From Demequinaceae bacterium (GTDB taxonomy: Bacteria > Actinomycetota > Actinomycetes > Actinomycetales > Demequinaceae): DNA of 32,000 nt. The position numbers were made by a program, and so were the translations under genes. The stretch covers positions 1,770,001-1,802,000 of the forward strand of contig OZ252279.1 of assembly GCA_965250005.1 (NCBI GenBank), read 5' to 3'. The notes beneath the pieces are model-generated. The model saw nothing but the letters and a program-made list of their open reading frames with translations, was not told the origin of the DNA and did no database searches. Of the stretch, positions 1-32,000 are shown piece by piece. The stretch's first letter is position 1, and every line of letters starts with the position of its first letter.

Positions 1-1083
1 GATGTCGTCGCTCCGGTTTGCAGGTATCCGCTTGAGTATTTCGACCACTAGGTCTGATTTCGGGTCAATCACGACGATACCTCGACCCGCCTTGAGGTCG
101 GCATGGATCAAGTTCAATAGTGCGGTCGACTTGCCCGTTCCGGTCGGTCCCGTCAGAACCGTGTGGAATCTCGCGTCGTCAATGTTGATACCAAGCGGTC
201 GCTTCTCGCCAGGTGCGGTCGTGTGCGCGAACACACGGGACGTGTCGGGTTCCCTAGCGTCAAGGGCAAGTGGCTTGGGGTGATTCTCAGGTAGTCCCGG
301 TGCCGTCTCGAGTTCGATCGGCCATCCTGAGATCGCGAGTACTTCTGAGCATGTCAACACCGTGTTGCCGCGCGACGGCAGAATCGCTTCGTTCAGCATG
401 TCGCTTCGGTCGCGGACTAGATCGACCCTCGTTCCTGGAGATTGGATGGTTCGCAGTGCGGCAAGCACACCAGCAACGAGGGTGCGGACCCGCTGCTCAG
501 AGTTGGCTCGTGCGCCCACGCGAGCTCGAGCAACAAACGCCAGTTCGGTCTGCTTTGACTCCAGGGCTTTCTTGATCGCCGTCGACGGCTTGCGTGCGCC
601 GTGCACTAGGAGGGCGAGCGTTGACTGTGTTGGATCGCGATCGGACGCGGCACCCGCTCGGGGAGGGATGCCGCGTCCAAGCACGAGCTGGAGAACAACC
701 TCGTCGGTCGGTCTCGTGGCCGCACCTAGAGCCGTCAGCAGTGCCAGGCTCGTCTGGCGTGGATGGTCGACGAGAAGTCGCAGTGCGGCTCCGTCAACCC
801 GAAGACGCGTTGAGGCAGACACTGGGCGACGCGAGCGGTCGCCCTCTTCGACGACGGTCCCGTGCACCAGGTTGGTCAGAGTGGCCGTCAAGCGAGTGGC
901 AGCAGAGGGTGTGCACCCGAGCAAATAGCGGACGTGGCCGCCGCTCGCATGAACCTCGAACACCACCGCGCCCCGCGTTGCGTCTGACGCAATCTGCTGC
1001 AGCAGGCCAATTGCCTCTACGGTCTCCAGCGGTTGGGGCCAATGGACGCGCCGCCATACGAATTCATGGTTTCGGCGGCGCAT
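1..1083 (-). CDS. Conjugative-transfer P-loop ATPase (TraD/VirD4-type coupling protein or FtsK/HerA-like). N-terminal 361 codons only; the gene continues past the left edge.
   Basis: Absent from the ORF track because it has no stop in the window. The reverse strand from ATG (complement 1083-1081) is open for 361 codons to base 1: MRRRNHEFVWRRVHWPQPLETVEAIGLLQQ...FHTVLTGPTGTGKSTALLNLIHADLKAGRGIVVIDPKSD. It has a Walker A (GPTGTGKST) followed by an IVVIDPK strand. The + strand ORFs listed here (2..283, 362..928, 594..1313) are Arg/Ser-rich shadow frames. Confidence 0.7.
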   Translation of the reverse strand, partial: MRRRNHEFVWRRVHWPQPLETVEAIGLLQQIASDATRGAVVFEVHASGGHVRYLLGCTPSAATRLTATLTNLVHGTVVEEGDRSRRPVSASTRLRVDGAALRLLVDHPRQTSLALLTALGAATRPTDEVVLQLVLGRGIPPRAGAASDRDPTQSTLALLVHGARKPSTAIKKALESKQTELAFVARARVGARANSEQRVRTLVAGVLAALRTIQSPGTRVDLVRDRSDMLNEAILPSRGNTVLTCSEVLAISGWPIELETAPGLPENHPKPLALDAREPDTSRVFAHTTAPGEKRPLGINIDDARFHTVLTGPTGTGKSTALLNLIHADLKAGRGIVVIDPKSDLVVEILKRIPANRSDDI

Positions 1084-1267
1084 CACGCGGCTCCTTGTCC
1101 GATAGAGAGGTGTCGCGGTGCTGTGACGCAGCATCGACCTCGGCCTGGGCGATGTCGAGCAGTGCACGGGAGAGCTTGTGGATGTCGACGGGGTCGCGTC
1201 GGATGCCACTGACGCGAATTCGTCGTGGCTTGCGCTTGTCGTGTCTTCGTGAACTGCTCACCCCCAT
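1064..1267 (-). CDS. Small basic hypothetical protein (67 aa)
   Basis: ATG at 1267 is preceded by GAAGGGGG about 7 nt upstream. The 3' end overlaps the start of the ATPase gene by 20 nt. The C-terminus carries RIRVSGIRRDPVDIHKLSRALLDIAQAE. No family recognised. Confidence 0.4.
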   Translation of the reverse strand: MGVSSSRRHDKRKPRRIRVSGIRRDPVDIHKLSRALLDIAQAEVDAASQHRDTSLSDKEPRDAPPKP

Positions 1268-1439
1268 CCCGGGCCCCCTTCGGCGAACGGCTCCGGCCTC
1301 GCCCCTCGATTGATGTCGCACTCACCTATGAAGGGCATGAGGCCTGCTGTCAAGAGTGATCGTGAATTCCACAACACCGGACGGACAGTCTGGACGTCTG
1401 GTGTTCGGGAAACGAGGCGGTTGTGTTCTGGCATGGCTG

Positions 1440-1637
1440 TCACCATCGATCGAGACGAGCACGCCACCGCGCCCAGCCGACTCGTGCTGCGACCATTGCG
1501 GCCGCGATGAGAAGCAGCCACGGCCATACCTGCGCGACCAAGCTCGCGCCGAGCCACAGCAACCAACAAGCAACGGCTACGCGGGCGGCGCCATAAACGA
1601 TCCGGCGCGTGAGCGCTTCGGTTTCGTTCACGATCAC
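1440..1637 (-). CDS. Small membrane protein (65 aa, two hydrophobic spans)
   Basis: The GTG start forms a GTGA overlap with the stop of the upstream methyltransferase gene. Hydrophobic stretch VAVACWLLWLGASLVAQVWPWLLLIAAAMVAA. Confidence 0.5.
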   Translation of the reverse strand: MIVNETEALTRRIVYGAARVAVACWLLWLGASLVAQVWPWLLLIAAAMVAARVGWARWRARLDRW

Positions 1638-2197
1638 TCACCACCGACTCCTCGTGTTGCTGGCGCATCGGGCACGGGGAAGCCAACGAGATCAACGTCG
1701 GAGTGAATCTCGTTGCCCCACACCTGCCAGCCCGCCCGTGGGCGTCTGGCGAACAGCTCCAGATACGGGCCATCGGAGACCCGCTCGATGATGTCGTGTA
1801 CTTCCTCGGGTTTGTGGGAGTGCTCTTGGACCGGTGCAAACAGCCACGTGCCTTGGCCGCGGTAGCGCACGGGTGCCTTTCCGCGAGTGCCGAGCATCAC
1901 GTGCTCGGTCATGTTCCGCAAATACGGCCCGAGACCAAGGCGCGGCTTCACCCACGTCAGCAGCGACCGGTACTCGAACCCCCACGCCTCCAACACTTCT
2001 TTGCCATACGGGACGGTGGCGTTGGTGACCCACAGCCAACAATGCGCATCATCGGCGACGTGCCGGTCGAGGGCGACGCCCAGTTTCTTGATTGATTCGA
2101 GTGACATCGTCCGGTAGTGGTTCTCACCGGACTGTCCCTGCCACGGTGGGTCCGCGAGGATAGTTCTGTACTTGGTTGGTGTCATAGTTGCCTCCAT
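1634..2197 (-). CDS. MT-A70 family N6-adenine DNA methyltransferase (orphan)
   Basis: Catalytic DPPW motif in KYRTILADPPWQGQSGENHY, followed by CWLWVTN and HSHKPEE. The ORF-track version (to 2569) adds an Arg-rich, non-coding-looking extension. Likely starts are ATG 2197 or ATG 2185, the latter preceded by GGAGG with 5-nt spacing. Confidence 0.9.
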   Translation of the reverse strand: MEATMTPTKYRTILADPPWQGQSGENHYRTMSLESIKKLGVALDRHVADDAHCWLWVTNATVPYGKEVLEAWGFEYRSLLTWVKPRLGLGPYLRNMTEHVMLGTRGKAPVRYRGQGTWLFAPVQEHSHKPEEVHDIIERVSDGPYLELFARRPRAGWQVWGNEIHSDVDLVGFPVPDAPATRGVGGE

Positions 2198-2276
2198 TCG
2201 CCGCCGATCCTTAGTAGCTGGGTGTATGTCCAACTGGCGGTCTCCTGAGTGAAAAGCAGATCTACATATGCGGCAA

Positions 2277-2312
2277 CTGTCCGGTCGCTCAGCACCTCGA
2301 GCGACCGGACAG
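2277..2312 (-). repeat. Perfect 14-bp inverted repeat (hairpin, 8-nt loop) between two operon genes
   Basis: CTGTCCGGTCGCTC-agcacctc-GAGCGACCGGACAG. No U-tract follows on the transcribed (minus) strand, so it is either an attenuator/processing hairpin or a protein-binding site. Confidence 0.5.
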
Positions 2313-2372
2313 ATGCCACGCCATGTGCGGACTGCGAGACCGGACACGGAAGGGTGCGTTGTGAAATGAACA

Positions 2373-2639
2373 TCACTTGCTCTGTCGCGTCCGGTTCTTG
2401 GCCGCTTCGAACGAGGCTCGCAATAGCGCCCGCCGGGCCTTATGTGCCCCGAGCGAGAGCTCAGATGAGCGCGCCTCGAAGCGCCGCCGAATCTCAACCT
2501 CCTGGGCGGCAATCTCTCGCTCCAGTCGCTCCCGTTCGACGCTCCGGCGCTTCCGGTACCAATCCTCAAACCAGACTGCGCTGATGATCAGGACGAGCCA
2601 GAGAACGAGAACGACGAGCGAAGCAAGATCCGAATCCAT
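2373..2639 (-). CDS. Small membrane-anchored coiled-coil protein
   Basis: N-terminal TM helix LASLVVLVLWLVLIISAVWF followed by a charged helical region (RERLEREIAAQEVEIRRRFE). ATG 2639 is preceded by GAGG at 8 nt. It overlaps or abuts the stop of the upstream gene (2642). Confidence 0.5.
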   Translation of the reverse strand: MDSDLASLVVLVLWLVLIISAVWFEDWYRKRRSVERERLEREIAAQEVEIRRRFEARSSELSLGAHKARRALLRASFEAAKNRTRQSK

Positions 2640-2641
2640 CG

Positions 2642-2989
2642 TCACCACCTCGCCACTGCTTGCGATGCACCGATCGCGTAACTGTCGACGATGTGCTTGT
2701 AACGCGCCTCACCAAGCGGACACGCCTCAATCAGGTGCGCTTCGAACGCGCTCAACGCTGCCACGTTCTCGAGCGCCTGATTCGCCAAGGCCGCGCGACC
2801 GTTATCAATAGCCGACGTCACAATGCCCTCCGCCTCGATCCGGTCAAGTGCTTTGGCCGTCTGGCGGGCAATCTGTCCACCCAGTCGAGCAGGGCGTTCG
2901 AGCGCCTGTCCCGGTCCCTTCCGTACGATTTCGCCTTCCATATTCGAACCCCGAATCCATCTCGTGGGCCGGGAATCCCGACCCGCCAT
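2642..2989 (-). CDS. Hypothetical protein, first gene of the minus-strand operon
   Basis: Coding-like frame ...GQIARQTAKALDRIEAEGIVTSAIDNGRAALANQALENVAALSAFEAHLIEACPLGEARYKHIV. The start is uncertain (ATG 2989, 2941 or 3043). The 3043 extension uses AT-ending rare codons. Confidence 0.45.
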   Translation of the reverse strand: MAGRDSRPTRWIRGSNMEGEIVRKGPGQALERPARLGGQIARQTAKALDRIEAEGIVTSAIDNGRAALANQALENVAALSAFEAHLIEACPLGEARYKHIVDSYAIGASQAVARW

Positions 2990-3039
2990 CGCGTCTCGAT
3001 GACAGTTCGACGGTATGAATTTAGGCAAGCGGCCAGCAA

Positions 3040-3072
3040 GCATAAGCGTGATAGCACTGCACGCATAAGCGT
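3040..3072. promoter_or_regulatory. Two direct copies of GCATAAGCGT spaced 23 bp apart in a divergent intergenic region
   Basis: GCATAAGCGT occurs at 3040-3049 and 3063-3072. It is followed by GTCCGG...CCGGAC (3071-3104) enclosing the palindrome TCAGTCTGA. Candidate regulator or recombinase binding sites. Confidence 0.25.
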
Positions 3073-3106
3073 CCGGATCGAGAGGTCAGTCTGATAGACC
3101 GGACAC

Positions 3107-3451
3107 ATGAACGCGAAGGACGACGCGGCACCACAGCAGGAGAGCAAGGGCGCCAGGCGATACCCCGAGCACCTCATGTTCTTCGGTGGTAGCCATGTGC
3201 CCGTCGATCCCGAATTCGCTCGACGACGCGAAGAGTTCCTGCTCGACTTCGCGTACAGCACTGCAAGGGCCTATTGGGCTGACCTGCAGAGTTTCTACGA
3301 GTGGTGCGCCGCGGACTCGTTGGACTGGAGTTCGGTCGGCATTCTCGAACTTGATGGCTGGAGCGATTGCCTGAACTCGGATGGATATAGCGCGGGGGCA
3401 GTACGGCGTCGAGTTTCTGTCGCGAGGCGTTTCCTGCGTGTGCTTACATGA
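3107..3451 (+). pseudogene. Tyrosine recombinase remnant: N-terminal SAM-like/core-binding domain only
   Basis: EEFLLDFAYSTARAYWADLQSFYEWCAADSLDWSSVGILELDGWSDCLNSDGYSAGAVRRRVSVARRFLRVL matches the phage-integrase N-terminal SAM-like pattern. The ORF stops after 114 aa, and no catalytic R..HxxR..Y domain follows in any frame. Confidence 0.55.
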
Positions 3452-3557
3452 CGCCCTCGCCCGTCTGGCTGGGGCCTTTAGATTCAGCGCGCGCTGTTGC
3501 CGATTGGCACGTAGCCTCGGACCTGAACCGAGTTTCAGCGATTGTGAGAGGGCTTTC

Positions 3558-4754
3558 ATGCAGGTGCGCGTTTGCGTAATTGGAGCCGGGCCTGCTGGTT
3601 TGGCTTGTGGTGCGGCATTGAGTGAACTTGGGGTCGACCACGTAGTTCTCGAGGCTGGGGCAGCTGATCGCGAAGGCGAATTCTTGACCGGGCTCGGCGG
3701 CGCGGGCCTGTACTCCGATGGCAAGTTCTCATTTCGGCCGGCGGCTTCAAACCTGTGGGAGCTACGCCCGGTCGAACACTTGTCCGATGCCTCGCAGTGG
3801 GTTCGCGGCTTGCTCGACGCCCATGGTGTTTCGACAGCGGATTTACTCCAGCATGCGAGTCCCACAGCCCGCGGTCCGGCAACGTTCAAACACTATCCTT
3901 CATTCTATGTGTCGGAGGGTGCGCGCGCTGCGCTCGTAAGCGAGATGGCGGCTGCGGCAAATGTCGCGCTCGAGTCTCGCGTGACGTCAATAGATCGCCG
4001 GGGGACCGTTCGTGGTTGGGAGTTGGAAATCGCCGACGGGCGAAGACTTGAAGCGGACATACTCGTGCTTGGCGCGGGACGTCTATGGAACTCGCTCCTT
4101 ACGCGAACGAACGGCATTCAAGTCAAGGCAGGGCGCGTTGAACTAGGCGTTCGCATTGAGCAGCCTAGCGAGGAATTTGTGTTCAAATCACGTGATTCAC
4201 TGGACCCCAAATGGATCGTTCGTCCGCGCCCCGGGGTTGAGTATCGAACCTTCTGCTGTTGTCGCGACGGCGCGATCGTCGCAGGGAAGATCGGAGGGTC
4301 AACGCTGCTTTCCGGACGAGCTGATTGTCCGCCAACAGGGCGATCCAACGTTGGCCTTGTGGTGCGATACCTCCAACCGTCGAGCGAGTCTTATCAAGCT
4401 CTAGACCGAGCAATGTCACACAGCGTTGCGTTTGAGATTGGTGCGCGCGACGCAAGCAGGGCCTTTGACGCACTGTCGGCACAGTTTTCTGTCAAGGTCG
4501 CACGAGACCTGCAGCAAGCGCTTACAATGCTCGCTTCGGACACGTCTACGGATTTCCAGAATGCGGTATTGCATGGGCCGTGTGTCGAGGGGATTGGGTG
4601 GTACCCCGAAGTTGATAGTCATAGTCTGGAGTTCGCCGGTGGCCACGGCTTTGCAGTTGGTGACGCGACCGGCTTGTTCCGTGGAATCGTCGCCGGCTTG
4701 ATCAGCGGCAGGGTTGCCGCTCTTGCAATTGCGCAAAGAGTTGGTAAAATCTAG
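3558..4754 (+). CDS. FAD-dependent protein of the COG2509 type (uncharacterised flavin dehydrogenase)
   Basis: MQVRVCVIGAGPAGLACG dinucleotide fold at the ATG 3558 start (GAGAGGG upstream). Also GLGGAGLYSDGKF, RTFCCCRDGAIVAG and FAVGDATGLFRGIVAGLISG. The ORF-track start at 3381 overlaps the integrase remnant and looks non-coding. Confidence 0.85.
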   Translation: MQVRVCVIGAGPAGLACGAALSELGVDHVVLEAGAADREGEFLTGLGGAGLYSDGKFSFRPAASNLWELRPVEHLSDASQWVRGLLDAHGVSTADLLQHASPTARGPATFKHYPSFYVSEGARAALVSEMAAAANVALESRVTSIDRRGTVRGWELEIADGRRLEADILVLGAGRLWNSLLTRTNGIQVKAGRVELGVRIEQPSEEFVFKSRDSLDPKWIVRPRPGVEYRTFCCCRDGAIVAGKIGGSTLLSGRADCPPTGRSNVGLVVRYLQPSSESYQALDRAMSHSVAFEIGARDASRAFDALSAQFSVKVARDLQQALTMLASDTSTDFQNAVLHGPCVEGIGWYPEVDSHSLEFAGGHGFAVGDATGLFRGIVAGLISGRVAALAIAQRVGKI

Positions 4755-4759
4755 GAGAG

Positions 4760-5215
4760 ATGGAGATCGTCACTATGGAGCCTGATTGGCCACTCATATA
4801 TCCGGCGCAGTCAAAGATGCATTTCTTTTGTCGTGACGCTGTTTGCCAGTTCGTATTGGAGCGTCGAGCCGTTCCGTTGCACCCATTCCGAATGTTCGAC
4901 TACTTCCTAGGAGACCGCGTTGACCGAGACATCGTGCGAAATGCGAACAACTCTGTGGTTTCTCGCGTTGATGAGATATGGGTATTTGGACAGGAAATCG
5001 CGGATGGAGTACTCGCGGAGATCGATCTAGCAAACGCCTCGGGCAAGCCGGTAAAGTTTTTCTCGATTGCAACCCGGGCTCGCGAGATACGGGAAATCGA
5101 GAAAGACGAACTCAGATTCGAGGCGGAGCTTCGGGCGAAGGCGGGTGAGGACGTCTCTGGACTCCACGACGTCGTTCGTGGCGCGCGCCGGCTCTCCACA
5201 GTGCTGGCGCCGTAA
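4760..5215 (+). CDS. Flavodoxin-like protein resembling nucleoside 2-deoxyribosyltransferase-like / TIR-like (DUF4406/DUF1863-type) domains
   Basis: It starts 5 nt after the previous stop, behind AGGAGAG (alternative ATG at 4775). Pattern LIYPAQS...VVSRVDEIWVFGQEIADGVLAEIDLANASGKPVKFFSI. Assignment is by pattern only. Confidence 0.65.
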   Translation: MEIVTMEPDWPLIYPAQSKMHFFCRDAVCQFVLERRAVPLHPFRMFDYFLGDRVDRDIVRNANNSVVSRVDEIWVFGQEIADGVLAEIDLANASGKPVKFFSIATRAREIREIEKDELRFEAELRAKAGEDVSGLHDVVRGARRLSTVLAP

Positions 5216-5221
5216 GCCCCC

Positions 5222-7063
5222 GTGGAGCACATCGGAGGTCCGATCTACTGTCAGTTCCTCGATCGCGAAATGGCTGAGTCAGTCTCGTTTCCGCAGGCAA
5301 CTGCCACGACACTGCTGTTACTCCGGGACGCAATCATGGCGAGTGAGGGCGGCGCATACTGCAGTCTTTCAGCACTTGGAGAAAACCTGGTGCTCCAGAG
5401 ACTCCCCGGGGAGATCCTCGATGGTGTGCTGAGGTCTGGGCAGTTGGAAACGGTCAGCGACGTGCCAAGCGGCGAAGAGTTCTTGTGGACGAGGAGACAG
5501 CTCTACCGCGACGACAAGGAACGGTATCCGGCCTACTTCGAGCAGGCGCCGCGAGAGCTGGCCGACGAACTGTGGGCACCATCCTTCGTGAAGGCGTCGA
5601 GCTCAACCGAGGCGCTCGACCGCTCGCTGCGCCAGAGCGGCTCGTTCACGTCTCTCGGCGCCGAGGCCGGAGTTTTTGCCCCGCAGGACTACGTCGAACG
5701 TGCGGAAGAAATCCTGGATGACCGCGACGGACGTGCCATCACCTACGCTCTATTTCGAGACATGTTTGGGGCCTCGTCGCTTGATGGCCCCGTCGGCCCG
5801 ATGGTAGTCAGACGTGCGATTTCGGCCGCCTATGGACGTCACCTAGTCGAAGTACGCGCGGGGAACGTTCTCACCGGAATCCCGCGCCTGCAGATCTACG
5901 ATCGTCACCTCGCGTTCGAGTCGAGCGGTATAGGCATTCCGCGCAGGCTCGTTGAGCTTCTGTTGGCACCGCTTGTGCGGTTGAATGCGCGTCTGAAGCA
6001 TGGTGACGTTTCTGCATGGTCAGATTTGGTGTCCTTCAGAGAAGGCCCAAGTGGAGCGGAATTCGCGTATTGCGTGGCATCAGTGGTTCGTCACGTCGTG
6101 TCCGAGCCAGACCGTTGGGGCGAAGCATCGGTCGAGATGCGGGCCCTTCGGCTTGGTCGCGAACTGCTCAAATCCTTCAGAAACGGAGACAACCTCCAAG
6201 ACCACGTACTGCTGTTGGCAGATGCGGTTCGGTCTAGCGATGGCCGGGGTCCAAGGCGAGCTTCAACGTCGCGCAGCAGCAAAGTGTTGATCTGCTACGT
6301 CAACGACAATGAGTATGAGGGCATTCTTGACGGTCTCTCGATCCCTCGCGATGCACTTCCCGAGGTAGATCTCAATGGTCGCGTGTCCATCCAACCGGTC
6401 GGGCGCCATGCAGGTGCCGATCTCTTCATGGTTCAGAGCGAGGCGGGCTCGGTAGGCGCGTCTGCGGCTCAGTTGGTGACGGTAGATGCCATCGATGCCG
6501 TAAAGCCCGACTTCGTCGTGGCGGTCGGAATTGCTTTCGGCCTGAAATACAAGATCGCCCCAGGCACCGTCCTGGTTTCGACCATGGCTCGCTCGTACGA
6601 GCGCGTTAGGATGGGGTCGCGCGCTGACGGCTCGCTCGAGCTTCGAGAGAGAGATCAGCCGCAGCCAGTCGACGCGGTGCTCCTCAATCAAGTGAGGCTC
6701 GTCGCGAAGCGAAACCAGATTCCCGTCGCATTCGGCGAGATGCTCAGCGGCGAGAAGCTGGTCGACCATCCGGAGTTTCGCGCGTCTCTGATCGAGCGCT
6801 TCCCAGATGCGATTGGCGGTGAGATGGAAGCCACCGGGATTGCGGGGGCGGCGGCACGGCGCCGAGTGCCGTGGCTGATGTTCAAGGGCTTGAGCGACTA
6901 TGGAGACGGAAAAAAGAAGTCGAGTGAGCGATCCGGTGTCGTGCCTCTAGTCTCGCAACGTGAGGCCGCCGCAAACGGTGCTCGATTGCTGCTTTCACAC
7001 CTGCAAACTCGGAGTCGATCGGCGCAAGAGCCACAGGCGAGCATAGAGAGGATCTCGGAGTGA
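5222..7063 (+). CDS. Fusion protein: ~340-aa unknown N-terminal domain plus C-terminal PNP_UDP-type phosphorylase/nucleosidase domain
   Basis: The C-terminal part has KVLICYVNDNEYEGILDGL, AVGIAFGL, GGEMEATGIAGAAARRRVPWLMFKGLSDYGDGKKK (E534-M-E536). This matches the nucleoside phosphorylase / MTA-nucleosidase superfamily clade seen in conflict systems. GTG 5222 start (alternative ATG about 5270). Confidence 0.85.
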   Translation: MEHIGGPIYCQFLDREMAESVSFPQATATTLLLLRDAIMASEGGAYCSLSALGENLVLQRLPGEILDGVLRSGQLETVSDVPSGEEFLWTRRQLYRDDKERYPAYFEQAPRELADELWAPSFVKASSSTEALDRSLRQSGSFTSLGAEAGVFAPQDYVERAEEILDDRDGRAITYALFRDMFGASSLDGPVGPMVVRRAISAAYGRHLVEVRAGNVLTGIPRLQIYDRHLAFESSGIGIPRRLVELLLAPLVRLNARLKHGDVSAWSDLVSFREGPSGAEFAYCVASVVRHVVSEPDRWGEASVEMRALRLGRELLKSFRNGDNLQDHVLLLADAVRSSDGRGPRRASTSRSSKVLICYVNDNEYEGILDGLSIPRDALPEVDLNGRVSIQPVGRHAGADLFMVQSEAGSVGASAAQLVTVDAIDAVKPDFVVAVGIAFGLKYKIAPGTVLVSTMARSYERVRMGSRADGSLELRERDQPQPVDAVLLNQVRLVAKRNQIPVAFGEMLSGEKLVDHPEFRASLIERFPDAIGGEMEATGIAGAAARRRVPWLMFKGLSDYGDGKKKSSERSGVVPLVSQREAAANGARLLLSHLQTRSRSAQEPQASIERISE

Positions 7064-7614
7064 TCGTCGTATTTGCTGGCAACCGGCCGGACGAGTCCGG
7101 TATTGAGGAGCGGCTCATCCGGTTTCCGGCGTCTGCGGAAACTGCTGTCGCGACGACAATCCATAGAGTGCTGCGCAAGATCCGGCCCGCAGAAGTCGTC
7201 GGTGGCGCGTCGAGCGGAGCGGACACACTCTTCCTTGAGGCGGCCACTCGGTTGGGGATCCCTCGAAGGGTTGTGTTGCCCTTCGCAGCCGACGAATACC
7301 TGAAGGCGGCGGTCAAGCCCTCAGGGGCGTTGTGGGTCGAGCGCGCGATGCGGATGCTTGCGTCGCGCGACACGACTGTGACTGTGCACGACGATGGTAC
7401 GCGCGACCGAAGCGCATTCTTAAAGGGGAACTTGGCGCTGATTTCGAAGGCGGTCGAGCGAGCTGAGTCTCAGTCCGTCGAACCGATCGCTGTTGTGGTT
7501 CGGCATCTCAATGGAGCGAAGCGTTCGGTCTCTGATGAGTTCGTCGACGAGGCCGTCGCTCGCGGGCTTCGAGTTATTTGCGTCGATCCGATGGTGTGCC
7601 TGCATACTGGGTAG
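7060..7614 (+). CDS. SLOG-superfamily (YpsA/DUF2493/DprA-like) Rossmannoid protein
   Basis: GTGA start/stop overlap with the upstream gene. IVVFAGNRPD then VVGGASSGADTLFLEAATRLGIPRRVVLPF (G48 onward) then IAVVVRHLNG...ARGLRVICV. This is the GGxxGxD signature of SLOG-type ligand-binding domains. Confidence 0.75.
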   Translation: MIVVFAGNRPDESGIEERLIRFPASAETAVATTIHRVLRKIRPAEVVGGASSGADTLFLEAATRLGIPRRVVLPFAADEYLKAAVKPSGALWVERAMRMLASRDTTVTVHDDGTRDRSAFLKGNLALISKAVERAESQSVEPIAVVVRHLNGAKRSVSDEFVDEAVARGLRVICVDPMVCLHTG

Positions 7615-7674
7615 GCGCTCCTCGCAGGGAAGAAACCGAGCTGCGAAGCAATGTGCCTGGGACCCGAAGGTGAA

Positions 7675-7712
7675 GTAGGCGGCCGCCTACTACGGCCCGG
7701 AGTCTCCTCCGG
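7675..7712. terminator. Bidirectional terminator candidate between convergent genes
   Basis: Perfect 16-bp palindrome GTAGGCGGCCGCCTAC (7675-7690) followed by the hairpin CCGGAG-tctc-CTCCGG (7697-7712). Confidence 0.5.
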
Positions 7713-7738
7713 CCGCAGCAAGCAACCCGCGTGTAGAC

Positions 7739-8068
7739 CTACTCCTTCCGTGGCTTCCCGATGTTCACCGGGGTGCTCGGTTTTTTCGGCGCTCTAGCGT
7801 CGAAGATGGCCGAGATTGCGTTGCGCTTAGTTGTTGCCTCGCGCTCGATCTGGTCGCGCACGAGTTCCGCGCGCTGCAGGACCGACGGATCGGACTTGCT
7901 CTTCTTGATCCACGCCTCAAGTGCGAATCGGATCTCCTCAGTGACCGAACGGTCATTGAGTTGAGCAATGATGTCCAGCTGTGCCCGCAGATCCTCTCGG
8001 ATCCGCACGGCCAGCGTCTTGATCCCATCGCTTCCGTTGGGGTAGGTCGAAGATGACTTCTCAACCAT
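7739..8068 (-). CDS. Ribbon-helix-helix (CopG/Arc-like) DNA-binding protein
   Basis: KTLAVRIREDLRAQLDIIAQLNDRSVTEEIRFALEAWI is a beta-strand/helix/helix RHH pattern. AGGAGG lies 8 nt upstream of ATG 8068. Confidence 0.8.
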   Translation of the reverse strand: MVEKSSSTYPNGSDGIKTLAVRIREDLRAQLDIIAQLNDRSVTEEIRFALEAWIKKSKSDPSVLQRAELVRDQIEREATTKRNAISAIFDARAPKKPSTPVNIGKPRKE

Positions 8069-8100
8069 GATGGATACCTCCTTGGTGTAGTGCGGCCGGC

Positions 8101-8117
8101 GAACTGACGATCAGTTC
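8101..8117. promoter_or_regulatory. Palindromic operator candidate upstream of the RHH gene
   Basis: GAACTGA-cga-TCAGTTC lies 33 nt upstream of the RHH start, in the divergent region shared with the 8377 gene. Confidence 0.4.
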
Positions 8118-8376
8118 CCCAAAGAATCAAAACCGCATGCCACCAAGGACCCATTCATAGGAGCCTGTCACCATGCCGAGCGCATCAACGCTAACGAGGG
8201 CAGCGCGCTCAAGGCACATCCTGAGTGAAGCGCAACCAACACAACGCGTCAACCGTCCGGTCGCTACCTCGTGGAGCGATCGGACGGCGCAGATAAGGGG
8301 CTATAGGGAGTCGTCGTCAGGTACAGCGACTCGGTGCTTGCGTTTTGAGTCGCGATGGTTCATAACTAGATGCATC

Positions 8377-9573
8377 ATGACGATCCCCGAAGAGATCCAG
8401 AGAGTCCAGGAACTTTCGCGCTCGATGATCGCAAGTTACGTTGCGTGGGGCACGAACAGGAAGTGGGGGGAGACGCAGAACACCTTCTACTCTGATGTGA
8501 CCGACTTTGTGAACTTCCGGATCGAGACTGCGGATTCTTGCCTCGATCTGATTGCCAACGGCAAGGTTGCCGACGCCCTGGGTCTTTGTCGGTCACTCCT
8601 CGAGCACAATCTCCTGCTGAAGTTGATCTGTCGCGGAGATCGCTACGTCCGACTTCAGAACCTGGAGTCCAAGTCGCCTACTGAGATTCGCAACTACCTT
8701 GCCGAGCAGCAGCGGGATCTGGAGCAGAAGCACGCCCGAGGCGAGGATCTCGCGTGCTTGTATGTCGAGGAGTACCCACGTCAGAAGAAGTGTCTGATGT
8801 ACGTCTTCGAGGGACTCTCGAGTAACGATGAGCCTGACTTCAGGATCCCGATCCACTTCTTCCAATTCCAGGGTTTCCGGCCCTCAACCATGCGCTTGAA
8901 AGATGAAGAGTACTTCGACTACTACGAGCCGCCGAAGTCGGTAACGGAAGCCAAGGCGCGATTTCGTCGTGAAGCCGCGTTCAGTTACCGCCACTACCTC
9001 TCGTACGACGCCTTACTCCAGTGCTTGCAGATCAACGGCCTTGTGGACTCCGCCTCGTTGGCTCGTATTGAGGCGCACTACACGTTCCTCGGATCGTTCT
9101 TGCACCCCACGCATGGAGCCGCACGCGAGCTTCATGAGGGCAGCAACGTACACTCCGCGGATACGGCCGTTGGAATGGAGGGCCGCTACACCGTTGCGGC
9201 CAAGCTCCTGGCCTATTGCTATGTTGCATTCTTGTTGGCTGGCACTCTCGAAGAAGTTGCGCTCCTATTCGAAGAGGCTCCGGAACGGTATGTGTCGGTA
9301 GCCGCGACTGCGGACCTCAGTGCCCTCGCCGGGAGCGTGCCCGACACCGTCAACTACTTTTGGTTCGTCGACAACGAAGCCCCGCTCTACGACCGCTTCA
9401 ACCACGCCATACATCACGTCTCGGGCGACGAGCTCACCGCCTATGGCGGCTACGCAGGTGTGCCCACAGAAGCGATCAAGTTTGAGGCCGACGTCTACTC
9501 AAGTTTCGAGCACCGACTAACCGGCTGGCATAACCAGAGTGTCGGGCGCTACGAGGCTCCGCTGGGGCATTGA
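8377..9573 (+). CDS. Hypothetical 398-aa protein, possible HEPN-like/DUF5677-like N-terminal domain
   Basis: Long coding-like frame. N-terminal helix pair ...ADSCLDLIANGKVADALGLCRSLLEHNLLLKLI contains RSLLEH (RxxxxH). The start is uncertain. ATG 8377 has no SD. ATG 8173 has AGGAG 9 nt upstream, but the extra 68 codons are rich in AGG/ATA/AGA. Confidence 0.65.
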   Translation: MTIPEEIQRVQELSRSMIASYVAWGTNRKWGETQNTFYSDVTDFVNFRIETADSCLDLIANGKVADALGLCRSLLEHNLLLKLICRGDRYVRLQNLESKSPTEIRNYLAEQQRDLEQKHARGEDLACLYVEEYPRQKKCLMYVFEGLSSNDEPDFRIPIHFFQFQGFRPSTMRLKDEEYFDYYEPPKSVTEAKARFRREAAFSYRHYLSYDALLQCLQINGLVDSASLARIEAHYTFLGSFLHPTHGAARELHEGSNVHSADTAVGMEGRYTVAAKLLAYCYVAFLLAGTLEEVALLFEEAPERYVSVAATADLSALAGSVPDTVNYFWFVDNEAPLYDRFNHAIHHVSGDELTAYGGYAGVPTEAIKFEADVYSSFEHRLTGWHNQSVGRYEAPLGH

Positions 9574-9678
9574 TGCCCTGGGCTCGGTTGGGACGACCCA
9601 ATAGATGCACCGGGCGCTCAGGGGATACCGGTTGGGCCCGGCACCTTGCCGCCCGGATGGAGTCCGAAATCGGGGCCT

Positions 9679-10353
9679 TCAGGAATAGCCATCAACGAGT
9701 CGCGAGACGACGTCCTCGTCGATTGACCACTTGTGGCTGGAATTGCGCGAGCAAAGCGCGAGGAACTCCCACTTTGTCGGGATCCGCTCGACCGAACCGT
9801 CCGCGTTCGAGTGCTCGTTGAACTGCACGGGAATCCGAACGAATCGGAGCGTGCGCTTCTTCTTGCACCTGGGGCATATGGCCTGAGTTCGAACTAGGCG
9901 TAAGTGGTGGGAATCCGAGCCCCCAAGATGGCGGTGTTGTGTGAACCGCCCTGTTGAGATCGGTATCCCTTCGTCGCGGGCTCGACGGAAGAGTATGAGC
10001 GATCCGAGCGCGATGAGACAGAGTACGAGAAAGGCAAGCATCCAGGGCCATGCCGTGGGAACAGGTAACAGGGCAATACCGGTCCCCGACGATGGCCTAC
10101 CAAGGCCTGCGAAGAACTCTGAAACTGTCTTCCACCCGCTGAAGACTCCACCCGAGACGGTCACGATGGCCGCTGCGAGAAACCACCATGCGTTCGGCCC
10201 AAGGTTTCGGTCGTTTTCTATCGTAACCTGGCCGGGCGGGATCGGAGGCAGGCCTCCGGTACTACCGACCTTGATCTTGTTGACGATGCGCGTTCTCGAC
10301 TTCTTGCCGAAGGCGTTGTTCGAAACATTTCCGTGCCCTTCAATGCTCGTCAT
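9679..10353 (-). CDS. Membrane protein (two or three TM helices) with a C-terminal CxxC-containing cytoplasmic domain
   Basis: ATG 10353 is preceded by GGGAGA at 5 nt. TM spans are WWFLAAAIVTVSGGVFSGW and WPWMLAFLVLCLIALGSLILF. The C-terminal part has AICPRCKKKRTLRFVRIP...LCSRNSSHKW. Confidence 0.65.
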   Translation of the reverse strand: MTSIEGHGNVSNNAFGKKSRTRIVNKIKVGSTGGLPPIPPGQVTIENDRNLGPNAWWFLAAAIVTVSGGVFSGWKTVSEFFAGLGRPSSGTGIALLPVPTAWPWMLAFLVLCLIALGSLILFRRARDEGIPISTGRFTQHRHLGGSDSHHLRLVRTQAICPRCKKKRTLRFVRIPVQFNEHSNADGSVERIPTKWEFLALCSRNSSHKWSIDEDVVSRLVDGYS

Positions 10354-10601
10354 CTCAGTCTCCCGTCGACTTGGCCCCACTCTAGATGGAGGCGCTGACA
10401 CGGAGTCGAGATTGTCCGCGTTGCAGTTAGTCGAAGATTCTGAAGCGAGGCCTCTGCTTCGCCGCGCGCCGCTCGTGTTGGCTAACTAGGCTGGGTGCAG
10501 TCTCGACTACCAAGTGGCGAGAAAGTGGGGTTTGAAGTGACACAAGGTGCGTTGTCGCCGCGATCGGGTCGTGTCGTGAATCTCAAGCGCTGGGCTGCTG
10601 C

Positions 10602-11144
10602 ATGACTTCGGCGAGCCCCGACTTGGCAGCGCTCTACGTGAAGCATGGTGACATGCTTCACCGGGTTGCTGCCGCTACCTTGCGTGGTAGTGGGCGTGTG
10701 GAAGACTCCAGAGATGTCGTTCACGATGCTTTTGAGGAAGTACTCAAGGGCAACGTGCCCGACGAGGTTCGGGATTGGAAGGCGTTCTTGATCACGGTCG
10801 TCAAAAGGCGAGCGCTCGACCGTGTGAAATCTGCGGCGGTGCGAAAGGCGGGACCGAGTCTTGATGCGGACACACTAGTGCCGGTAGCCAGTGACGATCT
10901 TGCTGAAGCGGTGGCTGCCGAGTTAGATGCGGAGCGACGTGCGCAACAGGTTCGTGAGGCACTGGCTGTGTTGGACGCCCGTCAACGGAAGGTCGTCGAG
11001 GCGTTCGTCTTCGAAGAACGCAAACAGGCCGATATCGCGGCTGAACTCGGTGTGAATCGATCCAGAGTGAGTCAACTATTTGGTGAGGCAAAGATGCTAA
11101 TAGACGAAGAGTTGGCGCGGAAGAAGGCGATTGGACATGGATAG
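10602..11144 (+). CDS. Sigma-70 family (ECF-like) RNA polymerase sigma factor
   Basis: Region 2-like LYVKHGDMLHRVAAATLRGSGRVEDSRDVVHDAFEEV...FLITVVKRRALD. Region 4 HTH LDARQRKVVEAFVFEERKQADIAAELGVNRSRVSQLF. Confidence 0.85.
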   Translation: MTSASPDLAALYVKHGDMLHRVAAATLRGSGRVEDSRDVVHDAFEEVLKGNVPDEVRDWKAFLITVVKRRALDRVKSAAVRKAGPSLDADTLVPVASDDLAEAVAAELDAERRAQQVREALAVLDARQRKVVEAFVFEERKQADIAAELGVNRSRVSQLFGEAKMLIDEELARKKAIGHG

Positions 11145-11796
11145 AGTCGAGTTTGACGATCTGGTCTTCGAGGTCGCGCGTGACCCGGGTTCGTTTGAGC
11201 GATTGTCCGGTTCCGGCGAACTTGCCGCAGCGCAGAAGGAAGCGCTGGCCGAGGCGCGCGAGCTTTCGCTTGCGCTCCGCCAGGCTGCGTATGGCGCCCC
11301 GCCGCTTTCGGAAGACCCCACTGCGGCTTTGCTCGGGCTCGTGCCGGATGCGCACTGCAAATTGGATGGAAAGGCGTTGCACCGTGCGCGCATGCAAGCA
11401 GAGTTGTCAGTATCAGAGTTGGCGCTTCGACTAGGAGCGCGCGAATGGCAAGTTGACAAGCGGGACGTTGCAAGGTGGGAGAGCCGTACGGCGGACGACG
11501 TTTCGCCGGCCCTTGTTGCAGCAGTAGCCGAAACGATCGGCGCGTCGGTCGACGACTTGATTTTGGATCCTGCGGCGGCGGCTCCTGACCCATTCGTTGA
11601 CGCACTGCGGCAGAATCCCGTCTTTGCGCAAGCCGTGGAGCGTTGGGCGGCCTTGCGCAACGTGTCGAAGGCTGTCGCGGCTGCAATGCTCGAGAGCAAG
11701 GCGCTTGTCACGGTGCACCGTGGCGAGGCGCCCGATGTCGAAAAAGCGGCGAAGTCTCTTGAAGCTTTGGTCAATGCCATCGAGGATGAGCAGTAG
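11137..11796 (+). CDS. XRE-type helix-turn-helix protein
   Basis: ATGGATAG overlap with the sigma gene stop. HTH LDGKALHRARMQAELSVSELALRLGAREWQVDKRDVARWESR. The long antisense ORFs here (11072..11686, 11097..11942) are shadows. Confidence 0.75.
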   Translation: MDRVEFDDLVFEVARDPGSFERLSGSGELAAAQKEALAEARELSLALRQAAYGAPPLSEDPTAALLGLVPDAHCKLDGKALHRARMQAELSVSELALRLGAREWQVDKRDVARWESRTADDVSPALVAAVAETIGASVDDLILDPAAAAPDPFVDALRQNPVFAQAVERWAALRNVSKAVAAAMLESKALVTVHRGEAPDVEKAAKSLEALVNAIEDEQ

Positions 11797-11808
11797 GAGA
11801 CAAGCGCC

Positions 11809-12825
11809 TTGGACTTGGATGCGCGAGCGGAGGCTGTCGTCGCGCGACTAGGCGACGACGCGGTCAACCGATTTGGGGCAGACCCAAGCGCGGCGCTCAT
11901 TGCCGACTTCGGGCTCATCGTCCGTTCGGTCGACCACCTCACTGACTCGCGCGGCGCTGGCGGCGAGTGCGACGGGCTTTCTTACCTCGAAGACGGTGTA
12001 ATCCTCTACGCACCGACCCCGAATAGCAAGCGCGAGAACTTCACCCTCGCACATGAATTCGGGCACTTCCTCGTCGAAAAGGACATTGCGCTGTTTGATT
12101 GGATTGCCGATCAAGTTGCGGCAGGCATGATCCTTGAACAGGTCTGCAATCGCATTGCACAAAGACTTCTCCTCGACGATGCGAGGGTCAAGTCAGTCGT
12201 TGGAACGGGCCAATTGAGAGCTATCCACGTTCTCGAACTCTTTGAAGCAACCCGCGCCAGCCGTCCAGTCTGCGCAATCGCGCTTGCAGGTCGGCTTCGA
12301 GGACTCGGGGCAGTCGCAATTCTCGAGCGGGCCGATGGTTCAGTAACTCACTCCACTGTCCAGCCCGATGTCGAGCAAGGCTGGCCTGAGGTCTTCCCAT
12401 GGCGCGGACAGAGCGTGTCCGGTGACCATCCGCTCACAAAGTTAAATGAAGGCGGCTCGCTGACGCAACGCCTTTCCTGGCGTTCACCTTGGGGAACGTC
12501 GGCTGACTTCTACGTCGATGCGATCGCCGACGCGCGCCGCGTATATGCAGTGTTCAGCGAGATCGACCTCTGGAAGGTCGACAAGTTCCACGGGTCGAAG
12601 AAACGCGATTATGACCAGCGCCTCCACCTCTCGGGAACGTGCTGCGGACAAGCGTTCTCGGTACGGGGGTACCCGTGCGACACATGCAAGCAACCGTATT
12701 GTCCACGCTGCGGCGACTGCCGCTGTGGTCGTGATGCGAAACGAAGCCTTACGTGCAGGGGTTGCCAGTACGTCTTCCTGTCCCATTTGCTGATCGACGG
12801 CCGATGCGAAGAGTGCCGAGGTTAG
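11809..12825 (+). CDS. ImmA/IrrE-family (M78, DUF955) zinc metallopeptidase with a Cys-rich C-terminal tail
   Basis: HEXXH in NFTLAHEFGHFLVEKD. TTG start with AGGAGA 8 nt upstream. The last ~70 aa hold about 12 Cys: TCCGQAFSVRGYPCDTCKQPYCPRCGDCRCGRD...CRGCQYVF...GRCEECRG. Confidence 0.85.
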   Translation: MDLDARAEAVVARLGDDAVNRFGADPSAALIADFGLIVRSVDHLTDSRGAGGECDGLSYLEDGVILYAPTPNSKRENFTLAHEFGHFLVEKDIALFDWIADQVAAGMILEQVCNRIAQRLLLDDARVKSVVGTGQLRAIHVLELFEATRASRPVCAIALAGRLRGLGAVAILERADGSVTHSTVQPDVEQGWPEVFPWRGQSVSGDHPLTKLNEGGSLTQRLSWRSPWGTSADFYVDAIADARRVYAVFSEIDLWKVDKFHGSKKRDYDQRLHLSGTCCGQAFSVRGYPCDTCKQPYCPRCGDCRCGRDAKRSLTCRGCQYVFLSHLLIDGRCEECRG

Positions 12826-12915
12826 TTCCTAACACTTGACGCCGCTCCCTCGACTCCAATATGAGCGCGCCTGCAAACCGCGGCACAACCAGCGTTCGGG
12901 ACGGGGGTGATTGCA

Positions 12916-13071
12916 GTGGCGAAAAACACCGGACGCGGACACCGTGCAGGTGCCGTGCGTGCGCGCAGTGAGTTCAAGCGCGGCAGCACGTGGTTCAAGC
13001 GGGATTCCAATACGGGTCGGATTCTCAACGGCAGCCCGAAAAAGCACAAGGGTGTACGTGACGAAAAGTAG
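12916..13071 (+). CDS. Small basic protein (51 aa), below the ORF-track length cut-off
   Basis: GTG start 9 nt after GGGGG: VAKNTGRGHRAGAVRARSEFKRGSTWFKRDSNTGRILNGSPKKHKGVRDEK. It resembles small AKNTG...KRD..TGRF...KGVR proteins I recall from actinobacterial plasmids and phages. Putative promoter TTGACG (12836-12841), 18 nt spacer, TATGAG (12860-12865). Confidence 0.45.
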   Translation: MAKNTGRGHRAGAVRARSEFKRGSTWFKRDSNTGRILNGSPKKHKGVRDEK

Positions 13072-13101
13072 TGGAGACGGTGAAAGAACCCACAGAGAAG
13101 A

Positions 13102-13142
13102 CTTGACTATGCTTTTACATAGACATGACCTGTGAGATAATA
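13102..13142 (+). promoter_or_regulatory. Promoter/operator copy 1 (drives the Ubl operon)
   Basis: CTTGACTATGCTTTTACATAGACATGACCTGTGAGATAAT: -35 TTTACA (13114-13119), 16-nt spacer, -10 GATAAT (13136-13141). Near-identical to 16244-16284. Confidence 0.65.
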
Positions 13143-13182
13143 TGGATATTGAGACAAGTTGTCCCAAAAAAGGAGTAGTTCA

Positions 13183-13431
13183 ATGGCAGACAAGAAACAC
13201 AACAAGACGTTCAAGGTTTTCGTGAATGGCGTCGAGAAGACAGTCGATCACGAGTTTCTGACCTATGACGAGGTGGTGCAGCTTTTCATCGCGGAGCCTG
13301 TTCCCAACACCATTTACGCGGTGAGTTTCGAGCACGCTAAGGAGCCAAAAGAAGGAGATTTGGTGGCCGGTCAGCGAGTGAAAATCAAGCAGAACACGAA
13401 ATTCGATGTCGATGACACTGGTCGCTCATAG
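13183..13431 (+). CDS. Ubiquitin-like beta-grasp protein of the multiubiquitin type (82 aa)
   Basis: AGGAG 8 nt upstream of ATG 13183. KTFKVFVNGVEKTVDHEFLTYDEVVQLFIAEPVPNTIYAVSFEH...DLVAGQRVKIKQNTKFDVDDTGRS matches my memory of the Multi_ubiq domain. It sits immediately upstream of an E1-like gene. Confidence 0.75.
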   Translation: MADKKHNKTFKVFVNGVEKTVDHEFLTYDEVVQLFIAEPVPNTIYAVSFEHAKEPKEGDLVAGQRVKIKQNTKFDVDDTGRS

Positions 13432-14578
13432 TCCGGATCTCGCGAAACTCGTTGACGAAGGCTATGACGTAGAGGTTCGCGATGGCAATCTCCTAGTGCA
13501 CCACGTTCCTTATGTGACAGGTGCTGGCCAGGTCGCCTATTGCATTCTTGTGTCAGAGTTGTCGACCGACGGCCACAAGACAGTTGCGCCAGGGAGTCAC
13601 CAGGCCTGGGTCGTTGGGGATATCCCGCACGATCACCAAGGGAACAAGGTCACGATCGTTCTGGACCAGAAACATGACTACGGCGGGGGTCTCGTAGCTT
13701 CATGCAGCCTCTCAGGAAAACCTGGCAACAAGATGCCTCGCAACTACCACCACAAGATCAGTCACTATGTCGACCGTCTCGGTCGATATGCGAGAGCGAT
13801 CGACCGTTCCGCTACCCACAAGAACTACCCAGCCCGTGAAACATCGGAAGAGGAGTCAGTTTTTCGCTATCATGATGCGGCGACGAGCCGAGCTGGTCTA
13901 AGTGCTGTTTCCGGCAAACTCAAGGTGGCAAAGGTGGCTATTGTTGGCCTCGGTGGCACTGGTTCGTACATCCTTGATCTTATCGCAAAGACACCAATTG
14001 AAGAGATCCATTTGTTTGATGATGATGTGCTCTACGCGCACAACGCCTTCCGGGCACCGGGAGCTGTGTCTCTTGATGAACTCAAAATGTCGCCTCTCAA
14101 GGTTGACTATTTTGCTGGTAAGTACGGCGAGCTCAGGCGCAACATCACTGCTTACCCAGTGCGAGTCAGCGACCATAATGTTGACGACCTTCGCGATATG
14201 GACTTCGTCTTTCTGGCTATGGATGCAGGCCCAACCAAGCGGTTGATTGTTGAAAAACTTCAAAGTTGGGCGACTCCGTTTGTCGATTGCGGGATGGGCG
14301 TTGAACGCCTCGGCAACTCGCTTCGAGGGACGCTCCGAGTGACGGCTGGGGCCGAAGGAAAATACGACCACTTGCCGCGTCGAATCTCGTACACTGACGT
14401 CGATGCAGATGAGTACGACTGGAACATTCAGACGGCGGACCTCAACATGATGAACGCTGCTATGGCTGTTCTCAAGTGGAAGAAACTCCTTGGCTACTAC
14501 GTCGACGGCAAAGGCGAACTCAACAGCACCTACGTTGTTGCGAGGAATCAATTGAACAGCGGCGAACTATCCGTATGA
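13406..14578 (+). CDS. E2-like N-terminal domain fused to a ThiF/E1-type adenylyltransferase
   Basis: E1 part: KVAIVGLGGTGSYILDLIAKTPIEEIHLFDDDVLYAHNAFRAPG (nt ~13934 onward). N-terminal part: LLVHHVPYVTGAGQVAYCILVSEL (Cys46 at 13541-13543), reminiscent of the UBC HPN...G.IC.L motif. The start overlaps the Ubl gene by 20-26 nt. Confidence 0.9.
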   Translation: MSMTLVAHSPDLAKLVDEGYDVEVRDGNLLVHHVPYVTGAGQVAYCILVSELSTDGHKTVAPGSHQAWVVGDIPHDHQGNKVTIVLDQKHDYGGGLVASCSLSGKPGNKMPRNYHHKISHYVDRLGRYARAIDRSATHKNYPARETSEEESVFRYHDAATSRAGLSAVSGKLKVAKVAIVGLGGTGSYILDLIAKTPIEEIHLFDDDVLYAHNAFRAPGAVSLDELKMSPLKVDYFAGKYGELRRNITAYPVRVSDHNVDDLRDMDFVFLAMDAGPTKRLIVEKLQSWATPFVDCGMGVERLGNSLRGTLRVTAGAEGKYDHLPRRISYTDVDADEYDWNIQTADLNMMNAAMAVLKWKKLLGYYVDGKGELNSTYVVARNQLNSGELSV

Positions 14579-14994
14579 AGCAAACTTCGCTTGTCCCAGA
14601 GTTTGTAAACACTATTCCCGAGGAACTTGAGGAAGGCCTACTCTACGTATCGGAGCGGTTTAGTACCGCGTCTCATCTATGCGCATGCGGTTGCGGCAGC
14701 AAGGTCGTAACCCCACTTAAGCCAACGAAGTGGCAGTTGACAAGTGATGATGGACTTGTGTCACTGTGGCCGTCCATCGGCCGGTGGCAACTCCCGTGCA
14801 AGTCTCACTACTGGATTAGAGAGAACAAAGTCGAATGGTCCTGGTCCTTCACTGAAGATGAGATGCGGGCCGTGCTAGAGCGAGATGCGCGTGACCTTCA
14901 TAACTACTACGAGTCACGACGTACGCCGCGTTGGATTCCGAGTCTTCTTGCACCGTTGTGGCGACGATGGCTTGGTCGCGCAAGAGAACGCTAG
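14575..14994 (+). CDS. DUF6527-like Cys/His-rich small protein (139 aa)
   Basis: ATGA start/stop overlap with the E1 gene. LLYVSERFSTASHLCACGCGSKVVTPL...WPSIGRWQLPCKSHYWI. The ORF-track start (14476) lies inside the E1 gene. Confidence 0.8.
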   Translation: MKQTSLVPEFVNTIPEELEEGLLYVSERFSTASHLCACGCGSKVVTPLKPTKWQLTSDDGLVSLWPSIGRWQLPCKSHYWIRENKVEWSWSFTEDEMRAVLERDARDLHNYYESRRTPRWIPSLLAPLWRRWLGRARER

Positions 14995-15053
14995 CCTGAT
15001 CAACACCTGTCTCTATCCCCAATCTGGGACCTCCTTACGCGCGACTTTCAACT

Positions 15054-15521
15054 TCACGTATTGGATCGTTGAGGCGCTTGGGCGCTCGCTTTGACGGAGC
15101 CCCGGATCTTGACTCCGCTCTCGCGCAGTCGCGATGCTATCGTGTCGCCCGTTGTACCAAATCTCTGGCCGACAATGGCGAGTGACAGCCCCGACTCATA
15201 CAGTCGAATCGCCTCGGGCAGTTGCTCGGGCAGTAGGCCTGTGCGGCGTAGCCTCACGCCAGTGCGCTTCAAGGTTTCGCTGACCGTTGTCCGATGGCAG
15301 TTGAACTCCTTTGCGAGTTCGTAGGTCGTCGCTCCCTCGCGGTAGAGCTCAGCCAACTCCTCCACCTGATCTGGCTTGAGCCGAGTTTGTCGTTGACCGA
15401 CTCGAACACCTCGTTCAGAGTCAAGTGCAGACTTAGGGCCTGAAGCAATCTCAACAACCTGATTGGCAAGCGTTCGTAAGGCGGATCCTGTGTTCGCAAG
15501 CGAACGCCTCAGGACCACCAA
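15054..15521 (-). CDS. Double helix-turn-helix protein (resolvase/sigma-region-4-like HTHs), paralog 1
   Basis: LKPDQVEELAELYREGATTYELAKEFNCHRTTVSETLKRTGV and LPEQLPEAIRLYESGLSLAIVGQRFGTTGDTIASRLRESGV. The TTG 15521 / GTG 15518 start is inferred from alignment with paralog 2. No SD, so possibly leaderless. Confidence 0.6.
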   Translation of the reverse strand: MVVLRRSLANTGSALRTLANQVVEIASGPKSALDSERGVRVGQRQTRLKPDQVEELAELYREGATTYELAKEFNCHRTTVSETLKRTGVRLRRTGLLPEQLPEAIRLYESGLSLAIVGQRFGTTGDTIASRLRESGVKIRGSVKASAQAPQRSNT

Positions 15522-15533
15522 GAACTGACAAAG

Positions 15534-15551
15534 ACTACTAAAAATAGTAGT
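15534..15551. repeat. Perfect palindrome ACTACTA-AAAA-TAGTAGT just upstream of HTH paralog 1
   Basis: Read directly. It lies 13 nt upstream of the proposed start on the minus strand. Candidate operator or -10 region. Confidence 0.5.
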
Positions 15552-15832
15552 AAAACCAGGGGTCGCACTGTACCGGTGCGGCTCCTTTTCGTATCTCACT
15601 GCATTTGATGGTCATCGCGGAATGTGGCTTGCGACCGGGGTAACAGGGGTTCGTACTACTTCAGGGTCCTTGCACCGGTACAGGTTTTCGACCCGTTTTC
15701 GTCACGTCGCCGACCCCTGTTCGGATGTACCGGTGGTGTTGTAGACATGGCAGCGATCATGCAGCTCATGCTTGCGTTTTGCGCCCAATGCTTCACACTC
15801 GAGCGCAGTAACTCAGCAGGAGAATGACCGCC

Positions 15833-16243
15833 ATGCCGCGGGTGACCAACGACCAGCATTTCAAACGACATCAACAACTCAAGCAGATCTATCTGCAGCA
15901 TCCGAAACTCTTCACGTGTCTGCAGCCGAACGATCAGCTGGACCTCTACGTCTACTACCGACCCCACGAGACGACTTCAATCGAAGAACTCGAAGAGCAC
16001 TGGGCTCACGCAGTGGCTATCGATTACTCACTACCGAATCGTGCCGGAAAGGCCTATCTCCAGATTCTCGAACACGCCGTCGGTCACCATTCCGAGCAGA
16101 ATCGCCAGCGCTGCCAGTACCAGCGAACAAACACCGGACGCATTCGTGTTGTCGGCGCCATGCGCCCGGAGCCAGATATTGACAAACTAGTCATGGCAAT
16201 CAAAATGCTGGCTGAGCATCAGGCCAAGGAGCAGGCAGACTAA
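15833..16243 (+). CDS. Hypothetical protein (136 aa)
   Basis: AGGAGA 9 nt upstream of ATG 15833 (ATG 15824 abuts the SD). The C-terminus RIRVVGAMRPEPDIDKLVMAIKMLAEHQ shares a motif with the 1064-1267 product. Confidence 0.55.
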   Translation: MPRVTNDQHFKRHQQLKQIYLQHPKLFTCLQPNDQLDLYVYYRPHETTSIEELEEHWAHAVAIDYSLPNRAGKAYLQILEHAVGHHSEQNRQRCQYQRTNTGRIRVVGAMRPEPDIDKLVMAIKMLAEHQAKEQAD

Positions 16244-16284
16244 ACTTGATTGTTCTTTTACGTAGACATGACCTGTGAGATAAT
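16244..16284 (+). promoter_or_regulatory. Promoter/operator copy 2 (drives the PD-(D/E)xK nuclease gene)
   Basis: CTTGATTGTTCTTTTACGTAGACATGACCTGTGAGATAAT. It differs from copy 1 at 4 of ~40 positions, and the last 22 bp are identical. Confidence 0.65.
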
Positions 16285-16308
16285 GGGATCACAAGGAGGA
16301 GGCGAAGT

Positions 16309-17772
16309 TTGGAAGATCTCTATTTCTCAGATCAGTTCGGTCTGGACCCGGCAGTGCTCGACTCGTATGGAGCATTCGACATCAGCCTTGTTTCGGATCT
16401 CCCTCTGTTCATTGACCCATTCTTGCTATTTCACAGCCCCAAGCCTGAGTACCACGAGTTGCACGCAGGCATCATCACGTATCTCAGATTCCTGCGTGAT
16501 AAGGCAGGCGATGACCTTGCTCCCGGTTTGATCGACCAGTGGTATCGGTTCGGGGAGGTCGAGCAGAACTGGCTTGGCTTCACGTTCCTAGGAAACAAGG
16601 GGCACGGCTTGGGTCGCGGTTTCGCGACGGCTCTCAATGAATCTCTCCATCGGGTGCTGACGAATTTCGGCTCTGAAGAGATCACCAAGGGCAGTCACCT
16701 TGAGAAGCTGGCGCTGATCAAGCCCGGCGTCGGGCGTGACAGCATTAGTGACTTCGCGACGAACCTGATCAAGGGATACCTGCTTGATTACACCCAAGAG
16801 TTCGCGAGCAGACATCTCGATGATGACAAGTGCGAAGAGTTTGCCGTCGAGCGAGCAGTGTTTAACTACACGACTCAAGCCTGGGAAACGCGTACCTATC
16901 GCTTGCCTTCAGCAAGAGACGACTATGTTTTGTTGACTCCGGTGGACATGTTGACGCGCGATGACACGTGGATTAGTCACAGTGACATGATCGGCAATTT
17001 CCACAAGATTCCTCCCGCGGTTTCTGACGAACAGTTGCGGGCAAAGGTGAACAACTACTTCGCATCGCGGCTCGGGGACAAACCGACCAAGAAGGATTCC
17101 GAACGAGCTGCCCAGCGGACAATTCTCGAGTTTCCCGAGTTGATCGACATTTACATTCGCAGCCGTGAGGATGACGGCGATCGGGCTGTCGGATTCAGCA
17201 GCGCTCGTCGCGATGAGACCAAACACGTGCTCGTCGGGATGGTCAAGAAGTTGGTCAGCGATCTGTCGAGCCGTACCGATCTCCTATCAGGTGCACTGAC
17301 GAGCTACGACGAAGCATTTCGACTTGTTCATGGCTTTAAGCAATACATCGAGAACCAAGATGGGTATCGTCTGATCAACCGAGATGGAAACGAGAAGCCA
17401 TTTTCAAACGAGTCAGATGTCCAATTGTTCTTCGGACTCACGTTCTTGGCAACAAGATTTGACTTGAATCGCGAGCCGAACAACGGTCGCGGTCCGGTCG
17501 ACTTCAAGGTCAGTGAAGGAGCATTCGACAAGTCACTGATTGAGTTCAAATTGGCAAGCAACACGCAACTTAAGCGCAATCTCCAGAAGCAGGTTCAAAT
17601 CTACGAGGCAGCGAACCAGACTCGTTCGTCGGTCAAGGTGATCATCTTCTACACCCAGCAGGAACAGGAAAAGGTCCAACGGATTCTCTCTGATCTGAAA
17701 CTTACAGGCGAAGAGTCCATCGTCGTCATTGACGCTCGCGCAGACAACAAGCCAAGCGCATCAAAGGCGTGA
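16309..17772 (+). CDS. Large protein with a C-terminal PD-(D/E)xK nuclease motif
   Basis: TTG start behind AGGAGGAGG. The C-terminal part has NESDVQLFF (E368/D370), GRGPVDFKV (D398) and SLIEFKL (E412-x-K414). The N-terminal ~350 aa (FDISLVSDLPLFIDPFLLFHSP...) is unassigned. Confidence 0.8.
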   Translation: MEDLYFSDQFGLDPAVLDSYGAFDISLVSDLPLFIDPFLLFHSPKPEYHELHAGIITYLRFLRDKAGDDLAPGLIDQWYRFGEVEQNWLGFTFLGNKGHGLGRGFATALNESLHRVLTNFGSEEITKGSHLEKLALIKPGVGRDSISDFATNLIKGYLLDYTQEFASRHLDDDKCEEFAVERAVFNYTTQAWETRTYRLPSARDDYVLLTPVDMLTRDDTWISHSDMIGNFHKIPPAVSDEQLRAKVNNYFASRLGDKPTKKDSERAAQRTILEFPELIDIYIRSREDDGDRAVGFSSARRDETKHVLVGMVKKLVSDLSSRTDLLSGALTSYDEAFRLVHGFKQYIENQDGYRLINRDGNEKPFSNESDVQLFFGLTFLATRFDLNREPNNGRGPVDFKVSEGAFDKSLIEFKLASNTQLKRNLQKQVQIYEAANQTRSSVKVIIFYTQQEQEKVQRILSDLKLTGEESIVVIDARADNKPSASKA

Positions 17773-18078
17773 TCTGCGGACTGAGCTTCCACGGATCGAC
17801 ACTCTCGCTCGTCTCAACAGGCCACTTGCCGTCGTCCGGTGGCAGTTGAACTCCTCGGCCAGTTCGTAGGTAGTGGCTCCCTCGCGGTAGCGCTCCACCA
17901 AGCGCTCCACCAAGCGCTCCACCTGACTCGGCTTCAACCGAGTTTGGTGTTGACCGATTTGACCCGTTCCTTCACTGTCAGGCGCGGATTTGGGGCCTGA
18001 GGCAATTTCAACAACCTGATCGGCGAGCGTTCGTAGGTCGGATCCAGTGTTCGCAAGCGAACGCCTCAGGACCACCAT
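17761..18078 (-). pseudogene. HTH paralog 2, truncated after the first HTH, with an in-frame 12-bp tandem repeat
   Basis: About 80 percent nt identity by eye to 15054-15521 over ~250 bp: MVVLRRSLANTGSDLRTLADQVVEIASGPKS...YREGATTYELAEEFNCHRTT. The second HTH is missing. CGCTCCACCAAG occurs 2.7 times at 17891-17923 (VERLVERLVER). The 3' end overlaps the nuclease gene by 12 nt. Confidence 0.5.
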
Positions 18079-18111
18079 GACGGGTTCTTTAGAACCCTGA
18101 CCAAGTCGATG

Positions 18112-18149
18112 AACCCGGTTCTCCCCATCAGGGGGCAACCGGGTTTTTT
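18112..18149 (+). terminator. Strong hairpin plus T-run immediately left of the IS
   Basis: AACCCGGTT-ctCCCCatcaGGGGgc-AACCGGGTT followed by TTTTTT (18144-18149). Confidence 0.5.
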
Positions 18150-18195
18150 GATTTGGCCTGGGTTTTGTTCCGACTTTTCAGTAAGGATGGAACCC

Positions 18196-18507
18196 ATGAC
18201 TAGATACACACCGCAGATGCGTGAGCGGGCGTTGAGAATGCTTGCTGAGGCGAGGCCGGATCACCCGAGTTTGATGACTGCGATCCGTCACGTGGCAGGC
18301 TTGCTTGGGATGAGCCCGGAGACGCTTCGCGTGTGGCAACGCCGCTACGAGGTCGATGCCGGGCAACGCCCGGGGGCGACTAGCGACATAGTTGAGGACA
18401 ACCGGCGTTTGAAGCGCGAGAACGCGGAGTTGCGCAAAGCGAATGAGGTCCTTCGGGCTGCGAGCGTGTTTTTTGCGAAGGAGCTCGACCAGCCACGGAC
18501 GAGATGA
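18196..18507 (+). CDS. IS3 transposase OrfA (HTH)
   Basis: MTRYTPQMRERALRMLAEARPD...SPETLRVWQRRYEVD plus leucine zipper-like RRLKRENAELRKANEVLRAA. AAGGA upstream of ATG 18196. A T6G run at 18469-18475 lies near the orfA end. Confidence 0.85.
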   Translation: MTRYTPQMRERALRMLAEARPDHPSLMTAIRHVAGLLGMSPETLRVWQRRYEVDAGQRPGATSDIVEDNRRLKRENAELRKANEVLRAASVFFAKELDQPRTR

Positions 18508-19430
18508 CCCGCTTCATTGACGAGCACAAGGGTCGTTTCGGGGTTGAGCTCATCTGCCGGGTGTTACGCGTGGCGGTTCGTGGATTTGTCACCTCGCGCG
18601 GTTATCGCGCCGCTAAGACGCGTCCACCGTCCGTGCGTGCCCTGCGTGATGGTCTGCTTGTGCCCGAGGTGGTCCGGTTGCATGCAGAGAACTACGGCGT
18701 GTACGGGAGGCGGAAAATGCATGCGCTGCTGAAGCGGCAAGGCTGGCAGGTTGGGCGGGACCAGACCGAGCGACTCATGCGCCTGGCAGGTGTTCGGGGT
18801 GTGAAACGCTCGAAGAAAGTGTTTACGACCAAGAGTGATCCTGCTGCCGCCAAGCCGCAGGATCTTGTGCAACGCCGGTTCACTGCACCAGCACCGCGCC
18901 GTTTGTGGGTCGCGGACATCACCTACGTCGCGACCTGGTCCGGTTTCGCTTACGTCGCGTTCGTCACCGACGTCTACTCACGCAGGATCGTCGGATGGAA
19001 CGTCGCATCGACCCTGCAGGCTGACATCCTGCCTTTGCGGACGCTCGACATGGCCGCCTGGGACGCGGCAGGCGACCTCGCTGGCCTCGTCCATCATGCC
19101 GACCACGGCTCAAACTATTTGGCTACGGTCTACACCGACCGCGTCATCGAGCTCGGTGCGAAACCTTCCACCGGCTTGGTCGGCGACTCATATGACAATG
19201 CCCTCGCCGAGGCCATCAACGGCCTCTACAAAACAGAACTCATCCGCCAGCAAGGGCCCTGGCGCACCGTCGAACAAGTCGAGTTCGCGACCCTCGAATA
19301 CGTGTGGTGGTGGAACAACAAACGACTCCACGGCGAACTCGACATGCACACCCCCGTCGAGATCGAACAGGCGTACTACGCTGGCCAAGAATCAACCCAA
19401 CCGGCATCCGCCGGACAGGGAAACACCTAG
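18504..19430 (+). CDS. IS3 transposase OrfB (DDE/rve integrase core), normally made as an OrfAB -1 frameshift fusion
   Basis: RLWVADITYV...HADHGSNY...DNALAEAINGLYKTE...RLHGELDMHTPVEIE is a DDE pattern. The frame is -1 relative to orfA. Confidence 0.85.
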   Translation: MTRFIDEHKGRFGVELICRVLRVAVRGFVTSRGYRAAKTRPPSVRALRDGLLVPEVVRLHAENYGVYGRRKMHALLKRQGWQVGRDQTERLMRLAGVRGVKRSKKVFTTKSDPAAAKPQDLVQRRFTAPAPRRLWVADITYVATWSGFAYVAFVTDVYSRRIVGWNVASTLQADILPLRTLDMAAWDAAGDLAGLVHHADHGSNYLATVYTDRVIELGAKPSTGLVGDSYDNALAEAINGLYKTELIRQQGPWRTVEQVEFATLEYVWWWNNKRLHGELDMHTPVEIEQAYYAGQESTQPASAGQGNT

Positions 19431-19449
19431 GAACTAAACCCAGGCCAAA

Positions 19450-20166
19450 TCAGATTGCTCGAGCAAGTTCGACGCGGCTGTCCCAGGTGTTTCGGTCAAG
19501 GAGTTCGCGTCGCATCGAGGACCAGAATGATTCGATGAGTGCGTTGTCCACAGACGACGCGACCCTTCCCATCGATCCGAGGAACCCAGCTTGGCGTAGT
19601 CGGTGCCCGAAAATCCAACTCGTGTATTGCGCTCCTCGATCAGCATGAACAATGGTCCCGGGCTTGGGGCGGCGTTGCCAGCGAGCCATTTCCAGGGTGT
19701 CGGTGACGAGCTCTGCGGTGGGTCGGTCAGCAATAGACCAGCCCACGACACGGCGGGAGAAAGCATCAACAACGGCGCAGCAGTAAACCCACCCGTCCCG
19801 CGCGCGATGCTGCGTGATGTCGGTAAACCACACCCGATCAGGCTGATCGGCTCGGAACTGGCGTTTGACAAGGTCGTCATGGGTGGCTGCTGCTGGGGCC
19901 CATCCACGCCGTTTACGCCCGTGTGACACGCCTCGTAGGCCCGCTTCACGCAACAGTCGGGCCACCCGTTTACGGCTGCAGGCCACACCGTGCTCGATTG
20001 AGAGATCGTCGTGGATGCGCTTCGCACCATACGTGCCCCGCGAGTCACGATGGATCCGGCAAATCACCTCCGTGAGTGCCCGATCCTCGACCGCACGCCG
20101 TGACGGGGCCCTGCCTAACCACTCGTAGTAGCCGGCACGAGAAACGCCAAGTTTTTGGCACGCCAC
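19450..20166 (-). pseudogene. Truncated IS3 OrfB (DDE transposase lacking its C-terminal ~40-50 aa)
   Basis: VWFTDITQH...VHADRGAQYTS...DNALIESFWSSMRRELL...ELARAI then stop. The frame is open upstream to the CCCAAAA slippery site at complement 20217-20223. Confidence 0.7.
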
Positions 20167-20532
20167 CGCGACGGGTATCCCGTCGCGGCTGAGCTCGTGG
20201 ACGAGCCGGAAACCTATTTTGGGAGCACGTTCTCCCGCGCAAAATATGCAGAAGCACGCTTCAAGATTTCGTTCTCCATCTGAAGCACCCGATTCTTGCG
20301 GCGCAACTGCACCAACTCGCGTCGCTCCTCAGTCGTGAGACCTTCAACACGGCCCGCGTTAATGTCGTCTTGCTTCATCCACCGCCGCAAACACGACTCA
20401 CTGATCCCAAGCCCGCTCGCAACCTGCGCGACCGGCTCTCCCTGACGCACCAAATCCAATGCTCGACGCCTAAACTCCGGCGGTTTCGCTTGTGGCATTC
20501 CGAACTCCTCTCGGGAACATCATCCCAAGTCA
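19453..20532 (-). mobile_element. Second IS3-family element, 3'-truncated by the first IS
   Basis: Its left IR (read on the minus strand from 20532) is TGACTTGGGATGATGTTCCC. orfA is intact. orfB ends prematurely exactly at the IRR of the other IS, whose terminal TCA supplies the stop. No right IR is present. Confidence 0.75.
20214..20498 (-). CDS. IS3 transposase OrfA
   Basis: MPQAKPPEFRRRALDLVRQGEPVAQVASGLGISESCLRRWMKQD...RKNRVLQMENEILKRASAYFA. It ends at a CCCAAAA -1 frameshift heptamer. Confidence 0.85.
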   Translation of the reverse strand: MPQAKPPEFRRRALDLVRQGEPVAQVASGLGISESCLRRWMKQDDINAGRVEGLTTEERRELVQLRRKNRVLQMENEILKRASAYFARENVLPK

Positions 20533-20832
20533 TGTGTCCGGAAAAGCGGGGTCGGCTCCGGTATCGCGCTCAAGGGCAAGAACAATCCGTACACCTCCCA
20601 CAACAGCCACATGTTCAGCTTTCTCGGCAAGGACGACGCGGTGGTGGTTCGCTTGGCCAAGGATGACAAGCAGCAATACGACCACGAACACGGCACCGGA
20701 GACGTGCTCGCGTACGGGGCCGTGATGCGCGGGTATGTGCACGTGACAGACGAAATTCTCCGTGACGGAGCGCGCTGCGCGGACCTGATCCGCGAGGGGC
20801 TCGCGTTCGCAGGCTCCCTGAAGCCCAAGTAG
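20533..20832 (+). pseudogene. 5'-truncated TfoX/Sxy N-terminal-domain-like gene interrupted by the IS
   Basis: The frame is open from the IS boundary: ...HMFSFLGKDDAVVVRLAKDDKQQYDHEHGTGDVLAYGAVMRGYVHVTDEILRDGARCADLIREGLAFAGSLKPK. This resembles the C-terminal two-thirds of actinobacterial TfoX_N-family proteins. No N-terminus or start context. Confidence 0.45.
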
Positions 20833-20865
20833 CCGGGACTCCAGCCGCGCCCCACCGGCGCAAAT

Positions 20866-20905
20866 CACCAGTGGAGGCCACCCAACCGGGCGGCCTCCAC
20901 TGGTG
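20866..20905. terminator. Bidirectional terminator hairpin between convergent genes
   Basis: CACCAGTGGAGGCC-acccaaccgggc-GGCCTCCACTGGTG, a perfect 14-bp stem. Confidence 0.6.
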
Positions 20906-20924
20906 AACTGTGATTGAGTGCTGC

Positions 20925-21767
20925 CTATTCGACGGGCTCTAGCTCGGTGATGTCGCGGCCTTCCTTCTCGGCCTCGATCTCCGCCTTCTGGTTGCGCACC
21001 TGCTCGACGATTTCGTCGATGTTTTCCGGAATTTCGTAGCCGCAGACCGCGAGTTCGGACTCCACCTCGAGCGTGAGGCGGTCCTTGCCCTCATCGTGCG
21101 CCTTGCCCACGGTTCCCTGGTAGATGGTGTCGTCCGCGGACTCGCGGTTGACATCGTCCACGTCGGAGCAGACGTGGTACACCGCCCCACCGTCGACCCA
21201 AGTCACGAGGTTCTCGCCGGTGAGCTCTTCAATGAGCGACGCCTGCTTCTCGACAGATGGCGAGTCGTACGTGATTCCGGAGCCGAAGAACACGACTGCC
21301 GCCACCACGCTGGCGACGATTGTCGCGATGGTTTTGTCCTTCTGGTCGATGTCCTTGTTCATCAGGATGAAGATGATGAGCGGGATGAAGGCTATGAGCG
21401 TAATGATCGCGCCCAGCTGGTTCTGGATCCAGAACTTGGCGGGCTCGTCGCGGCGGGCCGGGTCGAGCTCGTTGGCCTTCTTCCAAAGGATGTTGCCGAC
21501 GAACGCGAGGACGCCAATGACGCCGATCGCGATGTACAGCATTGTCATGTCTGGCTCGTTCTTCTTCAGGATGAAGAAGATTGCGTAGGCCTCACCTGCG
21601 ATAGCGAGGATCCACAGTATCCACGCGATGACGCGGAACTTGGTTGCCTTGCCCTTGGCCTCGGCGCTGGGCTTCCAGTTTGCCTTGGCGGTCTTACCTT
21701 TGGTGCTCTTGCTGCCGTCCGACTTGGACGCCGACCGCACGACCTTCTTCTTGCCCTTTTCTGCCAC
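20925..21767 (-). CDS. Conserved membrane protein (Lys-rich N-terminus, 4-5 TM helices, acidic C-terminal domain)
   Basis: GTG start behind GGAGGA. TM spans are VIAWILWILAIAGEAYAIFFIL, MLYIAIGVIGVLAFVGNILW, LGAIITLIAFIPLIIFILM and IATIVASVVAAVVFFGSG. Confidence 0.8.
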   Translation of the reverse strand: MAEKGKKKVVRSASKSDGSKSTKGKTAKANWKPSAEAKGKATKFRVIAWILWILAIAGEAYAIFFILKKNEPDMTMLYIAIGVIGVLAFVGNILWKKANELDPARRDEPAKFWIQNQLGAIITLIAFIPLIIFILMNKDIDQKDKTIATIVASVVAAVVFFGSGITYDSPSVEKQASLIEELTGENLVTWVDGGAVYHVCSDVDDVNRESADDTIYQGTVGKAHDEGKDRLTLEVESELAVCGYEIPENIDEIVEQVRNQKAEIEAEKEGRDITELEPVE

Positions 21768-21831
21768 GATTATTCCTCCAATTAGATGTACGAAAAGAGC
21801 CTAGCGCACGGTTCAAGGGAGCGGGAGGCGG

Positions 21832-23445
21832 TTAGATCCAGCCGAACTTCTCGTCGCCGAATAGCGACGTGATCTCAAGGTCCCCGATGTGCCACGGGAG
21901 CGGAGCAATCCACATGTGCGTGCTCCAGTAATCCCTGGGGATCCATTGCCCAGTCCAGAGCGGATAGAAGAAGGCCGCGAAGATGAGCGCGAGCGCGATG
22001 AAGCCGCCCACCATGAGTCCTCCTCGGCGCGACCATCCGCCCTTGAGGCGAGGAGGTTGCGCAATTCGCTGCGACGCCCAGGCGAGCGTAAGCATGACGA
22101 ACGGAGCGATTGCAACGGTGTAGAAGGTGAACGTCACGCGGTTGGGGTACAGGAACCAAGGGAGCCAGCCCGCGAGTACACCAAAGGCGACGCTGCCCGC
22201 GAGCACGTCGCGCCGCACGTACGCCCGGAAGAGGGCGTAGAGGAGCGCTGCACTCCCCGCCCACCACAGCAGCGGGTTGCCGAGGGCGCTAATCGCGGAA
22301 GTGCAAGAACTCGCGCCGCATTGAGCCTGACCGTCTTCGGTCACGCCGCTGTAATAGAACGCGGTGGGGCGTCCTTGAATCGTCCATGACCACGGCCGTG
22401 ATTCGTACGTGTGAGTGGAGTTCAGGGTTCTATGAAACTTGTAGGTCGCCTGCTGATAGTGAACCCACGACCGGAGGTCCTCGGGCAGCCACTGCTCGCC
22501 CTCGTCCGGGTGCGTCTGGGCCCATTGGCGATCGTGCGACCCCTCGGATGCGAACCACGGGACCCACGTGAGCGTGTAGGCGAGCGGCAGGACCGTGACT
22601 GTTGCGAGGAGCGCCGGGAGGGCCGCGCGCACTAATCCCGAGCCGAACCAGTTCTGGATTCTCGCATCGCGACGATCAATGATGTCCCAGGCGACTGAGA
22701 GCAGCATGAAGAATGCCGCGAAGTAGAGGGAAGACCACTTGACTCCGGCGCCTAGACCGAGCGCCACGAGAGCAGCCATCCGGAACCAGCGGATCCCAAT
22801 GCGCGGGCCAAACCCCGCGAGCAGGGTGTCATCAGGCAGTTTGAGTCGAGCGCGCGCGGCGGCCACGGCCGCCATGAGTTTCTTACGAGAGCGGCGCCGA
22901 TCCCACACGAGCAGGGCGAAGGCTGAGACTAAGAAAAATGTGAGGAAGATGTCGAGGAGCGCGGCCCGCGACAGGACGACGTGCTGCCCGTCAATTGCGA
23001 GGAAGAGGCCGGCGACGCCGCCCCACAGCGTTGATTTGAGGAGGATGCGGGCCGTGAGCGCGAGGATGAGCACGGTGATGGTGCCGATGAGCGCGGAAGA
23101 GAACCTCCAGCCGAACGGTATCCCGCCAAAGATCTGAATACCGCCGGCGATCATCCACTTGCCTAGCGGTGGGTGCACCGCGCGGTCGCTCGCGGTTTGC
23201 AAGCCCGAGAGGTCTCCCTGTGCGTACGCCTGTTTCTCTCCCGTCCAGTTTCCCTCGTAGCCCAGTTCGAGCAGCGAGGCGGCGCCGCGTGCGTAGTAGA
23301 GCTCATCGAATACGAGGCTCTCGGGTTCGCCAAGGCCTACAAAGCGAAGGGCGGCTGCGAGCCCACCAACGCCGATGAGCATGATGGGCAGGCGCCAACG
23401 CCAGAGCCATGTAATGAAACTGTGGATGCGGGCGTCGGTGAGCAC
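21832..23445 (-). CDS. pmt: Dolichyl/polyprenyl-phosphate-mannose protein O-mannosyltransferase (PMT family)
   Basis: Polytopic membrane protein with VFDELYYARGA (the DE motif of PMT/GT39-type enzymes). Its position is divergent from rsmI, as for Rv1002c/Rv1003 in Mycobacterium. Confidence 0.85.
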   Translation of the reverse strand: MLTDARIHSFITWLWRWRLPIMLIGVGGLAAALRFVGLGEPESLVFDELYYARGAASLLELGYEGNWTGEKQAYAQGDLSGLQTASDRAVHPPLGKWMIAGGIQIFGGIPFGWRFSSALIGTITVLILALTARILLKSTLWGGVAGLFLAIDGQHVVLSRAALLDIFLTFFLVSAFALLVWDRRRSRKKLMAAVAAARARLKLPDDTLLAGFGPRIGIRWFRMAALVALGLGAGVKWSSLYFAAFFMLLSVAWDIIDRRDARIQNWFGSGLVRAALPALLATVTVLPLAYTLTWVPWFASEGSHDRQWAQTHPDEGEQWLPEDLRSWVHYQQATYKFHRTLNSTHTYESRPWSWTIQGRPTAFYYSGVTEDGQAQCGASSCTSAISALGNPLLWWAGSAALLYALFRAYVRRDVLAGSVAFGVLAGWLPWFLYPNRVTFTFYTVAIAPFVMLTLAWASQRIAQPPRLKGGWSRRGGLMVGGFIALALIFAAFFYPLWTGQWIPRDYWSTHMWIAPLPWHIGDLEITSLFGDEKFGWI

Positions 23446-23515
23446 GGGGCCAGCCTATAGGGGCGACGCGCGGTGAGGCCGGGCCAACCCGGACGCGTTG
23501 TGCAACCCTTGAGCC

Positions 23516-24355
23516 ATGACCGGCCACATTGTTCTCGCGGCGACTCCCATCGGCAACGTTGGTGACGCATCGGCTCGACTACGCGAGGCTCTCGCGGGCG
23601 CCGACGTGGTCGCTGCGGAAGACACCCGCCGCGTGCGGGACTTGGCGAAGAGGCTCGATGTGACGATCGCGGGCCGGGTGCTCGCCGTCCACGACCACAA
23701 TGAGCGCGACGTGGCTCCCACGCTCGTGGCGCGTGCCGCCGCGGGCCAGACGGTGGTGCTGGTTTCGGATGCGGGGATGCCGACGGTTTCGGACCCGGGG
23801 TTCGCCGTGGTGCAGGCCGCAGCCGCAGCCGGAGTGGCCGTGACCGTGCTGCCGGGGCCGAGCGCCGTGCTCGCCGCCCTCGCCCTGTCCGGTCTACCCA
23901 CGGATCGGTTCTGCTTCGAGGGGTTCCTTCCCCGCAAGGCGGGGGAGAGGGCGTCCGTCCTGAAAGCGCTGGCGATGGAGCAGCGCACCATGGTGTTCTT
24001 CGAGGCGCCGCACCGGCTCGCCGACTCACTCGCGGCGGCAGCCGATGCGCTGGGCGCCGACCGCGCGGCCACCGTGTCGCGCGAAATCACCAAGACCTAC
24101 GAGGAGACGCGCCGTGGCTCGCTGGCCGAGCTCGCCGCATGGGCTGCGTCAGAGGCCCCCAAGGGTGAGATGGTCATCGTGATCGGCGGAAGGCCCGCAG
24201 GGGAAGCGAGCCTCGAGGCGCTGGTGGCCGAGGTGATCGCACGTGCCCAGGCCGGGGAGCGACTCAAGGAAGCGGTGGCCGAGGTCGCCGAGGCAGGCGG
24301 CATGGCCAAGCGGGATCTGTACGCTGCGGCTCTCGCGGCCCGCGCGTTGGAGTAG
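23516..24355 (+). CDS. rsmI: 16S rRNA (cytidine1402-2'-O)-methyltransferase
   Basis: IVLAATPIGNVGDASARLREALAGADVVAAEDTRR...FEGFLPRK...MVFFEAPHRL...SREITKTYEE. Confidence 0.9.
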   Translation: MTGHIVLAATPIGNVGDASARLREALAGADVVAAEDTRRVRDLAKRLDVTIAGRVLAVHDHNERDVAPTLVARAAAGQTVVLVSDAGMPTVSDPGFAVVQAAAAAGVAVTVLPGPSAVLAALALSGLPTDRFCFEGFLPRKAGERASVLKALAMEQRTMVFFEAPHRLADSLAAAADALGADRAATVSREITKTYEETRRGSLAELAAWAASEAPKGEMVIVIGGRPAGEASLEALVAEVIARAQAGERLKEAVAEVAEAGGMAKRDLYAAALAARALE

Positions 24356-24391
24356 CCGCGAGCGTTCCGGCGCGTCAGTAGGATGGAGCGC

Positions 24392-26182
24392 ATGTCTCAC
24401 ATCCTGAGCGCCGTCGCCTGGCCCTACGCTAACGGCCCGCGACACATCGGCCACGTTGCCGGATTCGGTGTTCCCTCCGACGTGTTCAGCCGCTACATGC
24501 GCATGGCCGGGCACGACGTACTGATGGTGTCTGGCACAGACGAACACGGCACGCCCATTTTGGTTCAGGCGGATCAAGAGGGCGTTTCGCCGCAGGAGCT
24601 CGCGGACCGCTACAACCGCGTCATCGTCGAGGATCTCACGCAGCTCGGGCTTAGCTACGACCTCTTCACCCGCACCACTACCGGCAACCACTTCGCGACC
24701 GCGCAGGCAATGTTCAAGGCGGTGCACGCGAACGGCTACATGATCACCCAGAAGGGCATGGGCGCCATCAGCCCGTCGACCGGCCGCACGCTGCCGGACC
24801 GCTACATAGAAGGAACGTGCCCCATCTGCGATGCGCCCGATGCGCGCGGAGACCAGTGCGACACGTGCGGCAATCAGCTGGACGCCGCGGAGCTCAAGAA
24901 CCCTGTTAGCAAGATCAACGGCGAGACACCCACATTTGTGGAAACCGAGCACCTCTATCTAGACCTTCCGGCTGTGGCCTCCGAACTCGCGCGATGGCTC
25001 GGCTCGCGCGACGGCTGGCGCCCCAACGTTCTCAACTTCTCGAGGAATCTGCTCGCGGACGTTCGCCCGCGCGCCATGACCCGGGACATTGATTGGGGCA
25101 TCCCCGTCCCGCTGGACGGCTGGAGCGACAACCCGAACAAGCGCCTGTACGTGTGGTTTGACGCGGTCATCGGCTACTTGTCTGCGTCGATCGAGTGGGC
25201 ACGCCGCCGCGACGAACCGGAGTCGTGGCGCTTGTGGTGGAACAACCCCGAGGCGCTGTCGTACTACTTCATGGGCAAGGACAACATCACGTTTCATTCG
25301 CAGATCTGGCCGGGTGAACTTCTCGCCGCTAACGGCCAGGGCGCGCACGGGGGCGAACTCAGCGAGTTTGGCGAGCTGCGGTTGCCAACCGAGGTGGTGT
25401 CGAGCGAATTCCTCACAATGGAGTCGGCCAAGTTTTCGTCGTCGCGCGGGCACGTCATCTACGTGCGCGACATGCTCGCCCGGTACCAGCCGGACGCACT
25501 GCGGTACTTCATTGCCACAGCGGGGCCGGAAACCGCAGACGCGGACTTCACGTGGGCTGAGTTCAAGCGTCGCGCCAATGATGAACTGGTCGCGGGCTGG
25601 GGCAATCTGGTCAACCGCACGGCTTCGCTGCTCAACAAGAACATCGGCTCGATTCCAGAGCAAACGGACCTCCAGGAGATCGATCGGGACGCATTGTCTG
25701 CTTCAGAGGCAGGCTTTGGCACCGTTGGAGATTTGATCGGCAAGCAGCGTCAGCGCCAGGCGATTAACGAGGCGATGCGGGTCGTGGGCGACGCGAACAA
25801 GTACCTCGCCGACACGGCGCCGTGGAAGCTTAAGACCGCGGACCCTGAACGGATGAAGACAGTCCTCGGTGTGGCTGCGCAGTTGGTGAGCGACTGCAAC
25901 ACTATGCTCGCGCCGTTCATGCCGCATGGCGCGCAAACTGTCCACGAGACGCTCGGAGGCACCGGCACGTTCGCGCCGATGCCGGTGATGAACGAGGTCT
26001 CGGACCTGGACTTGCCCGACCGTGAGTACCCGGTGATTCAGGGCGACTACTCGGTAATGCATGGCACGTGGAGCCGCACTCCGCTGGTTCCCGGCACCGT
26101 GATCGAGCCTCCCGCGCCTATCTTTGACAAGCTCGACGACGAGATCGTGGAGCAAGAGCTCGCCCGTATGAGCGAGGACTAA
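24392..26182 (+). CDS. metG: Methionine--tRNA ligase
   Basis: [24 protein letters not shown] (HIGH motif), zinc knuckle [25 protein letters not shown] (KMSKS-like). ATG 24392 or 24383. Confidence 0.95.
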
Positions 26183-26185
26183 CTC

Positions 26186-27037
26186 TTGACTCGTGGCGGC
26201 GCGTGGCCGCCTCCGCCCCAACCGCTACCTGTCGCGATTGCGGACAACCACGCCCACCTTGAATGGCCCGCGGGAGACCAACCCAAGACGGTTCGGGAGC
26301 GCATAGACGATGCTGCCGCGGCGGGAATCGACCGGATAGTTCAGATCGGATGCGAGCTGGAATCGGCCCGCTGGACGGTGGCGGCGGTTGACGACCACCC
26401 AGAGTTGCTGGGAGGCGTGGCGTTGCACCCGAACGAAGCTCCCAAACATGCAGACGGCTCACACGAATCGGGAATCAACTACGAGGACGCGTTCGCGCAA
26501 ATCGCGGCGCTAGCGCGCGGCGAGCGCATCCGCGTGGTCGGAGAGACGGGGCTGGATTTTTTCCGTACCGAGCCCGGCGGGAGGGACGCGCAGGTGCGCG
26601 CGTTCCGCGATCACATCGCGCTTGCCAAGGAGTTAGGCAAACCGCTCCAGATCCACGACCGCGACGCACACGCCAACGTGATCGCCGTTCTCGAATCGGA
26701 CGGCGCGCCCGAGCGGACCGTCTTCCACTGCTTCAGTGGCGACGCGGCCATGGCGCGCCTGTGCGCGGAACGCGGCTGGTACCTCAGTTTTGCCGGTCCG
26801 GTGACGTTCAAGAACGCTGCCGAGCTACGCGGCGCGCTCGCCGTCACGCCGCTCGACCTGGTTCTGATCGAGACGGATTCGCCGTTCCTCACCCCGCAGC
26901 CCCACCGCGGACTCCCGAACGCCCCGTACCTGGCAGCGCTGACCGCTCGCGAGGTTGCCCGAGTCAAGCAAGTCCCCCTGGAGGACGCGTGCATCGCCGT
27001 GTCCGCGACATCTAATGAGGTATACGGACCATGGTGA
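26186..27037 (+). CDS. TatD-family metal-dependent hydrolase
   Basis: IADNHAHLE, GETGLDF, LQIHDRDAH, HCFSGD, ETDSPFLTP. Confidence 0.9.
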   Translation: MTRGGAWPPPPQPLPVAIADNHAHLEWPAGDQPKTVRERIDDAAAAGIDRIVQIGCELESARWTVAAVDDHPELLGGVALHPNEAPKHADGSHESGINYEDAFAQIAALARGERIRVVGETGLDFFRTEPGGRDAQVRAFRDHIALAKELGKPLQIHDRDAHANVIAVLESDGAPERTVFHCFSGDAAMARLCAERGWYLSFAGPVTFKNAAELRGALAVTPLDLVLIETDSPFLTPQPHRGLPNAPYLAALTAREVARVKQVPLEDACIAVSATSNEVYGPW

Positions 27038-27603
27038 AGCCCTTCGAGGTGGCCGCGAACGCGGCGCTCATTGTTGTGGACGTGCAAGAGGCCTTCGAGG
27101 ACCCCCGCTGGCCGCCGCGCAACAATCCCGCGTGCGAGGCGAATGTGGCGTTGCTCATTGAGCGCTGGCAAGCAACGGAGCGGCCGGTGGTGATGGTTCG
27201 GCACGACTCCGTCGAGCCCGGGAGCCCCTTTGCGCCCGGGACGCCAGGGAACGTGCTCAAGGCGGAGGTCGCCAGCGTCAACGCGGACCTGCTGGTCACC
27301 AAGAGCGTGAACTCGTCCTTCCACGGGAAGCCCGACCTGGAGGCGTGGCTGCGCGAGCGCGACATCGGTCAGATAGCGGTTGTCGGAATCCAGACCAACA
27401 TGTGCTGCGAGACTACCGCGCGGGTGGGCGGAAACCTGGGCTTCGACGTGCTGTTCGTGCTGGACGCGACAGCGACATTCGACCTCGACGGGCCGGACGG
27501 CCGCGCCTTCACTGCGGACGAGCTCAGCGCTGTCACCGCCGCAAACATCGACGACGAGTTCGGCACCGTGGTCTCCACAGCTCAGTTGCTCGACGCCGCC
27601 TGA
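27031..27603 (+). CDS. Isochorismatase-family cysteine hydrolase
   Basis: ALIVVDVQEAF, VTKSVNSSF, IAVVGIQTNMCCETTAR (catalytic Cys). ATGGTGA overlap with the tatD stop. Confidence 0.85.
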   Translation: MVKPFEVAANAALIVVDVQEAFEDPRWPPRNNPACEANVALLIERWQATERPVVMVRHDSVEPGSPFAPGTPGNVLKAEVASVNADLLVTKSVNSSFHGKPDLEAWLRERDIGQIAVVGIQTNMCCETTARVGGNLGFDVLFVLDATATFDLDGPDGRAFTADELSAVTAANIDDEFGTVVSTAQLLDAA

Positions 27604-27690
27604 CGGGCACCGTTCAAGCGGCTCGAGCGTTGTGCCGATATGTAGGGAGAACGGGCGTGCGCGAGCGCGCCCACAGTCGAAAGGCCCCAC

Positions 27691-28482
27691 GTGTCCGTCA
27701 CAACCGCCGCAGCGCCGGGTAGCCGTCGCGAGCGACGCGCACGCGCCAAGGCGCACACGAGGACAGTGCGGCTCGCGATCGTGGCGGGGGTGAGCGCTCT
27801 GGCTGTGACGGCCGGAGCGGTAGTCGCGGTGGAGGCGTCGGTGGTTCCATCTGACGCGATCCCGGCAGCGGAAAGCGGGACAATCGCGCCCATTCACGCG
27901 GGCGACGCTCCCATCGAGACACTGTCCACTGAGAGTGTCGAGCAGGTGATTGCGCCCGAGGTGATCGAGCAGGCGGACAGCTACTTGCCCGTGGGGATGA
28001 CTCGCCGAATCTCGTCCGGCGACCCCGGCCTGATGGAGGTCACGTACGTCGTCACCACGGTGGACGGAGTCGTGGTCGACCGTGTTGAGCTTGCGACGGT
28101 GGTAGTCGAACCGGCGACCGCCGATGCCGTGGCGGTGGGCACGCTCATCGTTCCTGAGCGCCCGGCGATCGCGCCGGGCTCAAACCGCGCGATCGGCAAG
28201 GCCCTGGCCGCGCAGTGGGGCTGGACGGGCATCCAGTGGCAGTGCTTCGACAACCTCATGCAGCGCGAGTCTGGCTGGCGACACACGGCCAAGAACCCGT
28301 CTTCGGGCGCGTACGGGATACCGCAGTCCCTCCCCGCATCGAAGATGGCCAGCTACGGCAGCGACTACCTCACCAATCCCGCGACGCAGATCAAGTGGGG
28401 GCTCGACTACGTCAAGAACCGCTACGGGACGCCTTGCTACGCGTGGGGCTTCTGGAACGACCGGTATCCTCACTGGTACTAA
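27691..28482 (+). CDS. Secreted/anchored G5-domain protein with a C-terminal transglycosylase-like domain (RpfB-position cell-wall hydrolase)
   Basis: N-terminal anchor VRLAIVAGVSALAVTAGAVVAV. G5-like SSGDPGLMEVTYVVTTVDGVVVDRVELATVVV. C-terminal WQCFDNLMQRESGWRHTAKNPSSGAYGIPQSLPASKM...YGTPCYAW. Confidence 0.8.
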   Translation: MSVTTAAAPGSRRERRARAKAHTRTVRLAIVAGVSALAVTAGAVVAVEASVVPSDAIPAAESGTIAPIHAGDAPIETLSTESVEQVIAPEVIEQADSYLPVGMTRRISSGDPGLMEVTYVVTTVDGVVVDRVELATVVVEPATADAVAVGTLIVPERPAIAPGSNRAIGKALAAQWGWTGIQWQCFDNLMQRESGWRHTAKNPSSGAYGIPQSLPASKMASYGSDYLTNPATQIKWGLDYVKNRYGTPCYAWGFWNDRYPHWY

Positions 28483-29396
28483 TGGCATCTCTCTTAGGCC
28501 CTGGGGACATTCGGTTCCTCGCCGAGTCCATCGGCATGCGCCCCACCAAACAGTGGGGGCAGAACTTCGTGGTTGACCCCGGAACCGTCAAGCGAATCGT
28601 GAAGATTGCAGGCGTCACGCCGGGCGAGCACGTGGTGGAAGTGGGCCCTGGCCTAGGCTCCCTGACGCTCGCGCTGCTAGACGCCCAAGCACGCGTGACG
28701 GCCGTCGAGATCGACCCGGCGCTGGCCGCCGCGCTTCCTGGTACCGCCGCGCAACGCGCGCCGCGCGAGGCTGGCATGCTCACGGTCATTAACCAGGACG
28801 CCCTCACGGTCACGTTCGATCAGATCGCGGCAGCGACAGGAGATGATGCCGGAGCGGGTGATGGTGGAGCGGACCAAGCCCGTGAGCCCACCGCCCTCGT
28901 CGCGAACCTGCCGTACAACGTCTCCGTGCCGGTGATCCTGCATTTCCTGGAGCATTTTCCCGGTATCGAGCGCATCCTGGTGATGGTGCAGGCCGAGGTA
29001 GCAGACCGCCTGGCCGAGCCCCCCGGCACCCGCACGTACGGCATCCCGTCCGCCAAAGCCGCGTGGTACGCGTCCGTGCGCCGCGCCGGCAACGTCAAGC
29101 GAAACGCGTTCTGGCCGGTGCCGCGCGTGGACAGCGCGCTGCTGCTCATGGAGCGCCGCCCGCTCCCGCTCACCACAGCATCCCGTGAAGAGGTGTTCGT
29201 GGTGATCGACGCGGCGTTTGCGCAGCGCCGCAAGGCGATGCGCGCCAGCCTGCGCGAACTCGCGGGTTCCACGGAGGCGTCCACCGCAGTGCTCGAGGCT
29301 GCCGGAATCGAGCCGCTTGAGCGCGGCGAAAAGCTGGGCATTGGCGAGTTTGCCCGCATTGCTGAGGCGCTCGCGGCCTATCGCGTTCGCCCCTGA
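28482..29396 (+). CDS. rsmA: 16S rRNA (adenine1518/1519-N6)-dimethyltransferase
   Basis: PTKQWGQNFVVD, VVEVGPGLGSLTLALL, ANLPYNVSVP. TAATG overlap with the previous stop. The ORF-track start at 28215 lies inside the upstream gene. Confidence 0.9.
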   Translation: MASLLGPGDIRFLAESIGMRPTKQWGQNFVVDPGTVKRIVKIAGVTPGEHVVEVGPGLGSLTLALLDAQARVTAVEIDPALAAALPGTAAQRAPREAGMLTVINQDALTVTFDQIAAATGDDAGAGDGGADQAREPTALVANLPYNVSVPVILHFLEHFPGIERILVMVQAEVADRLAEPPGTRTYGIPSAKAAWYASVRRAGNVKRNAFWPVPRVDSALLLMERRPLPLTTASREEVFVVIDAAFAQRRKAMRASLRELAGSTEASTAVLEAAGIEPLERGEKLGIGEFARIAEALAAYRVRP

Positions 29397-29405
29397 TCTG
29401 ACACC

Positions 29406-30386
29406 GTGGGAGACATGGGCATGATGAGGTTGCCGGATGAGCCGAGCGAGCCGCGCGGGGTTTCCGTGCGTGCGCCCGCCAAGGTGAACCTGCAACTGTC
29501 CGTAGGGCCAGTCCAGGAGGATGGGTTTCACCTTCTCGCTACCGTGTTCCAGGCCGTGTCGATGTGGGAGACAGTGGTGGCCGTGCCCCGCGCGGATGCA
29601 GAGTTCACGTGCGCGCTTGAGGTGCGGCCCACCATCTCCGTTGCCGCCGGCGCGGTGCCGCTAGACGAATCAAACCTCGCGATGCGAGCCGCGCGGGCGG
29701 TAGCCGCACGCTACGGCGTGACCGCGGGCGTTGACCTGCGCATCCTCAAGGGCGTTCCCGTCGCGGGCGGGATGGCAGGCGGTAGCGCCGATGCCGCCGC
29801 GGCCCTGGTCGCGTGCGCGGAGGCGTGGGGCGTGGGCGCCACGCGTTCGGAGCTGGACGAGTTGGCGGCGACGCTTGGGTCCGACGTGCCGTTCGGTCTG
29901 CATGGCCACACGGCTGTGGGGCTGGGCCGCGGTGAGCAGCTCACGCCCGCGATGACGCGCGGCGAGTTTCACTGGGTGTTCGCAACCCAGGCGCAGGGGC
30001 TGTCCACCGGAGCCGTCTACGCGGAGTACGATCGCGCACTGGCCGACGGCGATCGCCTGGGTGTGCAGCCGCGTATCGATGAGGAGCTTATGGTGGCGCT
30101 TCGCGCAGGGGACGCTGCTGGCGTGGGGGAGCGGCTCCACAACGATTTGCAGGATTCGGCGCTCGCGTTGGCCCCGCATCTGTCGGCGACGCTTGACTCC
30201 GCGTTGAGCGCGGGTGCGCTTGGGGCGATCGTCTCGGGTTCTGGGCCCACGGTGGCTGCGCTGGCGCGTTCGCGGCAGCACGCACTCGGGGTCGCTGCGG
30301 GGATTTCGGCAGCCGGAACCGCGGACGCGGTGCTGTGTGTTGAGGGCCCCGTCAATGGTGCGACCATCGTCGCAATGGACGTTTAG
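29406..30386 (+). CDS. ispE: 4-diphosphocytidyl-2-C-methyl-D-erythritol kinase
   Basis: APAKVNLQLSVGPVQEDGFHLL, LKGVPVAGGMAGGSADAAAAL (GHMP kinase motif), SGSGPTVAAL. The start is GTG 29406 or one of the ATGs at 29415-29424. Confidence 0.9.
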   Translation: MGDMGMMRLPDEPSEPRGVSVRAPAKVNLQLSVGPVQEDGFHLLATVFQAVSMWETVVAVPRADAEFTCALEVRPTISVAAGAVPLDESNLAMRAARAVAARYGVTAGVDLRILKGVPVAGGMAGGSADAAAALVACAEAWGVGATRSELDELAATLGSDVPFGLHGHTAVGLGRGEQLTPAMTRGEFHWVFATQAQGLSTGAVYAEYDRALADGDRLGVQPRIDEELMVALRAGDAAGVGERLHNDLQDSALALAPHLSATLDSALSAGALGAIVSGSGPTVAALARSRQHALGVAAGISAAGTADAVLCVEGPVNGATIVAMDV

Positions 30387-30523
30387 CCGCCCGAATTGGC
30401 TCGTTCGTCCCAAGAATCCACCGCCAATGTTCCGTTCCGCTTGCGGGTGGCTGGTGAGGGTTATACGTTTGCCAACCAATAGCGGCCACGGTTGGCTGGG
30501 CGAGTTATCCCGAGGGGGATCCC

Positions 30524-32000
30524 GTGCAAGTCCGAAGTCTGATTGTTGGCGCCGTCGTTGTCGCGCTTTCTGCATCCATGGCTCAGCCAGCTTCTGCGTT
30601 CGAGGCCGTTGTTGCGCCCGTGCCTGCCGCTCAGTTCAGCTCCGAGACCCCTGCGCCGGCTCCGGATTGCCAGCTCTATCCGCTTGCGCTCTCTACAGAG
30701 GTACTCGCGGAAGCCGAGGTGGGCATCAACTTTTTGCGTGTGCCGCTTGGTAATGGTACGGGCAACTTTTCGTTCTTGAGTTGGGCAGGCGTGAACGACG
30801 CCGACGTGTTTGCCGCCGCGATCGCCGCTGACGGCGGCGCCGCTGGTTACGTGAACCCAGAGGACCCGGCAGACTCGCAGCTTGACTTGGGCGACTGGGT
30901 GCAGGGACTGCCTGGTGTCAAGAACAGTTCTGGAGTGCGCGCCAACTTGGACGCTCTGATTGGCGCAGAGATCGCGGTGCCAACGTGGAGCGAACTACGC
31001 GGCGAGGGCGACGAGCTTGACTACAGCGTCGATGGTTTCGCGCGAATCAAGCTCCTCAGTTACAAGCTTTCCGGCAAGGGCTGGATTAGTTTCGAATACG
31101 TGGGTGACACCCAGTGTTACATCGAACCAGAAACGAACCAACTGCCGCTTGCTGAGGCTCAGGCTCTCGACACGGACAGCGAGACCCCAATTTTGATCGT
31201 GCTCGAAGGTAGCGACGCAGACGGCGATGCCATCACGTTTGACCTCGCGAGCCAGCCGGCGAATGGCGCACTCTGGGGCACCGCTCCGCAACTTACCTAC
31301 GTATCAGACGCCGACTACATTGGGCCAGATAGCTTCGAATTCACAGTGAATGACGGCTCTGACGATTCGCAGTTGGCAACCGTAAGTATCGATGTCGCGC
31401 GTCCCAACGACGCGCCCGTCATCACCTCGACGCCCTCACTCTCAGGACAGTTGGGCGACCCATACGATTACGCGGTCGCTGCCGTCGACCCGGACGGGGA
31501 CGCGCTCGCCTACACGCTCGCTACGACAGAACCCGGCTTGACCGTCGACCCGGCAACTGGCCTGGTGTCGGGACTGCCCCAGTCCTCCGCATGGCTCGAG
31601 GCTGTTGGCGGACCCGACCCTGCTTGCAAATCCTTCGACAGGAGTGTCTCCGAGCTCAACATGGAGCTTGGCTGGCATTGGAGAAGCCCAATCAATGGGC
31701 TGTCGAGCACTGTCATGGGTACTCCCGTGGTCGCCAGGATCGTTGACATTAATGGCGACGGTGTAGTGGATGAACTTGATCCGCCCACGGTTGTGTTCGC
31801 GGCGTTCCTCCGCACCTGGTCGGATGGTGCGTACGTAGTTGCAGTCAATGGGGAGACTGGCGCAACGCTGTGGATCAGTTCCCGGCGCAGGGTTTCCGGA
31901 TTCTCGTCGCCGGCAGTGGGAGACATCGACGGCGACGGCCGACTCGACATCGTCTATGTTGGCGCGCACGATCGCACGGAGTTGGTTGCATTCGACCACA
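30524..32000 (+). CDS. Large secreted protein with cadherin-like/Ig-like and FG-GAP/VCBS-type repeats (5' part; continues past the right edge)
   Basis: Not in the ORF track (no stop). GTG 30524 lies behind GAGGGGGA. Signal peptide VQVRSLIVGAVVVALSASMAQPASAFE. Later DADGDAITFDLASQPANGAL...YIGPDSFEFTVNDGSDDS...NDAPVITS and VVARIVDINGDGVVDE...AVGDIDGDGRLDIV. The minus-strand ORFs 31442..31999 and 31510..31950 are shadows. Confidence 0.7.
   Translation, partial: MQVRSLIVGAVVVALSASMAQPASAFEAVVAPVPAAQFSSETPAPAPDCQLYPLALSTEVLAEAEVGINFLRVPLGNGTGNFSFLSWAGVNDADVFAAAIAADGGAAGYVNPEDPADSQLDLGDWVQGLPGVKNSSGVRANLDALIGAEIAVPTWSELRGEGDELDYSVDGFARIKLLSYKLSGKGWISFEYVGDTQCYIEPETNQLPLAEAQALDTDSETPILIVLEGSDADGDAITFDLASQPANGALWGTAPQLTYVSDADYIGPDSFEFTVNDGSDDSQLATVSIDVARPNDAPVITSTPSLSGQLGDPYDYAVAAVDPDGDALAYTLATTEPGLTVDPATGLVSGLPQSSAWLEAVGGPDPACKSFDRSVSELNMELGWHWRSPINGLSSTVMGTPVVARIVDINGDGVVDELDPPTVVFAAFLRTWSDGAYVVAVNGETGATLWISSRRRVSGFSSPAVGDIDGDGRLDIVYVGAHDRTELVAFDH

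Follow-up and report, generated by a model that had tools for sequence, protein, structure and literature searches.

The stretch of DNA analysed here, referred to as the window, comprises 32,000 nucleotides from a Demequinaceae bacterium (GCA_965250005.1 OZ252279.1:1770001-1802000) and contains four closely packed genes that a first-pass annotation had proposed to be an unnamed conflict or signalling system. The questions raised by this locus are which of the four genes belong together, what their products resemble and whether a role in defence is credible. The features considered are as follows.

3107..3451, + strand: truncated integrase, 114 aa (Pfam Phage_int_SAM_1, E 3.2e-5)
3558-4754, + strand: ORF P1, 398 aa
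4760-5215, + strand: ORF P2, 151 aa
5222-7063, + strand: ORF P3, two domains
5222..6256, + strand: P3 N-terminal domain (N-domain), about aa 1-345 (~340 residues)
6257..7063, + strand: P3 C-terminal PNP_UDP_1 nucleosidase domain, MTAN-like
7060-7614, + strand: ORF P4, 184 aa, orphan

The spacings from which the annotation had read a single same-strand operon were all verified, with 5 nt between P1 and P2 (TAG-GAGAG-ATG), 6 nt between P2 and P3 (TAA-GCCCCC-GTG) and a GTGA start/stop overlap of P3 and P4 at 7060-7063. All of the motifs it quoted were found in the translations, and a residue count agreed with its numbering of E534/E536 in P3 and G48-D55 in P4. Its placement of the genes on mobile DNA was also borne out, as the GC3 of the cassette is 0.58-0.70 versus 0.77-0.82 in core genes, and IS elements and an integrase fragment lie nearby. 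The fragment, correctly called a remnant, matches only the N-terminal SAM-like domain of integrases, and the reading of ORFs in the window revealed no catalytic domain downstream of it; we consider it context outside the system. Besides the IS elements, the island carries a PDC-M36A-like gene and genes for an MT-A70 MTase and for a CapP-like peptidase accompanied by an HTH protein, and a type II Bub (ubiquitination-like) operon adjoins the cassette within this low-GC3 region.

P1 is FAD-dependent and belongs to the COG2509 / VP0956 type, as had been recognized, with Pfam matches to FAD Rossmann-type families. The profile of the P1 family (A2) matched VP0956 (PDB 3nlc) over its full length (E 1.4e-22). 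The match covers the motifs GGAGxFSDGK and FCxCxxG, which the two share along with the FAD-binding fold, and PF21688 was matched by five of 25 family members. VP0956 differs in having an N-terminal extension of ~100 residues, and P1, unlike VP0956, is dedicated to the three-gene set described below and often fused to DUF7768. The start of P1 was placed at 3558 and not at 3381, based on homologues beginning just before the GxGxxG motif; a ribosome-binding site, GAGAGGG, lies 6 nt before this ATG. No publication addressing what COG2509 itself does turned up in our literature search.

P2 belongs to DUF7768 (Pfam PF24963, E 3.5e-11). The best PDB matches by Foldseek of its AlphaFold2 model (pLDDT 93.5) were nucleoside 2'-deoxyribosyltransferases (NDTs), DNPH1, MilB/BcmB and ThsB2, and the predicted structure thereby confirmed the NDT-like fold that had been suggested for P2, but the motif quoted as its C-terminal end proved to be internal (aa 70-101 of 151). 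Nine residues are invariant (S18, K19, R25, Y48, R60, N63, W74, E87 and E121), and P2 is the most conserved of the first three genes, with 59% identity to a copy from TARA Oceans compared to 31-33% for P1 and P3. The public annotation shortens P2 to 107 aa (P0005).

The identification of a PNP-type domain in P3 was well founded. Its C-terminal domain matches Pfam PF01048 (PNP_UDP_1, E 7.8e-16) and MTAN structures (6po4, E 5e-12; Foldseek, E about 1e-14), and the catalytic residues are intact: E364, M535-E536 and D559 do not vary among 86 sequences, and G532-G533 and E534 show almost no variation. This is the same Pfam family as that of the Cap17 and DtcC effectors, whose PNP domains are proven ATP nucleosidases of immunity (bioRxiv 10.1101/2023.01.24.525353). 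In PADLOC the CBASS 'PN-superfamily' effector model matched P3 (E 6.3e-15), as did, weakly and over the PNP region, PDC-M60C (E 2.8e-6). We attribute the latter to the shared PNP domain; P1, P2 and P4 match no component of the PDC-M60 candidate system.

The first-pass annotation overlooked the large N-domain of P3, which is probably its key regulatory part. Searches with 26 members found no Pfam family for it, and its profile (A7) found no sequence match in the PDB; 209 representatives were obtained from among 1.84 billion proteins. The model of full-length P3 has a mean pLDDT of 88.5, with most 10-residue blocks of the N-domain at 70-96, and predicts a mostly helical fold with a small β-sheet. 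The conserved motifs are YLHFLDRE, SxxWE, EFxxSRxxLYxHDxxRYPxYF, TT, AITxxLF and RRxIS. We conclude that this is a new domain and propose that it serves as a ligand sensor or regulator. Its heavily conserved polar residues could also be those of an enzyme instead of a sensor.

Surveys of gene neighbourhoods indicated that P1, P2 and P3 form a conserved triad. The three occur in the same order at at least 50 loci, with identities of only 25–40% for P1 and P3, in at least seven phyla (Actinomycetota, Alphaproteobacteria, Bacteroidota, Bacillota, Chloroflexota, Acidobacteriota and Armatimonadota). When anchored on P2, with one genome per species, the survey showed P1 and an N-domain protein beside P2 in 27 of 80 loci; the N-domain was fused to PNP in all but two of these, and the gene order of the window was kept in nearly all (one locus, L007, has P1-P3-P2). 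When the N-domain served as anchor, P1 and P2 were present in 25 of the 38 metagenome loci whose upstream sequence extended for 2.5 kb or more. In addition, 29 of the 85 P2 genes with context are P1-P2 fusions, and P2 and P3 are fused in one locus (L023). The order conserved across phyla, together with the frequent P1-P2 fusions, indicated that the triad is more than a chance arrangement. The distribution is patchy; one triad was found on an IMG/VR viral contig (L083) and none on PLSDB plasmids.

The fourth gene does not share this conservation, and the annotated four-gene cassette reduces to a three-gene unit plus an orphan. P4 retrieved only itself from 5.8 billion proteins, and neither P4 nor a YAcAr-like gene was near any other triad in 156 surveyed loci except L001/L002, two assemblies of a single TARA locus. 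The SLOG assignment of P4 is marginal, below every curated threshold, with a Pfam YAcAr match of E 0.026 (14.8 bits versus a cut-off of 28.2 bits) and a BLASTP match of E 0.039 to a true YAcAr protein; from its sequence, P4 may have a YAcAr/SLOG-like fold. The earlier claim that every component is directed at nucleotides stands for P1-P3. We give little credence to P4 being a true fourth part of the window copy, a ligand sensor or processor in an FAD, NDT-like, PNP and SLOG system. Such a role is suggested by its translational coupling to P3 through the GTGA overlap, by a codon-position GC pattern the same as that of P3, by a GGxxGxD-type motif alongside the weak YAcAr match, and by the TARA Oceans metagenome triad (L001), which has a true YAcAr gene (E 8e-20) immediately upstream. 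However, YAcAr genes are common on mobile DNA, and a single coincidence of this kind is therefore unsurprising. SLOG-type domains (TPALS, STALD) do pair with PNP and TIR effectors (bioRxiv 10.1101/2023.01.24.525353). In our view P4 is peculiar to this locus, a passenger or an accessory gene that may have been co-acquired horizontally and may modulate the window copy, with the system itself independent of it.

The effector attached to the N-domain varies among relatives. PNP is the partner in 108 of the 149 top representatives, and elsewhere the N-domain is joined to TIR_2 (P0205, P0210 and P0218), EAD1 (P0165 and P0206), a transmembrane tail (P0249) or CAP12/pycTIR (L135 and L146, with P2 or P1 and P2 still upstream); an Actinosynnema copy (L036) has no effector. 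Such swapping is a pattern typical of immune systems. Some N-domain and PNP genes have no P1 or P2 nearby (L085, L117 and L122), and a gut subgroup with pycTIR lacks P1 and P2 entirely, indicating that the two modules are separable. In a Bacillota variant a P1-P2 fusion is instead paired with a dCTP-deaminase-like (DCD) membrane protein.

These variants bear on two metabolic readings. It is quite improbable that the triad is a horizontally spread add-on for nucleotide or nucleoside salvage, with P3 and P2 liberating bases from nucleosides or nucleotides and P1 oxidising either the sugar or the base. The MTAN, NDT/DNPH1 and FAD dehydrogenase families all have housekeeping members, and many triads adjoin housekeeping genes (Mur ligases, gyrase, FecCD). 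Also, 44 of 46 solo P2 loci, which lack P1 and P3, group together as a sister clade in an NJ tree; their hosts are CPR bacteria, Chlamydiota, Gammaproteobacteria MAGs and archaea, among them host-dependent, salvage-reliant lineages, and Nudix genes sometimes adjoin them, so the chemistry of P2 can serve ordinary metabolism. The salvage reading is weakened by the TIR and EAD1 variants, as exchanging PNP for TIR_2, CAP12/pycTIR, EAD1 or transmembrane tails would be senseless for a salvage enzyme. Nor is any transporter, kinase or regulator of nucleoside metabolism conserved near triads, which are patchy and island-borne with low GC3, several of them next to defence genes. Hardly credible is a biosynthetic cassette for a nucleoside-antibiotic-like or cytokinin-like metabolite, by analogy with the NDT-fold CMP hydrolases MilB, BcmB and BlsM of actinomycetes. 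P2 does match MilB and BcmB in fold, many triads are from Actinomycetota, including Streptomyces, Micromonospora and Amycolatopsis, and an FAD oxidoreductase fused to a glycosidase-type enzyme would resemble tailoring chemistry. Against this, the conserved surroundings of triads include no further genes for biosynthesis, resistance or export, triads also occur in Bacteroidota, Bacillota and Alphaproteobacteria, and the TIR and EAD1 variants again speak against it.

PADLOC 2.0 identified no named defence system at the cassette, only the single-protein matches to P3, and our literature search found no paper on the combination of FAD, NDT-like and PNP genes. In the absence of a system match, guilt by association is the main argument for defence. 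Among the neighbours of triads in other genomes are type I MTase, LmuA/LmuB, mad2 and ThsA-STALD genes, as well as PDC-M46A/B, PDC-M62A/B, PDC-S07 and DUF4231, so that Lamassu, type I RM, MADS, ThsA-like systems and PADLOC candidates are represented. Both the recurrence of the cassette in unrelated genomes, at times beside known defence genes, and the effector swaps agree with the original proposal of an unnamed conflict system. Our best explanation, with a probability of roughly 0.6, is that the locus encodes an undescribed three-gene conflict system, most likely anti-phage and of the abortive-infection type, plus one locus-specific gene.

Among known systems, CBASS Cap17 and Detocs DtcC are close in having a C-terminal PNP_UDP_1 domain and an N-terminal regulatory domain as in P3 (Rousset et al., bioRxiv 10.1101/2023.01.24.525353), and in both cases relatives carry other killing domains in place of the effector. 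The cassette, however, has no CD-NTase, histidine kinase, receiver, TPALS or SAVED domain; its upstream partners are the flavoprotein and the NDT-like protein, and its N-domain is a new family. The proposed logic is like that of Thoeris (ThsB TIR producer and ThsA sensor-effector) in pairing a small glycosidase-fold enzyme with a ligand-sensing, NAD- or nucleotide-degrading protein; ThsB2 is among the fold neighbours of P2 (Foldseek E 0.013), and some N-domain relatives have TIR effectors. In contrast to Thoeris, P2 is closest to NDT/DNPH1 and not TIR, a SLOG/STALD or Macro sensor is lacking, neither the ThsA nor the ThsB HMM gave a match, and the obligatory flavoprotein has no Thoeris counterpart. 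Retron effectors with NDT-like domains (Mestre et al. 2020, PMC7736814) place an NDT fold in an anti-phage context, like P2; but the cassette was not found to contain a reverse transcriptase gene, and P2 is DUF7768, not one of the retron NDT families, and has as its partners a flavoprotein and a separate effector.

In the defence scheme that we infer, with ATP as presumed substrate and a presumed signal, signal direction and infection sensor, P3 would be the executioner. The catalytic Glu, Glu-Met-Glu and Ser-Asp are retained in its PNP/MTAN-type domain which, by analogy with Cap17 and DtcC, may break ATP/dATP or another adenine nucleotide at the N-glycosidic bond, starving both phage and cell. 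The N-domain would hold this effector off until a signal arrives. P1 and P2 may act as one enzymatic unit, in which P2, whose conserved residues include a nucleophile-type Glu87 and Lys/Arg of the phosphate-binding type, would be an N-glycosidase or transferase. We propose that the unit synthesises or converts a small molecule derived from a nucleotide, such as a base-exchanged or oxidised (deoxy)ribosyl compound, that the N-domain of P3 reads, a Thoeris-like logic of glycosidase-fold signal producer and sensor-effector.

The wiring could also be the opposite, which we regard as unlikely: P1-P2 would be a buffer or antidote, and the effector (P3, TIR or DCD) would stay silent until a phage blocked P1-P2, which would either destroy a spurious activator or the toxic product of the effector (e.g., ribose-5'-triphosphate or dUTP) or make an inhibitory nucleotide. 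The tight gene order and fusions fit signal production equally well, and the action of P1-P2 on effector products is itself a proposal. Consistent with a buffer, P1-P2 partners unrelated nucleotide depleters (N-domain-PNP, N-domain-pycTIR and the DCD-like membrane protein), N-domain effectors exist without P1-P2, and the much higher conservation of P2 would suit an enzyme whose small-molecule substrate is fixed. Precedents are the DtcB buffer of Detocs (bioRxiv 10.1101/2023.01.24.525353) and the nucleotide signals, both activating and inhibiting, described for anti-phage defence in PMC12265719.

The cassette consists of four open reading frames (ORFs) on the same strand, and their arrangement was confirmed as the first-pass annotation had described it:

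3558-4754, + strand: P1, COG2509-type flavoprotein
4760-5215, + strand: P2, DUF7768 protein resembling nucleoside 2'-deoxyribosyltransferases (NDTs)
5222-7063, + strand: P3, new N-terminal domain (N-domain) followed by a PNP domain
7060-7614, + strand: P4, orphan ORF

The P1 and P2 genes are separated by 5 nt (TAG-GAGAG-ATG) and the P2 and P3 genes by 6 nt (TAA-GCCCCC-GTG), while P3 and P4 share a GTGA start/stop overlap (7060-7063). A ribosome-binding site (GAGAGGG) lies upstream of the P1 ATG at 3558, and this start is favored over that of a longer ORF from 3381 because P1 homologs begin shortly before the GxGxxG motif. The integrase remnant previously noted upstream is indeed present as an ORF (3107-3451) retaining only the N-terminal SAM-like domain. 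The GC3 of the cassette genes (0.58-0.70) is below that of the core genes metG and tatD (0.77-0.82), so the cassette looks horizontally acquired. The codon-position pattern of P4 is that of P3, from which P4 appears to be a genuine coding sequence of the same origin. Megablast of positions 3000-8200 against plasmids gave zero matches, no tRNA was found in a scan of the window, and a promoter/terminator scan of 3000-8300 yielded no more sites than shuffled sequence. A perfect 16-nt palindrome, GTAGGCGGCCGCCTAC, was observed at 7675-7690, between the end of P4 and a convergent RHH-like gene (7739-8068, - strand); it has no T-run and was missed by the terminator scan.

Pfam searches of P1 returned generic FAD Rossmann matches only. 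COG2509-type proteins were recognized by an N-terminal GxGxxG FAD Rossmann motif, the motifs GGAGxxSDGK and FCxCxxG, and full-length similarity to VP0956 (3nlc)/PF21688, and P1, in which the motifs are present, belongs to this type. A profile of the P1 family (A2, 25 members) matched the COG2509 structure 3nlc (VP0956) in the PDB over its full length with an E value of 1.4e-22; the two aligned stretches cover residues 109-541 and include GGAGxFSDGK and FCxCxxG. PF21688 itself was matched by 5 of the 25 family members, the P1 of the window not being among them. Together, the motifs and the profile match bear out the initial assignment of P1 to COG2509, a family for which a literature search returned passing mentions with no function given.

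P2 is a DUF7768 protein (Pfam, E 3.5e-11), a family mentioned by no paper in our literature search. The public gene call (P0005) is truncated at 107 aa; the N-terminal PLVYxAQSKxxFxCRDAV block is conserved, showing the 151-aa ORF to be the genuine gene. A P2 profile had zero matches among PDB sequences, and the AlphaFold2 model (pLDDT 93.5) was compared by Foldseek. Its best matches were 8pqq, 2a0k, 6qai, DNPH1 and MilB/BcmB (E from 4e-4, probability 1.0, TM about 0.5), that is, NDTs, DNPH1 and the CMP N-glycosidases MilB/BcmB, with a weaker resemblance to ThsB2. The NDT-like character first proposed for P2 was therefore upheld. The predicted fold is the flavodoxin-like one of the NDT/DNPH1/MilB superfamily, whose catalytic Glu follows β4 in a D-x-G-x-x-x-E motif; in P2, D82-G83-V84-x-x-E87 is invariant or nearly so and occupies the position of the nucleophilic Glu of NDTs. 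The invariance of S18, K19, R25 and R60 points, at the level of sequence, to a substrate that may be phosphorylated. P2 is rare yet widespread (94 clusters at 50-69% identity), and tblastn against phages gave a single distant match, annotated as an NDT.

[quoted passage not shown] The PNP assignment made from the sequence was supported by Pfam PNP_UDP_1 (E 7.8e-16), by similarity to 6po4 (E 5e-12), in which GGEMEA and LSDYGDG aligned to the MTAN motifs EMEAT and ISDGGDG, and by Foldseek (TMt about 0.83). E364, E536 and D559 were invariant among 86 sequences, and a PADLOC CBASS effector HMM matched P3 (6e-15). In CBASS (Cap17) and Detocs, PNP domains of this type have been proven to act as ATP/dATP nucleosidase effectors, and the paper concerned notes others in operons yet undescribed (bioRxiv 10.1101/2023.01.24.525353). 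P3 may belong to the Cap17 clade of defense-associated nucleosidases with ATP/dATP specificity, as the PADLOC match and the swapping of effectors among its relatives (below) indirectly suggest.

The first ~340 residues of P3 form an additional domain that the first reading had overlooked. Pfam searches of 26 homologs found PNP as the only family and no match to the N-domain, an N-domain profile had zero matches among PDB sequences, and Foldseek of the full P3 model gave PDB matches dominated by PNP and none for the N-domain in BFVD. The N-domain is confidently modeled and has many conserved Arg, Tyr, Asp and Glu residues.

A whole-protein search with P3 identified three relatives only, two of which (one on a contig from TARA Oceans, one on a contig from JGI) lie in the same order of FAD, DUF7768 and PNP genes. 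Identities between the window and TARA copies were 33% for P1, 59% for P2 and 31% for P3. A survey anchored on P2 and restricted to one genome per species yielded 80 loci:

Genomic context of P2 genes (80 loci)
27/80: P1 and an N-domain protein, PNP-fused in all but two
2/80: N-domain protein at a contig edge
5/80: P1-P2 fusion without P3
46/80: solo P2

The conserved unit P1-P2-P3, hereafter the triad, thus recurs in unrelated genomes; P4 was found beside none of the other triads. Triads were found in the actinomycete genera Nocardia, Micromonospora, Streptomyces, Kribbella, Microlunatus, Phytohabitans, Glycomyces, Mycobacterium, Amycolatopsis and Actinosynnema, and outside actinomycetes in Pseudolabrys, Hyphomicrobium, Bacteroidota, Armatimonadota, Chloroflexota, Acidobacteriota and Clostridia. 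The solo P2 genes (L037-L082), which have neither P1 nor P3, were mostly from CPR/Patescibacteria, Chlamydiota, gammaproteobacterial MAGs and archaea; 44 of the 46 form one contiguous group in the NJ tree, and at several loci the gene adjoins a Nudix hydrolase gene. This clade may have a housekeeping, nucleotide-sanitizing role for the same chemistry.

A second survey, anchored on the N-domain, covered 71 metagenome loci. Among metagenome or viral N-domain loci, 38 had at least 2.5 kb of upstream sequence; 25 of these carry P1 and P2, and nine of the remaining 13 fall within a single human-gut subgroup. Of 85 context-bearing P2 genes, 29 encode a P1-P2 fusion; a P2-P3 fusion occurs once. A complete triad was found on one IMG/VR viral contig; tblastn of P3 found none on PLSDB plasmids. 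The triad of Actinosynnema pretiosum (L036:10443-11648), which adjoins ftsW and murG, has an N-domain protein with a His-rich tail only in place of an effector. At two further loci (L085 and L117) the N-domain+PNP gene lacks both P1 and P2 and has a Dam-like (DPPY) DNA methyltransferase gene as its neighbor.

P4 had been taken for a SLOG protein and a member of the cassette. Proteins of the SLOG/YAcAr/DUF2493 group have a Rossmannoid fold, a GGxxGxD motif, a second Gly-rich/acidic motif and a significant profile match. Both motifs are visible by eye in P4; its Pfam YAcAr match was sub-threshold (E 0.026, 14.8 bits against a 28.2-bit cut-off), and BLASTP against the true YAcAr protein of the TARA locus gave an E value of 0.039, making the SLOG assignment marginal. 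Among 5.8 billion proteins P4 matched only itself, and phmmer and jackhmmer searches of 156 loci with P4 and the TARA YAcAr protein matched only that TARA locus (L001/L002). Among the other triads, only that of TARA has a YAcAr-like gene beside it, a true YAcAr (E 8e-20) on its upstream side. P4 is not part of the conserved system, and the true unit is three genes.

The N-domain is joined to different C-terminal parts in different proteins. Scanning 1.84 billion representatives in full with HMMER identified 209 N-domain proteins, and 108 of the best 149 of these carry PNP. Other, full-length proteins have TIR_2 (P0205, P0210 and P0218), the EAD1 adaptor domain (P0165 and P0206) or a multi-pass transmembrane tail (P0249). 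Neither plain salvage metabolism nor metabolite biosynthesis, as the role of the triad, is easily reconciled with these TIR, EAD1 and transmembrane variants. CAP12/pycTIR is also found on the N-domain, at one locus (L146) with P2 and P1 retained upstream and at another (L135) with P2 retained; in a gut subgroup (L144, L148-L152, L154-L156 and L158) P1 and P2 are absent within 7 kb. Downstream of the human-gut-type N-domain+CAP12/pycTIR genes lie two small, conserved genes (~160 and ~133 aa) with motifs that look NDT-like (GSFRK…G.TT.EIG and SGSMQF…GANTFAEIA). Profile searches and hhalign gave no significant support for that likeness, which is a motif-level lead only.

A constant N-domain, variable killing domains and a constant enzymatic pair amount to a sensor-effector architecture fed by partner enzymes, and it is from this that we propose ligand signaling. 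P1 and P2 would make or process a nucleotide-derived ligand, and the N-domain would read it and release the PNP activity. We regard this specific mechanism as tentative and less likely than not. The opposite arrangement, in which P1-P2 act as a buffer or antidote, accounts for the data almost as well and is favored by two observations. N-domain effectors can occur without P1-P2, and P1-P2 are also paired with a DCD-type enzyme: five Bacillota loci (L014, L016, L018, L028 and L039) have a P1-P2 fusion preceded by a dCTP-deaminase-like protein (PF22769) with a hydrophobic, apparently transmembrane C-terminal end, which in turn follows a small membrane protein, and these loci lack an N-domain/PNP gene.

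In the ligand-signaling model, it is conceivable, though doubtful, that P1 and P2, in many cases a single fused protein, jointly produce a hitherto unknown second messenger derived from a nucleotide, and that a new family of sensor domains reads it. Such a messenger could be, for example, a base-exchanged or C1'-oxidized (deoxy)ribosyl nucleotide, from a host or phage-specific nucleotide, and the sensor family could drive PNP, TIR, pycTIR, EAD1-recruited or membrane effectors. To our knowledge, redox chemistry is hardly seen in anti-phage signaling. If the messenger model were true, it would represent a new branch of signal-based bacterial immunity and supply COG2509 and DUF7768 with their first function.

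The triad differs from the known systems with which it was compared. CBASS combines a CD-NTase cyclase gene with an effector bearing a cyclic-oligonucleotide sensor (SAVED/TPALS/STING), whereas Pfam and PADLOC found neither a CD-NTase nor a sensor domain in the four proteins. Detocs comprises the DtcA histidine kinase, the DtcB buffer and DtcC, a receiver domain joined to PNP; HisKA, HATPase and Response_reg are absent here, and the P3 N-domain has no Pfam match. Thoeris pairs the TIR protein ThsB with ThsA (SIR2 or TM with SLOG/Macro), but no PADLOC ThsA or ThsB match was obtained for P1-P4, and P2 is nearer to NDT than to TIR. PADLOC PDC-M60 is defined by its component HMMs A, B and C all together, and only PDC-M60C was matched (P3, 2.8e-6). 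Papers of the Aravind group on EAD/PNPase/TIR conflict systems contained no FAD- or NDT-containing system, the 'nucleotide-centric systems' of Burroughs 2015 lying outside this comparison.

We estimate the probability that the triad has a role in defense or conflict at about 0.6, and consider it a strong candidate for a new defense system of the nucleotide-depletion kind. The four-gene conflict system of the first-pass annotation was largely right as an observation and right in spirit as an interpretation, apart from the inclusion of the SLOG gene. If the triad is an immune system, a flavoenzyme and an NDT-fold glycosidase would be a new upstream module for nucleotide-depleting defenses, the orphan families of COG2509/VP0956 flavoproteins and DUF7768 would gain their first biological role, and a new sensor domain would be coupled to five or more types of effector output. 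Hosts of clinical or industrial interest, in which phage resistance matters, include Mycobacteroides abscessus, Nocardia, Streptomyces, gut Bacillota and Bacteroidota.

PADLOC and Pfam scans of 89 immediate neighbors of 29 triads identified type I MTase, LmuA/LmuB, mad2, ThsA-STALD, PDC-M46A/B, PDC-M62A/B and PDC-S07 (PADLOC) and DUF4231 (Pfam), with housekeeping genes present too; two of the 89 proteins also match a guanylate-kinase domain. In the window the cassette lies within a ~21-kb island of lower GC, which also contains:

1634-2569, - strand: MT-A70/type II DNA methyltransferase (PADLOC MTase_II, E 6e-45)
11131-11796: HTH protein
11809-12825: CapP-like M78 peptidase
13159-13431: probable ubiquitin-like ORF (Ubl)
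13406-14578: DUF6791-ThiF E2/E1-like protein
14476-14994: DUF6527 protein
16309-17772: 487-aa ORF with no Pfam family (PADLOC PDC-M36A, E 1.6e-18)
18504-20166: pair of oppositely oriented IS3-family (rve) transposase ORFs

No restriction enzyme was identified adjoining the methyltransferase. The genes at 11131-14994 match the type II 'Bub' (6E) ubiquitination-like operon (bioRxiv 10.1101/2024.11.21.623953), apparently under CapH/CapP-type control. Core genes (PMT, rsmI, metG, tatD, rpf, ksgA and ispE) begin at about 21.8 kb, where GC climbs from about 0.52-0.62 to 0.64-0.70, and the island probably has its boundary here. The stretch 8173-10401, which separates the cassette from a sigma-70-like gene (10602-11144), contains a 466-aa ORF with a weak likeness to DUF5677 (E 1.3e-4) and a 240-aa ORF, on the opposite strand, without a database match.

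What the first reader, a model, noticed from the sequence alone, without database searches (positions are those of the whole stretch)
13102..14994. Ubiquitin-like operon: multiubiquitin-type Ubl, E2-like/E1 fusion and DUF6527-like zinc protein, with no deubiquitinase
Seen in the sequence: a promoter (13102-13142) and an AGGAG SD are followed by three overlapping ORFs (a 20-26-nt overlap, then an ATGA overlap at 14575-14578). ORF1 (82 aa) has a beta-grasp multiubiquitin-like sequence. ORF2 (390 aa) has the ThiF/E1 adenylation fold (VAIVGLGGTGSYILD...FDDDVLYAHNAFRAPG) behind a ~170-aa N-terminal domain. ORF3 (139 aa) is Cys/His-rich (HLCACGCGS...LPCKSHYW), which I recall as DUF6527. There is no JAB or other peptidase, no separate E2 and no CD-NTase nearby. 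Established knowledge: bacterial E1/E2/Ubl operons act in anti-phage immunity (Cap2/Cap3 in CBASS, and the Bil system). Multiubiquitin/E1 operons were predicted computationally. To my knowledge the Ubl-E2/E1-DUF6527 trio has no experimentally defined function or target. Inference: this is a protein-conjugation module carried as mobile-element cargo and is probably defensive. The DUF6527-like protein could be an E3-like adaptor, a target or a processing factor.
Basis: partly seen in the sequence, partly recalled or inferred. Interest (0 to 1): 0.85.

Follow-up and report, generated by a model that had tools for sequence, protein, structure and literature searches.

The report
Type II Bub ubiquitin-like conjugation operon

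Summary
The three overlapping ORFs, the Shine-Dalgarno site and a promoter-like site are real. They form a Type II Bub operon (formerly "6E.2/DUF6527"; Ye et al., bioRxiv 10.1101/2024.11.21.623953). The genes are bubA (13183-13431, 82-aa single beta-grasp Ubl), bubBD (13412-14578, E2-E1 fusion) and bubE (14575-14994, DUF6527).

BubBD is 35% and BubE 42% identical to the biochemically characterised E. coli ZDHYS365 proteins. Every published catalytic residue is present:
- BubBD: H63, S101 and K103 (E2); R214 and Y335 (E1).
- BubE: C36/C38/C40/C75 (zinc site); S67 and H78 (protease dyad).

The BubA model (pLDDT 85) best matches the E. coli BubA crystal structure.

"No deubiquitinase" is wrong, because DUF6527/BubE is a Ser-His protease that removes BubA conjugates. 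"No experimentally defined function" is out of date for the biochemistry, but the biological role and targets are still unknown.

The operon is low-GC cargo in a defence- and IS-rich island. It sits directly after a separate conserved actinobacterial mobile-element module (sigma, HTH, ImmA/IrrE peptidase, 51-aa protein). That module occurs elsewhere without Bub.

Verdict: already known, low interest.

The parts
13114..13141 (+). Promoter-like site: -35 TTTACA, 16-nt spacer, TG-extended -10 GATAAT
   Evidence: Consensus scan, 10/12 match. It lies 43 nt after the stop of the conserved 51-aa gene, where GC falls. Function not tested.
13171..13175 (+). Shine-Dalgarno AGGAG, 7 nt before the bubA ATG
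   Evidence: Read directly from the sequence.
13183..13431 (+). bubA: 82-aa ubiquitin-like protein with one beta-grasp domain; C-terminus ...DVDDTGRS
   Evidence: Pfam Multi_ubiq 1.6e-6. AlphaFold2 pLDDT 85.1. Best Foldseek match is the E. coli ZDHYS365 BubA crystal structure 9cd2, TM 0.78, rmsd 1.6 A, E 2e-6. The C-terminal DVDDTG[RK]S is invariant in 28 relatives.
13412..14578 (+). bubBD: E2-E1 fusion, 388 aa (an alternative ATG at 13406 gives 390 aa). Key codons: H63 13598-13600, S101 13712-13714, K103, R214 14051-14053, Y335 14414-14416
   Evidence: DUF6791 1e-40 plus ThiF 5e-13. NCBIfam NF004805 436 bits against a cut-off of 352. 35% identity over 381 residues to E. coli BubBD, E 1e-76. 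Residue conservation in 144 representatives. Best structural match of the E1 part is Citrobacter BubCD.
13433..13876 (+). E2-like (BubB) domain of BubBD (Pfam DUF6791)
   Evidence: Pfam hit. It aligns end to end with the E2 domain of E. coli BubBD, 161.5 bits. S101 aligns with the catalytic S106.
13916..14575 (+). E1 adenylation (BubD) domain: GxGGxG at residues 179-184, D203, R214, D292, crossover-loop Y335
   Evidence: ThiF hit, PDB sequence match to Citrobacter BubCD, Foldseek, conservation.
14575..14994 (+). bubE: DUF6527 Ser-His protease with a C4 zinc site (C36, C38, C40, C75; S67 at 14773-14775; H78 at 14806-14808) and a basic-hydrophobic C-terminal tail
   Evidence: Pfam DUF6527 2.3e-24. 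42% identity to E. coli BubE, E 2e-34. The six residues are invariant in 14 sequences apart from one OCR gap. The precomputed annotation now names PF20137 'BubE'.
10602..11144 (+). Context, not part of Bub: ECF-type sigma factor, first gene of a conserved actinobacterial mobile-element module
   Evidence: Pfam and NCBIfam sigma-70 hits. 41-43% identity to the first gene of the same module in L012, L015 and L016.
11131..11796 (+). Context: 221-aa protein with a weak HTH, second gene of the module
   Evidence: HTH_31 at 0.0037, below the cut-off. 44-48% identity to module genes elsewhere.
11809..12825 (+). Context: ImmA/IrrE (M78) metallopeptidase with an HEFGH motif, an IrrE-like second domain and a Cys-rich C-terminal tail
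   Evidence: Peptidase_M78, PADLOC capP 7.5e-10, IrrE structures 8slm and 3dte over residues 36-250. More than 380 homologues, mostly named from Actinomycetota.
12916..13071 (+). Context: conserved 51-aa basic protein, fourth module gene and the last one before the Bub cargo
   Evidence: 75-82% identity to the 51-aa ORFs of L012, L015 and L016.
16309..17772 (+). Neighbour: 487-aa protein matching the PADLOC defence candidate PDC-M36A
   Evidence: PADLOC 1.6e-18; no Pfam hit.
18109..19430 (+). Neighbour: IS3-family transposase (orfA and orfB); a second rve fragment lies at 19450-20166 on the minus strand
   Evidence: HTH_Tnp_1, HTH_21 and rve hits.

Best explanation
[quoted passage not shown] The proposed mechanism follows, with shown and inferred steps marked.

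1. BubA is an 82-aa single beta-grasp Ubl that ends in a free ...T-G-R-S carboxylate.
2. The ThiF-type E1 domain of dimeric BubBD binds BubA and adenylates it with ATP, using R214 and the GxGGxG/Asp nucleotide site.
3. Y335 on the flexible crossover loop attacks the adenylate and forms a BubA~Tyr oxyester.
4. The loop delivers BubA to S101 in the E2 domain, probably of the opposite protomer. H63 and K103 assist, and a BubA~Ser oxyester forms.
5. BubA is then passed to lysines of unknown targets.
6. BubE, a small beta-sandwich protein held by a C4 zinc site, uses S67 and H78 to cut BubA off its targets. Its basic-hydrophobic C-terminal tail may place it at the membrane.

Shown here: gene content, folds, homology, and the presence of every catalytic residue.

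Inferred from the E. coli and Citrobacter experiments: the chemistry.

Unknown: the targets and the physiological role. The working hypothesis is antiphage or stress defence, supported only by genomic context.
For: - Architecture Ubl / E2-E1 / DUF6527 without a JAB peptidase matches the published definition of Type II Bub.
- BubBD is 35% identical to E. coli ZDHYS365 BubBD (E 1e-76) and BubE is 42% identical to E. coli BubE (E 2e-34).
- S101, K103, R214 and Y335 align with E. coli S106, K108, R219 and Y342. S106, R219 and Y342 were shown by mutation to be needed for conjugation; mutating K108 had no effect.
- Conservation in 144 representatives at 50% clustering: H63 144/144, S101 142/144, K103 127/144, R214 144/144, Y335 144/144.
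- No cysteine of the window protein is conserved across the family.
- The BubE zinc cysteines and Ser/His dyad are invariant in 14 sequences.
- BubA folds as a beta-grasp and best matches E. coli BubA, PDB 9cd2.
- The E1 part best matches Citrobacter BubCD structures.
- All 11 related loci, from several bacterial phyla and one viral contig, have BubE after BubBD. The 10 with upstream sequence also have BubA.
- Close homologues sit beside a type I restriction-modification system and a SIR2 gene. In the window the operon lies beside a PDC-M36A candidate, an IS3 element and a purine-nucleoside-phosphorylase-type (PNP) effector gene.
Against: - No biochemical data exist for this locus.
- The BubBD model is only moderate (pLDDT 76.6), and the Arg-finger segment 210-218 scores below 50.
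- The published E. coli sequences were read from an OCR'd PDF. At the Y342 position the OCR text shows V, so that equivalence rests on the alignment and on the 144/144 Tyr column.
- The authors could not demonstrate phage protection for any Bub operon.
Confidence: 0.93

Rival explanations
1. One reading: a Ubl/E2-E1 conjugation module that has no deconjugating enzyme, in which the DUF6527 protein acts as an E3-like adaptor, a target or a processing factor.
For: No JAB/JAMM domain is present in the window. The authors themselves first considered a Ubl-transfer role for BubE, because its Ser/His pair is predicted to sit next to the BubA C-terminus.
Against: Citrobacter BubE cleaves a BubA-GFP fusion and erases BubA-target conjugates in cells, and S92A and H102A abolish both activities. 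The same residues are intact here as S67 and H78. A processing role is unlikely: Type II BubA proteins in eight lineages all stop at the same invariant Ser, and E. coli BubA reacts without BubE.
Confidence: 0.04
2. A sulfur-carrier (ThiS/MoaD-type) activation system for thiamine, molybdopterin or thio-modification, in which ORF2 acts as a ThiF/MoeB adenylyltransferase.
For: ORF2 contains a ThiF-family domain. Its model also resembles ThiF and MoeB-like structures.
Against: NCBIfam ThiF and MoeB scores are 16-36 bits against cut-offs of 152-633. BubA ends in ...GRS, not Gly-Gly. No thi, moa or moe gene and no sulfurtransferase gene is nearby. The E1 is fused to an E2-type domain and followed by a protease.
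Confidence: 0.01
3. A Cap2-like E2-E1 ligase of a Type II CBASS/Pycsar/6A-MBL system, or a Bil system, that uses cysteine thioesters.
For: Weak PADLOC 'E1-E2' matches (best 8.7e-9) and a weak NCBIfam 6A-MBL cap2_3 match, both covering only the adenylation motif region.
Against: The cap2_3 score is 25 bits against a cut-off of 320. No CD-NTase, cyclase, effector partner, JAB peptidase or separate E2 is present. No family-wide cysteine exists, and Ser and Tyr occupy the catalytic positions. Bil needs a separate E2, a JAB peptidase and an IAD-AAD-CYS E1.
Confidence: 0.01
4. Regulation rival: the HTH and M78 peptidase pair directly upstream is a dedicated CapH+CapP repressor/protease switch for this Bub operon, as reported for 31% of Bub operons.
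For: The M78 ORF matches the PADLOC capP model at 7.5e-10 and resembles IrrE across two domains. The pair is co-directional with bubA, and no terminator-like site was found between them. 168 of 544 Bub operons carry CapH+CapP.
Against: The pair belongs to a sigma / HTH / M78 / 51-aa / ~89-aa module. That module recurs in 9 actinobacterial loci that do not carry Bub. It sits next to integrases, resolvases or a relaxase, and the genes downstream of it differ from locus to locus and in at least two loci lie on the opposite strand. The four closest Bub loci lack the pair. GC differs (0.60 against 0.53), and Bub has its own promoter-like site.
Confidence: 0.2

Closest known systems
Type II Bub operon of E. 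coli ZDHYS365 (BubA WP_053069300.1, BubBD WP_063617865.1, BubE WP_074146335.1; Ye et al., bioRxiv 10.1101/2024.11.21.623953)
   Same: Same three genes in the same order. BubBD is 35% and BubE 42% identical. The same Ser, Lys, His, Arg and Tyr residues and the same C4 plus Ser/His residues are present. The BubA C-terminus has the same T-x-[KR]-S form. BubE has a C-terminal hydrophobic tail. Both sit in mobile-element or defence-island settings.
   Different: BubA here has one beta-grasp domain (82 aa) instead of three (about 221 aa). Single-domain Ubls occur in 40% of Bub operons. The residue three positions before the catalytic Ser is Cys here, invariant in the close clade, and His in E. coli. 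The host is a high-GC, probably actinobacterial, genome.
Type I Bub operon of Citrobacter sp. RHBSTW-00271 (BubAB, BubCD, BubE; PDB 9ea4, 9ea8, 9eae, 9eav)
   Same: The E1 adenylation domain is the best sequence and structure match in the PDB. It uses the same oxyester logic with a crossover-loop Tyr and an E2 Ser, and has the same BubE protease family.
   Different: Type I fuses the Ubl to the E2 and a JAB peptidase to the E1. Its Ubl ends in Gly after cleavage, and the E2 Ser is assisted by His and Asp. Here the E2 is fused to the E1, there is no JAB peptidase, the Ubl ends in Ser, and the assisting residues are Lys and His.
Bil (bacterial ISG15-like) antiphage systems
   Same: A bacterial Ubl with E1 and E2 activities in defence-island contexts, conjugating a Ubl to protein targets.
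   Different: [quoted passage not shown] None of these is present here.
Type II CBASS Cap2/Cap3
   Same: An E2-E1 fusion ligase paired with a deconjugating peptidase that restrains it.
   Different: Cap2 uses cysteines and conjugates a CD-NTase rather than a Ubl, and Cap3 is a JAB metallopeptidase. No CD-NTase is present here, and profile scores are far below the cut-offs.
ImmR/ImmA of ICEBs1, IrrE/DdrO and CapH/CapP (comparison for the upstream module only)
   Same: An HTH protein is encoded next to an M78 metallopeptidase with an IrrE-like two-domain core. The module sits next to integrase and excisionase genes in related loci.
   Different: The module also carries an ECF-type sigma factor, a Cys-rich tail on the peptidase and a conserved 51-aa basic protein. 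Cleavage of the HTH protein has not been tested.

Membership tests
Type II Bub operon (6E.2 / DUF6527) | Gene complement and order: Ubl, then E2-E1 fusion, then DUF6527 protein, with no JAB peptidase | tested here: met
   ORFs and Pfam hits; definition in the paper. The same trio occurs in the related loci: 11 of 11 have BubE and 10 of 10 with upstream sequence have BubA.
Type II Bub operon (6E.2 / DUF6527) | BubA is a beta-grasp ubiquitin-like protein | tested here: met
   Multi_ubiq above the cut-off. AF2 pLDDT 85. Top Foldseek hit is E. coli BubA 9cd2, TM 0.78.
Type II Bub operon (6E.2 / DUF6527) | E1 adenylation domain with the nucleotide-binding motif and the catalytic Arg (E. coli R219) | tested here: met
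   ThiF hit. GxGGxG at 179-184 and R214, which is 144/144 conserved. Foldseek to BubCD, MccB, UBA5 and ThiF.
Type II Bub operon (6E.2 / DUF6527) | Invariant Tyr on the crossover loop (E. coli Y342), the site of the E1 oxyester | tested here: met
   Y335 is Tyr in 144/144 representatives. The alignment to E. coli is clouded by an OCR error at that residue.
Type II Bub operon (6E.2 / DUF6527) | E2 domain with an invariant Ser (E. coli S106) accompanied by Lys and His, and no catalytic Cys | tested here: met
   S101 142/144, K103 127/144, H63 144/144. Aligned to S106 and K108. No family-wide Cys.
Type II Bub operon (6E.2 / DUF6527) | The N-terminal domain adopts the E2/UBC fold | tested here: inconclusive
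Type II Bub operon (6E.2 / DUF6527) | BubE carries a C4 zinc site and a Ser-His catalytic dyad | tested here: met
   C36/C38/C40/C75, S67 and H78 align with E. coli C34/C36/C38/C73, S65 and H76. They are invariant in 14 sequences.
Type II Bub operon (6E.2 / DUF6527) | ATP-dependent BubA conjugation through oxyester intermediates, and BubE-dependent deconjugation | not testable with these tools
   Shown for the E. coli and Citrobacter proteins only.
Type II Bub operon (6E.2 / DUF6527) | Frequent but not defining: association with CapH+CapP or CapW regulators | tested here: inconclusive
   A capP-like M78 peptidase and an HTH protein lie upstream. They belong to a module that occurs without Bub.
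Type I Bub operon | Ubl-E2 fusion (BubAB) and JAB-E1 fusion (BubCD) | tested here: not met
   The Ubl is a separate 82-aa protein, the E2 is fused to the E1, and there is no JAB domain.
Bil system | Separate E2, JAB peptidase, and an E1 with IAD-AAD-CYS domains and a catalytic Cys | tested here: not met
   No such genes or domains are present, and there is no conserved Cys.
Type II CBASS / 6A-MBL Cap2-Cap3 | CD-NTase (or MBL) partner, Cap2 with catalytic cysteines, Cap3 JAB peptidase | tested here: not met
   cap2_3 scores 25 bits against a cut-off of 320. No CD-NTase or JAB peptidase is in the window.
ThiS/MoaD-ThiF/MoeB sulfur-carrier systems | Carrier ending in Gly-Gly, a stand-alone adenylyltransferase that reaches the family cut-offs, and a biosynthetic gene neighbourhood | tested here: not met
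   BubA ends ...TGRS. ThiF and MoeB scores are far below the cut-offs. No thi, moa or moe genes are nearby.

The most novel reading that the evidence does not exclude
The sigma / HTH / ImmA-IrrE peptidase / 51-aa module could be a stress- or infection-sensing switch of a family of actinobacterial integrative elements, with its downstream edge serving as a cargo-insertion hotspot. In this window the Bub operon has replaced the module's usual fifth gene. Bub expression could therefore be coupled to element induction by read-through, on top of its own promoter. A second possibility is that the clade-invariant Cys98, three residues before the catalytic Ser101, adds thiol or redox chemistry to the otherwise cysteine-free Bub E2.
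Probability: 0.12. Interest if true: 0.45.

Novelty: already known. Interest (0 to 1): 0.18.

Why it matters
The main value is better annotation. Public sources that name this protein family call the members "hypothetical protein" or "ThiF family", and this copy carries no name at all, so the DUF6527 gene is easily misread as non-enzymatic. The locus is a complete Type II Bub system that includes its own deconjugating protease.

It is also a compact example, with an 82-aa single-domain Ubl, from a high-GC and probably actinobacterial genome. That could make it a convenient model for the questions still open for Bub: what gets tagged, and whether the system protects against phage.

One practical consequence follows from BubA ending ...TGR|S. 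Trypsin should leave a single Ser (+87.03 Da) on modified lysines, which gives a searchable mass-spectrometry signature.

Tried and rejected
- **Source contig.** An exact look-up of BubBD (P0001) found no record. The cluster look-up gave no organism or protein names. The host is therefore inferred only as a high-GC genome, probably Actinomycetota, from the named homologues.
- **Metagenome scan with the M78 peptidase.** It found nothing. The protein database search was used instead.
- **Cys98 as a catalytic cysteine.** Rejected as a family feature. The position is His, Tyr, Phe or Cys across the family, although it is invariant in the close clade.
- **BubE trimming BubA after Gly80.** Rejected. 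Gly is not conserved at that position in other lineages, all Type II BubAs end at the same invariant Ser, and E. coli BubA reacts without BubE.
- **Upstream HTH and M78 pair as a dedicated CapH/CapP regulator.** Downgraded after the same module was found in 9 loci without Bub.
- **Carriage by viruses.** A scan of viral contigs found only one relative, at 44% identity, so there is no evidence that the operon is mainly virus-borne.
- **Later papers on Bub function.** None was found in the library.
Full report
**1. Observation**

- An 82-aa ORF runs 13183-13431, preceded by AGGAG at 13171-13175.
- A 388/390-aa ORF starts at 13412 or 13406 and ends at 14578, overlapping the first by 20 or 26 nt.
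- A 139-aa ORF runs 14575-14994 and starts in an ATGA overlap.
- The 388-aa form is the one stored in public collections (P0001), and it matches the N-termini of homologues.
The 3-kb region holds 4 promoter-like sites against 1.3 +/- 1.3 in shuffles.
- Pfam gives Multi_ubiq for ORF1, DUF6791 plus ThiF for ORF2 and DUF6527 for ORF3, all above the curated cut-offs.

**2. Identity**

A full-text search for DUF6527 led to Ye, Gong, Chambers and Corbett (bioRxiv 10.1101/2024.11.21.623953). They rename the "6E/DUF6527" operons as Bub (bacterial ubiquitination-like). [quoted passage not shown] That is the gene content found here.

The paper's supplement gives the sequences of the characterised E. coli ZDHYS365 proteins.
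- The window BubBD is 35% identical over 381 residues (E 1e-76).
- The window BubE is 42% identical (E 2e-34).
- NCBIfam recognises BubBD as equivalog NF004805 (436 bits against a cut-off of 352), but still names it "hypothetical protein".
- The precomputed Pfam labels of a related contig already call PF20137 "BubE".

**3. Tests of the defining residues**

I aligned the window BubBD with 144 full-length representatives, taken from a search of a library clustered at 50% identity. Numbering is for the 388-aa protein.

| Residue | Conservation | E. coli equivalent |
|---|---|---|
| H63 | 144/144 | not numbered in the paper |
| S101 | 142/144 (2 Cys) | S106 |
| K103 | 127/144 | K108 |
| R214 | 144/144 | R219 |
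| Y335 | 144/144 | Y342 |

- In E. coli BubBD, the S106A, R219A and Y342F mutations abolish conjugation. Mutating K108 does not.
- The GxGGxG motif (179-184), D203 and D292 are also conserved.
- The OCR'd E. coli sequence shows V at the Y342 column. I treat this as an OCR error, because the column is Tyr in all 144 sequences.
- None of the three cysteines of the window protein is conserved family-wide. This fits the cysteine-free oxyester mechanism.
- Cys98, three residues before Ser101, is invariant only in the close clade of sequences at least 62% identical. Elsewhere the position is His, Tyr or Phe.
- In BubE, C36/C38/C40/C75, S67 and H78 align with E. coli C34/C36/C38/C73, S65 and H76. They are invariant in 14 sequences from diverse loci.

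**4. Folds**

- BubA, modelled with 28 homologues, gave pLDDT 85.1 and a beta-beta-alpha-beta topology.
- Its best PDB match is the E. coli ZDHYS365 BubA crystal structure 9cd2 (TM 0.78, rmsd 1.6 A, E 2e-6). Citrobacter BubA and generic ubiquitin folds follow.
- The BubBD model is moderate (pLDDT 76.6). Its E1 part best matches Citrobacter BubCD, then MccB, PaaA, UBA5, ThiF and Cap2 (sequence-level match).
- The E2 fold of the N-terminal domain could not be checked independently. It rests on full-length homology to the E. coli E2 domain (161.5 bits) and on the secondary-structure order.

**5. Conservation of the trio**

Eleven related loci carry BubE directly after BubBD. The ten with upstream sequence also carry BubA. 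The source taxa are:
- Bifidobacterium, a Cryobacterium MAG and other Actinomycetes
- Alicyclobacillus
- Cyclobacteriaceae
- Geothrix
- Massilia
- one viral contig

More than 6,600 database proteins match BubBD at E <= 1e-5. This is a large, well-populated family.

**6. Mechanism**

By homology to the published experiments:
1. The BubBD E1 domain adenylates the BubA C-terminus.
2. BubA passes to Y335 as an oxyester.
3. BubA passes to S101 of the E2 domain as a second oxyester.
4. BubA is transferred to lysines of unknown targets.
5. BubE hydrolyses the conjugates.

All chemical steps are inferred for this locus.

Type II BubA proteins from eight lineages end in T-x-[K/R/E]-S with an invariant terminal Ser, not Gly. 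Examples are TGRS in the window, TDKS in E. coli, TTKS in Alicyclobacillus and TGES in Geothrix and Massilia. E. coli BubA reacts with BubBD and ATP without BubE. The native Ser carboxylate is therefore most likely the reactive end, and no processing step is needed.

**7. Context**

- GC falls from about 0.60 to 0.52-0.54 between roughly 12.5 and 18 kb.
- Downstream lie a minus-strand HTH gene, a 139-aa ORF, a 487-aa match to the PADLOC defence candidate PDC-M36A (1.6e-18) and IS3 transposase genes.
- Core genes begin at about 21.8 kb: a PMT-family protein mannosyltransferase (PF02366), rsmI, metG, tatD, ksgA and ispE.
- Upstream at 1.6-9.6 kb lie an MT-A70 methyltransferase, a 613-aa protein with a purine-nucleoside-phosphorylase-type (PNP) effector domain, and other unknown genes.
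- Close BubBD homologues sit beside a type I restriction-modification system and a SIR2 gene.

The mobile-cargo and defence-island reading is supported by this context only.

**8. The genes directly upstream**

ORF 11809-12825 is an ImmA/IrrE (M78) peptidase. It has an HEFGH motif, matches the PADLOC capP model at 7.5e-10 and resembles IrrE across two domains. A weak-HTH protein and an ECF-type sigma factor precede it. Because 31% of Bub operons carry CapH+CapP, I tested whether this pair is a dedicated Bub regulator.

- Homologues of the peptidase are widespread in Actinomycetota.
- In nine loci the peptidase lies in a fixed module: sigma, a roughly 220-aa protein, the M78 peptidase, a 51-aa protein and a roughly 89-aa protein.
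- That module sits beside integrases, excisionase-like genes, resolvases or a relaxase. The genes downstream of it differ from locus to locus and in at least two loci lie on the opposite strand. None of the nine loci carries Bub.
- The window has the first four genes. The 51-aa gene at 12916-13071 is 75-82% identical to its counterparts. The Bub promoter and bubA then replace the fifth gene.
- The four closest Bub loci lack the module.

The module is therefore best read as mobile-element backbone. A regulatory link to Bub remains possible but is untested.

**9. Rivals**

- A sulfur-carrier system is excluded by profile scores far below the cut-offs, the non-GG C-terminus and the gene neighbourhood.
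- Cap2/CBASS and Bil are excluded by the missing partner genes and the missing cysteines.

**10. Verdict**

The system is an intact but ordinary Type II Bub operon. It has been described bioinformatically since the "6E" classification, was characterised biochemically and structurally in 2024-2025, and belongs to a family of thousands. The targets and the biological role of Bub systems remain unknown. This locus adds no new evidence on those questions, so interest is low.

Noticed in passing
window 10602-13071 (+); also L012-L020: A conserved actinobacterial module: ECF-type sigma, a roughly 220-aa weak-HTH protein, a 338-aa ImmA/IrrE peptidase with a Cys-rich tail, a 51-aa basic protein, and usually a roughly 89-aa protein. 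It recurs next to integrases, resolvases or a relaxase, and the genes after it differ from locus to locus. In the window the fifth gene is missing and the Bub operon follows. It may mark a cargo-insertion hotspot or an element induction switch.
   Followed up: partly
window 13417-13431 (BubA C-terminus); L001-L011: Type II BubA proteins from eight lineages end in T-x-[K/R/E]-S with an invariant terminal Ser rather than the Gly typical of Ubls. The main text of the Bub paper does not comment on this in the passages searched.
   Followed up: partly
window 13703-13705 (Cys98 of BubBD): A cysteine three residues before the catalytic Ser101 is invariant in the close clade of sequences at least 62% identical. 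The position is His, Tyr or Phe in most of the family. Its significance is unknown.
   Followed up: partly
window 15824-17772 (+): A 139-aa ORF with no family match is followed by a 487-aa ORF that matches the PADLOC phage-defence candidate PDC-M36A (1.6e-18) and has no Pfam domain. This is a possible second defence gene pair directly downstream of Bub.
   Followed up: no
window 3381-7614 (+): A co-directional cluster: an FAD/NAD-binding oxidoreductase-like protein (457 aa), a DUF7768 protein (151 aa), a 613-aa protein whose C-terminus is a purine-nucleoside-phosphorylase-type (PNP) domain matching a PADLOC CBASS-type 'PN-superfamily' effector model (6e-15), and a 184-aa ORF. It could be another defence system.
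   Followed up: no
window 1634-2569 (-): An MT-A70-family DNA methyltransferase (PADLOC MTase_II 6e-45) with no obvious cognate restriction enzyme identified.
   Followed up: no
window 18109-20166: An IS3-family element (orfA and orfB, + strand) abuts a second, truncated rve transposase on the minus strand. Together they separate the low-GC island from the core genes (PMT-family mannosyltransferase, rsmI, metG, tatD, ksgA, ispE), which start at about 21.8 kb.
   Followed up: no
window 15054-15599 (-); L001 12501-12800: The convergent HTH gene 60 nt after bubE has a 52%-identical homologue about 3 kb downstream of the Bub operon in the Bifidobacterium MAG locus L001. This hints at shared ancestry of a larger cargo block.
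   Followed up: no
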